A stretch of DNA of 64,000 nucleotides from Candidatus Cloacimonadales bacterium (lineage in GTDB: Bacteria > Cloacimonadota > Cloacimonadia > Cloacimonadales > JAFGVF01): the NCBI GenBank assembly GCA_963677495.2, contig CAXXOU010000001.1:704001-768000 (forward strand), given 5' to 3'. Positions 1 to 64,000 of the stretch are shown one piece after another. The position numbers and the translations under genes were made by a program. The notes under the pieces were generated by a model. It saw only the letters and a program-made list of their open reading frames with translations. It was not told the DNA's origin and did no database searches. Within the stretch, counting starts at the first letter, position 1, and the number at the start of each line of letters is the position of its first letter.

Positions 1-740
1 TACCCTTGTTCAGCTAAATTGCCTAATGTTCTTGCATAAGTCATATGAAGCATAAGATTAGTTGTGTCTGATTTTGCTGCTAAACGGAAGTTATCAAGAG
101 CTTTAAGCATATCTCCTTTCTCGTAATCTTCCATCGCAAGAGCATAATAGTCTTTGGAATCATCTATTTTTGAGGTTTTAAGCTCCTCCATCTTTGCTTT
201 TGCTGCATCATAATAGCCGGAACCAACTCCATAAAGGAACACTACTTCATAGTATTTATAAGCTTTTTCCGGTTCTCCCGCTTTTTCATAACCCATACCA
301 AGGAAGTAACTTGATACTGCATAAAGCTCTCTCACAGCTCCATATCTTTGATTGATAAAGTGTAAATCCTCAATTCCCTGTTTTAGCTTTCCCATAAATT
401 TTGGAACATTCACACCCAAGATTCCTCTGTAAAGGTGTGCATCTCGATGCTCAGGTTCAAGCTCTAAAGCTCTACTAAACTTCTTGAAAGCTTTGTTAGA
501 TAACATTCCGGCCTTCATCATATTCACCTGTCCGGCCCGGTTAGTTAGAAACATTCCACTCATTGCAAATACTTCAGCAGAATCAGGATATGCTTTTTCC
601 ATCTTTTCAAGTATCTCTATCGCTTCTTCAAGTTTACCTGCTCCTGCTAATCCACCTGCTTCCCCTAAGCTTTCATAGTAATCATTTGCATATAATAGAC
701 TGCCACATAAAACCAATACTATTAATATCATCTGTTTCAT
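1..740 (-). CDS. Secreted tetratricopeptide-repeat (TPR) protein, 3' end runs off the window
   Basis: Not in ORF track (no stop in window). Read manually: AAGGAG RBS then ATG at 740, MKQMILIVLVLCGSLLYANDYYESLGEAGGLAGAGKLEEAIEILEKMEKAYPDSAEV..., signal peptide followed by TPR-like helices. Confidence 0.75.
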   Translation of the reverse strand, partial: MKQMILIVLVLCGSLLYANDYYESLGEAGGLAGAGKLEEAIEILEKMEKAYPDSAEVFAMSGMFLTNRAGQVNMMKAGMLSNKAFKKFSRALELEPEHRDAHLYRGILGVNVPKFMGKLKQGIEDLHFINQRYGAVRELYAVSSYFLGMGYEKAGEPEKAYKYYEVVFLYGVGSGYYDAAKAKMEELKTSKIDDSKDYYALAMEDYEKGDMLKALDNFRLAAKSDTTNLMLHMTYARTLGNLAEQG

Positions 741-1002
741 AACGTTCTCCTTATTTTCATTTCTGATTCTACAATACATGCAATTTTGTATCTGTTAATC
801 TATATCAGATGAACTGTTAGTTTTTAGTAATGAAATGATATAATCCTAACTCAAATTGCAATATCGTGTTTTCTACAATCTGATTAAAGAAGATTAGCAC
901 TATCCTATTACGATTTCTGTCTCATTGCTCTCTCATAATTCACATCCCTCAGATATCAGTATCCTGACATTTTCCTAGTAGTCTCTTATTGATTTTAATA
1001 GG

Positions 1003-1068
1003 AGAGCCCCAAGAGACTCCCAGGAAAGCTACCAGTTTTGCCAACTTATTATGACAGAGCAATGAGGG
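1003..1068 (+). repeat. Dispersed intergenic repeat module GAGCCCCAAGAGACTC...ATTATGAYAGAGCAATGAG
   Basis: Related copies at 15441-15508 (+) and about 32004-32071 (-). Confidence 0.8.
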
Positions 1069-1217
1069 TCCAATAGCACCTTGCAATCGTCCCAAGACTT
1101 TCTCAATGGTGCTCTTTCCTACCACAACTCCTGTGTACCTTATTCTGATAAACTCAAAAAAATAGTGCAGACTTAGGAAATCCATCATAACTGACATTGG
1201 TTTACCTTTCATTATTC

Positions 1218-1448
1218 AGCCCATATAGGGCTGTTGTTATGGGTGTATTTGTTACCCTAGGTCATTCGACCTAGGGCTATTCATTTTAAGCCCTAAACGG
1301 GCTTTTGGTACCAATAAAGAGATAGAGTAACGCACTTACTCAAGTTGTACTGTTTTGTACCTTATCCTGAAGGGATAATCCAATGTTAGCCATGGTGCTT
1401 TAGCCCATGGAAATGAATAGATTGTCAACCCGACCCTGACGGGGTCAT
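1218..1448. repeat. REP-like multi-hairpin elements (AGCCC..GGGCT / CCCTAGGTC..GACCTAGGG; CCTGAAGGG..CCCTGACGGGG)
   Basis: Three palindromes at 1218-1232, 1254-1278 and 1289-1303, a second set at 1365-1448, and a similar element at 31008-31135. Confidence 0.7.
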
Positions 1449-1597
1449 CCTAAAAGAATACAACTTGTTCGATTCCGCAATTCTGACACTCCTGCAGATA
1501 AACCTTGTTTTATCTAATGAACAATCTCGGTAATCCCCTTAAGAAATTATCATCATTTTAATTGACAGGATTAGTTTCTTTACATAAACAAAGTACT

Positions 1598-2677
1598 ATG
1601 AAATGTCCAATATGTAAGCAAGAACTTAAGTTGAAGCAAGAAGATGAGCATTCTATCTATGAATGTGAGCAATGTAAAGAGGTGTTTGTTAGTCTTACTT
1701 CCATTAAAAACAGCGGTAAAGATGTAGATATTCTAACTCAATTACGCAAAGATACTATGGAGCACGGACTACCGGGTAACATCTGCCCCAGTTGTTCAAA
1801 ACAGATGAAGGCAAAACCTGCTCCCGGGCTGCATTTGCAACCTATGGTTGAATATTGCGAGACATGTAATTTTATCTTTCTCAAGCGAGCGAGCTATGAT
1901 GCAATCCCTGAACGGGAGATTGTTGATGAATATGATAATCTCACTGAGGAGAGTGTGGAAGCTCTCAAACAAATATCCAAAGATTTAGATAAGAAGATTA
2001 AAGCACGAGGTATCGAAGACGAGAAGATGTACACACCATTCGAAAGAATAATGATGTATTTCGTCCCTAGATTGATAGGAGTCCCAAAGATTAAAGGTAT
2101 TCCACCTATCACAGCAATATTGTGTGGAATCGGGTTAATCTTCTCACTTATACCAAGCGGATTAATCTGGAAAGCATTTGAAAACCCAATGCTATCCGGC
2201 AGACACATGATGTTTGATTTTGCAGTTTCAGCAGGTTTTCTTGGAGTCTATATAGCATTTATCTTCGGAGCAAGACTTGAGGAAACTATCGGTTCTAAGA
2301 ACTTTCTGCTCTTCATTATCTCAACTTATGTCGTATCCTTTGTATTGAGATTATTATTCAACCCACAAGCTGCTGTTTCGGGAGGTATGCATGTCTCAAT
2401 TGCGATGGCTGTACTCTTCTCATTTCTATTCACTTTTGCCCGACTGAGAGGGATATTTTTCTTTAGAATATACACAATTCCTGTTTGGTTCTTTACTCTC
2501 ATAATTGCTATTTTTAGTGTAATTATGCAAACTCTAATGGGCTTTAGTCCAGCTAGTTTAGTTTTCTTCATTGTAGTCTTCGGTATGCCTACACTATTCC
2601 TTTTCGCTCTGGGAGGAAAGAAAAAGATATTAAAGGATGCCGGATTAGAAGAATTTATCAATATTGGTAGTTATTAA
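1598..2677 (+). CDS. Zinc-ribbon (TFIIB-type) domains fused to a degenerate rhomboid-like membrane domain
   Basis: Four CxxC pairs (CPIC, CEQC, CPSC, CETC); C-terminal multi-TM region with rhomboid-like FGARLEETIGSKNFL; start moved to ATG at 1598. Confidence 0.65.
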   Translation: MKCPICKQELKLKQEDEHSIYECEQCKEVFVSLTSIKNSGKDVDILTQLRKDTMEHGLPGNICPSCSKQMKAKPAPGLHLQPMVEYCETCNFIFLKRASYDAIPEREIVDEYDNLTEESVEALKQISKDLDKKIKARGIEDEKMYTPFERIMMYFVPRLIGVPKIKGIPPITAILCGIGLIFSLIPSGLIWKAFENPMLSGRHMMFDFAVSAGFLGVYIAFIFGARLEETIGSKNFLLFIISTYVVSFVLRLLFNPQAAVSGGMHVSIAMAVLFSFLFTFARLRGIFFFRIYTIPVWFFTLIIAIFSVIMQTLMGFSPASLVFFIVVFGMPTLFLFALGGKKKILKDAGLEEFINIGSY

Positions 2678-2697
2678 TCGGGGAGAACTCTTCCATT

Positions 2698-2785
2698 TTA
2701 CCACGGATGAACCACGGGTAATCCACGCCCAAACCCCGCGAGCCGTGGTTAACCCGTGGATTACCCGTGGTCAACCCGTGGTAAA
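2698..2785. repeat. Inverted array of CCACGG/CCGTGG units with 11-bp period
   Basis: CCACG-type units at 2701, 2712, 2723, 2734; CCGTGG at 2743, 2754, 2765, 2776; homolog at 32172-32226. Confidence 0.9.
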
Positions 2786-2814
2786 GTATGCCACATCGGG
2801 CAGAGATTTAACAG

Positions 2815-3654
2815 TTAAATATAGCTTTTGAGTAGTTCAATCTCCTGTGACCAAATATCTTCGTTGGGAGTCTCCAAAATCAGTGGTATATCATTGAATC
2901 TACTGTCTTTCATAATTAGTTTGAAAGGGGTTAATCCTATCTTTCCTTCTCCTAAACTATCATGTCTATCGACTCTAGAGAGATGCTCTTTCTTGGAATC
3001 ATTAATATGCATTCCCATAAGTTTATCAAAACCTACTATCTTCTCAAACTCAGCAAAAGTTTTGAGAAACTCATCCTCTGTTCTTATGTCATATCCTGCA
3101 GCAAACATATGGCATGTATCAATGCAGACACCAACTCTGGAAGAGTCTTTTACCTGCTCCATAATCTTAGCTAAATGCTCGAAACTGTATCCTAGATTTG
3201 AACCTTGTCCGGCAGTATTCTCAATCACTGTAATCACATTTTCGGTCTGAGCATGTGCCTTGTTGATTGAATCAGCAACCAATGCTAGTGATTCATCTTC
3301 TGTGATAGCTTTCAGATGACTACCGGGGTGAAAGTTAAGCAGTTTAAGCCCAAGTTGGTTGCACCGATGAAGTTCTTCGATAAAAGCATTTAAAGATTTT
3401 TCTCTTTTCTCAGGATCAGGATGCCCTAGATTTATTAGATAGCTATCATGTGGAAGGATTTTATCTAGTTTGAACCCATGTTTTTCACAGCTACTTTTAA
3501 ACTCTGTAATTGACTTCTCAGTCAAGGGTTTTGCTGTCCATCTTCTTTGATTCTTAACGAATAGAGCAAATGTGTTAGCTCCAATTTCTACTGCATTAAG
3601 AGGTGCATTTTCAACACCACCTCCGGCACTTACATGTGCTCCTATATACTTCAT
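2815..3654 (-). CDS. nfo: Endonuclease IV (AP endonuclease)
   Basis: [59 protein letters not shown] motifs; start at MKYIGAH. Confidence 0.95.
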
Positions 3655-3813
3655 TTTAACTCCTGTTTCATAATAAAAACAATCTAATGATAATACTCTT
3701 TTTTGCAAGCTTAACCTGTCTATTTTAGCAATATCAACTAAAAAAAGGATTGCAGAAAATCACACACTTATATTACAATGCACAGATTAATTTGTACCAG
3801 AGGTAAAGATAGA

Positions 3814-4449
3814 GTGAGTGAATCATATACTTCGAATGCTATATTGGCATATATAAACTCGTTTCTGACATATCCTAATCCGGTTCTCCCGGAGATGGAG
3901 AGGAAACATCAGACTAGAATCAATATACAACCAAATATGAGTTTGCAGGGTGCAACACTACTGCAATGTCTATTAACAATGAATAATGCGAAGCACGTGA
4001 TAGAGATTGGTGCATGTATAGGCTACTCTGCCATATTCATTGGTGAAGTGATGAAACAAAATGAAGGGAAACTTCATACAATAGAGATTGATGAACGCTT
4101 TATCCCTGAGATTTATGAGAACATACTTTCAGCAGATTTGTACAAGCAAATTGAAGTTATTAATGGTGATGCAGAGCAAAAACTTGAAGCGATACCCGGT
4201 GATGCAGATTGTATTGTGCTTGATGCGAATAAACCTTTATACCCGAGAATACTGGATTTATGCGTTGAGAAGCTGAAAGTCGGTGGTTTTATATTTGCTG
4301 ACGATACGCTCTTTAAACCAATGGGATTTGCAAAACGACTAAGTGAACCAATGGATGAATACAACAAACTTGTGTTCAAGAGAAAGGATTTAAAAAGTAC
4401 CATATTACCTATAGGTGATGGAATTACTTTGAGTATAAAGACAGATTAG
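3814..4449 (+). CDS. O-methyltransferase (caffeoyl-CoA OMT/TrmR-like)
   Basis: VIEIGACIGYSA SAM motif, LDANKPLY, LPIGDGIT; GTG start after GAGGT chosen (ORF track starts at 3778). Confidence 0.85.
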   Translation: MSESYTSNAILAYINSFLTYPNPVLPEMERKHQTRINIQPNMSLQGATLLQCLLTMNNAKHVIEIGACIGYSAIFIGEVMKQNEGKLHTIEIDERFIPEIYENILSADLYKQIEVINGDAEQKLEAIPGDADCIVLDANKPLYPRILDLCVEKLKVGGFIFADDTLFKPMGFAKRLSEPMDEYNKLVFKRKDLKSTILPIGDGITLSIKTD

Positions 4450-4457
4450 GAGATATA

Positions 4458-5003
4458 ATGAGAAAGATAATTATTACACTATTGAGCATTGTATTAGTTA
4501 CTATGCTTTTAGCATCAGAAAAGGACTTATTAAAACAGTTCAAGAAAGCAAAGATGAAGAAGCACAGTGGTGTACTCACAAAAATTGGTGATACTTGGCA
4601 CCTTGCGAAGGATAAGAAAAAGGGACCTGAGCTACATATTGACATTGAAGACTTAGAAGCATATGAAAGTCTGAAATGGGAGAATGGTACAGAGATAGAA
4701 CTTGTAGGTTTAACTCATAAAGGTAAGGTTCTTGTTACTAACATTTTCACCGAGACTGACACAATTCATATTCGTGACGCTAGAGGGATAAAACATACGA
4801 AAGAAACTCTTGCCGGTCAGTGGAAAGTAATTCCTAAGAAATGTATTAGCTGTGGGTTATGCGTAAAGCTATGTCCTGTTGACGCAGTTAAGATGGTCAA
4901 AGGTAAAGCTGTGATAGACCAATCAAAATGCATAAATTGCGGGAATTGTGCTCATGGTGGAATCAAAGGAAGAGGATGTCCTACAAGTGCGATTAAGAAA
5001 TAA
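4458..5003 (+). CDS. Exported protein with C-terminal 2x[4Fe-4S] ferredoxin domain
   Basis: Sec-type signal MRKIIITLLSIVLVTMLLA; CISCGLCVKLCP and CINCGNC-x9-CP motifs. Confidence 0.85.
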   Translation: MRKIIITLLSIVLVTMLLASEKDLLKQFKKAKMKKHSGVLTKIGDTWHLAKDKKKGPELHIDIEDLEAYESLKWENGTEIELVGLTHKGKVLVTNIFTETDTIHIRDARGIKHTKETLAGQWKVIPKKCISCGLCVKLCPVDAVKMVKGKAVIDQSKCINCGNCAHGGIKGRGCPTSAIKK

Positions 5004-5979
5004 AGCCCTCTTACTTCTTCTTGCAGTCTTAGTGTTCACGGGTTGTTCTGACTCAATCTCTAAGATATCTGTTGCTGGAAACGTCCCTCCAAGCCCTGTT
5101 TCTAATGTATCGACTTTATTAATCAACGATACATATCTCCAGGTTATATGGGATAACCCAAAGGAAAGTAGCCTTGACCATCACCGGATATATGTATGTG
5201 AGAATGCGGATTCTCTTAATTTGATTTCAAACCTGTATACTGATGCTTTACCTGGCAATTCAGAACAATCAAAACAAGGTATTACTATAAGAAATCTGCA
5301 ACCGGCAACTGAGTATAAAGTTGGAATCATTGCTTCAAACAGATATGGAAACGGTAAAGGTTTACAAGATTCTATTGTAGTGAGAACAGCTAACTTCCAT
5401 ATTGAGGATACTGAAGCCCCGGAAGCACCTGCTCTAGTGAATATCACCGGACACCTGACAAAAGGTATTGAATCAGCAACTAATACTGAACTGCAGATTG
5501 AATTTACTCCAACAGGATCAGGAGAACTGATAACTCCTGAAATCAGATTTGCCCCAATACCTGAGTTTGCCAATTGGGATGCTGCATGGCCAATATCTAA
5601 CCCTGATCTTTTCATACCTGAGGCAATAACAGGTGAAAAAGGGATTATTAAGTTTAGCTTTATTGATGCATTCTGGCCACTTCCATTCCAGACATCAGAT
5701 TATGAATTCGTAATCTATGTCAAAAGCAAAGATGCGGAAGGTAACCTATCAGAAGAGAGCATTGCTCTTACAGGCGTGTTTAAAGTTGAAGTTCAGTCCG
5801 GATGTATCAAATGCTGGAACTGTTTAGATGTCTGCCCTGAAAATGCAATCTCAAAGTCCAGCTCTAAAGCTGTAATTGATCTAACTAAGTGCACCAGATG
5901 CGGTAACTGTGTTTTAGAATGTGCAGATGATGGTTCAGAAGTTATCTTCTTCAAAACAGAGGAAGTGGGAGGAATCTAA
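4987..5979 (+). CDS. Lipoprotein with fibronectin-III-like domain and C-terminal 2x[4Fe-4S] domain
   Basis: GTG start at 4987 gives MRLRNKALLLLLAVLVFTG-C lipobox; LQPATEYKVGIIASN FN3-like; CIKCWNCLDVCP and CTRCGNCVLECA. Confidence 0.8.
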   Translation: MRLRNKALLLLLAVLVFTGCSDSISKISVAGNVPPSPVSNVSTLLINDTYLQVIWDNPKESSLDHHRIYVCENADSLNLISNLYTDALPGNSEQSKQGITIRNLQPATEYKVGIIASNRYGNGKGLQDSIVVRTANFHIEDTEAPEAPALVNITGHLTKGIESATNTELQIEFTPTGSGELITPEIRFAPIPEFANWDAAWPISNPDLFIPEAITGEKGIIKFSFIDAFWPLPFQTSDYEFVIYVKSKDAEGNLSEESIALTGVFKVEVQSGCIKCWNCLDVCPENAISKSSSKAVIDLTKCTRCGNCVLECADDGSEVIFFKTEEVGGI

Positions 5980-5981
5980 TA

Positions 5982-6230
5982 ATGAAGAAATACTTACTTA
6001 TCGTACTTATACTAATCACAATTCTTCTTGCTGTCACTGTAGAGGATAGTAGAAACCCACTCGTAATCAAAAACAGATGCGTTGGTTGTGGAGACTGTAT
6101 TGAAGTTTGCCCGGTTCAGGCAATTGAACTTGCTAATGGAAAAGCTTTAATAGACAATGAGACTTGCATAAACTGTGGCAAGTGCTTTAAAGCATGCACT
6201 TATAATGCTATCAGGAGTGCTCATGAATAA
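5982..6230 (+). CDS. Small exported or membrane-anchored 2x[4Fe-4S] ferredoxin
   Basis: Hydrophobic N-terminus MKKYLLIVLILITILLA; CVGCGDCIEVCP and CINCGKCFKACT. Confidence 0.85.
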   Translation: MKKYLLIVLILITILLAVTVEDSRNPLVIKNRCVGCGDCIEVCPVQAIELANGKALIDNETCINCGKCFKACTYNAIRSAHE

Positions 6231-6465
6231 GATAATATTAATTCTTGTAGTGATTGTAATAGCTTTAGCAGTTGGTTGCGACAAAGTAACTAAACCTGAG
6301 TATAATGTTGAAAGCTCAGCTTGTAATGCATGTGGTGCTTGCATTGATATCTGCCCCAATGATGCAATAGAGTTTGATAAGAATGGGAAAGCTATTATTG
6401 ACCAAACAAAGTGCATTCAGTGTGCTAAATGTATACCTGTTTGCCCACAAGGAGCGATTTACTAA
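6223..6465 (+). CDS. Small lipoprotein 2x[4Fe-4S] ferredoxin
   Basis: AGGAG RBS, ATG 6223: MNKIILILVVIVIALAVG-C lipobox; CNACGACIDICP and CIQCAKCIPVCP. Confidence 0.85.
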   Translation: MNKIILILVVIVIALAVGCDKVTKPEYNVESSACNACGACIDICPNDAIEFDKNGKAIIDQTKCIQCAKCIPVCPQGAIY

Positions 6466-7673
6466 TGAAAATAATAATCTCAATCCTACTCCTTATCTCA
6501 CTTACAACTCTTGTTGCTTTTGATATAGATAGTTATAACGAACTTTCATTCGGAATGTATAGTATCGATGGTGAGAACTATTACAATTTACAGGAAGAGC
6601 TCTTCTCTGACGTTACTTTCAACGATAGTTGGACTGGTGGTATTGAACTTGATTTTGTGGCTTCTGAAGAGGGATTTAGCGAGATGAACTCCAACCTGTA
6701 TGATAGATTTAGAACATATCTTAACTGGAACTATAATCAAACCAATTTTTACACTAGCTTTAGTAACACTCTTTTTGATGCAGCTAAAACTAATGATATT
6801 GTTTTAGCCGGTCTTTACGATCCGATTGTTAAGCCTGTAACAAAGAATAACTTAGTTTTCAGTGCTTCTCAATCTTTGTGGAATCTCACATTAGAGGGTG
6901 CTATCAGATATAGAAATCTTAACTATGACTACAATGTAACAGAAGATGTTGAACAGGAAAACGATATGTTTACTGACCTAACTCTTACTTATGATGTTAC
7001 AGAAAGATTTGGTGTGTTCTCGACACTCTATTATAAAGATGATCTAAGCGATATTCCTAGTTCTGAAATTCCTGAAGACTATGAGGTTGAAGATCCCAAT
7101 AGCTACTTCGATGAGTTCACAGTTGGTGGAGGATTATTCTGGAAACAACGATTTGGAATGAATCATGGATTTAAAATATCAACTGCATATCTCAATCGGG
7201 ATGGAGAGACAATTCCAGAATATCTCAACCACTATTTTATTACTGATGCACGTTATAATTTCACTTTCACACCACAACTAAATGGTTTCCTTTCCTGCAT
7301 AAGCAGGGGATCTTTCAGTAAGGAAGAGAAGAAGTTTTATCGTGTTTCTAACCTTATAAGAGCACAGTTTAAGTACAGTCTTATGCCATTCGACTCCAGA
7401 GCATATATTGGAATCGGTGCTAAGTATAACCCTGAGAATGAGACTGACAGATATTACACTGAGCTTTCCTACCCCGTTTTCAACAGGATTACGATTAAAC
7501 TGGCTGATTACTACTCTCCGGAATATTATAACAATATTGTAACAGGAATTGAGTTTTCTTATGCTAAATATAACTCGTTCTATCTGGAGAATACTTTCTC
7601 TATGGTTGAGAATGATATTGTAGCATTAGACGACTACAACGAACTAAGGTTTGGAACAAGGATATCATTTTAA
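6465..7673 (+). CDS. Putative outer-membrane beta-barrel protein
   Basis: ATG overlapping upstream TAA; signal peptide; alternating aromatic/polar strands; ends ELRFGTRISF (C-terminal Phe beta-signal pattern). Confidence 0.65.
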   Translation: MKIIISILLLISLTTLVAFDIDSYNELSFGMYSIDGENYYNLQEELFSDVTFNDSWTGGIELDFVASEEGFSEMNSNLYDRFRTYLNWNYNQTNFYTSFSNTLFDAAKTNDIVLAGLYDPIVKPVTKNNLVFSASQSLWNLTLEGAIRYRNLNYDYNVTEDVEQENDMFTDLTLTYDVTERFGVFSTLYYKDDLSDIPSSEIPEDYEVEDPNSYFDEFTVGGGLFWKQRFGMNHGFKISTAYLNRDGETIPEYLNHYFITDARYNFTFTPQLNGFLSCISRGSFSKEEKKFYRVSNLIRAQFKYSLMPFDSRAYIGIGAKYNPENETDRYYTELSYPVFNRITIKLADYYSPEYYNNIVTGIEFSYAKYNSFYLENTFSMVENDIVALDDYNELRFGTRISF

Positions 7674-8644
7674 TGTTTAAAACTTTGACAGAAGGGTTCC
7701 TACTAGGACTAACAACAGGTACAGTGTGCCTTGTTAGCTGCACACCAATATATCTACCGTTTATTATCTCTGAGAAACGTTCAATTGGAAAGAACTTTTT
7801 AAAGGTTATGGAGATTTCAATTGGTAGGTTCTTCTCATACCTATCTTTTGGTGCTCTTGCCGGCTGGCTTGGTGGTAATATCGAAACCATAGATAGAACA
7901 TTGTTCACCGGTATTGCTTATATCCTACTAACTGTATTTATGTTACTTTCTTTCTTTAGATTAACTAGAAAGGAGAAAAGCTGTCATATCCCTAAGTTTG
8001 TAAATGTAACTAAAAGTGCATTTTTACTAGGTATTTTCACCGGTATAAACTTCTGTCCATCATTCCTTATCGCATTGTCCAAAGCAGTTGATTTAGCAGG
8101 TGCTATGAGCGGGATTATGCTCTTTATGGGTTTCTTTTTTGGAACGTCACTGTTCCTAATTCCACTGGCATTCTCAGGATTCCTCTCTAAAATGAGCCTG
8201 ATGAAGAATATCGCTAGATACGCATCAGTTGCAGTTGCACTATATTTCCTCTATTCCGGTGTTGTGAAAATCAAAGATTTTGCCTTATCTACCCAAGCTA
8301 GAATCGTTGACCCGATCTCATCCGAGTATGATATTAAGCTTTTCACTTCTGATGTTGATAATCAATTCTATAAAGTGCTTTCTGATTCCCTGAATACTAT
8401 CAAATCAGAGCAGTTCACGTTAATAAAAACTAATGAGCTCAATCCTGACATGTTAGATAGCATTGAAGTTGGTACAATTATCCTTGTTGACCCGAAACTG
8501 GTAAATGATTCAAATATGGAAGCTATTCAAAACACAGACCATTATGTAATGAATCCTGGTTATGAACCCAAAGACGTTGTTCAGTTTCTACGAAACTATA
8601 GCATCAAGGTTGGCAAGAACCAATACCTTAAATGGGAGTTTTAA
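7673..8644 (+). CDS. DsbD_2/CcdA-like (TauE/SafE-annotated family) membrane protein with soluble C-terminal extension
   Basis: About 6 TM helices; GFLLGLTTGTVCLVSCTP, GRFFSYLSFGALAG, LLGIFTGINFCP motifs. Confidence 0.75.
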   Translation: MFKTLTEGFLLGLTTGTVCLVSCTPIYLPFIISEKRSIGKNFLKVMEISIGRFFSYLSFGALAGWLGGNIETIDRTLFTGIAYILLTVFMLLSFFRLTRKEKSCHIPKFVNVTKSAFLLGIFTGINFCPSFLIALSKAVDLAGAMSGIMLFMGFFFGTSLFLIPLAFSGFLSKMSLMKNIARYASVAVALYFLYSGVVKIKDFALSTQARIVDPISSEYDIKLFTSDVDNQFYKVLSDSLNTIKSEQFTLIKTNELNPDMLDSIEVGTIILVDPKLVNDSNMEAIQNTDHYVMNPGYEPKDVVQFLRNYSIKVGKNQYLKWEF

Positions 8645-8759
8645 AAACCATTTTGATGATATGAGTACATTATAAGAGATGAAATAATCTACCAAAATCC
8701 CTTGTTTGTTGCTTGACAGTTTAAATCAGCTTAACAATATCTCTTAAAGGATGAGATTG

Positions 8760-9650
8760 ATGAGTAAAATTGAGAGTCGAACACTATATTCGGATGGTTT
8801 GCTTCTATTAACCGCTGCAATCTGGGGATTTGCTTTTGTAGCTCAGAAAGTAGGAATGGAGAGCTGTGAGCCCTTCATGTTTAACGCAATCAGGTTTGCA
8901 TTAGGTGCTTTAGTTCTCATTCCTTTCCGCAAGAAGAAAATCAACTACCACACCCACTCGAAAGAGCTTAAATACTCAATCTTTACCGGATTAGCACTGT
9001 TTACTGCCGCCTCTCTTCAACAAATAGGAGTGAAGTTCACATCTGCAGGAAATGCAGGATTTATTACCGGGCTATATGTAGTATTTGTTCCTATAATCGG
9101 CATCTTCATAAAACAGAAAACTGGTTTAAGCGTATGGATAAGTTGTTTGTTCGCAATTTTAGGTATGTATTTTGTGAGTGTTTCCGGAAGTTTAAGTTTG
9201 ATGAAGGGTGACCTGTTCGTGCTTGCAAGTGCGGTTATTTGGGCTATTCACGTACAGCTTGTAGGCAAGATTGGTAGCAAACTTGGGGCAATACGTTTAG
9301 CAATGATTCAGTTCACTATCTGTTCGTTGTTAAGCTTCCTTACAGCAATGTTGTTCGAGACCAATAGCTTATCAGGTATATATCAGGCTACAGTTCCCAT
9401 TCTATATGGGGGATTGTTATCTGTAGGGATAGCTTATACATTGCAAATTGTAGCCCAAAAATCAGCTCCACCAAGCCATGCCGCTATCCTTCTTAGTATG
9501 GAATCAATGTTTGCAGTGCTGGGGGGAGTAGTAGTATTAAAAGAGAGTTTAACACTAAGATCAGGTATTGGTTTCAGCTTAATGCTAATCGCGATGTTCT
9601 TAGTACAAATAAAGCAATTTTTCGGATCAAACAAAACAAAGGAGAGATGA
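8760..9650 (+). CDS. DMT/EamA family transporter
   Basis: AAIWGFAFVAQK, AGNAGFITGLYVVFVP, AYTLQIVAQK, LSMESMFA; about 10 TM. Confidence 0.9.
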   Translation: MSKIESRTLYSDGLLLLTAAIWGFAFVAQKVGMESCEPFMFNAIRFALGALVLIPFRKKKINYHTHSKELKYSIFTGLALFTAASLQQIGVKFTSAGNAGFITGLYVVFVPIIGIFIKQKTGLSVWISCLFAILGMYFVSVSGSLSLMKGDLFVLASAVIWAIHVQLVGKIGSKLGAIRLAMIQFTICSLLSFLTAMLFETNSLSGIYQATVPILYGGLLSVGIAYTLQIVAQKSAPPSHAAILLSMESMFAVLGGVVVLKESLTLRSGIGFSLMLIAMFLVQIKQFFGSNKTKER

Positions 9651-12600
9651 ATGAAACGGATCACATTACTTTTAGTAATTTCATTCATGTTACTTAATCT
9701 GTTTTCCACGCCAACAGGCGTAACAGCCACAATTCCTGATGACGGACAGGGATTTTGGTCTGGCAACAGAGCGGTAGAGGGACGACCTGAGCTTAATATT
9801 ACCAGCTCAGAGACAACAAGTATTAATCATGAAAGATGGCAGGAAGTCAGTAGAATCGAGTTTGATGAGTACTTAGAACCCGGTACATATCTCGGTATTG
9901 AATACAACCCATGGAACTTCCAATTCACAAAAGTATCTAATCAATCCGGTTTAAACAGTGTAGCAGAAAGTGCAATTGCACGAGCTCCGGAATGGTTGAA
10001 ATCTCAACTAAGATATACACTTTCCCAATTGAGTAACTCCAGACAAACTGTCTGGGGGAATACTATCTTAGATGCTGTTACTCCATACATTGATGAAGTA
10101 TGCTATGCAGTTGCATGGTCATCACCGGGATATCTTACAAGACAAGATATATATCCTGAGCTAATGCATGAGAATGCACGCTTGATGTATGATATAGCTG
10201 ATGAGTTGCAGTTTGTTTCTATTGTTGATCAAGGTAATGAAGCGTCCGGAGATTGGTATTCAACTACTCAGTACCGCAAAATGGATGAGTTTGGTATCGA
10301 AAGATGGGTTACAGTTGATAGAGATACATATTATATGTATGTTGTGCATCCCAAGATTACTGATGAAATCCCAAACTATATAGATCCTGACCACTCAGAG
10401 TCTAATTCAAGTCATGCTAATAACTTTGCCGAGCCACCGGTTGGACGTTTCTGGAGAGAATATCTTTATTATCATAATGATGATGGCTACCCTAAACTAA
10501 GAGACATGCTTGCAAACTGTCAGTATGTGATGGGTTCTCCGGTTTCTGAAGAGAATGCTATTATGCAAATAAACAGTTGGGTCTCTCAATCAATGGTTTT
10601 TACTTCAGAAGCTGAAAGACCACATCAACCGGTTAGAATCTATGACAAGCATATTGGTAGATGTGGAGAGCATCAGGATTTACGGGGTGCATGTGGAAGA
10701 ATAGCACTTATTCCGACTAAGGGAATCAATTGTATCTCAGGTGACCATGTATGGAATGAGTTCTGGGATGAGAGATGGATTCATTGGGATGGAGGAGGAA
10801 ACTCTTTAGATAATCCACTGCTATATGAGAACGGATGGGGAAGGCATTACGGTTCAATATTTGAACAACGCTCAGATGGTAAATTCATCCCTGTATCAGA
10901 CAAATACTCTGATGGATATGCAACTCTGAATATCTGGGCTATTGATGCTGAAAATAACCCAATAGACGGTGCAAGTGTATATTTAAGAGTTGAAGTTGAT
11001 GGTGATCCATACTTTGATAATGTAGGGGTTACTGATGATACAGGTCTTTGTACATTTATCGTTGGTGAAGATAGGAAGTATTATGCCAGAGTGAATAGTG
11101 TAATTCAAAATATGCCATCCTCCGGATACGACCTGCTTGTTGATAATGCAGCTAATAATGCTGTTTACGACTTTACCTTCCAGGCAACTCAAACGATGAT
11201 GGTTCCTGATGTTTCTTATACTCCGGTTCCAGATAGTACAGGCACACAATACAAGATAGAAACTCATTTCTTCTCAAACAGGTCACTTATTATTGGAAAC
11301 TCAGTATTTGATGATGCAAGTGGGGGTTTACACTACCAAGCTGATTATTCTAATGGAGGAGCTGATCTGTATATGACAGACAGTATTAACTTTGCTGCCG
11401 CTACTTCAGGCTTGCCTTTTGCAGCTTTTCATAGTTATCACGATATGGAAGATATATGGGTCCAATTCTTTACAAATACTGATGACTTCTGGTATTCCTT
11501 CTTCATGAATGGGCATAATGTAGTTAATCCTAAGCATGTCCAAGGTAGTTTTGTAATCTATACAACTGACCCAGAATATCAGACAGGAACAATGGATATC
11601 ACAGTGCTAAATGAAAATGAAGAGCCAATCCCCGGTGCTACAATTGTATTGGAACCTAATGATATTTCTTTTGAAGCAACAGAAAGCAATATATCAATAG
11701 ATGTTGCACAAGGTACCTATGATGTATATTGCTATCCGGGAGAGGATAATCCTAATTATCTACCTACAGCCTTTACCGGTGTTTATGTTTCTGCTGGAGA
11801 AATAGAAGTTCTAGAGTTTGTATTAGAAGAAAACGCGAATCCTGTAAGTAGATTAACTGCCGTGGATGAAGGTCAACAAGTTCATTTATCTTGGGAAGGA
11901 TGTTTCAATTCAACCCGTGACCTTGAATCAATCAGTCTTTTCAGGGGTGAAGTGAACTCCGAGCTTACAATAAATGATGGAAATCTTTATCTTGTTGCTG
12001 AAATGGAGCAAGGAGATTCCTATATCGATACTGATTGGAGTCAGCTTCCAAGCAATGTCTATAGATGGATGATTGTAGCAAACTATACAGGTGGAGAGCA
12101 CTCGATACCTGTTTATTCAAACATCATTGAAAAAGATATGACTGTTGCTGTTGACTTCAATATTACTACAAATACAGATATAATTCCTGATGGTGCAATT
12201 ATCACTCTTACAAATTATGATGATGTAAGTAGTCATCAATATGAAGGGATATATGAGAATCAAAGCTGTATTTTACCAAATGTATGGTTGGGAGAATACT
12301 ATCTGACTGTTACCTTCGCTGACTTTGAGTTTTATGATGATGATTTGCTAATTACAGCAGACGAGACTATAGATGTTGAATTGATTCAAAACTTAACAGT
12401 TCCAGGCAATTGTAGTGTTTCGGAAGGAGTTCTAAGTTGGTATCCATGCAACTTTGCTACAGCTTATAAAGTCTATCTTGATGGCACTCTACAAACTGAA
12501 ACAACAGAAATAGATTACACATTCGCAGGACTATCAGCAGATGTTAACTACTTAGCTGGGGTTAAAGCTGTATATGAGACAGGTGAGTCAGAGCTTTATG

Positions 12601-14900
12601 AAATAGGATTTGTTAATGGTAGCTCAGTAGGCTTTGGTAAAATAGCTAACTTCAGCTTTAATGGTGATTCAGTTGAATCAATCAACAATATCAATATTAA
12701 TGAGTATGGAACAATAGAGTACTCTGATGATGCAGTATCCGGACAATCAGTTGTGCTTGATGGTTTCAGTAGTTACTTGGAGTCAGATAACTCACCAATT
12801 CTTAACAGTGCTGCAACACATTATACTGTTAAGATTTGGGTTAAACCTCGAATTCCAGTAACTAACTGGACTGGTATTGTTGGTAAACCGGGTAGAAATT
12901 ATAACATCTGGACTCATCCTAATGGCTATATACACCATAGATTCCACACTGATACAGGTACAAATAATGGAATAGGAAACACAAACGATGGTGTTATGAA
13001 TTGGGGAGAATGGAATCATATTGTTATTACTAATGACGGTACAGTTGGTAAGACCTATGTCAATGGTGTGTTAGAGCAATCAGGTACATTCTCAGGTGAT
13101 TTAATTGAAGATGACACTCCGCTCATCTTTGGTCGTCATCTTGATGGCAACAGTATGAATTGCATGCTGGATGGAAAACTTGATGAATGTGTTATTTGGG
13201 ATAGAGCTCTTTCTGAGAGTGAAGTAGCTATGGTTTACCTTGAAGAGATGATTCCTGAAGGTACTATAACCGGTAGTATCACTGATGCAAATAATACTCC
13301 TATAGAAGGTGCAATAATTAGTGTTGGCTACAGAGAAGTAGTAAGTAGCTCAAATGGTGGATACTTAATCGCAGTTCAGCCTGCTGATTATGAAATGCAT
13401 GTAACTGCATCCGGATATAGCGAGTATGTACAGAATATTTCTGTTACTGCTAATGATGCACAGAGTATAAATATTTCCCTTACTGAAGCCTTGGAAACGC
13501 CGATGGGTTTAGCTGTGTTCGATAATGAGCTATCATGGTGTCCTGTTGGACTCGATAACGATAGAGATTTTACAGAGTATAAAGTTTATCTGGAAGGCTC
13601 TGAAGTAGCAACCACACAAGATACGAGCTACACTTTCACGAACTTAAACCCGGACCAAACCTACATGGCTTCTGTTGAAGCTTCGTTTGATACAGGTATA
13701 TCACAACAAGCGGAAATTGGTTTTAAAGATGGATCATCACTTAGTTATATGAACACTTTAAACCTGCCTCTAGATGGAGATTATTCAGAAGAGCACGGTA
13801 ATACTCCAACCTCAGTTAATGGTGACCTGACTTTTGTAGCTGATGAAGCTTTTGATAACTATCTTGAATTTGATGGTGTTGGTGACTACCTTGAGCTCTT
13901 AACTACAGACTTGTTAGGATTCTACCAATCAAGTTTCACAGCCAGTGCTTGGGTAAAATTAGCAAGTGACGATACAAATGATAAAGCAATCTTTGGTACT
14001 AATTTCTCCGGAGCAACTAATGGCGGTCTACATTTGATGGTTAGAACTGGACGAGTTAGTATGCGATTCTATGGAAATGACACAAACCAGAATCATGTGC
14101 TTATGCCTGGAGTTTGGTATCATGTTACATATAGATATGATATTGATGCTCAGAAACAAGAGATGTTTGTGAACGGTGAGCTCATAAAGAGCGGAGAAAA
14201 CAAGACTCCTTTCGATAATGCCGGTACCCCTGTATTCATAGGGCAAGCAGATGGTTCTCGCTTCTTCGAAGGTGGCATGAAACATATAAATATCTGGAAC
14301 AGAGCTTTGAGTAGTGCCGAACTCCTGAATAGTTATAACTCAACTGCTCCTGATTATGGATATATCTCAGGTGTTGTAACTTATGCCGGTGATGGAGAGC
14401 CAATGGCTGGTGTTACTGTGACAGTAAATGACGTTCAAGCAACTACAGATGCTGAAGGTTATTATATGATTCCCGTTACAGAGGGGACTTGGGATGTGTC
14501 GTTCAAGCCGGGACTACATACAGAGTTCATCGTAGAAAACGTTATTGTTACTGTCGGTGAAACGTCCCAAGTTGATTACAGTTATGATTTCACTGGTAAT
14601 AATGATGCGGAGCAACTGTCAATTGTAACAGCGTTAAATGCTGTATATCCAAATCCATTTAACCCAACAACGACAATCAGCTTCTCATTAAAGTCTACGG
14701 ACAATGTAAAACTTACTGTGTATGATATCAAAGGTAGGAAAGTAGTTGATTTGGTTGATGCTACTTTAGGAGCCGGTGGTCACACTGTAAGTTGGAATGG
14801 AGAAGATAATAACGGAAAGAGTACTGCATCAGGTATTTATTTAATTAAGATGTCTACAAATAGTTATGAGTCTACACGCAAAGCAGTGTTGATGAAATAA
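9651..14900 (+). CDS. Large T9SS-tailed protein: transglutaminase-like core, carboxypeptidase-regulatory-like/Ig repeats, two LamG-like domains
   Basis: Signal peptide; GRCGE/DHVWNE/WIHWD; two LamG-like regions (IWDRALS, IWNRALS); YPNPFNPTTTISF...KAVLMK tail. Confidence 0.85.
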   Translation: MKRITLLLVISFMLLNLFSTPTGVTATIPDDGQGFWSGNRAVEGRPELNITSSETTSINHERWQEVSRIEFDEYLEPGTYLGIEYNPWNFQFTKVSNQSGLNSVAESAIARAPEWLKSQLRYTLSQLSNSRQTVWGNTILDAVTPYIDEVCYAVAWSSPGYLTRQDIYPELMHENARLMYDIADELQFVSIVDQGNEASGDWYSTTQYRKMDEFGIERWVTVDRDTYYMYVVHPKITDEIPNYIDPDHSESNSSHANNFAEPPVGRFWREYLYYHNDDGYPKLRDMLANCQYVMGSPVSEENAIMQINSWVSQSMVFTSEAERPHQPVRIYDKHIGRCGEHQDLRGACGRIALIPTKGINCISGDHVWNEFWDERWIHWDGGGNSLDNPLLYENGWGRHYGSIFEQRSDGKFIPVSDKYSDGYATLNIWAIDAENNPIDGASVYLRVEVDGDPYFDNVGVTDDTGLCTFIVGEDRKYYARVNSVIQNMPSSGYDLLVDNAANNAVYDFTFQATQTMMVPDVSYTPVPDSTGTQYKIETHFFSNRSLIIGNSVFDDASGGLHYQADYSNGGADLYMTDSINFAAATSGLPFAAFHSYHDMEDIWVQFFTNTDDFWYSFFMNGHNVVNPKHVQGSFVIYTTDPEYQTGTMDITVLNENEEPIPGATIVLEPNDISFEATESNISIDVAQGTYDVYCYPGEDNPNYLPTAFTGVYVSAGEIEVLEFVLEENANPVSRLTAVDEGQQVHLSWEGCFNSTRDLESISLFRGEVNSELTINDGNLYLVAEMEQGDSYIDTDWSQLPSNVYRWMIVANYTGGEHSIPVYSNIIEKDMTVAVDFNITTNTDIIPDGAIITLTNYDDVSSHQYEGIYENQSCILPNVWLGEYYLTVTFADFEFYDDDLLITADETIDVELIQNLTVPGNCSVSEGVLSWYPCNFATAYKVYLDGTLQTETTEIDYTFAGLSADVNYLAGVKAVYETGESELYEIGFVNGSSVGFGKIANFSFNGDSVESINNININEYGTIEYSDDAVSGQSVVLDGFSSYLESDNSPILNSAATHYTVKIWVKPRIPVTNWTGIVGKPGRNYNIWTHPNGYIHHRFHTDTGTNNGIGNTNDGVMNWGEWNHIVITNDGTVGKTYVNGVLEQSGTFSGDLIEDDTPLIFGRHLDGNSMNCMLDGKLDECVIWDRALSESEVAMVYLEEMIPEGTITGSITDANNTPIEGAIISVGYREVVSSSNGGYLIAVQPADYEMHVTASGYSEYVQNISVTANDAQSINISLTEALETPMGLAVFDNELSWCPVGLDNDRDFTEYKVYLEGSEVATTQDTSYTFTNLNPDQTYMASVEASFDTGISQQAEIGFKDGSSLSYMNTLNLPLDGDYSEEHGNTPTSVNGDLTFVADEAFDNYLEFDGVGDYLELLTTDLLGFYQSSFTASAWVKLASDDTNDKAIFGTNFSGATNGGLHLMVRTGRVSMRFYGNDTNQNHVLMPGVWYHVTYRYDIDAQKQEMFVNGELIKSGENKTPFDNAGTPVFIGQADGSRFFEGGMKHINIWNRALSSAELLNSYNSTAPDYGYISGVVTYAGDGEPMAGVTVTVNDVQATTDAEGYYMIPVTEGTWDVSFKPGLHTEFIVENVIVTVGETSQVDYSYDFTGNNDAEQLSIVTALNAVYPNPFNPTTTISFSLKSTDNVKLTVYDIKGRKVVDLVDATLGAGGHTVSWNGEDNNGKSTASGIYLIKMSTNSYESTRKAVLMK

Positions 14901-14920
14901 ACATAAAGTATAAAAGTATA

Positions 14921-14950
14921 AGGGAGTTTGCTTTATGCAAACTCCTTTAA
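14921..14950 (+). terminator. Intrinsic terminator hairpin
   Basis: GGAGTTTGC-tttat-GCAAACTCC followed by T-rich tract just after the stop codon. Confidence 0.7.
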
Positions 14951-15021
14951 TTTATGAATGCTAATTGGTATTAATTACTTAAGCCCATTAGTAAACATAA
15001 TCAAGTCCGAAGAAGTAATCT

Positions 15022-15950
15022 ACCTTTAGAATGGTCGCAGACCTTCTAAATGGTGCTTTTGTTAATTCCCATTTCAACCTGTCTGGACGTTTTTTTAGAA
15101 TAAGCTTCAATGATTCAAACCACGAAAGGCACAAAACACACGAAAAGAGATTGCATTTGCAAATCCGAGTACCATGCTTGTTATCCCGATCGAGTGAGGA
15201 TACGAACCGACGACTGTAAGGAGGTGCTCGCTTACCGAAGGTGAGCAACTTCCGAGTAGAGGGAACTCTCCGATAACTTTAGTCTCCCAGCAAAAGAAGA
15301 GCTTATTCTTGAAGAACTCCTTTTAGGGATATAATCTAATAAAGCAAGCACTACAGCATTTCATTGCTCTATCTTAATAAATGATGCAGAAGACTCCATT
15401 TCTGCCCTATTTCTGACAACTCACTTGTCTTCCACCCCAAGGGAGCCCCAAGAGACTCCCTGGATTCGGTCAATTTTCTCTGCTTTATTATGATAGAGCA
15501 ATGAGAGGATAATAATGCTTATATTATTATCTTCTTCTTGAGCATTTCTGTTCAGCTTTTCTGTTTTATGGACTTAGTGTACAGGAGTGGACATAATGTT
15601 TGATTGCTCTCTCACATTAGTTATCATTCTTGTATCTTTTCGTCAACTGAAGCCAATCTGATTCCCATTCGCTGTAACGTGTTTCTAACGGGGAGCTAAC
15701 GGGAAGCTAACGGGTGTCTAATTGGAATTGTGGCAGGTTCATTCTCGTGTCATGCTAACGCTGTGACGCAAGTCCGAAAGCTTTAGCTGTCACCATAGCG
15801 ACTAAATGGGAGTTGGGTGAATAGCGGAAATGTGGCTTCAACTACATTGAGCTACGCAATTCCCCGAACTCCCGTAGGTCGTACAGGTGACCGCTTCACA
15901 AAAATCAACTACTCCGAGTTGCACTCAAGGTCTGCGACCATTAAGAAGGT
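15022..15950. repeat. Composite intergenic repeat island bounded by an inverted pair of ACCTT..AATGGTCGCAGACCTT
   Basis: 15022-15045 matches the reverse complement of 15927-15950; internal modules are shared with 28340-28371, 31556-31590, 31810-32118 and 55020-55350. Confidence 0.8.
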
Positions 15951-15980
15951 GCAGATAATCCTGTCATTTGATGAAGTTGT

Positions 15981-17045
15981 TTAGTCTATCTCAATAAGTT
16001 TATACTCTTTTGATCCTAGACCGATTTCATGCCCATAATCAACCTGATGGTTACCTGATGTATGTGAATGCTTAGCAAACGCATCGCTGAGCTTAGTTTG
16101 CTCATTTACAAGGTCAAGACAGGCTTTATCGATAGCTACCATATCCAATGAAGAAAGAACACCAATATCATCTGTGAAAGCAGGAGGTGCTGAACCAATA
16201 CAATCGCAATGTGCTGATATGTTGTTTAAGAAGTTAATATATACCATATTCGTGTTTTGTGAAATAGCATGAGCATATTCAGTTACACGTTCCTGGAATA
16301 CATTTGTATCAGTTGAGCCCCATGGCACACCGAACACCTGTTCAGGGCAGATTCCTATACAAGCAGCACAACCAATACATTTTGACTCATCTATTTTTAC
16401 AGGTTCTATTGTAATCGCTTTACCAGGGCAGTTATCAACACATAGCCCACATTGAATGCAACGAGAATCACTATATTGAGGAATAGCAGATGCATGCATT
16501 GCCATCTTGCCGGGAATACTACCAAGTCCCATGCCAACATTCTTAATTGCTCCTCCAAAACCTTGAGCAACATGTCCTTTGAAGTGAGAAATAACAATAA
16601 TTGTATCATAACTAAGCAGTTCTTTACCGGTACTAACTTGTTTAAAATGCTTTCCATCATATTCAAGTAGTGCTTCTCCCCCATCATCAACAATATCAAT
16701 AGGCGCAAAATCGAATCCATGCTCTTTCGCAAGTGTTATATGTGAATCAGTGTAACGTCGAGGACTCACATAAAGAACATTAGTCTCAATTAGAGTTGCT
16801 TCTAACTCTGTTACAAGCTCTTTGATTAGACTTGGTTGAATGTAATTCTTATTACCTTTTTCACCAAAGTGGATCTTGATTGCTACTTTACCTTGAACTT
16901 TCGAACTTACTTTCTCATATACTGCTTTTAAACCCTGTGGGCTTATATCTCTTGTTAAATATACCATTTTCTCTCCGTTACTCCTTGATTTTGCACACAG
17001 AACCACTAGTAGTAATAACACAACTATCGTTATGAACATCTTCAT
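15981..17045 (-). CDS. DUF362 family protein with 2x[4Fe-4S] domain and N-terminal signal/anchor
   Basis: VAIKIHFGEKGN, ISHFKGH..GFGGAIKNVGMG, CIQCGLCVDNCP, CIGCAACIGICP, CDC, DMVAIDKAC. Confidence 0.9.
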   Translation of the reverse strand: MKMFITIVVLLLLVVLCAKSRSNGEKMVYLTRDISPQGLKAVYEKVSSKVQGKVAIKIHFGEKGNKNYIQPSLIKELVTELEATLIETNVLYVSPRRYTDSHITLAKEHGFDFAPIDIVDDGGEALLEYDGKHFKQVSTGKELLSYDTIIVISHFKGHVAQGFGGAIKNVGMGLGSIPGKMAMHASAIPQYSDSRCIQCGLCVDNCPGKAITIEPVKIDESKCIGCAACIGICPEQVFGVPWGSTDTNVFQERVTEYAHAISQNTNMVYINFLNNISAHCDCIGSAPPAFTDDIGVLSSLDMVAIDKACLDLVNEQTKLSDAFAKHSHTSGNHQVDYGHEIGLGSKEYKLIEID

Positions 17046-18343
17046 TAGTACTCCAAAACTTTAACAGGATTCTTAGTTTTTATCGATAAAACGATACCTT
17101 CTTCTTTAGAACTGAACTGCTTATCATCCTCTTTAAAATGAATGTTAATATCCTTTGGTTTGTTGATTATAACGAAGCCGTTTTCCGCAATTACTTCAAG
17201 TTTTAAACTCTTCATATTCTCAGATAAGGTAAGATCTACGTTTCCTTCGTCAATTTTGATAGAATAGAGGCATTCCTCTGCTAAAGGTAACACTAACTCA
17301 CCTTCTTGTCGTAATTCGCTAAAAAAGCCCTTTTTTGTTTGATACCAATCATGCTTCTGAAGCCCCTGGTTCCAAGAGGAATCGTATTTGTTGATTAATT
17401 TACTACCGGGGAATCCGAAACCATGAGCACTCATTTTATAAAGAAAGTTTTCAGCGAACTCGATTTTAACATCAGCATTTAGTAATGATATATCAAACGA
17501 TGAGGAAAACTTGCTATCGAACTCTTTAAATCTATCATAGCGTTTGACTCTTGTATATGGTGTGGCAGTAAGTACCAAAGCGATGAGAACAATGCTTATT
17601 ACTACAGTAAGAGCAACTACTGTCTTCGATTTCTTCAAACGCTGAACGCAAACTTTCTCTGTATACAAGCTCTTGTCTAATCCCATAAGATAGTATAAAA
17701 GGTATGAAACCCAATACACTATCATAGCTGCCCATAGGACATCACTAGTAAAATGCCCACCTTGAATAATACGAGCCATACCAATTGCTAAACCATAAAT
17801 CCAGGCAAAGAGTAAGATCCCGTAAAACTTCAACTTCTTGCGTCTAAACAAAAGAGCAGGAGCAAAGAAAAAGAATCCCATAGTAGCATGTCCGCATGGG
17901 AATGAGTTTCCCCCACTCATCTTATCATAATCACACACACGCTCGAACTTACTATGCCCCCCAAACTCGACTACTTCTCTTGGACGTGGTCTACCCCAAT
18001 GCTGTTTTAGTACACTATTAACAATAATTCCCGGTCCAAGTAGCATAACTAGCACTAAGAAACCCGCCATCTTCTGATACTTAGCAGTTTTTTCTTTGAA
18101 GAAGCTTTTAGCTAATACAATCAATGCTCCTAAGACAACTATTAGTGCAGGAATATTGCCGTAATGGTATAGCTGTTTCCATGGAAAGGAATTCTTAAGG
18201 AACCATCCGTCAGACGGGTGCCAGAACTTTGACTGGATAGCAAGATCCCATTTATTGCTTCTAAACAATATTGTTATTCCAATTAACAGAAGAATTGGAA
18301 TAATCAAGTCTGTAGCCATTTCTATGTAATTTCGTTTTTTCAT
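17045..18343 (-). CDS. PAP2 family membrane phosphatase with C-terminal extracytoplasmic extension
   Basis: KQHWGRPRP, SFPCGH, RIIQGGHFTSD catalytic motifs. Confidence 0.88.
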   Translation of the reverse strand: MKKRNYIEMATDLIIPILLLIGITILFRSNKWDLAIQSKFWHPSDGWFLKNSFPWKQLYHYGNIPALIVVLGALIVLAKSFFKEKTAKYQKMAGFLVLVMLLGPGIIVNSVLKQHWGRPRPREVVEFGGHSKFERVCDYDKMSGGNSFPCGHATMGFFFFAPALLFRRKKLKFYGILLFAWIYGLAIGMARIIQGGHFTSDVLWAAMIVYWVSYLLYYLMGLDKSLYTEKVCVQRLKKSKTVVALTVVISIVLIALVLTATPYTRVKRYDRFKEFDSKFSSSFDISLLNADVKIEFAENFLYKMSAHGFGFPGSKLINKYDSSWNQGLQKHDWYQTKKGFFSELRQEGELVLPLAEECLYSIKIDEGNVDLTLSENMKSLKLEVIAENGFVIINKPKDINIHFKEDDKQFSSKEEGIVLSIKTKNPVKVLEY

Positions 18344-18387
18344 ATCACTCCCAAAAATACAACTATGGAAGTTTCAAAAGATGTAAA

Positions 18388-18513
18388 GGAAAAAAGGAAA
18401 GTCCCAGTCAGGGGGGGCTGGGACTTCAAGGAGGTATCCGTTATTGAAGGGGATGATAATTAAGATAGAAGGAGGTAGGAAACTACCTTAATTATCTTGC
18501 AAACTGCAATCGA
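18388..18513 (-). ncRNA. Candidate sigma54-dependent small RNA with CCUCC loops and intrinsic terminator
   Basis: Downstream of a -24/-12 promoter; 14-bp stem with loop UUUCCUACCUCCUU; second CCUCC; AGUCCCAG/CUGGGACU hairpin then U tract. Ends are estimates. Confidence 0.55.
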
Positions 18514-18523
18514 ACTATAATAA

Positions 18524-18540
18524 TGCAACCCGTGTTCCAA
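18524..18540 (-). promoter_or_regulatory. Sigma54 (-24/-12) promoter
   Basis: Minus strand TTGGAACACGGGTTGCA has GG-N10-GC spacing and is close to the TGGCACG-N4-TTGC consensus. Confidence 0.65.
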
Positions 18541-18883
18541 ATGGTAATAAATTCAAATATTTTTTCTTAGATAATTCATAACATGTTGCTATATATGATG
18601 ATAAATAATTAATTATTTTTATTCTGTATATACTCTTATTTATACTCAATACTTTCAAATTAAGATTTCGTTAATGAAGGTGTCAGTATTTTATGCTTTT
18701 CCCATTATTAACAAGGTTTACTAAGCACTATTACATCAGGCTAAACAATAGTGGCACATTATTATATGGCTATGTTGAGATATGCATCACGATTGGATTT
18801 CACGATTTTGTACACACACATTACAGGTTGTATACAAATGTATACAATGGATACACTATTTTGAATCCAATGTTATATTCAAT

Positions 18884-18914
18884 AAAAAAAGCGAAGATTC
18901 TCACCTTCGCTTTT
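18884..18914 (-). terminator. Intrinsic terminator after the glyS operon
   Basis: AAAAAAAGCGAAG-N8-CTTCGCTTTT. Confidence 0.8.
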
Positions 18915-18940
18915 GAAATAAATTTCGATCTTCTATCTAA

Positions 18941-19690
18941 CTATACATCAATGACTTTATAGTCAATAAGCTTCTTCACATAGTTGTTGATCATGACATA
19001 ACTGAATGGTACTGTCACCAACAAACCTAACCCTAGTAGTGCTGCTCCAGCAATATTTAAAAGAAAGAGAAATACCCAAATAAAGAATAGTTTCCATCTA
19101 ACGTCTCCTAACTTTTTGTAACATAGATGAACCGCTTTGAATGGATTCATTTTATACTCACTCACAAGAAACGGAACAGGAAGAATTATTGATGGCCAAT
19201 AAAGTACTAGAACAATTCTAACCAATCTTAGGATGGGATCACCAATACAGATATACTTAATCACGAAAAATGCTAAGAAGTTCATGAATGCAAACAGTAG
19301 CATTTGTGGATAAAAATTGAAGTTTGCAAAGAAATCCTTAATGTTTGCTTCGTCCTCTTTAGCTCTTGCAAAAACTCTGAATGGAATAAAGGCAAGTGGA
19401 GTAACAAGGATAAACAGACCATTATAAATTATATAATTCAAGAATTGGTTCTGATGCAAATCAACAGTTGCATGAAGTATTGAAATACCAATAATGGGCA
19501 ATATTGCCAGAAAGGTTAAGAGGAAGCCAATAGCCAGATTATGATTAACCTTACCCTTATAACTCTCTCGCGTATCTTTCAACACTGATTTGAAAGATAA
19601 ATCCTTCTTTAACAACTCTGATTGATGACCACATGAATCACACCATATCTGAGTGGCTTCAAGTTTATTATTACAATGCTTACAACGCAT
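18941..19690 (-). CDS. Zinc-ribbon membrane protein of unknown function
   Basis: N-terminal CKHC...CDSC followed by about 5 TM helices. Confidence 0.7.
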   Translation of the reverse strand: MRCKHCNNKLEATQIWCDSCGHQSELLKKDLSFKSVLKDTRESYKGKVNHNLAIGFLLTFLAILPIIGISILHATVDLHQNQFLNYIIYNGLFILVTPLAFIPFRVFARAKEDEANIKDFFANFNFYPQMLLFAFMNFLAFFVIKYICIGDPILRLVRIVLVLYWPSIILPVPFLVSEYKMNPFKAVHLCYKKLGDVRWKLFFIWVFLFLLNIAGAALLGLGLLVTVPFSYVMINNYVKKLIDYKVIDV

Positions 19691-19701
19691 ATTTACTCCG
19701 T

Positions 19702-21798
19702 TTATTCGTTTCCTTCGACAACTATTTTGTTTAAGTCAGATACATTCATGAACAACTCTCTGATCTTAGAGAGAAGTGCATATCTGTTGTTCTTTATCTT
19801 CTCATTATCTGTATTGACTAATACTTCATCAAAGAATCTATCAATATGAGCGCCAAAATCAACCAGATAATCCATTATTTTTATGTAATCACCAATCAAT
19901 AGTTCCTGCTTAATATTGGAAGCAAGTTTACCGTATTCCTCATATAACACTTTTTCTGCATCATCTGTAAGATACTCTGCAGAGAGTTCTGATATTGACT
20001 TAGCTTTTGCTATTATGTTAGAAACTCGTTTAAAGCCGAGTACCAATGTCACGAAACGTGGATTAGCTTTAAACGACTGAAGATCAACAGCACGTTGTTT
20101 TAAGTCGGAGAGACTTGAACCTTCAATATGTAAAACACTATCAATGATGTCATAATCCACTTTATACTGTTGAAGTAACCAGCTAGTTCTCTGTTTAAAG
20201 AAGTTAAGTACAAAATCCTTATTGTGACCAACTTCAGAAAGCTTGCTTGCCACAACTTCAAAGGCCTCATCTATTAGCTTTGTTAAATCCAGGTTCCATT
20301 TGTATTGCTCAATAATCTGAACAACACCGTTTGCAGCTCTTCTAAGTGCAAATGGGTCATTTGATCCGGTTGGAATAACATCAACACCAACGATACCACA
20401 AACAGTATCAAGTTTATCCGCAACTGCAACTAATGCCCCAATCTCAGAGCTTGGTAAAGAATCGTTCTGACCTCTTGGCATATAGTGTTCATAAATACCA
20501 AGAGCTACATCTTTATCTTCACCTGTAGCAAGTGCATACTTCATTCCAATATAACCTTGCAACTTAGTGAACTCTTTCTCTCCAAGCATAAGTGTGACTA
20601 AGTCTGCTTTTGCAAGAAGCGCACAACGCTCAGCTTTGGCTTTAGTTTCAACTGAAAGCCCAAGAGTATCAGCCATATATTTTACAATCTCTATCACACG
20701 CTCACTCTTTTCCTTGATTGTGCCTAAGCTTGCTTGGAAAGTTACTTCTTCCAGCTTAGGGACAAACTCAGCAAGTGAGTGTTTAGTATCTTCTTGATAA
20801 TAGAAGATGGCATCATCGAGTCGTGGTCTGACGACCTTTTCATTACCATCTCTAATAATGTCAGAGTAATTAGGGTTTCCATTAGATATAAAGACAAATT
20901 TATTCGATAAGTTACCCTTTTCATCTCTTAAGGAGAAGTATTTCTGATTCTGACTGACTGTTGATGTGATAATCTTATCAGGTAAGCTTAAGTATGATTC
21001 TGGGAACTCTGCTAGTACGGGTGTAGGATACTCAACTAAATCACAAACAGTATCCAACAATTTGCTATCAGGAATCATCTGCAGGTCTGTTTCACTTAAG
21101 AGCTCATTAACTCTATCAACAATCATCTGCCTACGTTTGTCTCTATCAGCTATTACAAATCCGGCTCTTGTTACTTGTTCATACATCTCCGCTTCAGGTA
21201 TTCTTAACTCATAGGAGATCTCAACAAATCTATTACCATAAGTCTTATCTGCTGATTCAAGATGTTCTACTTTAACAGGAATCACTTCATCATCAAGCAT
21301 TGCCACAATCCAACGAACCGGACGTGCAAAGTTCATCCTAAACGCACCCCACTTCATTGTCTTAGGGAAAGTGATTTGATTCACGGCTTCAGGTATAATT
21401 TCGAGCAGAATATCTTTAGTCGCTCTGCCCTTAACTTCAAGTTTTACAGCAATGTATTCACCTTTAGGAGTTTCCTTAATGAATATGTCCTCTTCAGTAG
21501 CTCCGGCTCCACGTAAGAAACCTTTTCCTGCTTTTGTGAGTACCTTATTCTCATCGAAGGCAACTCTAGTTGCAGGACCTGTTCGCTCTATAGTTTTGTC
21601 CTTCTGCATTGCTTGCAGACCAGTTATAACTAAAGCGAATCGTCGCGGAGTTGAGTAAGGTTTTAACTCATCATAGGAGAGGTTGTTCTCCTTAAGTTTC
21701 GTTGAAATATAACCTGTGAGTTTTGTAATTGCCGGTTTAATATAAGAAGCAGGTATCTCTTCGACACCTACTTCAAAAAGAAATGTATGTTTAACCAA
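19702..21798 (-). CDS. glyS: Glycine--tRNA ligase beta subunit
   Basis: FLFEVGVEEIP, STPRR, FARPVRW, LVEYP, KADL...EFTKLQG, IYEHYMPR, ADKLDT, GSNDPFALRRAA, NNRYALL; TTG start. Confidence 0.96.
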   Translation of the reverse strand: MVKHTFLFEVGVEEIPASYIKPAITKLTGYISTKLKENNLSYDELKPYSTPRRFALVITGLQAMQKDKTIERTGPATRVAFDENKVLTKAGKGFLRGAGATEEDIFIKETPKGEYIAVKLEVKGRATKDILLEIIPEAVNQITFPKTMKWGAFRMNFARPVRWIVAMLDDEVIPVKVEHLESADKTYGNRFVEISYELRIPEAEMYEQVTRAGFVIADRDKRRQMIVDRVNELLSETDLQMIPDSKLLDTVCDLVEYPTPVLAEFPESYLSLPDKIITSTVSQNQKYFSLRDEKGNLSNKFVFISNGNPNYSDIIRDGNEKVVRPRLDDAIFYYQEDTKHSLAEFVPKLEEVTFQASLGTIKEKSERVIEIVKYMADTLGLSVETKAKAERCALLAKADLVTLMLGEKEFTKLQGYIGMKYALATGEDKDVALGIYEHYMPRGQNDSLPSSEIGALVAVADKLDTVCGIVGVDVIPTGSNDPFALRRAANGVVQIIEQYKWNLDLTKLIDEAFEVVASKLSEVGHNKDFVLNFFKQRTSWLLQQYKVDYDIIDSVLHIEGSSLSDLKQRAVDLQSFKANPRFVTLVLGFKRVSNIIAKAKSISELSAEYLTDDAEKVLYEEYGKLASNIKQELLIGDYIKIMDYLVDFGAHIDRFFDEVLVNTDNEKIKNNRYALLSKIRELFMNVSDLNKIVVEGNE

Positions 21799-21824
21799 AG
21801 ATATATTCTCCGTTTATATTTATT

Positions 21825-22757
21825 TTAGAATGAATACTTCAAAGAAACTTGATTTATATATCCCAGATCACCATATCCTGAGATTGCATAATCAAGCACA
21901 AACTTCTGCCAGAAGAATCCAAAGCCAAATGATGTTCCAGCTAAAAAGTCAGTTTTTGAACCCGTTCTCCAATCAGTTGCATCAAGCTTGTATCCACCTC
22001 TTACGGCAAACATAGGATGTACAGATGCATCAACACCTATTGCACTACCAACATCTTGACCATAAGCCTTGTCAACTTCAAGATTAGCATATACTTTGTC
22101 AGAGAACTTATAACGTAAACCGGCGGCATAAGTTATAGGAAATTTTTCATCATGTTCACTATCTGAAAAATGAATAATCTGATAACCTAAGTTCCTAATT
22201 GCTAAACCGATTTTCATCCTTTCGTTAACAGGTTGGTGGACAATGCCTAAGTCAATAGCCACAGCTGTTGCACTATTGTCATCTATTGTTTCCATTAAGT
22301 ACTTAGCATTAACACCAATTGTCAGCATCGAATGTATTACTCTAGAAAATGTAGCACCAACTAAGATATCTGAAGCACTGAAAGTACCTTCATTAATTCC
22401 ATCTGAGTTGTATTTATCTATTTCTCCACTGTTAATATATTCTCCGTACAAAGCGAATGATTGGTTTTCTCCGGGACGGTTATAAATAACTGATCCACCA
22501 TTATAGCCATCAAAATAACTAATATATGAGGTACTGATATAGCGTTTATTAACCTCTTTCAAAGCAGCTGGATTGTAGTGGAAAGCATCTACTTCACCAC
22601 TCATAGCTGTGTATGCTCCACCTAAAGCTGCAGCTTTTGCTGAATAATTTATCTTAAGGAAGTTAAAACCGTTTGTACCGGCATTATCATCAATTGCACC
22701 AAGTGAAACGATCAGTAGCAGTATACTACTTGTTATTAAGCTCTTTATTAACTTCAT
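21825..22757 (-). CDS. PorV/PorQ family outer-membrane protein (T9SS-associated FadL-like barrel)
   Basis: FLKINYSAKAAALGGAYTA...YNPAAL N-terminal motif; ends VSLKYSF. Confidence 0.8.
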   Translation of the reverse strand: MKLIKSLITSSILLLIVSLGAIDDNAGTNGFNFLKINYSAKAAALGGAYTAMSGEVDAFHYNPAALKEVNKRYISTSYISYFDGYNGGSVIYNRPGENQSFALYGEYINSGEIDKYNSDGINEGTFSASDILVGATFSRVIHSMLTIGVNAKYLMETIDDNSATAVAIDLGIVHQPVNERMKIGLAIRNLGYQIIHFSDSEHDEKFPITYAAGLRYKFSDKVYANLEVDKAYGQDVGSAIGVDASVHPMFAVRGGYKLDATDWRTGSKTDFLAGTSFGFGFFWQKFVLDYAISGYGDLGYINQVSLKYSF

Positions 22758-23211
22758 TCTCTATTCCTCTTAAAATCTTATATAAATGGTTGCTGTCTTT
22801 CTCCTCAAAAAGATTCATTCTATTTGAGGTTTGTCTCAGGTAATTTGTTAAATGCTTTAGCATTAACATATAAACATGACTTTCACTTATAGGGGAAGCT
22901 GTTAAAACCACTAACTTCACGGGTTCATCATCAACAGCTTGAAAGTCGATTCCCTTATCTAGTAGAAACACTACGGACCTAACAGTTGAGACCAGTTCAC
23001 TCCTTCCATGGGGTAGGGCGATTTCACGACCGATTCCGGTGCTCATTATCGCTTCTCGCTCCATTACGGTATCCAAAAAGACTTGCTTGTCTTCGAGAAC
23101 TCCCCGCTTATCAAGCAAATCAACCATTTTAACTATACATTTTTCTTTATCTTCAACTTCGATTCCGGTAAAAACAAGTTCCGGTTCAAAGAGAGTTACG
23201 TTATTTTCCAT
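22726..23211 (-). CDS. PTS IIA component (fructose/mannitol/Ntr family)
   Basis: EREAIMSTGIGREIALPHGR phospho-His motif; start 23211 or 23223. Confidence 0.9.
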   Translation of the reverse strand: MENNVTLFEPELVFTGIEVEDKEKCIVKMVDLLDKRGVLEDKQVFLDTVMEREAIMSTGIGREIALPHGRSELVSTVRSVVFLLDKGIDFQAVDDEPVKLVVLTASPISESHVYMLMLKHLTNYLRQTSNRMNLFEEKDSNHLYKILRGIENEVNKELNNK

Positions 23212-23351
23212 AATATATTCCATTTATATATATATCAACGTCAAGTCAATTTTTTTTAGTTATATATAATTGCAAGCGAGTTTTCCTTTATTATTCAACC
23301 TTCAAAACTATATCTCTGACAGTAGTGTTAATTGATGAAATTTACCTGGCA

Positions 23352-23433
23352 ACACTTGACCTTCCCTTGGGTTACCCTTGCCCCTCTCTTGCAACGCAAG
23401 GGAGACCCAAGGGAAATGCAAGAGGGATTCTAG
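23352..23433. repeat. Inverted array of CTTG/CAAG units with 11-bp period
   Basis: CTTG at 23355, 23366, 23377, 23388; CAAG at 23397, 23408, 23419; CTAG at 23430. Confidence 0.8.
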
Positions 23434-23500
23434 AGAAAATCAGTAACTACCATTACGGAAACAAGCTATCAAAAAACGAGAAGTAATCAATTGCATAAAG

Positions 23501-23530
23501 AAAAGCCTGCCGATTCACACCGACAGGCTT
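23501..23530 (-). terminator. Intrinsic terminator after the gingipain-like gene
   Basis: AAAAGCCTGCCG...CGACAGGCTT hairpin. Confidence 0.7.
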
Positions 23531-23557
23531 AAACAGATTAATTTATCTAAAGAAGTA

Positions 23558-26500
23558 TTACTTCATAAGAAGCATTTTCTTTGTCTTAACGTAGTTGTCT
23601 GTCTCCATTCTATAGAAGTAAACACCTGAAGAAACCTTACGATTGTTACTATCAGTGCCTTTCCAAGTAATTGTATGGTTTCCGGCATTTCTGTATTCAT
23701 CAACAACAGTAGTCACTTTCTGACCGAGGATGTTATAGATATGAAGAACAACATCACTATTCTCTTTAAGAGAGAAAGAGATAGTAGTAGTTGGGTTAAA
23801 TGGATTCGGATAGTTACCATTCAGAGCAGTTTCTACTGGAAGGATGTTATTCTCATCATTATCAAGAACATTAGAAACTGTTACAACAACTGTATGCGAA
23901 TTATTATGTGGATCGTTTGAGTTGATTGTAATAGACTCAGTTAACTCTTCACCTTCAACAGCTGTATGCAGAACAGTGAAAACTTGAGATTCACTAGCTT
24001 CGATAGCGAAGTTTTGTGATTCTACAAGAGTGAAACCATCAGGCATTATAATAGAACCTGTTAAGGTTTCATTACCTGCATTCTGAATTACAAACTCACG
24101 ACTTACTTCAGTGTTTGCTTGTACGTCTGTAAACTCAATCATACTCTGAACACAGTTGAAGATTGGCATGTTTAAACCACCTGTAGCACCACCCGGCATT
24201 ACAAGATCATCTATCCAAGCACAGTCAGAACCATCAGCTTGTGACCAGTCTTTATCATATTTCCAAGAGAAAGTATGTGTACCCGGCTGAACTGAATATA
24301 CAAATTGACTCCAACCAACTTCTCCTGACCATCTATCCACTTGAGTATTTCCATCATAGAACTCAAGCCAGTCATAGCTACCTTCAGAAGAAACTTTATA
24401 CCAGAAGCTTAACTCTCCTGCAGCAGCGATATCAACTGTAACACTCATTGATGTGCTTGCGTTATTACCAATGCTGCCTGATTTTGCACTATAAGCACCG
24501 TCATGTACTTCTTGAGTGTTAATCTGCCAATCTGATGAGCCTCCCATTGTCCAGCCAAGCATTGAAAAATCACCTGATTCGAAGTTGTCGCCACTTAAGC
24601 CAACAGGTATAAGATAGTTTTCAACATGCTCACCACAATCAGCTGCTACAGAAAGACCGAATACGATAGCTGCATCGTCATAGTCTCCCGCAAGCTGTAT
24701 TGGGAAAGAAGCGGTGTTGTTTCCACCGGCTGTTAAGTTTCCAAGAGTAATACTTGGAGAAGCAACAGTAACGTTAGGATTACTGATAACAAAATCAACT
24801 CTTGCATTTTCAGCAGTCATATGACCTGCATTAGTTACAGTAATATCTATTGTAGCACCTTCACCCGGATCAAGAGCACCGTCTCCACTGTTATCAGTTA
24901 CAGTGAAGTTGCTAAGCTCAAACTTAGGAGCATTTGCCTGTAAGTATACACTAGATGTCCATACATCGTTATGATCACCCATTGTTACAGTAAACTGGAT
25001 ATTATGCTCATCCGGTACATTAGAACTGATTCTGATTGCATATGCATCATCAACAGTTACTTCATCATTAGCAGTAACCTCAGAGAGGTCAGCCATGTTA
25101 TCAATAATTGTTACATAAGGGTCGTCAGTAGCTAAAGTAGCACTAACATTTGTAACACCGGCATTACCAATGTTAGCAATAGTAACATCTATGTATGCTT
25201 CTGTGCCTGCATTAATAGATGTAGCTTGGTCAATTACAAAGTTAGGTACATTAAGATATGGACCATCATTTGGAATAACCTGAATAGTTGTTTCGTATGG
25301 CTGATAACCATAAGCAGAAGATACAAGTTTAATATCACCTGCAGTTGTAATTGCTTCAAAATCGAAATCAATGAAACCTGTTCCATCTGCGAGTGCAGTA
25401 GCAAGAATCTCTCCATTATCTGAAAGTGCAACATAAGCATATGGAGCAACATTCATAACCATATTTGTCTGACCAATAAAGATCTGATCAGGGATATTTG
25501 TAGTTTGAACTTCACCTTGTCCAATATATGGCATAAGTGATGGATCACCCATAATTGAGTAGATTTCCCAGTAGTAGTTGATACGAGAGCTATTACCTTC
25601 TGTAACTGCTAAGTTACCCATATAAATCATGGCACCTGCAGTTGTTACCCAGTCTTCATAAGCTTCATTGTGCTCATGGAAAAGACCATCATAAACACCA
25701 ACTGCATTAGCAATCCAAGGTGTTCCACTTCCTGTAATAGGTTTGTTACCTACTGCCCAGTGATAATCTTCATCCCAATATGTTGAGTTTGTTCCACCGA
25801 TGTAGATAACTCCACCTTTATCATTAGCTCTTAACCAAGCTTCACCAAAACATGTATCTGTCTGGAAGTGGTTTGTAAGACAACAGTTACCAACAACGTA
25901 TGAGTACTGTCCTGAGTTGCTTAAACCGTTAACATCACTATTTGTGAATTCAGGATCTGACCACTCTTCGTAGTAACCATGAGCTGTGTAGTTCACATAT
26001 CCTGCGCCATTTGAAACATCAGAGATAATTGCATTAGATGAGCTACCTGAGTTAGGGTAAAGGTATGTGTGTGATGTGATACCATGAGCTGCATTGAAGT
26101 AGTTCTGTGTACCATAGTTAATAGCACCATTACCATGAGAAGAAGCATAGTTACCGTCAACACCGGCAATCATAACAACTTCGTCCAAGTAACTTGGATC
26201 AGGCATAAGGTATTTCTCGTACATGAGAGTTTTATCAACCTGTGGCTGTAATTGGCTTACGTTCTGAGCAGAGAATCTTCCATAATACATTTCAGGAAGA
26301 TAGTCATTACCTTGTAGTTTAACATAGTTTAAGTCAGTTATATGACTGTCTGTAGCACCATTAAAAGCAGGAACCTGTGCAACGTCACCAACAATAAGTA
26401 AATACGATGGGGCTGGATGGTCAACAGTTGCTGAGTTCCAGATACCACTAATATAATTACTAATTGCAGTTGTAGATGTTCCGATAACATCTGTTGTTGC

Positions 26501-27319
26501 TACAGTAACCTGATAACCTTGTTCAGTTTTCCAATCAACGAATGGTTGAAGAGTAGAAACGAAGTTAGCAGGAGTAACAATGATATAACCTAATGGGTAA
26601 CGGTTAAGAGAAGTTCTGTTATCAGTATCAAGAGTAGCAAAAGCAGTTCTGTTTAACATGCTGTCAAAGTGATGTGAAGCAGTTCTAGCTTTTAAAGCAT
26701 TAGTTCTATCCATGTTACCATTCACATAGTCAACACGAACTTCAGCTTCTGTAATCACAGTTACTTCACCAGTTACAGGATTGTATGATACAGGGTAGTA
26801 ATCAACAGCAAACAAGCGTGCATTTCTCATAATACCAAGTTCTGTAACTTTGACAATCTCTCTATTTCTATCGTAACTTGAATAAGCCTTTTCATCAATA
26901 ACAAATTCAAGTTTAGAAACATCAGCACTCTTAGAAACAGATGCCTGATTTGGGATAATGCGACTATTAATTCCATATTCGCTTAAATTAAAAGTTCTTG
27001 AGTTCTCAACTTTAACTTCAGGAACGACTGCAGCACCTAATGGTACTTCAATAATCTTTCTTTCCATTGGAAGCTGTGGAGAACCTATTGTATTTGTATG
27101 GGTATACCCATCGATGCCGATTTCGGTGAATAACCCCTTAGTTGTTTCAACTTCAAACCAGTTAAGATTTGCAACATTAAACTCAATATCAACGCCATTA
27201 TTGCTTGAGCTAAGTAAAACTGATTCACTTCTTCCTGAATCAAGTTTAATACTTTCTTGTACAGCAAAAGCAGATAAGACAATGAGCATAGTAGTAATGA
27301 TTAATAATACCTTCTTCAT
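23558..27319 (-). CDS. Peptidase C25 (gingipain-like) with propeptide, Ig domains and T9SS tail
   Basis: Propeptide (GSPQLP), YLLIVGD, YYGRFSA, NYTAHG, GNCCLT catalytic His/Cys, IMGDPSL; YPNPFNPTTTISF...KMLLMK. Confidence 0.92.
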   Translation of the reverse strand: MKKVLLIITTMLIVLSAFAVQESIKLDSGRSESVLLSSSNNGVDIEFNVANLNWFEVETTKGLFTEIGIDGYTHTNTIGSPQLPMERKIIEVPLGAAVVPEVKVENSRTFNLSEYGINSRIIPNQASVSKSADVSKLEFVIDEKAYSSYDRNREIVKVTELGIMRNARLFAVDYYPVSYNPVTGEVTVITEAEVRVDYVNGNMDRTNALKARTASHHFDSMLNRTAFATLDTDNRTSLNRYPLGYIIVTPANFVSTLQPFVDWKTEQGYQVTVATTDVIGTSTTAISNYISGIWNSATVDHPAPSYLLIVGDVAQVPAFNGATDSHITDLNYVKLQGNDYLPEMYYGRFSAQNVSQLQPQVDKTLMYEKYLMPDPSYLDEVVMIAGVDGNYASSHGNGAINYGTQNYFNAAHGITSHTYLYPNSGSSSNAIISDVSNGAGYVNYTAHGYYEEWSDPEFTNSDVNGLSNSGQYSYVVGNCCLTNHFQTDTCFGEAWLRANDKGGVIYIGGTNSTYWDEDYHWAVGNKPITGSGTPWIANAVGVYDGLFHEHNEAYEDWVTTAGAMIYMGNLAVTEGNSSRINYYWEIYSIMGDPSLMPYIGQGEVQTTNIPDQIFIGQTNMVMNVAPYAYVALSDNGEILATALADGTGFIDFDFEAITTAGDIKLVSSAYGYQPYETTIQVIPNDGPYLNVPNFVIDQATSINAGTEAYIDVTIANIGNAGVTNVSATLATDDPYVTIIDNMADLSEVTANDEVTVDDAYAIRISSNVPDEHNIQFTVTMGDHNDVWTSSVYLQANAPKFELSNFTVTDNSGDGALDPGEGATIDITVTNAGHMTAENARVDFVISNPNVTVASPSITLGNLTAGGNNTASFPIQLAGDYDDAAIVFGLSVAADCGEHVENYLIPVGLSGDNFESGDFSMLGWTMGGSSDWQINTQEVHDGAYSAKSGSIGNNASTSMSVTVDIAAAGELSFWYKVSSEGSYDWLEFYDGNTQVDRWSGEVGWSQFVYSVQPGTHTFSWKYDKDWSQADGSDCAWIDDLVMPGGATGGLNMPIFNCVQSMIEFTDVQANTEVSREFVIQNAGNETLTGSIIMPDGFTLVESQNFAIEASESQVFTVLHTAVEGEELTESITINSNDPHNNSHTVVVTVSNVLDNDENNILPVETALNGNYPNPFNPTTTISFSLKENSDVVLHIYNILGQKVTTVVDEYRNAGNHTITWKGTDSNNRKVSSGVYFYRMETDNYVKTKKMLLMK

Positions 27320-27396
27320 ATTATCTCCTTATATATCCATTTTATATACTTTATATCAACATTATATATTCAGTGTGCAAAAAGAGTTCCTAAACT

Positions 27397-28008
27397 CTAT
27401 TTTTTCACTTTTATCACCCAACTTAACCAGTTGAAATCTCTTCCCATTATGTCTTCAGTTCGCTCGAAATGAACTATATCATACCTTCTGGAAATCACCT
27501 TCTCAATCTGTCTCTGAGAGTAACGAACCTCTTTGCGTCCATCTTCAAGCTCGATCTCACCACTCCCCTCTTTCAAAGAAAATCCGATATATCCATCTAT
27601 CTCAATCTCTTTAAAGAAGTTTAGTATCCCGCTTACATCTAGATGTTGCAGGGCAGCATTCACAAAAATATGTTTAACTGTTGTATTGCCTATGAACGAA
27701 TTCAAGAATTCCACATCAGAGAAGTCGATAACATAGGAACAACACGGAATCTTCTGCTTCAAATTCAAGACTATGTCTATAACATAATCACTTCCACAGA
27801 CATTGAAACCTTTTTCATGAATATATTTTAAGCAATTGCCCGAACCACTACCAAGTTCTAGGATTAACTCCTTCCTATTTGGTAGTGCTCCCAAGAAGCT
27901 GTTCACAAAACTTTCCGGCACAATATTGACAGTCATCTTGCCGTATTCCTGCCAATTCTTTTCATAATACTCGTATGTATTAGTTGCTTTATCTTTTTTA
28001 TTTTCCAT
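27397..28008 (-). CDS. Class I SAM-dependent methyltransferase
   Basis: ILELGSGSG, GSD, NAALQHL, FSLKEGSGE. Confidence 0.85.
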   Translation of the reverse strand: MENKKDKATNTYEYYEKNWQEYGKMTVNIVPESFVNSFLGALPNRKELILELGSGSGNCLKYIHEKGFNVCGSDYVIDIVLNLKQKIPCCSYVIDFSDVEFLNSFIGNTTVKHIFVNAALQHLDVSGILNFFKEIEIDGYIGFSLKEGSGEIELEDGRKEVRYSQRQIEKVISRRYDIVHFERTEDIMGRDFNWLSWVIKVKK

Positions 28009-28162
28009 AACTAAACATCATTTTAGGCATAGGTGTTGGGGTCAAGGAGATATTATTTAAGTCCTAGTTAAAAGAGCAACATAGTTTGCACGGAATTCTT
28101 CAGCCTGTCAGGATGTAGCTTTTAAGCGAAGGTTCTTGGAGCGAGAACGAAAAAAGTAAACA

Positions 28163-28557
28163 GTACCTTCTGAATGGTTGCAGACCTTCAGAATGGTGCA
28201 CTTCGAAGGGAAAGCACCTCACAATTGTAACGAAACCCGCTTCGAATGACGGAATTAGCGAATCACACTATCGATGCAATTCACTTCTTCCTACTTCATC
28301 AAGAGCATTTTATTCTCTCATATTCTGAAGCAGTCACCAGTACGACCAACGGGAGTTTGGGGAAATGCGTACTTCGAAGCAAAGCGATTTATTGTCTCAA
28401 CACCTGTACCTTTGGAATGGTTGTAAACCTTGCAAATGGTGCACTTCGAAGGGAAAGCACCTCGCAATTGTAACGAAACCCGCTTCGAATGACGGAATTA
28501 GCGAATCACACTATCATTGCGATTCACTTCTTCCTACTTCATCAAGAGCATTTTATT
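28163..28557 (+). repeat. 152-bp direct duplication (28163-28314 and 28406-28557) that includes the last 24 nt of the adjacent gene
   Basis: Copies offset by 243 bp; only 4 mismatches over the distal about 123 bp; both contain CTACTTCATCAAGAGCATTTTATT (reverse strand NKMLLMK*). Confidence 0.92.
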
Positions 28558-30582
28558 GCTTTTCTGCTCCTTGTTAGTTTTCACAACTGAGAAATACACA
28601 CCGGTTGCAACTGTGTTATTATGTTCATCAGTCCCATCCCATTTGATGTTATATCCACCTTTTGGTTTGAAACCTTTGTATAGTTGTTTGACTAATTGTC
28701 CTCTGACATTGAAGACAGTAACCTCCACATCTCCACTTTCCGGTATTGAATAGCTGATAGTGGTAGATGGGTTAAAAGGATTAGGGAAATTCGTAACTTC
28801 TATGCTTGATAGTTGTGGTGAGATTTCATACTCATCATTGTAAGTTGTATTCTGAATTAGAAATATATCGGATTCATTCCAGCTATAGTCTGCATTTACC
28901 TGTTTATGAACATACAAAGAATCATAGAAAACTCTTTGAACCACAAACTCATATCTACCTGCTGTAAGAGGTAGTTCATAATATCCCAGACTATCACTAA
29001 TAACAAATTCGCTATAGTCATAAGCATTATGTATCAGGACATAAGGTACAATCTCATTATTCCCTGTACTCTTACGTGTATAACCTTTTATACCCCCAAG
29101 AGCAGGTGCACCATATTCATAAGGTCCAATATCAGGTTGAGCTATACCGTCTCCATCTCCATCCCAAAAACGTTCAGTAAAACCACCTGCATACTCGCAC
29201 CAGTTTAATGTGTCAACCCAACAACCTGCATCAATAGCAGGAGAACCGGGTGCAGGTCTAAAGTCTCGACCTTCATAATCGACAAATAGATTAGCAATAC
29301 TGTCAGGATCTACATATATATTACCACCTAGGTCAATCATATTATTACCAACTATTGAAAAGTCGATTATGCAGTTTTTGAAGCTCTTCTCATAATCCCA
29401 TGGTTCTTCAAATAAATAATCATTCCCAACAATGATTGAATTAACCATTGTACCATTGTAAACATCATATTCACTATCAATCCCTAAGTTATTGTGATTA
29501 TTGGCTAAACCTGGAACTGAAGGGTAATCAGTTATAGCATAAGCAATTTGATTTGAAAAATTAATAGAGCTAGGAGACGGTCTTGCGTTATTATAAATAT
29601 TATTAATAAAAGAACTTGGTAAAGAAGTGTTCATCTCATTTCCTTCAAAATAATTGTTTACTAGATGCACTTCACCACCATCTATACTTTCATCTCCACC
29701 AATAAAACGATTTCCTCTTAAGTGTGCTGTATCATACACACGTAATGCAGTGCTGGCATTCTCAAAAACATTTTCATAAAAGAAATTATATACTTTATCA
29801 CAATCTATTATTCTTCTACTGAAGATATCATTGCAATTAAAACTATTATATGCCCATTGAACATTATCCGTATCAGATCTAAGATCAGTTAGGAAACTAT
29901 TATTAGCAATAATTCCTACATTTGAATCATTATCATTCCACCGTATATCAATCGCTCCTTCAGTTACAGTCATATCATCAAAAAGAATCTCGTCATCAAA
30001 ACTAAAAGAACAACCTGTTATCTCTATTTGATTATCATGAACAGGGCTTTCTATAGCGTTCCAACAATTATAGAAGTTACAGTTATTTATGATAAGGTTA
30101 GTGCAATTAGCAGAAATTGCCCCATCAAGCCAATAACCTACATAGAGCATTATATCAGAACTATACTCGAAATTGCAATGTTTGAAAACACCCCATTCAC
30201 TCTCATAAAACATTAAGATACTACCCCAGAAATACTTGTAATTATCCTGTAATCTTGTGAAAAGTATAGGTTCCTCTTCTGTCCCTTCAGCAAAAATGTT
30301 TCCATGGCACCACACTATCTTATGACCGTTGTTTCCTCCATCGTACTCAACACCAGCAAGATATTGGTTAAAATCTAAAATCTCTCTTGAGCCTATTCTA
30401 ATTTCAGTTCCGGGTAAAATTCTTAAAGTTACTCCTTCATTAATAATCAGATTTCCAACTATTTCAACCGGATTATCACTTGAACTCCATATTGTATCTT
30501 CTGTCATAGTACCACCGACTTGGATAGAATTTAAACTAACCAATGTGAACAGTAGTATCACAAGCAAAGATAATCCTTTCAT
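28534..30582 (-). CDS. T9SS-tailed secreted protein with parallel beta-helix-like region
   Basis: Signal peptide; TLRILPGTEI, AEGTEEEPILFT; Asn-rich repeats; SPAIDAG...DIGPYEY; FPNPFNPSTTISY...KMLLMK. Confidence 0.85.
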   Translation of the reverse strand: MKGLSLLVILLFTLVSLNSIQVGGTMTEDTIWSSSDNPVEIVGNLIINEGVTLRILPGTEIRIGSREILDFNQYLAGVEYDGGNNGHKIVWCHGNIFAEGTEEEPILFTRLQDNYKYFWGSILMFYESEWGVFKHCNFEYSSDIMLYVGYWLDGAISANCTNLIINNCNFYNCWNAIESPVHDNQIEITGCSFSFDDEILFDDMTVTEGAIDIRWNDNDSNVGIIANNSFLTDLRSDTDNVQWAYNSFNCNDIFSRRIIDCDKVYNFFYENVFENASTALRVYDTAHLRGNRFIGGDESIDGGEVHLVNNYFEGNEMNTSLPSSFINNIYNNARPSPSSINFSNQIAYAITDYPSVPGLANNHNNLGIDSEYDVYNGTMVNSIIVGNDYLFEEPWDYEKSFKNCIIDFSIVGNNMIDLGGNIYVDPDSIANLFVDYEGRDFRPAPGSPAIDAGCWVDTLNWCEYAGGFTERFWDGDGDGIAQPDIGPYEYGAPALGGIKGYTRKSTGNNEIVPYVLIHNAYDYSEFVISDSLGYYELPLTAGRYEFVVQRVFYDSLYVHKQVNADYSWNESDIFLIQNTTYNDEYEISPQLSSIEVTNFPNPFNPSTTISYSIPESGDVEVTVFNVRGQLVKQLYKGFKPKGGYNIKWDGTDEHNNTVATGVYFSVVKTNKEQKSNKMLLMK

Positions 30583-30701
30583 TATTCCTCCGATAACAAG
30601 ATTATGATTACAATTCTTTTTATGTCAATAGGAAAAGAGCAGAGATTTGCCTTTTTGTTTGAATAGTGCAATACCTGTAGGATTGAAATGTTTTGGGTAT
30701 C

Positions 30702-30726
30702 GTAGTGCGAGTGTCCACACTTGCAC
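30702..30726 (+). repeat. GTAG-type REP-like hairpin
   Basis: GTAG-TGCGAGTGT-CC-ACACTTGCA; degenerate relative near 30893. Confidence 0.5.
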
Positions 30727-31007
30727 ATAGCTTGAAAAGCTATATTGTGGAAGCTTTTCGTGAACTGAAATTAGTATTGACTGAAGAGATGTCAGCTGTA
30801 GAGAACATACTTGGAATGTAATATTCTAAATTACGGTCAGTGGAAGCTGACGACTCTGTCGTCACAGCAACTCAGGAGAGTCGCAGTACAATGTAATGCG
30901 AGTGCTCTCAATTGCTCAAAACTCATTCAGCTTGTTTTAGCCTTGAAAAGGCGTCTGTTCAATAGTCACATGCTTTGGCATGTGGTAAACTTAATCTAAA
31001 AAGATGT

Positions 31008-31135
31008 AGCCCTAAAGGGGCGTAAGATTAACATTATTAGCGATCAGGCGCCCCTTCAGGGCTAATCTTGACCGTGAACTTTAACCCCAAGCGACAAGTC
31101 GCATGGGGCTATTGAACAATCGCTCTTTCAGAGCT
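31008..31135. repeat. REP-like multi-hairpin element
   Basis: AGCCCTAAAGGGGCG...CGCCCCTTCAGGGCT inverted pair, CCCCAAGCGAC..GTCGCATGGGG hairpin, GCTCTTTCAGAGC; same layout as 1218-1303. Confidence 0.75.
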
Positions 31136-31311
31136 TAATATTTTCCATTACTATTCCTTATTTTCTCTATTACAATTCCTGCGAAACACTTTGGCATTAC
31201 TTGAGCAACACTTGAGGATATGCCCAAGAATTGGACAAGTGATTCGCAAGCTATTCGGAAGAGATGAATTACTATTGTAAGAGAGAAAAAAATGAAAATA
31301 CCATCTGCAAT

Positions 31312-31546
31312 CTGTACCTTTGGAATGGTTGAAAACCTTGCAAATGGTGCACTACGAAGGAACTAATCGCATTTTAGGGAGTTTGCCGGAGTTGAACGCA
31401 GTGAAACAATAGCGGACTTCCTAAATTCTTAAGTTGAATGATACACTTCGAAGGAAGAAACACCCCACCGTTAAAACGGCACCCCTCTACAAGAGGGGAA
31501 TGTCCAAGAGCACCATTTCGAAGGTCTGCAACCCTTCGAAAGGTAG
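31312..31546. repeat. REP doublet (GTACCTT..GAATGGT family) in inverted orientation
   Basis: Left copy 31312-31360, right copy about 31510-31546; same family at 15022, 15927, 28163, 28406, 51725, 51796, 54909, 54976. Confidence 0.85.
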
Positions 31547-32118
31547 AATCGAATTGCCACAGTTCGCTATTGCCCAACTCCCTGAAATGCGGTCAAATCT
31601 CCTCCTCACTCCTCTGCCACAATTCTAGACTTTATTCCATCTCAAACTTCCCAAAAACGTATCAGTTACCTGTTAAGGAAAAACAACATTTCAATAGGGT
31701 TTCAATAGGTGTCTCCTTGGAAATGGATAACAATTGTAGCAGAGCAATGAGACTTTAATCACTATTAGCGATATGCTTCAATACCCAATTTCATCTTCTT
31801 ACTACTCATTCGCTACCCGTTAGCTTCCCGTTAGATCCCCGTTAGAAACTCGTTATTGAGAATGGGAATTGGATTGGAGTCAGATGGGTATAAGATGCAA
31901 GTTCGATTACTATTAAGATAGTGCAACTAAACACGATGTCCATTAATCAGAAGAATTGAAATGAAAGTATTTATTCTGCAAACAACTATAACAATGTCAA
32001 TATCCCCTCATCGCTCTATCATAATAAAGTATAGAAAACTGCCAGATTCAAGTGAGTCTCTTGGGGCTCCCTTAGGCTGGAAGGTAAGAGACTGTCTTGA
32101 AAGTAGGCAGAAAAAGGT
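31505..32118. repeat. Long composite non-coding repeat
   Basis: 31505-31875 aligns by eye to 54970-55349; 31810-32118 aligns inverted to about 15397-15720. Confidence 0.85.
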
Positions 32119-32171
32119 GATTATAGATTACGTATTAAGATAGACTGATGATAGGCAAATGTCTGACACTT

Positions 32172-32226
32172 GACCACGGCTTCCGTGGTTTGGGCGTGGT
32201 TGATCCGTGGTTATTCCGTGGTAAAA
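32172..32226. repeat. Truncated CCACGG/CCGTGG 11-bp array
   Basis: CCACGG 32174; CGTGG units at 32183, 32194, 32205, 32216; reverse complement of about 2695-2750. Confidence 0.85.
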
Positions 32227-32429
32227 CAGCTCATTTCCGGTTGTCTGTTATTCGACTTACTCGGTGAATTTGCTTGTTTTATACTAATTTAAATTTATAT
32301 AAATCTCCATAATGTTTACAAAGTCTCGATAATCGGCTTGGTATACATATCAAAATTAACCTTTACAGAATAGAATATTGTGAATAACTGCAAAAGAGTT
32401 ATATTATAGAAAACATTGAAGGTGGAGAA

Positions 32430-32969
32430 ATGAAATACACAGTTCTAATTATGATACTTATGGGGTTAGTTATGAGCATTAGTGCAACTATTTATGATAT
32501 AGAAGTTAAGTCGATTGATGGTGAGATGATGGAACTTAGTGAATATAAAGGAAAAGTTATCTTAATAGTTAATACTGCCTCTAAATGTGGTTTTACAGAG
32601 CAATACGATGGACTTGCAAGACTATATAAACAGTACAAAGATGATGGACTGGTAGTGCTTGGATTCCCGGCAAACAACTTCTTAGGTCAGGAACCCGGAA
32701 CAGATGAAGAGATTCAGAAGTTCTGTACTGAGAAATTTGATGTAACATTTCCAATGTTCTCAAAAATTGATGTAAAAGGCAAGAACATACACCCTCTGTA
32801 TCAATACCTTACTTCAAAAGAGTCAGGACATGATTTCGGAGGTAAGATAACTTGGAACTTCAACAAATTCCTTATCTCAAGAGACGGGAAAGTCATCAAT
32901 AGATTCGGTACAAAAGTATCACCCATAGACGATAAAGTTTTGGAAGAAATAGAGAAAGCTTTAAAATAA
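32430..32969 (+). CDS. Glutathione peroxidase family protein (Cys type) with signal peptide
   Basis: VNTASKCGFT, LGFPANNFLGQEPG, ITWNFNKFLI. Confidence 0.93.
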   Translation: MKYTVLIMILMGLVMSISATIYDIEVKSIDGEMMELSEYKGKVILIVNTASKCGFTEQYDGLARLYKQYKDDGLVVLGFPANNFLGQEPGTDEEIQKFCTEKFDVTFPMFSKIDVKGKNIHPLYQYLTSKESGHDFGGKITWNFNKFLISRDGKVINRFGTKVSPIDDKVLEEIEKALK

Positions 32970-33478
32970 TGAAATTAGTTTTACTATGTATCCTTCTTCT
33001 ATTATTACTCGGTTGCAAAGGTGATCACAAGACCGTTGAAACATTGGAACTAGATAGATTTATGGGTGATTGGTACGTAATCTCAATCTTACCAAACCCC
33101 ATAGAGAAGAATGCAGTAAATAGTATAGAAAGCTATGCTCTGAATGAAGATGGGACAATATCTATAAGATATACATTCTTCAAAGGGTCAGTGGATGGTA
33201 AGAAAAAGGTTATGAAACCTAAAGCGAAAATCTATAATCATGACAGCAATGCCGAGTGGAGAGTGCAGATGTTTAAACCGTTTTGGTCACCTTACCTTGT
33301 GATTGATTTAGCGGAAGATTACAGATACACAGCGATAGGTGTGCCGAATAAAAAGTTCCTCTGGATTATGAGTAGAACCCCTGTTATGAGTGCTGAGGAC
33401 TATGCAAGTGTGATTGATTCTGTAGCAAAGCAGGGATACAACATAGACAAAATTAAGAAAATCCCTCAAATATGGTAG
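32969..33478 (+). CDS. Lipocalin (Blc-like) lipoprotein
   Basis: LLLG-C lipobox; LELDRFMGDWYVI; FLWIMSRTP. Confidence 0.9.
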   Translation: MKLVLLCILLLLLLGCKGDHKTVETLELDRFMGDWYVISILPNPIEKNAVNSIESYALNEDGTISIRYTFFKGSVDGKKKVMKPKAKIYNHDSNAEWRVQMFKPFWSPYLVIDLAEDYRYTAIGVPNKKFLWIMSRTPVMSAEDYASVIDSVAKQGYNIDKIKKIPQIW

Positions 33479-33484
33479 GTGTGA

Positions 33485-35263
33485 ATGAAGATTAAGTATT
33501 TAGATGGGAAAAGATTCCATGCCGGATTGATTGCAGGTGGAAGAGCCGTGATCAAGAGTCGAAACTACTTGAACAAAATAAATGTATTCCCGGTTGCAGA
33601 TGCAGATACAGGTACCAACATGGCTGCTACTATGCAAGCAATATTAGATAGATCTAAGATTGGAAAAACTCTGCATGATACACTCTCATCTGTTTCAGAT
33701 TCAGCGTTGACCGGGGCAAGAGGAAACTCTGGCATAATCTTTGCACAATACTTACATAGCTTAAGTAGTGAATTGCCAAAGAAAGGGCAGATAACAGTAA
33801 AGAAATTTGCAGAAAGTGCACAAACAGCTGTAAAACATCTCTATGACTCTTTAATGAATCCCCGAGAAGGCACCATGCTCACTGTGATTAGAGAGTGGGC
33901 AGATGACCTCGAGAAGCGAAGTCACAAGACTACAGACTTTATGCACCTTTTAACTGAATCATTAGACACAGCCAGAGCATCTTTGAAAGATACTCCTAAC
34001 AAACTAAAAGCCCTTGCGGAAGCGGGGGTTGTTGACGCAGGTGCCAGTGGATTTGTTGAATTTCTTGAAGGTATAGTAGAGTTTATACACAAAGGTTCTT
34101 TAAAAGGACATCATGTACAACCGGTAGAGGATATTGATATTGAGGAAATTGATGATCACACAGAGAAACCTGGAGAATTCCGCTACTGTAATGAAGCTAT
34201 AATCACTAAATGTAAACTTACAGTTAAAGAATTGAAAGAACGTCTTAGCCCGTATGGGGATAGCCTGATAGTTGCCGGAGATCAAGCAAAAATACACCTA
34301 CACATACATTCTAATGAACCGGAAAAGCTATTTGGAGAGCTACAGGAGATTGGAAAGGTTAGTGGCTCTAAGGTGGATGACATGGCAAGGCAGTATGAGA
34401 TTGTTCATGAAAGAGCAAATAAGATCGGATTAATAACTGACAGTACATCTGACATACCCGGTGAGTTGGTTGATAAGTATCAAATCTCTCAGTTACCACT
34501 GGGAATCAACTTTGGTGATAAAGAATATCTAGATAAAAAGACAATCAAGCCTGAGAAATTCTATAGCATGATCAGGACTGAGCCAATTCATCCTGAAAGT
34601 GCTCAACCCACTCCGAAAATGATAAAGACCTTATTTGATTTCACAAGTTCACACTATGATGATGTAATTGTTTTAAGTGTATCTGAATTCCTTAGTGGAA
34701 CCTACAATAGCATGAAACAGATTGCAGCTAATATGGAGAACACGAACATTCATATTGTTGATACAAGGCAGATATCAGCATCACATGGGTTGATTACTAT
34801 GAGAGTTGCAGAAGCAATTGAACAGGGATTAAGTGTAGAAGAGATTCTGGAGAAGCTATCAAAATGGATAGAGGATACGGAACTCTATACTGATATCCAA
34901 ACGTTGAAGTATATGGTCAAATCGGGTCGTGTTAAACCATTCGCAGGCTTTGTAGCTTCAATGCTAAACTTGAAACCATTAGTTATCCTTGATAATACCG
35001 GAAAAGCAAATCTAATTGGCAAAAGTATAATCAGAAAGCAAAATATGGATAGAACAATCAATATGATTAAGGAGAAACTAAAATATAAGAAACTCTATAA
35101 TTATTGTATTGTTCATGCAGAGAACTTGCCTCGTGCCAAACAATATGCAGAGCTCTTAACAACCATTACAGGTAAAAGACCGGCTTATATAATGCCAATA
35201 TCACCGGTTGTTGGTGTGCATAATGGCGTGGGTGTAGTTGGTATAGGTATAATGTATGATTAA
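33485..35263 (+). CDS. DAK2-DegV fusion (fatty acid kinase FakA/FakB-like)
   Basis: [38 protein letters not shown]; DegV ITDSTSD, SAQP, LSGTY, SGRV. Confidence 0.9.
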
Positions 35264-36029
35264 TTATGACTCCTTAGCCTTCGCAGCTATAACAATCTTT
35301 GCGTTTATGAACGCAATGTTTCTTCTGGCTGTTACGATCAGAAGAAATGATATCGTTGATATTGCTTGGGGGATGGGGTTTATACTAATCACTGTTATAT
35401 CTCAGATCCTTTATCCCGGATTTGAGCTTCGTAGATTGTTAATCAATATACTTGTTCTTCTATGGGGTTTACGACTTGCGATCTATATACATATAAGAAA
35501 TAAAGCTAAATCAGAGGATTTCAGATATGCTAACTGGCGGAGAGAATGGGGTAGATTCTGGGTAATTAGATCATACTTCCAAGTCTTCATGATCCAAGGC
35601 TTATTCATGCTCTTTATAAGTTATCCAATTTATGCTAACATTCATGCTGAATATGTTGGACTTAATGTTCTGGATCATATTGGTATTCTTGTTTGGCTAA
35701 TAGGTTTCTATTTCGAAGCAATTGGTGACTATCAGATGATGAAGTTCAAGAAAAACAAAGACAATAAAGGCAAGATAATGACAGAAGGTGTCTGGAAGTA
35801 TACTCGTCATCCTAACTATTTTGGAGAATCTGCAATATGGTGGGGATTGTTCCTACTATCCTATAGCTCCACAGGTTGGATCACAATTATTAGTCCGGGT
35901 GCCATTACCTTCACTTTACTATTTCTTTCCGGTATTCCTTTATTGGAAAAGAAGTACAAAGATAACCCTGAATTTCAGGAATATGCAAAGAAAACCAGTG
36001 CGTTCATACCTTGGTTTCCCAAAAGATGA
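35256..36029 (+). CDS. DUF1295 family membrane protein (steroid 5-alpha-reductase/ICMT-like)
   Basis: [40 protein letters not shown]. Confidence 0.9.
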
Positions 36030-36712
36030 GAAGTCTATTACTATTTTTACTACTTGTATTTTCTACACAGCTGTTAACAGTTACTGCTGATATATACTTG
36101 CAATCAACAAATGAACTTGTCTATAAGTTCAATGATGATACAGATGTTGTAGGAGACACTTTAAAGTTAATACACAACTACACGAAACCTAACGGTGAGA
36201 TCATTGCCCAGGATATTGCTTATTTTATTGATGATAAGTTAGTGAAAGGAGTAACGAAGCTTTATCCAATGGAACAAACCGGAGAAATAGAGTTTCTTGG
36301 TGAAGAGATTAGATTATCATTTGATGATCAGGGTAAGAAAAAGAGCAAGACTATTGATGCAGTTCCGACAACGATTGCCGGTCCCATGCTGAATAATTTC
36401 ATTATAGAGAACTGGGAGATTCTATTTAAAGGTGACATAGTAAAATACTACCTTCCTGCTCCTGAGTATTTAGCTTTAGGTAGATTCTATCTAAAGAAGA
36501 TTGAGACCAGTAAACATCAAACAGCTAATAGTGTAGTATATAAAATGAAGCCAACTAACATCTTTCTAAAACTGTTCATCAAGGCCAGCTACTTTGTTTA
36601 TGACATTGATTTAAGAAGAATAAAGGCAATACATGGAACAACCATATTACCAATCTTTAGAGATGGTAAATGGCATAAAACATCTGAAGTTGATATCTAT
36701 TTTAATGACTAG
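36026..36712 (+). CDS. Secreted hypothetical protein
   Basis: ATGA overlap with upstream gene; signal peptide [17 protein letters not shown]. Confidence 0.7.
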
Positions 36713-37317
36713 TTATCTAATTCCACCGTCTCGCAAGTATCCCCGGTTCGGAAATTGAAATCCTTCTGCACAACTTCCCAATTACCATAATAGTAGGTTA
36801 AGTATTCCTTATAATCTTTGGGGGCGGAATACATCTTCCCATTAAACTCAAGCTGGGTTTTATTATCATAGAAATGCTTAGGTGTTGATTTAAGAACAGG
36901 TCGCTTATCATCTACAGTCCAGTAGTAATTATCATCATCTAATGGAAATTTAATGAATAAATCCATCATACTGATACCTTTGAAGAAGAGAAACTTTCGT
37001 GTCTGGATTCTTAGGATTCTGGGAGTGCCTTTCTTAAAAGGTCCTGAGTCTTTCTTACATCTTCTAATTTTAGAACGGTAACCTGCCATCCAGATCTTCC
37101 ATCGAATTGCGAAAAGCTTCTTCATGTTCACACTTGAAACGTTTAAATCCATGTCGGTGTCCCATGGTAGAAGTCTGTTTTCTCTAACGATTCCGAGCAG
37201 TGTCCCGGCTTCTAAAAGATAGGGAACATTGTTTTTCTCTAAAATAGTTGTAATATCTTTAAGCATTTTAAGGGCAATCTCTAAGTATTTGCCTTGAAGT
37301 TTGACTGTTCCGGCCAT
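36709..37317 (-). CDS. LicD family phosphotransferase
   Basis: GTLLGIVRENRLLPWDTDMD; YLTYYYGNW. Confidence 0.88.
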   Translation of the reverse strand: MAGTVKLQGKYLEIALKMLKDITTILEKNNVPYLLEAGTLLGIVRENRLLPWDTDMDLNVSSVNMKKLFAIRWKIWMAGYRSKIRRCKKDSGPFKKGTPRILRIQTRKFLFFKGISMMDLFIKFPLDDDNYYWTVDDKRPVLKSTPKHFYDNKTQLEFNGKMYSAPKDYKEYLTYYYGNWEVVQKDFNFRTGDTCETVELDN

Positions 37318-38360
37318 TAGCGTAAGTATCCTTTTCTAAATATACTATGATAAATAATCTGCATCTTGCGGATAAGATTTAAGGGTTTGTGTTTCTTGGG
37401 GTAATCTGCAGGATTAAGCTTTTCAAGCTCATTTACGATTCTCTCTGCAGTTTTACAATCCAGGTAAGGGTTTACCTCTCCCATTGCTACATCTCTTCTC
37501 TTCTTTAGTTCATCCGGATAAGAAAGACAATAATCAATTGCATCTCTTAATTGATTTGGACTGGTAATGTCATGGGCTTTTTGAGTTCTCCCAATTGTCT
37601 TATAAGTGATAACAGGTTTATCTAGTGCAAGGAACTCATAAACAACTGAAGATGTATCTGAAATCATCAGATCTGATAGGTGTAGATATGGTGAAATATC
37701 CTCTCTTGTGATAATTCTTGCTTTAGAACTATCAATGTCTCTAAACTTAGCTATCTGCTCTTGAGGCATTAGTTCATGGAACTTAAGAAACCAATATTCA
37801 TCATCTTGCATTTCGTTATGAATAGTATCCATTAGTTCAGTTGCTGATTCCATAGTAGTACTAAAGGTTGGAGCATAGAGAATTAGTTTCTTGTCCTTTG
37901 GTACATCCTTAACTGCATCTATCAACTCTTGTGGGTAATTTAGAATAAAATCAAGCTTAATCCAACCGGTTTCAATAACATCAAAGTACTTATATTTCTT
38001 TTGCATCTCCAAGAATCTTTCAGTTACATAAGGCCCTGATGTAAGGAAAACATCAAAGAAATGCCTGATTCTGTAGTGTACAGGTTTCTCGACACCAAGC
38101 CCATGAAAAAGCTGTACTTTGATTCCAGGGATACGGAAATCCACAAAGTTACCAGGAGCTAAGACATAGTCGGGATTAAACTCTTTTGCTTCTTGAATTG
38201 TACCTAGTATTTTAACTTCAGGATGCTTTTCATGGATAGCATTTTTAACTCTCGCAGAAGTGTAGAATGCATACTCTCTTCCTGTTTCTTTTAGGTATAT
38301 AACTAATGGAGCAACTATAGATATCGAATACTGTTTGGATAGATAGAAAAGATACTTCAT
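37317..38360 (-). CDS. CDP-glycerol glycerophosphotransferase family protein (TagB/TagF-like)
   Basis: VQLFHGLG, ETGWIKLD, ILYAPTF, MISDTSSVVYEFL. Confidence 0.85.
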   Translation of the reverse strand: MKYLFYLSKQYSISIVAPLVIYLKETGREYAFYTSARVKNAIHEKHPEVKILGTIQEAKEFNPDYVLAPGNFVDFRIPGIKVQLFHGLGVEKPVHYRIRHFFDVFLTSGPYVTERFLEMQKKYKYFDVIETGWIKLDFILNYPQELIDAVKDVPKDKKLILYAPTFSTTMESATELMDTIHNEMQDDEYWFLKFHELMPQEQIAKFRDIDSSKARIITREDISPYLHLSDLMISDTSSVVYEFLALDKPVITYKTIGRTQKAHDITSPNQLRDAIDYCLSYPDELKKRRDVAMGEVNPYLDCKTAERIVNELEKLNPADYPKKHKPLNLIRKMQIIYHSIFRKGYLR

Positions 38361-39379
38361 TTAATTATCTCCATTATATCAAGAAACTTTTTATAAACCA
38401 CATCAGCTGTAATACCAAGAGTTCTATCAGAAGAATCTTTGCATTCCCAGTTTCTTAAATATGGGTGAGTTGGCTTATGCCAAGCCTGCCATTTCTCAGG
38501 TTGAGAATGCGGCCCAAATATGGCTATTGATGGTGTTTGCATCGCAATTGCAACATGATTGATGCCACCATCCTGAGAGATATACATTTTAGCTCTTTTC
38601 AATAAAGCTCCGGCTTCATTGAATGTTGTTGGCAATGCTAAGATTGGCTCTGTATCCATCATCTCGGCAATTGTTTGACAATCCTGCTCTTCACCGGGTC
38701 CCCAAAGTAAAACAACTTTAAGGTCATGATTCTTCTGAATCATATCTCCGAGTTTTGCAAACTCCTCGAGTGACCACTTCTTAGCTAATACCGGAGTTCC
38801 GGGGGAGAAGACAACAAATCCTTGAAGTGGGATATTCTCTTGATTGAGCCAATCATCTACTCTAGATTGCGATTTATCCTTGATTTTGTAATAGAGTTCA
38901 TGTTGTCTATGCTCGATTCCTAAAGGTTCCAGAGCATCGAACTTCATGATTGAATAGTATCTGTAATTCTGTCTTTTGCGTTGATAATTATAAACCCAGT
39001 TCCAACGTTTAAGTTTCCAACCTATTCTTATCCTTGCTCCACTTAACAATGCTATCTGAGCAGAACCTGAACTTCTTAGCATATCGATTACTAAGTCATA
39101 CTTTGTTTTCCTGACCATGGATACTACTCTAAAACGCTCCCTATAGTAATCCATTCCCTTCTTTTTATGCATAATAACGAGATTATCAAGATAAGGATTA
39201 TCCTCAAGTAGCGTGACATAAGGTTTCTGCACTAAAAAATCTATCTGAGCATCAGGGAACTTTTCTCTAAGAGCCGGGAAATATCCGGTATTGAGGAGTA
39301 CATCTCCAAAAGGTTTGTACTGTATTATTAGTATTTTCTTTACTTTCTTTATATCCTCTACCGGAACCATCTTCTGCAT
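38357..39379 (-). CDS. Glycosyltransferase family 9 (LPS heptosyltransferase-like)
   Basis: ILIIQYKPFGDVLL, KKWSLEEF, SQDGGINHVAIAMQTPSIAIFGP. Confidence 0.9.
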   Translation of the reverse strand: MQKMVPVEDIKKVKKILIIQYKPFGDVLLNTGYFPALREKFPDAQIDFLVQKPYVTLLEDNPYLDNLVIMHKKKGMDYYRERFRVVSMVRKTKYDLVIDMLRSSGSAQIALLSGARIRIGWKLKRWNWVYNYQRKRQNYRYYSIMKFDALEPLGIEHRQHELYYKIKDKSQSRVDDWLNQENIPLQGFVVFSPGTPVLAKKWSLEEFAKLGDMIQKNHDLKVVLLWGPGEEQDCQTIAEMMDTEPILALPTTFNEAGALLKRAKMYISQDGGINHVAIAMQTPSIAIFGPHSQPEKWQAWHKPTHPYLRNWECKDSSDRTLGITADVVYKKFLDIMEIIK

Positions 39380-39388
39380 ATTCTAAAC

Positions 39389-39778
39389 CTACTTATTTGC
39401 GTTTTTATAATCTACGTATTCTTTCTCTTCAACAAGGTTAGAGCCATGAGCAAGATTTATCTCTTTCTTGATATCTGCTCTGTTGTCATTCTCTACGTAA
39501 ACGCTTCTGGCAAGTTCAATAAACCTATCACCAAATCTACCATTATACTCTTCGATGCGTATATCATCCTCAATATGCCAAAGACGTGTGTTTACCTCTT
39601 TTAATCTAAGAAAGAAGTCAGAATCTACAGTAATTCCAATACTTTCCATATCAGCTCTGAGTAACGCATACTCTTTCTTCACGTTTGCAAGCTTTTCTGC
39701 ATTCTTAAACTTTTCTGTTTTAATCTCTAAAATCGTTACTTTGTCTACAAGTTCACCTATTGATACTTCTATTTTCAT
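39389..39778 (-). CDS. DUF6165 family protein
   Basis: VSIGELVDKVTILEIK, LWHIEDDIR, FIELARSVY..ND.R..IK..IN, EEKEY. Confidence 0.85.
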   Translation of the reverse strand: MKIEVSIGELVDKVTILEIKTEKFKNAEKLANVKKEYALLRADMESIGITVDSDFFLRLKEVNTRLWHIEDDIRIEEYNGRFGDRFIELARSVYVENDNRADIKKEINLAHGSNLVEEKEYVDYKNANK

Positions 39779-40767
39779 CTATTACTCCTCTTCAATATTT
39801 CTATGAAGTGTTTAACTCTTAACATAAAACCTGAATGCTGTGTGAATTCACCCTCTTCAAAGACAAACTCACCGTCTCTCTCTATTATTCTTCCGGGCTT
39901 CTCGTCTTTATACATCAAATCAGTTGTTGATTGACCCCAAATCGCTTGAAGCTCATTAACTAGAAGTTCATTATCCACAGTTTCAAAGATGTCAACAGAC
40001 ATCGATAGAAAGTTTCCCTTTTCACATATATCTTTGACAAGGTTGAGTACAGCTTTAGGAGGTAAATCCCAACCTTTTAGTTTCGACCCACTGGCAAAAT
40101 CACCTTTTAGTAGTTTCTTATGACCGAAGTATGAGTCACCGACTTTTACAACTCTCCATTCCCATTTAATCTGCTTAAACTCTTGAATCAGGGCATAGTG
40201 CCGTTGTAGTGTTGCAATTGCCGGAACCGGTAGAATCTTTCCTGTCTTTTGTGGGGTATAACCTGTTGCCAGTTTTGTACCACTGAAACCGAACACATGG
40301 TTAGCTATTCTTTTTGCTACTACTTTGTTCTTAATGATCTTCACGCCTTTACCGGTTGAACCGGTATTAGTTTTAAACACTAATGGATAGTTTGCATTTT
40401 CAACATACTGAAGATAGTCTGCCTTTTTATAGAAAACTTTGGTTGGAACATGCGGAAATCCGTTCAACTCAAGCCAATACGCCATCATCTTCTTGTTCTC
40501 GTAGATAAAAAGTTCATCATAAGAGGGATAGATTGGTCTATTCATGAAGTGAGATATTGTGTATAACTTCTCATCATACATCGCCTTTCGCTCCTGATAC
40601 TTAGAAGGAGGACGACATACGAATCCATCACAATCAGATTTCTTAACATTCTCTAACCAATCAGGTCCGATAATATCGATTATTTCATAATCAATTCCAA
40701 GCTCTTCGCAAGATCTAACATAGTATTTATGCTGGTCTCTAAACGCTGTGAGAATACCTAATTTCAT
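39775..40767 (-). CDS. ATP-grasp (RimK-like) protein in a surface-glycan locus
   Basis: YPLVFKTNTGSTGKGVK, IQEF, EWRVV, VDIFE...VNELQ. Confidence 0.8.
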   Translation of the reverse strand: MKLGILTAFRDQHKYYVRSCEELGIDYEIIDIIGPDWLENVKKSDCDGFVCRPPSKYQERKAMYDEKLYTISHFMNRPIYPSYDELFIYENKKMMAYWLELNGFPHVPTKVFYKKADYLQYVENANYPLVFKTNTGSTGKGVKIIKNKVVAKRIANHVFGFSGTKLATGYTPQKTGKILPVPAIATLQRHYALIQEFKQIKWEWRVVKVGDSYFGHKKLLKGDFASGSKLKGWDLPPKAVLNLVKDICEKGNFLSMSVDIFETVDNELLVNELQAIWGQSTTDLMYKDEKPGRIIERDGEFVFEEGEFTQHSGFMLRVKHFIEILKRSNR

Positions 40768-41801
40768 AAATCCTTCCTATAGCTTTCAATAACATGTAGA
40801 GCTCTTTCTGATGCTTTTCCATCAAGCTCATCAAACATCAGTTTATTATATCTAGTCCTAGCTTCTGAAAGCTCATTCGGATTATCTAAAGCTCTTTTTA
40901 ACATTGGTTTCAACTCATCAAAAGTATCTATTCTATAGGTCATCTCATCAAGCATTCCAATTATCTCATCTGTTAATCGCTTAAAAGCAGGAATTCTAAA
41001 GGTTATTATCGGTTTATCCAATGAGTTAAACTCAGCAATTATGGAGCTGATATCAGCAATCATTACATCTGCTAGCAGCAGATATGGCAAGATGTTCTTA
41101 TCTTCAATAAATGTTGTTGTTCTTTTTAGTTTTTCAACTTTAGCTGGAGTAGTCCATTGATGCACTGTCACAAGCACATTGAAATCTGCCTTCAGCTCAT
41201 TAACCCTATCAATCCATTTATCTATTGCCGAGTAGTTTGATTTATCCCAAGTAGCAGTAAACAAAACAGTAAGTTTTTCTTTCGAGAGTCCTAGTTCATT
41301 TCTGAGCTTATCAAGCTGTTCATTTGTTATCTGTCCGTTAAACATAGGATCTATTTTAGGAAAACCTATCGGAACTCCACACATAATATCTTTAGTTTCT
41401 GCATACTTAACTTCATGTTCTGAAGTAAACATGTATGTATCAAAAGCTTGATACTTATGACTTGAAACGAAATCCTTGAAGTGATAAGCCCCATGCCTCA
41501 TTCCAATCTTAGCTATCTTCTTGACCGGATACTTTCTGGCAAGATGACGAGCCATAATCACGATATCAGGATATGTTGGATAGAGGATTGATTCTATATC
41601 ATATTCACTAAGGGTTCTTTGTACTTGCTTACTTCTTGCTACAATCCTTATCTCCGGCATCAGCTTATGTATACTTTGAAAGCAGATATAATCAGCATGT
41701 CCTCCGCATAAGAAGTCAATTTGCTGTTTCTTGTTGAACAACTTTGAAACATACCATCCAAACTTGTACGGTAAAGCTGTGAAATACTGTGAATAGTTCA
41801 T
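40764..41801 (-). CDS. CDP-glycerol glycerophosphotransferase family protein (TagB/TagF-like)
   Basis: MRHG, GFPKID, LFTATW, MIADISSIIAEF. Confidence 0.82.
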   Translation of the reverse strand: MNYSQYFTALPYKFGWYVSKLFNKKQQIDFLCGGHADYICFQSIHKLMPEIRIVARSKQVQRTLSEYDIESILYPTYPDIVIMARHLARKYPVKKIAKIGMRHGAYHFKDFVSSHKYQAFDTYMFTSEHEVKYAETKDIMCGVPIGFPKIDPMFNGQITNEQLDKLRNELGLSKEKLTVLFTATWDKSNYSAIDKWIDRVNELKADFNVLVTVHQWTTPAKVEKLKRTTTFIEDKNILPYLLLADVMIADISSIIAEFNSLDKPIITFRIPAFKRLTDEIIGMLDEMTYRIDTFDELKPMLKRALDNPNELSEARTRYNKLMFDELDGKASERALHVIESYRKDL

Positions 41802-41804
41802 CTA

Positions 41805-42194
41805 TTAGCTGTCTTTAATCGCCTGCTTCACTTCTGTAGATGAGATATTAGGTGTTCTATCAAGGTAAACTACTTCGCAATAATCTTTTAAAAAGTCAAA
41901 CTTACCATCCCAATCACTGCCCATAACAAACAGGTCAACATTATTGTTCTTCACATCATCTATCTTCTGTTCCCAGTTGTTTTCAGGAATCACTTCATCA
42001 ACATATTGAATTGCTTCCACTATCGCAGCTCTCTCCTCAAAGGGATAAGTACAAACCTTGTTCTTAATAGCGTTAAACTCATCTGTAGAAACTGCAACTA
42101 TGAGATAATCTCCAAGAGACTTGGCTCTTCTCAACAATCGCAAATGTCCGTAATGGAACAGATCAAAGGTTCCGTATGTTAAAACTTTCTTCAT
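41805..42194 (-). CDS. tagD: Glycerol-3-phosphate cytidylyltransferase
   Basis: TYGTFDLFHYGH, STDEFN, MGSDWDGKFDFL, RTPNISST. Confidence 0.93.
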   Translation of the reverse strand: MKKVLTYGTFDLFHYGHLRLLRRAKSLGDYLIVAVSTDEFNAIKNKVCTYPFEERAAIVEAIQYVDEVIPENNWEQKIDDVKNNNVDLFVMGSDWDGKFDFLKDYCEVVYLDRTPNISSTEVKQAIKDS

Positions 42195-42477
42195 CTATTA
42201 TAATTCCTTATTTAAACTCATCATTGCTAATAAAGTGTTATTTGTAACAGGATTATTAAGATTGTTAGGTGTCAATAAAAAAGGTTTAGGATAGCTAGCT
42301 TATTGAATGAAACATAGTCTTCTAAAAACTTTTATAACAACAATTCTTTTCATTTCTATTTCTTCTCACCATATATACAAGTCCTTACTCACCTCTGTTC
42401 CAAGTCCTTATTGTCCTGCTTCAAAAACCTTGAATCTCGCTTGTCCCTCCCTAGACCCTCCCTATGAACCCCTAAAG

Positions 42478-42498
42478 TTATCCACATCGTGTGCATAA
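42478..42498. promoter_or_regulatory. Inverted pair of DnaA-box-like 9-mers
   Basis: TTATCCACA-tcg-TGTGCATAA; near-identical copy at 52072-52092. Confidence 0.55.
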
Positions 42499-42576
42499 CT
42501 TATTAGAAGGTGCAAGGAAGTTCTTGATGCGATTAGATAAAGAGTTCCAAAGAGTTAATTAATTGTAAATAATAGT

Positions 42577-42605
42577 TTGACAGAGTGAAAGATTGTCTGT
42601 ATAAG
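42577..42605 (+). promoter_or_regulatory. Possible sigma70 promoter
   Basis: TTGACA-N17-TATAAG about 30 nt before the ATG at 42638. Confidence 0.45.
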
Positions 42606-42637
42606 ACTATATGTATCATTAATAATGAGGTGAGTTC

Positions 42638-44278
42638 ATGATAAAGGAAGTATTCATACCCTATTACAAACAGACTATTATCAATTATTGGGAAGAGCCA
42701 ATATTCACAGATTACGGTACTGATATAGCATATAAATACCGAGATGTAGCAAGATACACCATGGCTATGAAAAGTTTTTTTGAAATGCTGGATGTTGAAC
42801 AACGGGCGAAAGTTTCTGTTTGTGGTAAGAACAGTTCGCATTGGGCTTTAACATACCTTGGAACAGTTCTTAACAATAGAGTGATAGTGCCTATTCTTCC
42901 TAACTTCCCAAGTAAAGATATTCAACATATAATCAATCATTCTGATAGTGAAATACTATTTATAGATAACGAGATTTTTGATGAGATTAACGAGGAAGCG
43001 TTAAATAAAATAAAGCTCATTATCTCTCTCCAGTCGTTAGAAATCCTTTATAGTTCCAATGATGATATTAGAACAAGTATGGATCAGTTATATAATGCAG
43101 TTACTAAACTTGAAGTTAAGGATTTTGTACTTCCTGAACAGAAAGATAACTCAGAATTGATGGTAATCCTTTATACTTCAGGAACAACAGGTTTTTCGAA
43201 AGGTGTAATGCTATCTTACAATAATATTATGGCGAATATGATATACGCTAATGACAAGTTTGCTTTCCCGAAAGGAGATACAATTCTGGCATTTCTACCT
43301 AGTGCTCATGCCTATGGAGCTTCCTTTGATTTTCTATATCCTTTCATCAGATGTAACCACATCTACTTTATGTCAAAGATTCCATCCCCTAAACTACTTC
43401 TAAGAGCTCTTTCAGAGGTAAAACCGGCAGTAATAGAGGCAGTTCCATTGATATTGGAGAAAATATACCATAAGAAGCTTAAACCGACGTTAAATGAGCC
43501 CAAAATGAAATTGATGCTGAGCTTACCGGGAGTGAATAAACTTGTTTATAAAAAGATTAAAGACAAGCTTATGGAAACATTTGGAGGAAAGCTCAATGAA
43601 ATGATTGTGGGTGGAGCTCCAATGAACCATGAAGTTGAAATATTCTTAAGAAAAGTTGGATTCCCAGTAACTATCGGATACGGGATGTCTGAGTGTGCGC
43701 CATTGATATCATATGAACGCTGGTTTGAAAGACGAATCGGTAGTGTGGGCAGGGAGGTAGATTATCTCCATGTGAAGATAGATTCACCAGATCCGGCAAA
43801 GGTACCTGGCGAAATTCTGATAAAAGGTGAGCAGGTAATGATGGGATATTACAAGAATAAAGAAGCAACCCAGGCCGTATTTACTGAAGATAGCTGGATG
43901 CGTTCAGGTGATATTGGAATCATTGACGAAGATGATTTCATTTTTATCAAAGGTAGAAGTAAGTCTATGATTCTAGGGCCGGCAGGGGAGAATATTTACC
44001 CTGAAGAGCTTGAGTTTACGGTCAATAACTTGTCCTGCATACAGGAATCATTAGTGATAGAAAAGAATGGTAAGATTGTCGCAATGATCTATATTGATAT
44101 GGAGGAAGTTGACAAGTTAAAACTAACAGAAGACAAGATGCTTTCACTGATAGAGGAAAACCGAAAGGAAGTAAATAGTAATTTACCAGCTTATTCAAGG
44201 ATACATGAATTCAAGATTGTAACAGAACCCTTCCAGAAAACCCCTACACAAAAAATTAAAAGATATCTGTATCAGTAA
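42638..44278 (+). CDS. Long-chain fatty acid--CoA ligase (AMP-binding)
   Basis: YTSGTTGFSKGVML, GYGMSEC, VMMGYYKN, RSGDIG, GENIYPEELE. Confidence 0.92.
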   Translation: MIKEVFIPYYKQTIINYWEEPIFTDYGTDIAYKYRDVARYTMAMKSFFEMLDVEQRAKVSVCGKNSSHWALTYLGTVLNNRVIVPILPNFPSKDIQHIINHSDSEILFIDNEIFDEINEEALNKIKLIISLQSLEILYSSNDDIRTSMDQLYNAVTKLEVKDFVLPEQKDNSELMVILYTSGTTGFSKGVMLSYNNIMANMIYANDKFAFPKGDTILAFLPSAHAYGASFDFLYPFIRCNHIYFMSKIPSPKLLLRALSEVKPAVIEAVPLILEKIYHKKLKPTLNEPKMKLMLSLPGVNKLVYKKIKDKLMETFGGKLNEMIVGGAPMNHEVEIFLRKVGFPVTIGYGMSECAPLISYERWFERRIGSVGREVDYLHVKIDSPDPAKVPGEILIKGEQVMMGYYKNKEATQAVFTEDSWMRSGDIGIIDEDDFIFIKGRSKSMILGPAGENIYPEELEFTVNNLSCIQESLVIEKNGKIVAMIYIDMEEVDKLKLTEDKMLSLIEENRKEVNSNLPAYSRIHEFKIVTEPFQKTPTQKIKRYLYQ

Positions 44279-44291
44279 TATATAGCATATT

Positions 44292-44320
44292 AAAAAAGGA
44301 ACCGAGAAATCGGTTCCTTT
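44292..44320. terminator. Bidirectional intrinsic terminator
   Basis: AAAAAAGGAACCGA-gaaa-TCGGTTCCTTT between convergent genes. Confidence 0.85.
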
Positions 44321-44337
44321 ATTCTATGTATTATGAA

Positions 44338-46104
44338 TTATTTACTTATCTTTGCATCTTTAGACATAGGTCTAATATCTAATCTTCTGAACTTAGCATC
44401 AATAGACATCTGCTGTCTACGTGTAAGAGCAGTATTATTTGTAACAAAGTAGAAGTAATTTCTAGCAGTAGCTGATGTATCTAAGAAAGAACCAGCACCA
44501 TCACTAACAGTACCAACTACAGTATATCTTGCCCCAAGTTCTTCAGCTCTATAGATGTTTTGAACAAGTCCAGGAACATCTGTCCAGAAGATTTCAGGAT
44601 AGATACCGTTCATTACTAAAGAAACATTCTGAGGTGGATCTATAGCAGTAGAAGGATAAAGAGCAAATGCTAAATCATTGTCATCCCAGTCCCACTCTGT
44701 ATTAGTGTCATCCCAATTAGCATTGAAACCATCACCAATTGGAGAAGTTGACCACATGAACCATGCATCATCAGGGGTGCCAACACTTGTACCTTCGATT
44801 GAAACCCAGCCATCAGTCATAGCAAGTTCAGCAGGAAGTTCGAAATGATACTTGTAAACAGGACCATTCGAGAATAGAGAATCAGCAACTGTTTCTCTTG
44901 TAATTGTAGGTGTATGAGTCTCGATGACAGTTCCCGGTCTTCCGGTTGCATCATCAAAGTCATAGAACTTTATTTCAAAGGTCATTGGATCTTCTGTGTC
45001 AACTGGAACCCAACCGGAACCATCATGATACCAGTTTATTCCCCAGAAATCCATAGAAGCGATATTCGCAGTCAAACCTTCAAAGCTCTCAGCATGTAAG
45101 TAGCCCGGAGCTAAGTCTGATGTACTCATAGACCAAGGATTATCTCCTTGATTACCTGCAGGTGACTGAGCATAAATAGCACCTGCATCAGCCCATGAAT
45201 TATGGATATAACCTTCTCCGGAAAGTGGAATATTGTGAACTTCTCTGTCATTGATAGTAATAGCTATATTACCTGTAACTGCACCTGTAGCTGATGGAGT
45301 ATACTCAATATAGAAAAGAGTGTTTTCAGATGAACCAAGTGTCAGAGGATATGAATCTGCATTAGGGTCATATACTGAGAAGTCAGCATTTCCGGTAAGA
45401 GCTACGTCCTGCACTACAAGACTACCACCACCTGCATTGGTAATAGTAACTGTGTCATATTTATACCCACCTATAGCAGTTTGACCAAAGTTATAACTGT
45501 CGTAGTTAAGTGATAATATAGGACCTACAACTCCGGATGTTTCAACGTTAGCTGTTGCATACATTTCATAGTTTGTGCCCCAGCCTGCACCCATACTAAG
45601 CCAAGATGTGCCGTTTCCTTGGAAAGTAGTACTAGTCGCTGCATATGTACCATCATCTGATAGCCATTGAACTTCAGCTATGCCGTATGAGCCGAGAGTC
45701 ACAGTGTAAGTGATATAGAATACATCACCGGCTGTAAACGCAAGGTTAAGACTTGTAAGGTCAATAGTTGACCATCCTGTTGTATAAGTTACGAGGTTAG
45801 CTGTTGGGACAGTTACAGAACCTAACTCTGTTCCAGGTTCTCCTGCATTGTCATCATATACATGAACAACAATTGAAGGAGGAGTACCAACTATGGAATA
45901 AAGATAAAGTTCCCAAGATGATAGAGTACAGTCAGCCGGAGCAGTGTACTGAACACCTTGTTCAACGTCACCATACTGATTTGGAGCTGCCCAAAAATAA
46001 GCTAAGCTTGGGCCATAATTGGATAATGCCATTGGGTCTCTGTCTGTTGCAATCAGAGAAAATGCAATTAATAAAACAGACAACAATAGAATAGTTTTCT
46101 TCAT
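44338..46104 (-). CDS. Secreted multi-domain beta-sandwich protein (ASH/choice-of-anchor D-like Ig domain)
   Basis: AGGAG RBS, MKKTILLL signal peptide; NFGQT...VTITNAGGGSLVV...YTPSATG Ig-like domain; no canonical T9SS tail. Confidence 0.75.
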   Translation of the reverse strand: MKKTILLLSVLLIAFSLIATDRDPMALSNYGPSLAYFWAAPNQYGDVEQGVQYTAPADCTLSSWELYLYSIVGTPPSIVVHVYDDNAGEPGTELGSVTVPTANLVTYTTGWSTIDLTSLNLAFTAGDVFYITYTVTLGSYGIAEVQWLSDDGTYAATSTTFQGNGTSWLSMGAGWGTNYEMYATANVETSGVVGPILSLNYDSYNFGQTAIGGYKYDTVTITNAGGGSLVVQDVALTGNADFSVYDPNADSYPLTLGSSENTLFYIEYTPSATGAVTGNIAITINDREVHNIPLSGEGYIHNSWADAGAIYAQSPAGNQGDNPWSMSTSDLAPGYLHAESFEGLTANIASMDFWGINWYHDGSGWVPVDTEDPMTFEIKFYDFDDATGRPGTVIETHTPTITRETVADSLFSNGPVYKYHFELPAELAMTDGWVSIEGTSVGTPDDAWFMWSTSPIGDGFNANWDDTNTEWDWDDNDLAFALYPSTAIDPPQNVSLVMNGIYPEIFWTDVPGLVQNIYRAEELGARYTVVGTVSDGAGSFLDTSATARNYFYFVTNNTALTRRQQMSIDAKFRRLDIRPMSKDAKISK

Positions 46105-46240
46105 AATATACACTCCTTTTTTGTATAATAGAAACCTACAATAGTCAATTTGGAGAGTTAATTCTTTTGATGTCAATACTTTTCTTAATTATATGAATTG
46201 TCAATGTTGATAAGTTGATTCTAAAGAAGTCTAACAAAAT

Positions 46241-46272
46241 AAGAAAGACCTGCATTATTGCAGGTCTTTCTT
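46241..46272 (-). terminator. Intrinsic terminator
   Basis: AAGAAAGACCTGCA-ttat-TGCAGGTCTTTCTT perfect hairpin. Confidence 0.85.
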
Positions 46273-46295
46273 TAATATGTTAAGAACTCAGTTAA

Positions 46296-46898
46296 TTATT
46301 TAATGAATCCCATAATTACATCATTTACGAGGAACTGAATACGACCAATCAAAAGAGAAATACGAGCCATAACTGTATTACCAAATGATGCACCGAATCC
46401 AATCATCATAAACCAGATACCAATCTTAGTGAACTTACCATAGATACCTGTATGAGCTTTTGAGAAATAGAAATAAAGCATAACAGATACTGTTCCTAAG
46501 AAGATAAGGAACATATTGAAGCTATCGATTGGTTGCATAGCTGAGCGCATCTGCACAAGGACACTAGCGTTCATTGAGAGAATAACACCTGAACCTGTCA
46601 TACCCATACCGATAGCGATAGGATAACGTGCAAGCCAGCTAAGTTTATTGTTAAAACGGAACCAGTAGAAGGTACCGATTATACATGGAATCACAAGATA
46701 CCATTTATGTTGAATGAATATTGGCTGATAAACGAATGGGATAAACGCATTCTGCCACATGTAAGGGATACCATATCCTGCTGAAACACCAACAAGAAGC
46801 TGTTCAGACAAACGATACACAGGGTTATCTTTATATAAGAAAGAGAAGATAGCCAATGTAAAGAAAGCTGCAATTAGATTACTTATTATTTCAAACAT
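46296..46898 (-). CDS. Membrane protein of DUF6754 gene cluster
   Basis: FSFLYKDNPVYRLSEQLLVGVSAGY; MIGFGASFGNTVMARISLLIGRIQFL; about 6 TM. Confidence 0.75.
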   Translation of the reverse strand: MFEIISNLIAAFFTLAIFSFLYKDNPVYRLSEQLLVGVSAGYGIPYMWQNAFIPFVYQPIFIQHKWYLVIPCIIGTFYWFRFNNKLSWLARYPIAIGMGMTGSGVILSMNASVLVQMRSAMQPIDSFNMFLIFLGTVSVMLYFYFSKAHTGIYGKFTKIGIWFMMIGFGASFGNTVMARISLLIGRIQFLVNDVIMGFIK

Positions 46899-46909
46899 CT
46901 CTTCTCCTT

Positions 46910-47893
46910 TTAACCATTTTTCCTTTTCTGATGACGCTCAACGAAATATCCAACATTACCAATAAGAATAAAGAGGAATATCATAACATGAGCAACAGAT
47001 TGAGCATTCATACCGATACGAGCTGTTTTCCACTTGTATTTAATACCTGTGTTAGTTTCAGGATCATAGTCTTTTGAAATATCAATCTTAGCTTTCTCAT
47101 CCTTGTCTTTAAGAATCTCTTTACTGAATGGTCTTCCATTAGGATAATCTTCACTCTCATAAGCAGCGAAAACATCGTTAAGGTATTCATATTCAGCAGC
47201 ACCTTTCATACCTGAAAGCATACCTGTGAGCTGACCGGTCTGAAGGTAAGGATAAGCATCAGCAGCCATAACAGCTGTAACACCGGCAGCAACGTTTACA
47301 CCATAACGTGCACGTGCATAAGTAACCCAACCCATACCATAACTAGCACCTGAAGTTTCTACAACGAGTTTAAGTTCGTTATAGTTGTTAAGGCCCTTCA
47401 TCATAGGTAATGATTCAAGCTTTCTACCTTCATCATCAGTTTCAACGGCAGCAGCAATTCCATCACCCATACCAATAACGATTGGAAGATAAAGAGCAGC
47501 AGGTTTAAAGCCGATGTTGATATAATCTTCACCTGATCTCACATCAGGGAATTCGCTTTTCACTGTATCAATAGCATAACTAATCAAAGGAGCAGCAGTT
47601 TGAAGGAAAGTAAGTGTAAACACTTTAATATTTCTTTCAAAACAATGTCTTAAGATAGCAACTTCCATTGGGTAAAGCTCAGCCATAGTAGATGCATCAT
47701 GAGCAAAACAGATAAGCACAGCTCTATCTTCTCTATCTGAGAAAGAATCAATAAGCTGATACAATTTTTCTGTTGGTTCAGTAGTATATGTCGGTGCGTT
47801 AAATGGAATAAGTAAAGGGATTATAATAGCCAAAGCTACAATAAGATATATCCACTTTCTATCTAAGTCCTGTAATTTTTTAATAAATTCCAT
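46910..47893 (-). CDS. Membrane-anchored protein of DUF6754 gene cluster
   Basis: N- and C-terminal TM; PYLQTGQLTGMLSGMKGAAEYE; MNAQSVAH; start after AAGGAG. Confidence 0.75.
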   Translation of the reverse strand: MEFIKKLQDLDRKWIYLIVALAIIIPLLIPFNAPTYTTEPTEKLYQLIDSFSDREDRAVLICFAHDASTMAELYPMEVAILRHCFERNIKVFTLTFLQTAAPLISYAIDTVKSEFPDVRSGEDYINIGFKPAALYLPIVIGMGDGIAAAVETDDEGRKLESLPMMKGLNNYNELKLVVETSGASYGMGWVTYARARYGVNVAAGVTAVMAADAYPYLQTGQLTGMLSGMKGAAEYEYLNDVFAAYESEDYPNGRPFSKEILKDKDEKAKIDISKDYDPETNTGIKYKWKTARIGMNAQSVAHVMIFLFILIGNVGYFVERHQKRKNG

Positions 47894-47903
47894 CATATCT
47901 CCT

Positions 47904-48527
47904 TTAGTCGCCACCACCGAGGTAAGAACGCTCGATACCTAACATAATTTTAAGGGATACAGCGGTCATACCAAGACCAACACCAAGCATGAAACCACGC
48001 TTAGAAGCAAGGTTTGGTACGTCCAGAATCCATTGTGCAAAAGCAGGAATTTTCGGGCTAATCATAACACCGTAAGGCACCTGACCTAACATAACTACAA
48101 CCGCTGCTATAAGCAACACAGTCGCTTCAGCTGAACGAGCACGGAAAGCTTTATAGGCTGCGGTAGATATATAGAACGCGAGCAATGAGAACATTGTTGC
48201 AGACATCGGCATTGAGATATTCTTAAATATCCAAATATAAGGTGTACCTTCACCGATTCCCCAGATGAAACCAATTGCTGCAGTTCCGTAGAACGCAAAA
48301 AGTGTAACGTAACTATATTGCCAGTTTGGGGCTTTTCTCTTAATCTTCACAACGTTAACCATTGTGATACTCATAATACCGAGAACAACACCAAATGGGG
48401 ACATAGCTCGGATGAAGACAAGATAGCCCTGATAGAAGTCTTCTGAAATCTTATGAGGAATAATTGCCCATAAGGCAAACAGAAAACTCATGACAATTAC
48501 TATTAATAATGGTACTTGTTTTTTCAT
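47904..48527 (-). CDS. Membrane protein of DUF6754 gene cluster
   Basis: TMFSLLAFYISTAAYKAFRARSAEATVLL; LKIMLGIERSYLG. Confidence 0.75.
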   Translation of the reverse strand: MKKQVPLLIVIVMSFLFALWAIIPHKISEDFYQGYLVFIRAMSPFGVVLGIMSITMVNVVKIKRKAPNWQYSYVTLFAFYGTAAIGFIWGIGEGTPYIWIFKNISMPMSATMFSLLAFYISTAAYKAFRARSAEATVLLIAAVVVMLGQVPYGVMISPKIPAFAQWILDVPNLASKRGFMLGVGLGMTAVSLKIMLGIERSYLGGGD

Positions 48528-48539
48528 TTGTATCTGCTC

Positions 48540-50198
48540 CTATTTATCAGGGAATGCGTTAATTAAAAATGTTATTTTGAATGAAGAAAGCAATGTTCCA
48601 AGGACAACAAAGAAAAGAATAAGGAACTTGAAGTAGTCCTGAGCTTTCAATGTACCAAGCATCATTGGTTCTTTAGAAAGATAAGCAGCTGCTGCATAAA
48701 GCTCTTCACCCATAAGTGTATAGTCACAAGTTGTGATGAAGAAAGGAATCTGTGTAACAGCGTCTGTACCGGAAATCTGAATAGCACCGATTGAGTTACC
48801 GGTTTCTGTCATAATAAGTGATTCAGCGTAGAACATACCCATATAGAAGTTAGTAGCTACTTTTTCACGAACCATGATACCGTTAATACCGGCAACGAAT
48901 GCGAACTGTGAACCTGTCATATAGAATACACTTGAAGGATCAAATGTATCAGGACGACCGGCTTCATAATGAGCTTCTTTCACGATCTCCTGTGCAATTG
49001 GAAGCACGATAACGTCTCTACAAGGAACAAGGATTGGTGTGTCATACTCAGCAGCTTTCTTCGCAACCTGTGAAAGGATTTGAAGACCGGCGAGTGTAGC
49101 AACATCACTAATACCTGAAAGACCTGGAACGAAGAGGATAGGACTACCCATCTCAGTTGCACGACCAATAGCGTTATCGATTTCCTGGATACCTGCGATA
49201 GGACGTAAGTAAAGCGCTTTTCCACGTCTTGCAAGGGCAACCATAATGAATACTAAGAGACCAAAGATGATAGCAGCAATAAGACCGCCGACACGTGTGC
49301 TGTAAATCCAGTTAGGTACTGGGAAGAAATATGCTGTTTTACCATCTTCAGTTTGAAGAGCTTCTCCTTGGAAGAAGTTAGCTTTACCATCTGAAATCAT
49401 AAGTTTGTAGCTCTTGCTACGCATTTCAGTTTCTCTAACTTTTCTGATATGGTTAATTCTAGCTCTTCTGCCTTTGATACTGTTTACTTCAGTAAGAGCA
49501 GGATTGTTAAGCTGTTCAATCTGAGCATTAATTTGTGCAATCTGCTGATCTAAAGCTTCAATGGCTTCTGTTTCAGTAGCAGCATTCTTTTGAGCGATAA
49601 GTTCATCAACGTCTTTCTTAAGCTGAGCCTTAGTCTCATTGTCAACTCCAGGGAAAAGACTTGCACGAAGAACTGACTCAGATGCTTCATCATACATATA
49701 GCTGATGTTATGATCAACAAGGAAGAGTTTCTTATCAACGTCGATATCCTGAACAACAACGTAATCTTTCTTGAGATAATCAGAAAGGTTATTGATGCTT
49801 CTATCAACAGCAGTAACTTCTTTAGCTACTCCATAAGAACCCTGTTGCATATTTTTACTGAAGACAGTGTAATAAGTTTGGTTAAGGTTAATGTTGCTAC
49901 TATTGAAAACGTCACCTGGCTTGAGAGACTTAATAAAGTCATCCCAAACAAGTTCTTGTCTCAAGAAATAGCTGTCATCAAGGTCAGGTCTATCAACACC
50001 TTTGGCTTTGAATCTGATTTCAACATCAATACCATTAGCAGGATCATAACCCTTAGGGAGATTCAATACAATCTTGTTATCCTGATAGAATTCATTATGC
50101 ATAAAGAAAGGTTTATCTTTACCCTTCTCGAAGAAATAGAAATGAATCTGATCAATTTTATAAAGATCATTGATTTTGTAATCATAAGCAATCATCAT
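48540..50198 (-). CDS. DUF6754 domain protein (probable C-terminal part of a frameshifted gene)
   Basis: LRPIAGIQEIDNAIGRATEMG, QIPFFITTCDYTLMGEELYAAAAYLS; no signal peptide although a long soluble domain precedes the TM. Confidence 0.8.
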   Translation of the reverse strand: MMIAYDYKINDLYKIDQIHFYFFEKGKDKPFFMHNEFYQDNKIVLNLPKGYDPANGIDVEIRFKAKGVDRPDLDDSYFLRQELVWDDFIKSLKPGDVFNSSNINLNQTYYTVFSKNMQQGSYGVAKEVTAVDRSINNLSDYLKKDYVVVQDIDVDKKLFLVDHNISYMYDEASESVLRASLFPGVDNETKAQLKKDVDELIAQKNAATETEAIEALDQQIAQINAQIEQLNNPALTEVNSIKGRRARINHIRKVRETEMRSKSYKLMISDGKANFFQGEALQTEDGKTAYFFPVPNWIYSTRVGGLIAAIIFGLLVFIMVALARRGKALYLRPIAGIQEIDNAIGRATEMGSPILFVPGLSGISDVATLAGLQILSQVAKKAAEYDTPILVPCRDVIVLPIAQEIVKEAHYEAGRPDTFDPSSVFYMTGSQFAFVAGINGIMVREKVATNFYMGMFYAESLIMTETGNSIGAIQISGTDAVTQIPFFITTCDYTLMGEELYAAAAYLSKEPMMLGTLKAQDYFKFLILFFVVLGTLLSSFKITFLINAFPDK

Positions 50199-51319
50199 CT
50201 TTCTTTACTTTCTCCGATGAAGGAAGTAGCAGAGAGAAATGCTGTTGGTTTACCCCACTGAACTTTATTGTAATCACCCTTATCATCCGGTGCATCACCA
50301 GCATAGAAAGTAGTGTCTTTATAGAATTCAGGTAATCTTGAACGCATAGATTTGATAGGTGCTGATAATGTAATGCCACCACCATAAATGCCACCAATTA
50401 CGAATGAGTATTTCTCAAGAGAATCAAAGTCGTAACCTGCAAGTTCACTTACTTTAGCTGATGCGAAAGTAGTACTGGAACTAACTTGGGCAATCTGTGT
50501 TCCATTGTCATAGTTTCCTTCGAGGAATGAATTCAATTTGCTGTCTTCAACGATAAATACTGAATATGCTTGAATCGCACCTGACTGTATTGGGTGTTTC
50601 CACTCAAATTGAACATTTCCTTCTTCAGGAAGGTATTTACTGTAAAAGTCTAAAACCGGAGCTGCTTCATTTGGCATTGGTGTGCCGGAAACAATCTCAG
50701 CTCTTTTGAAATACTTTCTCTGTTCATTCGTTGCAACAACAGTATAATAGTATTCTCTTCCGGCTACAAGTCTTCCTAAAATGCTTCCATGATACCATGG
50801 CATACCTGCATAAACCTGACCATCTTTCTCAACTTTCTTTGATTTGTAATAGTAAGGTTTGATATCCATAGCATAAAGCATGGTTGTTCCACTCTGAAGC
50901 TTCTTAAGTAGCTCCATGTCATGAGGAATCTCTTTGTAAAGCGGACTTGTTTCCATGTCCGGTTGTTTGTCTTTTTTCAGTTTAGCAGGTGAGTTGATGC
51001 TTATAAGCTGTGTCCAACTGCTATCGTAATAGTACATTACATCCGATGAAACACCTGTCTTAGGGTTCACAGGAATTGTACCGACTAAAAAGAGGGAATC
51101 AGGGCTGATACCGCGATATACATGATATTCCTGGATTCTTGCTTCTTTGGGAAGCGGAGTCCAGCTAATACGCAGTCCTGACCCGTCATCGTTGGGGATA
51201 TCTGTAACTTGAAGGTTTTCTACTACCATATTGGCTGGGGCAGCACTCCATAGAGGTGTCACAGCTAATACTAAGAGAACCATCAAAAGAGATAAACCCG
51301 TTTTTCGATGTTTAATCAT
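50195..51319 (-). CDS. Secreted FN3-like protein (probable N-terminal part of the DUF6754 protein)
   Basis: Signal peptide; VTDIPNDDGSGLRISWTP, EYYYTVVA; second unit AGDAPDDKGDYNKVQWGKP cut off by the stop. Confidence 0.75.
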   Translation of the reverse strand: MIKHRKTGLSLLMVLLVLAVTPLWSAAPANMVVENLQVTDIPNDDGSGLRISWTPLPKEARIQEYHVYRGISPDSLFLVGTIPVNPKTGVSSDVMYYYDSSWTQLISINSPAKLKKDKQPDMETSPLYKEIPHDMELLKKLQSGTTMLYAMDIKPYYYKSKKVEKDGQVYAGMPWYHGSILGRLVAGREYYYTVVATNEQRKYFKRAEIVSGTPMPNEAAPVLDFYSKYLPEEGNVQFEWKHPIQSGAIQAYSVFIVEDSKLNSFLEGNYDNGTQIAQVSSSTTFASAKVSELAGYDFDSLEKYSFVIGGIYGGGITLSAPIKSMRSRLPEFYKDTTFYAGDAPDDKGDYNKVQWGKPTAFLSATSFIGESKER

Positions 51320-51724
51320 ACGAATCTCCTTCCTTTTTTCGATTCATTTATTTATAATAACTTTATATACACTTTTCTCTTAATTACATAAATCCCTGCA
51401 ATAATAGAACTTACATACAATAAAGTAATTGCAACGACGAGATATAGTGCATACTATTTTCCAGTTTAGTTATTTTTCAATACTTTGTAATACTGTCAAA
51501 TCCTTTTTATAAGGGGAAGTTAGTCCAATTTATGACTATTATTCATCACTCTGAATCGAAAATTTCTCTCAATTATCTTTTGCTCTTCGTTCTCTCTTCT
51601 AAGCGGAAGGAGTTTTTAAGTGACTCCACCATTTAAAACACTTTCTCAGGGATTTGTTACAACTTTTTAAGACTTGCGTTACAGCGAAATCACAATGCGA
51701 AAACGAAACCAGCACCACAATCCT

Positions 51725-51831
51725 GTACCTTTGGATTGGTCCCTAGACCTCCCAAAAGGCGCAACTTAAAGAAGTTAATATTATATTGCAAGATTACCAT
51801 TCCGAAGGTCTGTCAACCATTCGAAAGGTAG
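51725..51831. repeat. REP doublet (GTACCTT..GAATGGT family)
   Basis: GTACCTTTGGATTGGTCCCTAGACC and inverted ACCATTCCGAAGGTCTGTCAACCATTCGAAAGGTAG. Confidence 0.75.
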
Positions 51832-52071
51832 ATTCATACGGCTATTTCTCAAACTCCCACCCGGTCTCTATTAGTCCAACTAGTAATTCCACCAAATTTG
51901 ACCTGGATTAAGAAAGGTATATTAAGAAGTGCATAATGAAGAAGGCATAAATTTGCCAATTTGCCAATTAATTTGCCCTGTTCCCTCCCTTCTAATCCCC
52001 TGACATCGAAAGGTGTTTCAAAGGTCTCCCACAGGTGACCCTCTCGTGACCCTCTCGTGCAATGCCTCGAT

Positions 52072-52092
52072 TTATCCACATCGTGTGGATAA
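52072..52092. promoter_or_regulatory. Perfect inverted pair of DnaA boxes
   Basis: TTATCCACA-tcg-TGTGGATAA. Confidence 0.6.
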
Positions 52093-52195
52093 CTAGGATA
52101 TTTATGGAAAACTTGTCGTAGGCACGGGACTGGAAGGGATGAGGTAGGCTCATTTCAGTATTAATGAGAATAATTGTATGATTTGATGGATGGTC

Positions 52196-52546
52196 TTATG
52201 CAATAATATTAAAGAATTGCAATACCTTCACCATGATACCATAAAAGACAATCATAGCACCTGTGGCAATTCCGAATGAGGGCCAGAATGCCATGCCTTT
52301 TTTAAGTAATATTGGAAAGAGTAAAAAGAAGATTAGGGAGGGGATGACTAACCAGAATACTGACTGCGAGAGGGCAATGATTGGTTTAATATCTTTAGTA
52401 TCAATATATAGCCAGATGATTCCAAGGAAAGAGACTAATGGTAATGAAGCAAGTATCCCACCAAGTAGTGTAAAGCGTTTTGAAATCTCTGAGATAAGAA
52501 CAATAATGATTGCTGAAATGAGTGTCTTAAGAGCGAAATGCATCAT
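52196..52546 (-). CDS. DUF3147 family membrane protein
   Basis: ISEISKR...GGILASLPLVS...WLYIDT...VFWLVIPSL. Confidence 0.85.
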   Translation of the reverse strand: MMHFALKTLISAIIIVLISEISKRFTLLGGILASLPLVSFLGIIWLYIDTKDIKPIIALSQSVFWLVIPSLIFFLLFPILLKKGMAFWPSFGIATGAMIVFYGIMVKVLQFFNIIA

Positions 52547-52899
52547 TTACCGCCTTTTATCTCTTTCTGCTCTTTCTTAGTTAAGCTGTTTAAAACGAGG
52601 TTATAGGAGTCATTAACAAGTTGTGTGAGTAGTTGTACATTGTCCATCTTAAAAACCAACACAGTGTTCCAGTGTTTCTTATTCATATGATAACCGGGTA
52701 TAATGAAATCATACTGTTCTCGCAGAGTGATTGCAAAGTCCGGGTCACTCTTTAAATTGATTCTTAAACCTGATTCATCAGAGATAATAGCAAACAGTTT
52801 CTTTCCAACTTTCATCACAGCATGCTCCGGACCGAATGGTCTATCTTCCCAAGCTCCGGGCAGGTTTTTACACAGTTCAATCAACTCATTAATTTCCAT
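52543..52899 (-). CDS. MmcQ/YjbR family DNA-binding protein
   Basis: PFGPE, KVGKKLFA, INLKSDP, PGYHMNKKHWNTV; start at MEINE after GGAG. Confidence 0.9.
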   Translation of the reverse strand: MEINELIELCKNLPGAWEDRPFGPEHAVMKVGKKLFAIISDESGLRINLKSDPDFAITLREQYDFIIPGYHMNKKHWNTVLVFKMDNVQLLTQLVNDSYNLVLNSLTKKEQKEIKGGK

Positions 52900-52945
52900 A
52901 TTGACTCCCATTATTGGTGCAATAAAATAACATCGGAGGATTATT

Positions 52946-53863
52946 GTGAAGAAAAAAAGAAAGATAATATCAAAAGCTAATTTGCTTAACATTTTAGGTA
53001 TATTGATTGGCTCTCTTGGAATGGGCTTTGGCTACAGTCTCTTCCTAATGCCGTTCAAAGTTGCTCCCGGTGGTGCATCCGGTTTAGCACAGATTGCCTT
53101 CTTTAAGTTGGGTATCCAACCCGGTTTGTTTATGTTGTTGGTTAATATACCACTCTTTGCTATCGGATTATGGCAGTTTGGCAAACAGTTTGGTTTTAAA
53201 TCGATTATTGCTATTATTCTAACTTCTGTATTTTCCGATTTCTTTATAAGTGATCACTTCATTGGAGCAGAAGGTTTACAGACGTTCTTATATGATATAA
53301 ATGGGGCAATGAGCTTTACTAATGAATATATCTTAGCCGTGCTGGCAGGCTCATTACTTTATGGAGCCGGAATCGGACTGGTGATTAGGAACAATGGTTC
53401 AACAGGTGGTTCTGATATCCCTGCTCTTCTTATGCGTAAGTATTTCGGTTTCTCGATTGGAACCAGTTACCTTATTATTGATACTGTTATTATCATGCTT
53501 GCAGGATACTTCTTTAAGAATGCTAACCTTATCCTCTGGGCCCTCTTCTCACTTTGGATAAGTTCTAAAGTCGCTGACATTGTGATTGAAGGTTTCTCTA
53601 TTACTAAGGGTGTTACCATTCTCTCAAACAACACAGAACAAATTAGAGAGGAGATACTCTTCGAGATGAATCGTGGTTGCACTATTTATAAAGGTGAAGG
53701 CGGTTTCTCCAGAGAGAAAAGAGACATTATTTATACAATCATAACAAATAGAGAACTTGGTCGACTCAAGAACATTGTGAGAGATATTGATCCGGATGCT
53801 TTCTTTGTTGTTCAGGATATTCATCAAACTCATGGTAGGGGATTTAGAGGATTTGACAGCTAA
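52946..53863 (+). CDS. YitT family membrane protein
   Basis: APGGASGLA, NIPLF, GSTGGSDI, RGCT...GEGG, IDPDAF. Confidence 0.92.
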   Translation: MKKKRKIISKANLLNILGILIGSLGMGFGYSLFLMPFKVAPGGASGLAQIAFFKLGIQPGLFMLLVNIPLFAIGLWQFGKQFGFKSIIAIILTSVFSDFFISDHFIGAEGLQTFLYDINGAMSFTNEYILAVLAGSLLYGAGIGLVIRNNGSTGGSDIPALLMRKYFGFSIGTSYLIIDTVIIMLAGYFFKNANLILWALFSLWISSKVADIVIEGFSITKGVTILSNNTEQIREEILFEMNRGCTIYKGEGGFSREKRDIIYTIITNRELGRLKNIVRDIDPDAFFVVQDIHQTHGRGFRGFDS

Positions 53864-54905
53864 TAGTTTCTTAAAACCAATAGAGTTTATCAGAGAACAA
53901 TTCGATAAGTATGACGTTGTGCTACTTGGTGAATACCACCGAATCAAACAGGACTTGGAGTTTTACTGTAAGCTGATAGAAATGCTGCCGGAAATGGGAG
54001 TTAGTACTATTGGTACCGAGTTTCTTCGTAGAGCAGATCAGCAGTTGATTAATGAGCTAATATCCTCCAATACATTCGACTTTGAGTTAGCGAAGCAACT
54101 CCAGTTCAATATGAGTGTTTTCTGGGGGTACAAAGAGTACATTGATGTTTACAGAGCAGTCTGGAAAGTGAATAAATCAGGATATAAGCTAAACCTTATC
54201 GGTTTAAATGATTCACCTAACTTAGAACTTAAGAACAGGTACCATGCCGAGGGTGTTGAGCTTACGAAAAAGCACTGGAAAGAGATTGGTAAAGGTTGCT
54301 CTGAGGAGTTTTGGGCTGATGCAGTAGTAGATAGAGTTGTAAAGCATAACGAAAAGGTTCTCACTATTACAGGACGTAATCACTCCTTCACAAGTTTCAA
54401 GCAACCGGCAGTTCGGATGCAGGATGGGAATTATACCTTTATTCGTTTCATGGACGACAGGTATGGCAACTACCTAAAAAAAAAGCTACCCAATAGAGTT
54501 TATAACATTTTTATACACTCTCCGAATCTCTTACTTGATTGTGAGTCCTCCAGTTTACCCTGTAATGGTGAGTTTGAAGAACTATTCGATAAGTTTGGGG
54601 AAGCAGGTTTATCTCTTAAGAAAACAATGTATGGCGATATAAATCTAATTGATACAATGTACAATCCCGGGTATGAACAACTCAAACTTTCAGATATCTA
54701 TGATGGTTACATAATCCATACTAAAGTATGTGATTTCAAACATGTTTCTGCTATTCCAAACTTTATAAACGAAACTAATCATATTACTGCAAGGAAGAAT
54801 GTCTGGAATCCAAGTTGCTGTAATCTTACAATAGATGAATTCAATGAAGGAATAGCCCACGATGCTGAAATACAACAATTGTGGTGGGACAGATGTTATA
54901 AGTAA
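53832..54905 (+). CDS. EreA/ChaN-like fold protein
   Basis: DVVLLGEYH, TIGTEF, ITGRNH motifs; start uncertain (53832 ATG or 53853 TTG). Confidence 0.6.
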   Translation: MVGDLEDLTANSFLKPIEFIREQFDKYDVVLLGEYHRIKQDLEFYCKLIEMLPEMGVSTIGTEFLRRADQQLINELISSNTFDFELAKQLQFNMSVFWGYKEYIDVYRAVWKVNKSGYKLNLIGLNDSPNLELKNRYHAEGVELTKKHWKEIGKGCSEEFWADAVVDRVVKHNEKVLTITGRNHSFTSFKQPAVRMQDGNYTFIRFMDDRYGNYLKKKLPNRVYNIFIHSPNLLLDCESSSLPCNGEFEELFDKFGEAGLSLKKTMYGDINLIDTMYNPGYEQLKLSDIYDGYIIHTKVCDFKHVSAIPNFINETNHITARKNVWNPSCCNLTIDEFNEGIAHDAEIQQLWWDRCYK

Positions 54906-54908
54906 ACT

Positions 54909-55400
54909 GTACCTTCTGAATGGTCCTTAGACCTTCAGAATGGTACACTTCGGAGTTGACTTTAAATTACAAGAGCACCATTTCGAAGGTCTGCAACCAT
55001 TCGAAAGGTAGAACCGTATAACCACATTTCGCTATTGCTCCAACTCCCTGAAATGAAGTTGATGCAGTCAAATCTCTTCCTCACTCCTCAGTCACAATTC
55101 TAGAGTTTATTCTATCTCAAACTTCCCAAAAGCATATCAGTTACCTATTAATGGAAAACAACATTTCAATAGGGTTTTAACAGGTGTCTCTTTGGAAATT
55201 GATAACAATTGTGGCAGAGCAAAGAGACTTTAATCACTATTACGATATGCTTATATAACAAATCTAATCTTCTTACTGCTCACCTGTTCCCCGTTAGCTT
55301 CCCGTTAGCTTCCCGTTAGAAACTCGTTAATGAGAATGGGAATTAGATTTGGTGTAGATTAGGAGTTAAGGTATTTTGGAATTATAGTAAGATAGTGCAT
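54909..55400. repeat. REP doublet plus second copy of the long composite repeat
   Basis: Doublet 54909-55011; 54970-55349 is similar to 31505-31875; CGTTAG units at 55292, 55303, 55314, 55325. Confidence 0.88.
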
Positions 55401-55484
55401 TGCATGATACCAGACTTCTTACAGAGATGTGGCAAAATATAGTTTCATGACAAGACGCACCAACGCAGATGGTGCACTCCAAAC

Positions 55485-55515
55485 AAAAAAAAGCCTACCG
55501 TTTCCGATAGGCTTT
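55485..55515 (-). terminator. Intrinsic terminator
   Basis: AAAAAAAAGCCTACCG..CGATAGGCTTT. Confidence 0.75.
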
Positions 55516-55533
55516 CATTATTGTTTATGATTA

Positions 55534-58500
55534 CTATTTCATTAGTATCATTTTCTTTGATTTTGTGTATGTTCCGGATTGCATCTTATAGAAATACACA
55601 CCACTTGAAACAGAACTGTTATTATCATCAACACCATCCCAGATAACTGAATGTCTGCCGGCATTATAATGGTCATTTGCCAGTGTTTTTACTTTCTGAC
55701 CTTTGACATTATAGATGTCGATAGAAACGTTACCTGCTTCTTTCATATCGAAGCTGATAGCGGTTTCAGGATTGAATGGGTTAGGATAGTTGCCACGTAA
55801 TGCTGTAGTAGTAGGAACAATTACTTCTTCCTCTTCACCAACTGTAGCACCATTGTTTGTAAGCATCATGTCATCAACCATCATGAAGAAAGTCTGACTT
55901 GAAACACAATGCAATGCAACTCTGATAGTCTGACCGGCATATGCATCTAAATCATATGTGAACTGAGTCCAGTCAAGAGGGGCATCAACAGGGCTGTCAC
56001 CAGTGATAATAGTGAAATCATCCGGGTCAGCACTTCCATTAGAAATACCCACTTCAAACTGTTCGTTTCCAAACTGGATAGTATATGATCTTGCTAAGAA
56101 CTTAAGGGAAGCAGGATCATTTGATAAAAGAACTTGTTGAGAAATCAACCAGTCATCATTAGAGCCTGAATCAGCAGCAAAGCAAGCAAGATATTGATCT
56201 CCTGTATAAGCATCAGCGAACTGAACAGGAGGAACTGTCATTGATGGATTAAAGGCAATAAATGCCATAGGGTCATTTTCTCCTGTGAAATCTATACCAT
56301 TGTTGAATCCATAAGTTCCTTCACCATCACCATCAATAGTAATCCATGGGCTAAGATCTGTGGTGAATGGATCGAATGTATCGAAACTATCAGCAATAAC
56401 AGGTGGATCTACTTCAGTGAATACAACATTAATTGAGTCGCATGCAGGAGATTCACCGGTAGGACCTGTATATAGTGCAGTAATCTTATATTCATAAGAC
56501 TGATCGAATGTTAAGTCATCAGCTGTATCAAGATAGAACTGAGCTGTAACAGGTTCAGAATTAACAATTACATCATCTCTATAAACATTGTAACCTGCAA
56601 GAGAACGGGTAGGTTCTTCAGGTTGCATCCAAGAGAGAGTTACACCTTGGTAGCTAATATCATGAGCTAAAGCAGTAGGAGGATAGAAACCATCCGGTTC
56701 ATCATGATTATCAGTGATAACCCAGAGAGAGTAGTCTCCTGTAGCCCAGCGTGTACGTCCGTCGTTCTTTTTACCAACTCTATCCATTGCTGGGGAGTTA
56801 TCGAATCTAGCTATTCTAAGATAATAGAAACCTGCTTCAGTGATGTTAGTTGCAATGTATGGATTCATACCATCAGTCCAGCTGTCATCATCAAATGCCA
56901 TAGCCTGATCTTCTGGTACTGTCTGACCGAGGTCATCGAAAGGTCCATAAAGGAATGCAGATAAATCTACGTTAGAACCATAAAGATTCTCTGTATGGAT
57001 TTCAAGGTTAGCAGGAGCTGCCTGCCAGAAAGCATACCAATCAATGTCTGTTACAGGTTCGATGATAGCTTCTAAACCTTCACAATCAAGTACTAGCTCA
57101 GTAGCATCATCAGATTGGTCATTGCTGTCTGCAACATAGGCATAACCATGCAGAGGAATCTCATGCACTTCTCGACTATCAGTTACATTGTCCACAATTG
57201 TAATAAGTGCTTCTTTGTGTCCCGCAGTGGTAGGATTGAAAGTTAAATCAAAACTAACTTCACCGAACTGAGGGATACTGATAGGGTATGTGTTACCGTC
57301 AGTTAGAGTAAATTCACCTGCATCATCACCTGTAAGGGTAATAGCAGGATCGATAACTGCATCGGATTGCCCGAAGTTTGCAATTCTGATATTATAAACA
57401 TCAGAAGTTGTACCAACATTGTGAACACCAAAGTCAACATCCAAAGCACTAAGAATCACATATGGTCCAACACTTGGTGGAATCATGAAGAATCTTGTGT
57501 TTGGTATCAGGTTCGGTGTAAACATTGCTTCCGGTGGAGCGATTGGGTCAGGGTCAGTACCATCATTATAAAAATATATGCTTCTTGGCGTAGCTGTTTG
57601 AGTACAATAAAAGTCCTCTGTTGAATCTCCATATTCAGGTTCATTCTCTTCAACAGCTATAACAAGGTTAGACATACCATCATAGAAGAACATGTTTTCC
57701 AATGTAAAGTCTAACCATCCAGCACTAGTAGGATTTGCTATAGTTCCATTATACACCATAGTTAACTGATCATAAGGTATCCAAGAAGTTGTACTATCGA
57801 AACTCTCTTGGTCAGTTAATCCCATATATACAACCCACTGAGTACTTGAACTTAAGTCTCCACCACCATTGAACTGATATGAGATAGAAGTGATGAATCC
57901 CGCAGAGCCAAACTCTTCAGGTGTGTATATAGATTGAGAGTAACTATATCCGTAATATGGTTCTATAGGTAAGAATTGATTCTCTTCAACGCCATCCCCA
58001 ATGATAACCATGCCTTCAGGTCTTGTAGAGAAAGTCCAGACAGGGCAACCGGTAGCATCACCAACGAAGTTGTAAGGGATAATCTGCCAATAGTAGTCAG
58101 TTTCAAATGCAAGAGGACCTGTGATAGCATATTCGTTAACGAATCCGGCATCAACACCGTCAACTATATTTGTTGGAGGGTTATCAGAACCAAAATATAC
58201 TCTATATCCATCAGGATAGTTTCCACCATCAGCCCACTCTAATATAGGAGTGATGCTCTGGTTTTCTGAACCATCTTGTGGAGCAACTATAGTTGCAGCA
58301 TTTGGTATATCATTGAATGTTGTAAATGACCAAACCGGGCAATTTGTTGCACTACCTATAGCATTATATGGTGTAACTTGCCAGTAATAAACAACACCAG
58401 CAGTTAAACCAGAATAATCGAATGTATAGTTATTACCTGCATCTACCATATCATAGACATCTGTAGGTGGATTATCAGTACCCATACTTACATAATATCC

Positions 58501-60699
58501 GGCTGCGCCCGGTACAGGATTCCATTCAACAGTACCAGTCATTGGTATCTCAATAGCTGCATCAACAGGAGCTACAAGAGTAGTAGGAACTGGAGCTGAA
58601 CCGTTATCCCAGAATGAGATATCATCAAGTGCAACATCACCATTCCACATTGGACCACCGAGATATCTGAATCTAAGCTGTACTACACCTGTGTTGCCAT
58701 TAAGGTCAACATCACCAATAAGCCAATCTTGACCCTGATCACCGGTTAGTGGAGGTCTGATATCCTCAGTCCATTGGGTTCCATCCCAAAGGTCAAAATG
58801 TAGTTCTCCAACATTTGCACCATAAAGGGTGTACCAGAAAGAGCAGAAAGGATTTGCGAGAGCAGAAACATCAACAGGAGGGGCTAATAAGTCACTTCTG
58901 TATCCCTGGTTACCATTTGACTGAGCTCTGGCAAAGAAACCTCCGTTACCTGTGTGGTCACCATTTTGAGGACCGGTTTCCCAGCTTGCCCAGTTATTAA
59001 AGAACCAATCACCCTCATCTTCAGTTCCCTGATCCCATCCGATTGGGATTGCTTCTTCAAGATCAAAGTCCTGAGTGTATGGGAATACTGTGATTGTCTG
59101 GTCAAATCCTTCACCGGTAAGAGCGATTGGATATGTGTTATTCTGATCATCTGTGATTGTAACATTGCATGTTAAAGGTCCGGCATTTACCGGTGTAAAA
59201 GAGATTTCAAAGTTTACAAGTTGGGTTGATGATATTGTTAACGGATAAGTATTGTTATCTGTTAATGTAAAGTCAGTTGTGTTATCCATTGTAACGGATT
59301 GAACAACCAAATCAGCCATACCTGTATTTGTAATTGTATATGTAACAGGATCTGTTGAACTACCGGTATACAGAATTCCATAATCATGGCTATCAGGATA
59401 ATACATCAACTCAGCATCAGGACTAATGTCACCAAAGAAGAGCCTTGTATTTGGGATAGCTGTAGGAGTACCCATTGCCTCTGGTGGAGCATTGGGATCA
59501 GGGTCAGTCATATCATTATAGAAGAAGATACTTCTTGCACCTGTAGTAGTATCACATAAGAAATCCTCAGATCCACCTGCGCAATACTGTGGTTGGTTTT
59601 CTTCAACAGCTATAACAAGATTATCTGTGTTGTTGTAAACAAAAGGAGCTTGTAACACAAACTCAATCCAACCTTCCGCTCCAATAGCAGGTAAAGGTCC
59701 ACTATAAACCTGGACTAATTGTGAGATAGGAATCCAGTCATTTGTTGAAGCAAATGAAGAGTTTGGAGTGTGCCCCATATAGATAACCCATTCGTTACAG
59801 TTAGCCATAGGACCAGCTTCATTAAACTGATAGTATACCTTCTCAATACGCTGGTTTGCTATGTCTATATCTGACTGAAGATATACACTCTGAGAATAGG
59901 AGTATCCATAAAAAGGTTCTATTGGTAATGATTGATTTACTTCAGTACCGTTACCAATTTGAATCACATCAGTTCCTAATTCTGTTGAGAAAGTACCTGA
60001 AAGAGAGTTATCATAAATACTGGTGCTGTTCTTTGCTACAATTTGCCAGTAATAAGTACCGGCATAATCAAGCACTCCGGGATCATATGTCTCTCCGGTC
60101 CCCGATATTGCTTGATCGGCAATGACCGGTGTAGCCGGTAGGGAACCCTCCCCGAAGTAGAGATCGAAGGTCTCTGTGTTAGCTCCCCAATCCCATGATA
60201 AAGTTGTTCCATTGATTGCAACGTTAAATGCACCCGGTGTAGGTACTACGTTTGTTGGAGTACCGGGCATACCTGGATCATTTGGTGTAGAACCAGATAA
60301 ACTTACTAAGTAAGTTCCAGCAGCGTTATTTGAGTAACCTCGAAGATTAAAATAGTACCAGTCTGCATTAGTAATAGAGTAATCGATTTGTGATTGAAGA
60401 GTACCACCTGCATCATCGTTTGATGCTAATTCAGCTATTCCGCTTGAATCGTATAAGTGGAGGTAAGTATCGAATGATGTTGAAGCGTTTACACAGCTGA
60501 TAGTTATGTTGTCACCGGCAACTGCCCAGAACTTCCAATAGTCGTGGTCACCTGCAGTGATTTCTCCGGTATGGTCACCATTAATTATGGTTAACACTCC
60601 GGTATCATCAAATGTGTTGTTAGGTTCAGTCTCAGGATCAGCCCAAAGACATAAAACGGATAATGAAAGAATAACCAATAAAAGTATTGTTCTTTTCAT
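55534..60699 (-). CDS. Large T9SS-tailed adhesin-like protein (PPC-like, FN3, ASH, MAM and cleaved-adhesin domains)
   Basis: Start MKRTILL; FDTYLHLYD..ASNDD (PPC-like); GDHTGNGGFF..DVALDDI (MAM); WITIDGDG..NDDWLIS (cleaved adhesin); YPNPFNPETAISF...KMILMK. Confidence 0.88.
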   Translation of the reverse strand: MKRTILLLVILSLSVLCLWADPETEPNNTFDDTGVLTIINGDHTGEITAGDHDYWKFWAVAGDNITISCVNASTSFDTYLHLYDSSGIAELASNDDAGGTLQSQIDYSITNADWYYFNLRGYSNNAAGTYLVSLSGSTPNDPGMPGTPTNVVPTPGAFNVAINGTTLSWDWGANTETFDLYFGEGSLPATPVIADQAISGTGETYDPGVLDYAGTYYWQIVAKNSTSIYDNSLSGTFSTELGTDVIQIGNGTEVNQSLPIEPFYGYSYSQSVYLQSDIDIANQRIEKVYYQFNEAGPMANCNEWVIYMGHTPNSSFASTNDWIPISQLVQVYSGPLPAIGAEGWIEFVLQAPFVYNNTDNLVIAVEENQPQYCAGGSEDFLCDTTTGARSIFFYNDMTDPDPNAPPEAMGTPTAIPNTRLFFGDISPDAELMYYPDSHDYGILYTGSSTDPVTYTITNTGMADLVVQSVTMDNTTDFTLTDNNTYPLTISSTQLVNFEISFTPVNAGPLTCNVTITDDQNNTYPIALTGEGFDQTITVFPYTQDFDLEEAIPIGWDQGTEDEGDWFFNNWASWETGPQNGDHTGNGGFFARAQSNGNQGYRSDLLAPPVDVSALANPFCSFWYTLYGANVGELHFDLWDGTQWTEDIRPPLTGDQGQDWLIGDVDLNGNTGVVQLRFRYLGGPMWNGDVALDDISFWDNGSAPVPTTLVAPVDAAIEIPMTGTVEWNPVPGAAGYYVSMGTDNPPTDVYDMVDAGNNYTFDYSGLTAGVVYYWQVTPYNAIGSATNCPVWSFTTFNDIPNAATIVAPQDGSENQSITPILEWADGGNYPDGYRVYFGSDNPPTNIVDGVDAGFVNEYAITGPLAFETDYYWQIIPYNFVGDATGCPVWTFSTRPEGMVIIGDGVEENQFLPIEPYYGYSYSQSIYTPEEFGSAGFITSISYQFNGGGDLSSSTQWVVYMGLTDQESFDSTTSWIPYDQLTMVYNGTIANPTSAGWLDFTLENMFFYDGMSNLVIAVEENEPEYGDSTEDFYCTQTATPRSIYFYNDGTDPDPIAPPEAMFTPNLIPNTRFFMIPPSVGPYVILSALDVDFGVHNVGTTSDVYNIRIANFGQSDAVIDPAITLTGDDAGEFTLTDGNTYPISIPQFGEVSFDLTFNPTTAGHKEALITIVDNVTDSREVHEIPLHGYAYVADSNDQSDDATELVLDCEGLEAIIEPVTDIDWYAFWQAAPANLEIHTENLYGSNVDLSAFLYGPFDDLGQTVPEDQAMAFDDDSWTDGMNPYIATNITEAGFYYLRIARFDNSPAMDRVGKKNDGRTRWATGDYSLWVITDNHDEPDGFYPPTALAHDISYQGVTLSWMQPEEPTRSLAGYNVYRDDVIVNSEPVTAQFYLDTADDLTFDQSYEYKITALYTGPTGESPACDSINVVFTEVDPPVIADSFDTFDPFTTDLSPWITIDGDGEGTYGFNNGIDFTGENDPMAFIAFNPSMTVPPVQFADAYTGDQYLACFAADSGSNDDWLISQQVLLSNDPASLKFLARSYTIQFGNEQFEVGISNGSADPDDFTIITGDSPVDAPLDWTQFTYDLDAYAGQTIRVALHCVSSQTFFMMVDDMMLTNNGATVGEEEEVIVPTTTALRGNYPNPFNPETAISFDMKEAGNVSIDIYNVKGQKVKTLANDHYNAGRHSVIWDGVDDNNSSVSSGVYFYKMQSGTYTKSKKMILMK

Positions 60700-60824
60700 A
60701 ATCTTCTCCCTTTTTACAAAGATCAATTATTTCCGAGGTAGGCCTACACCTACCTCGGCCCCTTTAAATTGAACGATAATTAACAGTTTTAAGTAATTGA
60801 TGTCAATTACTTTCTAAATCAGAT

Positions 60825-62078
60825 TCATTTTTTATATCCCGGAGTCCAACTCAGCTCTGGTTTTACCTGTCTTGAATTCCATAGATACTTCTCAATTCTA
60901 TCTCTTAGAGAACCATCTATTTCCTTCTTAACCGGATATATAGCTGACTCTAGAACTCGTTTCATTAACAAGTATGAAGTTTCAACGTAATAGTTTAATC
61001 CCTGGGCAGTACAATGTTTCGCTACATCATTCTCAGTGTGTATATGGAAAGTTCCTTTTCCTCCAAATCTGGCAATATTGACTGAAGGTACTTCATATAC
61101 TGAGAATGGAATACCATCACTACTATAGATATCAAGCTTCTCATTGAAAAGATAACCTTGCTCTTTCATGATACCATTAGCATACCCTAGTAACTGTTGA
61201 GAACCAATAACTGCCATCATATCAGTACCCAAGCTGTCACCTGCAACATCAACATTAAGCACAAGTCCTGCTCTCTTTTGAATCTCTTCCTTGTGTTCTT
61301 CAACGTATGCAGTAGAACCGAGTAGACCTAACTCCTCTCCAGAGAAGAAACATATCTTTAATTCACGCTTTAAGTTAAGCTTATGCAGTTTCTCAGCCGT
61401 TTTTAAGATGCATACAGAGCCACCGGCATTGTCAGTAGAACCATGTGATCTGGCTACAGAGTCTAAATGAGCCACCATGTAAGTAAGTGTATTGTCTAAA
61501 ACAGGTTTTCCAACAGTTGCAACTATATTGTAAGCTGTTCTTTCTTCACAATTCTGCTCTATCTTCATTGTGATTTTTTTACCTGAAAGATTCATTAGCT
61601 TCTCAGCTGTTTTATAAGTAACAGTAACACCTGGGACTGCTCCATCGACCTTGCTTTGTTGTCTGAAAGAGAGTGAACTTTCAGTTCTGTAAGGAGGGGA
61701 AATACGAATGATACCGGCAACTTTCTCTTCATTCATAGCAAGCATAGTGTTACGTGTAATTGAACCTGCCATAATGATTTTGCCTTCCCAGATACCTTTG
61801 TTATAAATAATTTCATTTGCATTTCTAACAAAACAGAATTCACCGGTAAAGCTACCATTGTCGGATAACCCAAATGGCATTGCAGGGAACTCTTTTCCAT
61901 CTATTTCTAATGACGCAACACCTGAATCGAAGCTCCATAATTTGAATGGTTCCTCAACATATGGGATACCTGCTTCATCCAAGTGCTTCTTGATTATTTC
62001 TCGTCCCTTTGCTTCACCTTCCGAACCGGCTAATCTTTCAAAATCTAACTCTTTTAAAACTTGTAATGGTTTAATCAT
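60825..62078 (-). CDS. M28 family metallopeptidase with PA domain
   Basis: RLAGSEGE, AHLDS, GSTDNAGG, FSGEELGLLGS, LNVDVAG, SSD, IHTEND. Confidence 0.92.
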   Translation of the reverse strand: MIKPLQVLKELDFERLAGSEGEAKGREIIKKHLDEAGIPYVEEPFKLWSFDSGVASLEIDGKEFPAMPFGLSDNGSFTGEFCFVRNANEIIYNKGIWEGKIIMAGSITRNTMLAMNEEKVAGIIRISPPYRTESSLSFRQQSKVDGAVPGVTVTYKTAEKLMNLSGKKITMKIEQNCEERTAYNIVATVGKPVLDNTLTYMVAHLDSVARSHGSTDNAGGSVCILKTAEKLHKLNLKRELKICFFSGEELGLLGSTAYVEEHKEEIQKRAGLVLNVDVAGDSLGTDMMAVIGSQQLLGYANGIMKEQGYLFNEKLDIYSSDGIPFSVYEVPSVNIARFGGKGTFHIHTENDVAKHCTAQGLNYYVETSYLLMKRVLESAIYPVKKEIDGSLRDRIEKYLWNSRQVKPELSWTPGYKK

Positions 62079-62198
62079 CTCTATCTCCTAAATGTGATAT
62101 ACTACTTCTAAAGATAGTATTAAGATTGAGCAAGAATTTTTTTAAAGAAGTATTAAAACCCTGTTAAAAAGAGGTGCCGAATTGCATTTAGAAAGGAG

Positions 62199-62327
62199 TT
62201 ATCCACATTTATCCACAATTACACCACAAGCCTTTCCACATGGTTATATTATTGGAATTAAGATATTTAGGATTGTTGAGTCTATATTAGCAGTAAGTTA
62301 TCCACATAAAATGTGTATTTATCCACA
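62199..62327. promoter_or_regulatory. DnaA-box cluster (possible oriC or DnaA titration site)
   Basis: Perfect TTATCCACA at 62199, 62209, 62298, 62319; CTTTCCACA at 62232; AT-rich spacer; TGTGGATAA at 62412. Confidence 0.65.
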
Positions 62328-62342
62328 CTCGGGAAATTTGGA

Positions 62343-64000
62343 TTATTTTACAAAACTGAGCTTTACCCTCTCAAAAACACCTTCACCACGTATTGTTAAG
62401 AAATAATTTCCTGTGGATAAAGCTGATTTTGTCAAATCTTCCAACCGAATAATTGTCTCACCGGACATTAAATTTCCAATTGTCTTACTACTGATTTTGT
62501 TACCGGCGATATCAAAAATCTCTATTTGAACTCTATCAACAGCCTCTATTAAGTATAATCTTAATTTACTACGATGAAGTGATTTAACCGGATTAGGGAA
62601 AACATAAGCTCCACTTAAAGCATAGCTTTCTTTGACACCTACGGTTTCCAGATCAAGCTCAGGTATAACGCTCTTCAAAATGAAGTATCCGGTTCCTGTA
62701 ACTCTCATACTAAATTCTAAATCTTCTGTTTCAAAAATGCTCAATAATGTGTGATCAGAACTGTAAACCTCAGCTCGATACAAAAGTTTGTTTGGATATG
62801 CAACCCTATCCCATGAAACTTTTAAATTAGAGGAATTAGTTTTCACATTTGGAATAGGATCTCTTACGGTCATATAATCTGGAGCATAGTACTTATTCAG
62901 TATCTTACCCCATCCGGTGTATTGCTCAAACTGTAGATTTACATATCTACCATAGCTATTTTGGAAATAGCTCTTGTAATCAGGAAACCAAATAATGGCT
63001 GTTCCTACATCCGGATTCGTGAAAGTAGAGGAATAAGAGACAAAAGCACTATTAACAGAATCCAAAAGATCACTATATCCCAGCTCATCTAGAGTCATAG
63101 CAAACTCTTTTACATCAACATCCATAGCTCGAGTATTGAACTCATCCAAAGTCTCACGAATCTCTATCAGCTCATCAGTGTCAATGTGTTCAGAGTCAAC
63201 AAACTCCTTTATTGATTTCAATAAACCTGTCTCAGCCCCAAAACTTTCACTACTGACAACTGAACAGGTGACATTTGGAGTAAATGTGTTGGGGTTTTGG
63301 CTTCCCCCCGGAAGGTATGAGTTAACATATACATCCGGAATAGTCAGGACAAACTCTTCAAAACTTGTTTCACACCAGCTGTTAAACAATTCATCATATG
63401 GCATACCGTCAACGGGAACATCATGAACTGATCCAACTATGTAGTCAGCTTCTTTGTAAACTTCAGTTATTACCTCTACAGTCTGCATATTACATGCATC
63501 AAGAACCAATAAATCAAGCTTACTGATATCCTCGAATGCTCTTCTAAGGTCTCCTTTTGAAACATAAAACTTACTGTCCGAGTCATCATCCGGGCAAATG
63601 TATTTTGACTTATAATAATCCAGTTCGTCCCAGCCTTCCCCATGTGACCAGATAAATACAGCTTTTCTATCTGATGGATAACGGGAAAAACCCCATTTCA
63701 TAAAAGACTCAAGAGTCCTCCAGTCACCAGAATCAATCTCGCCCATACTCTTAAGAATTGGGGAGTTTATGCCATCTTCCTCGTCATGAGTAATCTTGTA
63801 TCTGAAAGCTCTATCATCACCGAAGTCATATCCTGCAAAGTCTGCTTGTACTATGACATTCATATTATCAGGGATATCAGCTCTCTCCATCTCATCTATA
63901 TCACTTCTGGCGGATTCGGTTAAACCATTATCTGCTGCCATATAGATAAGTATAGTCCAATCCTCTTCAGCTGCTAACAGTGTTGTAGAAAGTAGGGTCA
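62343..64000 (-). CDS. Clostripain-family (C11) cysteine peptidase with T9SS-like tail; 5' end outside the window
   Basis: Frame open to window end (...AAEEDWTILIYMAADNGL); IWSHGEGW and LDACNMQ catalytic motifs; VFPNPV...IFDIAGN tail. Confidence 0.88.
   Translation of the reverse strand, partial: TLLSTTLLAAEEDWTILIYMAADNGLTESARSDIDEMERADIPDNMNVIVQADFAGYDFGDDRAFRYKITHDEEDGINSPILKSMGEIDSGDWRTLESFMKWGFSRYPSDRKAVFIWSHGEGWDELDYYKSKYICPDDDSDSKFYVSKGDLRRAFEDISKLDLLVLDACNMQTVEVITEVYKEADYIVGSVHDVPVDGMPYDELFNSWCETSFEEFVLTIPDVYVNSYLPGGSQNPNTFTPNVTCSVVSSESFGAETGLLKSIKEFVDSEHIDTDELIEIRETLDEFNTRAMDVDVKEFAMTLDELGYSDLLDSVNSAFVSYSSTFTNPDVGTAIIWFPDYKSYFQNSYGRYVNLQFEQYTGWGKILNKYYAPDYMTVRDPIPNVKTNSSNLKVSWDRVAYPNKLLYRAEVYSSDHTLLSIFETEDLEFSMRVTGTGYFILKSVIPELDLETVGVKESYALSGAYVFPNPVKSLHRSKLRLYLIEAVDRVQIEIFDIAGNKISSKTIGNLMSGETIIRLEDLTKSALSTGNYFLTIRGEGVFERVKLSFVK

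Follow-up and report, generated by a model that had tools for sequence, protein, structure and literature searches.

Electron passage over the outer membrane is the presumed role of the porin-cytochrome conduits, such as MtrCAB of Shewanella, PioAB/MtoAB or Pcc of Geobacter, in which an outer-membrane barrel (26 strands in MtrB) is co-encoded with two redox proteins, one periplasmic and one a surface lipoprotein. In NapGH/NosGH-type modules a membrane Fe-S protein of the NapH family is paired with a polyferredoxin of the periplasm, NapG being a Tat substrate, and in DsbD/CcdA thiol-disulfide electron transporters and 'DsbD systems' a DsbD-superfamily membrane protein is co-encoded with small secreted redox proteins. 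Meheust et al. (2021; PMC8238504) proposed that flavinylation-associated DsbD systems, whose function is unknown and which in some cases are connected with iron, transfer electrons outside the cytosol, and put forward NapH-like and DsbD proteins as the membrane modules of such systems.

The window analysed here, a 64,000-nucleotide stretch from a Candidatus Cloacimonadales bacterium, contains a cluster that looks like an undescribed haem-free electron path through the cell envelope; no description of such a system was found in the literature searched. As the initial annotation had it, six genes abut or overlap at 4458-8644, all on the + strand by both the ORF list and our reading of the sequence, with intergenic gaps or overlaps of -17 to +2 nt:

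F1: 4458-5003, + strand, predicted exported ferredoxin, 181 aa (Pfam Fer4 PF00037, E 1.3e-12)
F2: GTG 4987-5979, + strand, predicted lipoprotein with fn3 and ferredoxin domain, 330 aa (Pfam Fer4 E 2e-8, fn3 E 4.7e-9)
F3: 5982-6230, + strand, small predicted exported 2x[4Fe-4S] ferredoxin, 82 aa (Pfam Fer4 E 4.3e-15)
F4: ATG 6223-6465, + strand, small predicted lipoprotein 2x[4Fe-4S] ferredoxin, 80 aa (Pfam Fer4 E 1.6e-14)
Barrel: 6465-7673, + strand, predicted outer-membrane beta-barrel, 402 aa (no Pfam family; AF2 model)
DsbD_2: 7673-8644, + strand, DsbD_2-type inner-membrane protein, 323 aa (Pfam DsbD_2 PF13386, E 2.9e-19)

The layout is that of the porin-cytochrome conduits, but with 2x[4Fe-4S] ferredoxins as the redox proteins. 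The absence of CxxCH motifs, already remarked upon in the initial annotation, holds for all six proteins, and the genome lacks cytochrome c maturation genes (no Cytochrom_C_asm) and has no ORF with at least three CxxCH among 9421. The UbiA prenyltransferase is also absent from this genome (control positive in 14/14 genomes).

Four ferredoxins with eight cluster motifs had been claimed, and indeed Fer4 was matched in all four, each with two CxxCxxC motifs. Seven of the eight have the canonical form CxxCxxCxxxC, the exception being the second motif of F1, which reads CxxCxxC-x9-CP and follows a CxxCxxCxxxCP. In F1 the signal peptide (MRKIIITLLSIVLVTMLLA|SE) is separated from the two-cluster ferredoxin domain by a further domain, roughly 95 aa long and of unknown fold. 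Across the 11 aligned sequences of the F1 family six cysteines are invariant, and the only motif cysteine missing in some relatives is the second one of a motif, which we take to be the classical 3Fe-4S variation. F3 is little more than a signal peptide and about 60 aa, with all eight cysteines invariant in 18/18 homologues, and its gene was found at every barrel locus examined. In F4 the N-terminus (MNKIILILVVIVIALAVG-C) ends in the lipobox LAVG-C, followed by a tether of some 14 residues and the ferredoxin domain; the lipobox Cys19 and all eight cluster cysteines are invariant in 16/16 homologues with identities of 49 to 86%, and the gene lies directly 5' of the barrel gene in the loci having the pair. 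Cysteine conservation in F3 and F4, together with the pattern of loss in F1, suggests that the cluster-binding domains are real.

F2 is the other lipoprotein, both lipoboxes (FTG-C and AVG-C in the initial reading) being found again. We place its start at GTG 4987 from the sequence, the ORF list offering an earlier GTG at 4948; the N-terminus (MRLRNKALLLLLAVLVFTG-C, lipobox LVFTG-C, then SDS) is followed by an fn3 domain and a middle region without an assigned family, and a 2x[4Fe-4S] domain forms the C-terminal part. Its relatives are lipoproteins of 598 to 1417 aa that contain several fn3 domains and have ferredoxin domains at one end or at both; at the loci examined every one of their N-termini is a lipobox with an acidic residue right behind it. 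F2 is our candidate for the surface-exposed end of a chain.

F1-F4 appear to lie behind Sec-type or lipoprotein export signals. RR is absent from the first 15 residues of all six proteins, and no twin-arginine was seen in 45/45 N-termini of F1, F3 and F4. TatC gave no match in this genome (99.46% complete; control 11/14) and was detected in 9/232 genomes of the phylum, 3/151 of the high-quality ones and only 2/87 of those positive for the barrel. Sister ferredoxins carry the type IX secretion C-terminal sorting domain (Por_Secre_tail), both inside related clusters (loci L022, L035, L052, and L061) and elsewhere in this genome (G000 C2:348312-349094), which has at least 150 Por_Secre_tail matches; both domains are present in 16/16 members of this ferredoxin family. 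This seems to indicate that at least some ferredoxins reach the cell surface.

One could still argue that F1-F4 stay in the cytoplasm, anchored to the membrane through their N-termini, and that the genes for the barrel and DsbD_2 are neighbours without any relation to them. The cytoplasm is where Fe-S proteins are normally made, folded export needs the Tat system that is missing here, and F1 and F3 have h-regions of 16 residues, which is long for a cleaved signal peptide. However, the lipobox cysteine is invariant, the N-termini are positively charged and predict an N-in, C-out orientation, type IX sorting domains occur on the sister ferredoxins, and the order with the outer-membrane barrel recurs in at least four families of the phylum as well as in loci with Fibrobacterota in their titles, all of which makes this explanation very improbable and agrees with the initial reading of the N-termini as export signals.

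The 6465-7673 product was claimed to be a beta-barrel, and the AF2 model (53 sequences, pLDDT 91.6, pTM 0.82) supports this with 20 strands. The protein begins with a signal peptide (MKIIISILLLISLTTLVA|FD), ends in Phe (the last residue is aromatic in 45/53 homologues) and gave no family match in Pfam or NCBIfam; its homologues are rare, 74 representatives among 1.84 billion. Foldseek returned 339 matches at E<=0.001 with outer-membrane barrels at the top, and the best structural matches were all outer-membrane or organelle barrels. MtrB was not among the top 50, and its 26 strands also set it apart from the family-less 20-strand barrel found here. The closest likeness was to TonB-dependent transporter barrels (BtuB, Cir, FauA; Z 16 to 17, ~340 residues aligned), VIA-align giving as best BtuB (Z 17.4, rmsd 4.9, 338 aligned), although these have 22 strands and a plug, which is lacking here, and identity is only 8 to 10%. 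Since the nearest structures are 22-strand barrels, here without the plug, the lumen may be spacious enough for a small domain.

The DsbD_2 protein has about six hydrophobic segments and, C-terminal to them, a Cys-free domain of unknown fold (~125 aa), which by the positive-inside rule and analogy with CcdA is probably periplasmic. The CLVSC and FCP cysteines described initially correspond to C19, C23, and C128, which together with C104 are invariant in 34/34 sequences. As in DsbD/CcdA, hydrophobic segments one and four contain conserved cysteines, but the match is to PF13386 and not PF02683, the partners are ferredoxins, there are four invariant cysteines instead of two, and the Cys-free domain is additional. 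In the six genes Pfam gave no match to ApbE, FMN-binding, DUF3570, thioredoxin-like or DUF4266 domains. Among 222 homologues, mostly labelled 'sulfite exporter TauE/SafE' in databases, all those with an organism name come from Cloacimonadota or Cloacimonetes.

It had been asked of this gene set that it be conserved elsewhere, and the trio of F3, F4 and barrel was found together in 20/20 Cloacimonadota loci and then in 10/15 further ones, the DsbD_2 gene lying directly 3' of the barrel gene in 16/20 and 10/15, respectively. At 55 of the 70 assessable loci, the barrel and at least two small ferredoxins stand directly upstream of DsbD_2. The gene order with the barrel is kept over at least four families of Cloacimonadota, a recurrence that puts the arrangement far beyond chance, and four similar-looking loci outside the phylum are titled Fibrobacterota, Chitinispirillaceae or Chitinivibrionales. 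A NapH-like PF12801 gene is present in 10/35 loci, mostly adjoining the F1-type gene, and locus L035, which has no DsbD_2, has this gene instead; the single NapH-like gene of this genome is outside the cluster. The pairing resembles NapGH/NosGH, but with no Tat, RR or quinone prenyltransferase found, no nitrate or N2O reductase, and an outer-membrane barrel and surface ferredoxins added.

We favour, with a probability of about one half, a haem-free and quinone-free chain of ferredoxins that would link the inner membrane, by way of the barrel, with the cell surface in one direction or the other, its function and cofactor content being predicted from sequence. The main points against it are that DsbD_2 is not universal (comparing the lists of barrel-positive and DsbD_2-positive genomes, 35/87 of the former had no match at E<=1e-30, and three near-complete genomes had none with this query), that flanking genes differ between lineages, that the neighbourhood encodes neither a terminal reductase nor a terminal oxidase, and that the cluster has no candidate Fe-S assembly gene except DsbD_2. 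Furthermore, thiol chemistry with thioredoxin-like potentials would make a poor reductant for low-potential ferredoxins, and we know of no described route or machinery for loading Fe-S clusters after Sec export or outside the cytoplasm.

A periplasmic redox module with no wire across the outer membrane is an unlikely alternative, in which the ferredoxins would be fed by DsbD_2 or a NapH-like protein and a small diffusible substrate (polysulfide or sulfur, an oxidant, a metal ion) would enter via the barrel as an ordinary channel. The barrel is as similar to substrate channels and transporters as to anything else, F1 is paired in NapGH-like fashion with NapH-like genes in relatives, and DsbD-family proteins normally supply reducing power to periplasmic acceptors (PMC8238504). 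Nevertheless, the Pfam scan of the six genes revealed no catalytic subunit (molybdopterin, haem or flavin enzyme), lipoprotein ferredoxin and barrel are strictly adjacent across the phylum, which suggests that the two are dedicated partners, and this model explains neither the type IX sorting domain on ferredoxins nor the long lipoproteins in which fn3 domains space out ferredoxin domains located at the two ends. Slightly more doubtful is iron/Fe-S acquisition or metal handling, whereby Cys-rich ferredoxin-like lipoproteins and secreted proteins would capture Fe/S species in sulfidic habitats and deliver them via the barrel to a DsbD_2/TauE-like permease, as the database name of the DsbD_2 homologues would suggest. 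Fur and FeoB follow the barrel in place of DsbD_2 at locus L035, a heavy-metal P-type ATPase is upstream in one genus (L022), and Pectobacterium is reported to take up ferredoxin via a 22-strand receptor, a known iron-acquisition route (PMC6042079). Yet iron-related neighbours occur in only 1/35 loci and the ATPase was checked at one locus, so that these are not conserved features; no TonB-box or plug domain was found, and the barrel matches no Pfam family; two complete, perfectly conserved cluster motifs per domain and multi-domain chains are typical of electron carriers; and the NapH-like partners point toward electron transfer.

Under the favoured ferredoxin chain, the apoproteins would cross the inner membrane unfolded via Sec, or via Sec followed by Lgt and Lsp lipoprotein processing, and would acquire their Fe-S clusters in an anoxic periplasm, where DsbD_2 could act CcdA-like, as in cytochrome c maturation, holding the many cysteines reduced, or could alternatively be the electron entry point itself. 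Electrons from a cytoplasmic donor would come in through an inner-membrane module, here DsbD_2, or a NapH-like Fer4_5 protein such as that often encoded beside F1 in relatives and elsewhere in this genome. They would then move via F1 and F3 in the periplasm and across the outer membrane by at least one ferredoxin domain lodged inside the wide barrel, to reach the fn3-bearing lipoprotein F2 and the type IX-secreted ferredoxins, which may reduce or oxidize insoluble or partner-bound substrates at the surface. Overall, as far as sequences can tell, all the evidence is compatible with the original inference, which was either an envelope-spanning Fe-S wire or a redox or metal module outside the cytoplasm. 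If the ferredoxin chain is real, it would demand that Fe-S clusters be loaded after Sec export.

Six genes on the + strand of the window (4458-8644), each abutting or overlapping the next (spacing of -17 to +2 nt), form an envelope system that is real and conserved and appears to be undescribed. Four of them encode ferredoxin-domain proteins with export signals (F1 to F4, of which F2 and F4 are lipoproteins), the fifth encodes a barrel and the sixth a DsbD_2 protein.

Genes of the ferredoxin-barrel cluster, in window coordinates
4458-5003, + strand: F1, 181 aa; signal-like N-terminal segment, a ~95-residue family-less domain and a two-cluster ferredoxin domain
4987-5979, + strand: F2, 330 aa, from a GTG that is the most likely start; N-terminus MRLRNKALLLLLAVLVFTG-C, fn3 and a C-terminal ferredoxin domain
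5982-6230, + strand: F3, 82 aa; signal peptide and ferredoxin domain
6223-6465, + strand: F4, 80 aa; N-terminus MNKIILILVVIVIALAVG-C, short tether and ferredoxin domain
6465-7673, + strand: barrel gene, 402 aa; no Pfam or NCBIfam family matched
7673-8644, + strand: DsbD_2 gene, 323 aa; PF13386 (E 2.9e-19) and an extra C-terminal domain of ~125 residues

All four ferredoxin proteins are matched by PF00037 in Pfam (E-values of 1.3e-12 for F1, 2e-8 for F2, 4.3e-15 for F3, and 1.6e-14 for F4) and carry two CxxCxxC motifs each, from which four 2x[4Fe-4S] domains are predicted, as the initial annotation had claimed. Its description of the cluster as six abutting or overlapping genes with ferredoxins and a DsbD_2 protein agreed with ours in every checkable detail, down to the absence of CxxCH motifs (zero in all six proteins). 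Against NCBIfam, none of the six proteins attained a family's curated cut-off. The eight cluster cysteines are invariant in the homologues of F3 (18/18) and F4 (16/16), and the F1 family keeps six cysteines throughout and loses only the second cysteine of a motif, a known ferredoxin change from a 4Fe-4S to a 3Fe-4S site. This pattern of loss, judged from the alignments, argues for true cluster binders rather than generic cysteine-rich modules. A scan for promoters and terminators gave no excess over shuffles (19 versus 22.2 in shuffles; 3 versus 3.0). Of the four sequencing runs listed with this sequence, all from one study, none is recorded as RNA.

Two neighbouring features may be mentioned here. 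An O-methyltransferase gene (3778-4449, + strand, PF01596 E 4.3e-23) ends 8 nt upstream of F1; it was considered as a part of the system and rejected, being found upstream in a single one of 20 loci, the same-genus L021 (88% identity). It is probably outside the core system, and may be co-transcribed with the cluster in the window genome. Some 7 kb from the cluster, a protein with DUF362 and a 2x[4Fe-4S] domain (hydrophobic N-terminus MKMFITIVVLLLLVVLC...) adjoins a PAP2-family membrane protein gene (15981-17045 and 17045-18343, both on the - strand), and is possibly a further Fe-S protein that is exported or attached to the membrane.

The claim that two of the ferredoxins are lipoproteins held, with lipoboxes LVFTG-C in F2 and LAVG-C in F4, the cysteine of the latter being invariant in 16/16 homologues. 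The N-termini of F3 homologues (n=18) are rich in K/R and then hydrophobic, often ending in LFA|SE or ASA|AY. The F2-type proteins of relatives have in all cases an N-terminal lipobox with an acidic residue after it, which resembles the surface-export signal of Bacteroidota lipoproteins. Twin arginines (RR) occur neither in the N-termini of F1, F3 and F4 homologues (0 of 45) nor near the starts of the six window proteins. Related clusters also contain a fifth kind of ferredoxin, 178 to 185 aa long, with a signal peptide, two cluster motifs and the type IX sorting domain Por_Secre_tail (E-values of 1.4e-6 in L022, 9.3e-10 in L035, 8.1e-9 in L052, and 1.2e-15 in L061, all loci of relatives); both kinds of domain, ferredoxin and Por_Secre_tail, are present in 16/16 members of this family. 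A type IX sorting domain on a ferredoxin implies that the protein passes the inner membrane on its way to the cell surface, and these tailed ferredoxins of relatives are the strongest evidence for location among the sequence features. Together with the lipoboxes and the K/R-rich, hydrophobic N-termini, they bear out the export signals proposed in the initial annotation, and the predicted extracytoplasmic location of the cluster ferredoxins is well supported.

None of the window proteins F1 to F4 has a Por_Secre_tail (PF18962) in Pfam. The window genome does encode a ferredoxin of this sort at C2:348312-349094 (L046:6313-7095), a protein of 260 aa with a signal peptide, Fer4 (E 2.4e-13), CarboxypepD_reg and Por_Secre_tail (29.3 bits, cut-off 27), whose gene lies away from the cluster and adjoins an SMP-30/gluconolactonase-like gene. 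There are at least 150 Por_Secre_tail matches in this genome, and one match to SprA_N that is marginal (28 bits against a cut-off of 27). Two very large ORFs of the window also end in type IX sorting domains, at 9651-14900 (+ strand, 1749 aa) and 55534-60726 (- strand, 1730 aa), with the domains located at C1:718643-718888 and C1:759546-759788.

The 6465-7673 product is a large outer-membrane barrel, judging by its structural model, and its family is separate and rare: a profile search of 1.84 billion representatives yielded only 74 relatives at E<=0.001. An AF2 model from 6 sequences (pLDDT 68.9) was superseded by one with 53 aligned homologues (pLDDT 91.6, pTM 0.82), in which a signal-peptide helix is followed by 20 long antiparallel strands. 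Foldseek against the PDB, run with the first, 6-sequence model, gave 339 matches at E<=0.001, the top ones being outer-membrane barrels, and the barrel predicted in the initial annotation thus stands. The best VIA-align matches were the barrel parts of TonB-dependent transporters (BtuB with Z 17.4, rmsd 4.9 and 338 residues aligned), with the 19-strand VDAC and Tom40 barrels next in rank. The C-terminal residue is Phe, and is aromatic in 45/53 homologues. By analogy with the plug-filled barrels that it resembles, and since its own plug is missing, the lumen may hold a small domain. A complex prediction that combined mature F3 and F4 with the barrel and four 4Fe-4S clusters gave scores of 0.82, 0.83 and 0.70 with the barrel as partner; controls in which the barrel was exchanged gave 0.00 and 0.00, and one in which an unrelated protein took the place of F3 gave 0.73. 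These scores speak neither for nor against binding.

The DsbD_2 protein was rightly called DsbD_2/CcdA-like, given its PF13386 match and the cysteines C19 and C23 (first hydrophobic segment) and C128 (NFCPSF, fourth segment), which, like C104 in a basic loop, are invariant in 34/34 homologues. The basic loops 33-45 and 96-116 suggest, from their composition, that they face the cytoplasm, and with this orientation and the analogy to CcdA we infer that the C-terminal domain, which is Cys-free and net acidic, would be periplasmic. For this domain the ESM Atlas gave no usable match, and when a DsbD_2 family profile was run against the sequences of the PDB, no match came below E 0.47. Pfam detected no thioredoxin-like domain in any of the six genes or their two flanking neighbours. 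Homologues usually have 320 to 335 aa, and two longer ones were seen at L050:7537-8901 (454 aa) and L064:7787-9286 (499 aa), the former with neither ferredoxin nor barrel genes in its neighbourhood.

In a single-protein search the barrel turned up in 87/232 Cloacimonadota genomes, 57/151 of those of high quality, and 25/66 genera. In 20/20 loci from four families the order was F3-type gene, F4-type gene and barrel gene, so that the set proved to be kept together in the synteny search proposed in the initial annotation. A DsbD_2 gene lies directly 3' of the barrel gene in 16 of these 20 loci; of the other four, two have no DsbD_2 and two are cut off by the end of the contig, one of these having the DsbD_2 gene at the start of another contig. 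The DsbD_2 subfamily itself is present in 91/232 genomes (E<=1e-30). When the two genome lists were compared, 52 genomes had both proteins, 35 the barrel only and 39 DsbD_2 only, and yet in 15 loci from the last group a profile built from the barrel alignment found F3, F4, barrel and DsbD_2 in 10, which indicates that the single-protein search undercounts the barrel. With DsbD_2 as the anchor in named genome records, and by a strict rule, the barrel and at least two small ferredoxins lie directly upstream in 55 of 70 assessable loci (two more by eye), counts that are not independent of the former, as these loci overlap those fetched earlier. Three near-complete genomes have the ferredoxin-barrel module and no DsbD_2 homologue with the window query; DsbD_2 is therefore frequent and not obligatory.

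Of the 79 record titles of DsbD_2-anchored loci, 70 give Cloacimonadota or synonyms and four Fibrobacterota, Chitinispirillaceae or Chitinivibrionales, the last two of which we take to be Fibrobacterota lineages. Small exported ferredoxins, barrel and DsbD_2 appear in the same order in three of these four, the exception being L143, whose 1.3-kb gap ahead of DsbD_2 gave no barrel match with the profile. In L139 (5544-7133), L140 (4192-5733) and L141 (5525-6637), labelled Chitinispirillaceae/Fibrobacterota, DsbD_2 is followed by an ORF of 370-529 aa that begins with hydrophobic residues and carries two to three ferredoxin motifs.

Other genes recur beside the cluster in relatives. A polytopic NapH-like protein (Fer4_5, PF12801) is encoded in 10/35 loci, usually adjoining the F1-type gene, and beyond these L033 has an ORF similar to the NapH-like gene. 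The window genome has a single NapH-like gene, away from the cluster (C4:230604-231386; L047:6605-7387), located between a LexA-like repressor gene and glmS and with no ferredoxin gene nearby. The F2-type lipoproteins of relatives are long (598 to 1417 aa), with several fn3 and with ferredoxin domains at one or both ends. In L056 (4817-8003), L072 and L105 a DsbD_2 gene, accompanied in L056 and L105 by an F1-type gene, lies without a barrel and directly after an ORF of 831-834 aa; the L056 ORF combines Fer4_20, Pyr_redox_2 and Fer4, resembles an NAD(P)H-dependent oxidoreductase, and is a possible cytoplasmic electron donor for DsbD_2. In a relative without DsbD_2, a DUF2271 protein (L038:4839-5939), with additional CarboxypepD_reg and a FlgD_ig/CHU_C type IX-like tail, is convergent to the barrel gene; DUF2271 is a flavinylated family according to PMC8238504.

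The window genome (3.41 Mb, 4 contigs, 99.46% complete) is closest, among named organisms, to Candidatus Zophobacter franzmannii and other Cloacimonadota. TatC had zero matches (control positive in 11/14), and it is rare in the phylum as a whole, with 9/232 genomes, 3/151 of high quality and 2/87 of the barrel-positive ones. Without TatC and without twin arginines, the cluster ferredoxins would not be exportable in the folded state. Cytochrom_C_asm (PF01578) is also absent (control 9/14), and of 9421 ORFs of at least 50 aa none has three or more CxxCH motifs. A UbiA-family prenyltransferase was not found, with the control positive in 14/14 genomes, which suggests an organism without respiratory quinones. 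NqrA_N had zero matches as well, a result of little weight as the control was positive in only 4/14 genomes, two of them above the cut-off. Taken together, the missing cytochrome assembly, multi-CxxCH ORFs and UbiA point to an envelope without cytochromes and, apparently, quinones.

Porin-cytochrome conduits (MtrCAB/Pcc) have a layout that works alike, and the window cluster is not a member of that family, since the defining multihaem cytochromes were sought and are absent. The barrel shows no sequence kinship to the MtrB/PioB type in Pfam, where it matches no family at E<=0.01, and MtrB is not among the best 50 VIA-align matches listed, though it may rank below them. NapGH and the NapH-like and DsbD systems catalogued by Meheust et al. 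(PMC8238504) share with it the idea of a membrane Fe-S or cysteine module feeding an exported redox protein. In NapGH a PF12801 subunit is encoded with a periplasmic ferredoxin and draws on the quinone pool, whereas the window cluster has no PF12801 gene and its genome no UbiA; the NapGH-like pairing occurs in the relatives' loci that carry a PF12801 gene. Unlike NapGH and the systems of PMC8238504, the window cluster is without flavinylation parts, Tat signals and quinone, and ApbE, FMN-binding, DUF2271 and DUF3570 domains were not found in its six genes (Pfam). With DsbD/CcdA transporters the sixth protein has in common the profile and the cysteines of the first and fourth segments, but no gene for a thioredoxin-fold acceptor was found beside it. 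TonB-dependent transporters have 22 strands, an N-terminal plug and a TonB box, whereas the 20 strands of the window barrel come directly after the signal peptide, with no Plug or TonB_dep_Rec match in Pfam. The ferredoxins also differ from Tat substrates in the lack of RR and of a TatC in the genome. A literature search, including the consulted portions of the Cloacimonadota papers PMC8542988, PMC9324843 and bioRxiv 10.1101/2021.10.08.463351, gave no account of exported bacterial-type ferredoxins with an outer-membrane barrel; related clusters possibly appear in Supplementary file 1 of PMC8238504, outside the search. Fe-S proteins have been reported at the surface of a Gram-positive metal reducer by proteomics (PMC4137172), which is at most a distant precedent.

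Our main reading is that the ferredoxin cluster is a trans-envelope electron path, with a probability of about 0.5. The apoproteins would exit via Sec and be loaded with clusters in the periplasm, which would be anoxic and probably rich in iron and sulfide, and the DsbD_2 protein would hold ferredoxin cysteines reduced or feed in electrons. A NapH-like protein or DsbD_2 would link a cytoplasmic donor to the chain, the periplasm would be bridged by F1 and F3, and a ferredoxin domain would sit in or at the barrel, F4 being the prime candidate because its gene always adjoins the barrel gene; the outer end would be formed by F2 and the type IX-displayed ferredoxins. Both the electron-wire function and the Fe-S loading after Sec export are plausible hypotheses and would be important. 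The complete combination, namely Fe-S insertion into Sec-exported apoferredoxins outside the cytoplasm, with DsbD_2 acting as CcdA does for cytochromes c, and periplasmic, lipid-anchored and type IX-displayed ferredoxins that with a dedicated 20-strand barrel would form a haem-free, quinone-free wire from the inner membrane to the surface, is more tentative and somewhat short of an even chance.

Three other readings have to be weighed against this electron path. The exported ferredoxins and the DsbD_2 protein could form a purely periplasmic redox module, which we consider unlikely, with an outer-membrane barrel conserved next to F3 and F4 and ferredoxins of relatives bound for the surface. A role in iron or Fe-S handling is distinctly unlikely. 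In its favour, Fur and FeoB genes come after the barrel gene in L035 (7030-9751; genome G164), where the NapH-like gene is present and DsbD_2 is missing; no DsbD_2 homologue was found elsewhere in G164 with the window query. That the ferredoxins are cytoplasmic, with hydrophobic N-termini that are not export signals, is very improbable beside the invariant lipobox of F4 and the type IX tails. A small remainder of the probability goes to none of these readings.

To our knowledge, all described trans-outer-membrane electron conduits use multihaem cytochromes, and all described periplasmic Fe-S proteins are exported folded through Tat. If the electron path is true, both rules would be broken by a set of ferredoxins that are periplasmic, lipid-anchored and displayed on the surface in a phylum where Tat is almost absent, and Fe-S proteins would have to mature outside the cytoplasm by a route not yet known. 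Its small, genetically simple parts would be available for bioelectronic engineering. It would also open a route of extracellular or interspecies electron transfer to fermenters and syntrophs without cytochromes in the Fibrobacterota-Chlorobiota-Bacteroidota (FCB) group. Cloacimonadota are abundant in anaerobic digesters and anoxic lakes, and for the cytochrome-free members of this phylum it would be a concrete, testable mechanism of electron disposal or uptake.
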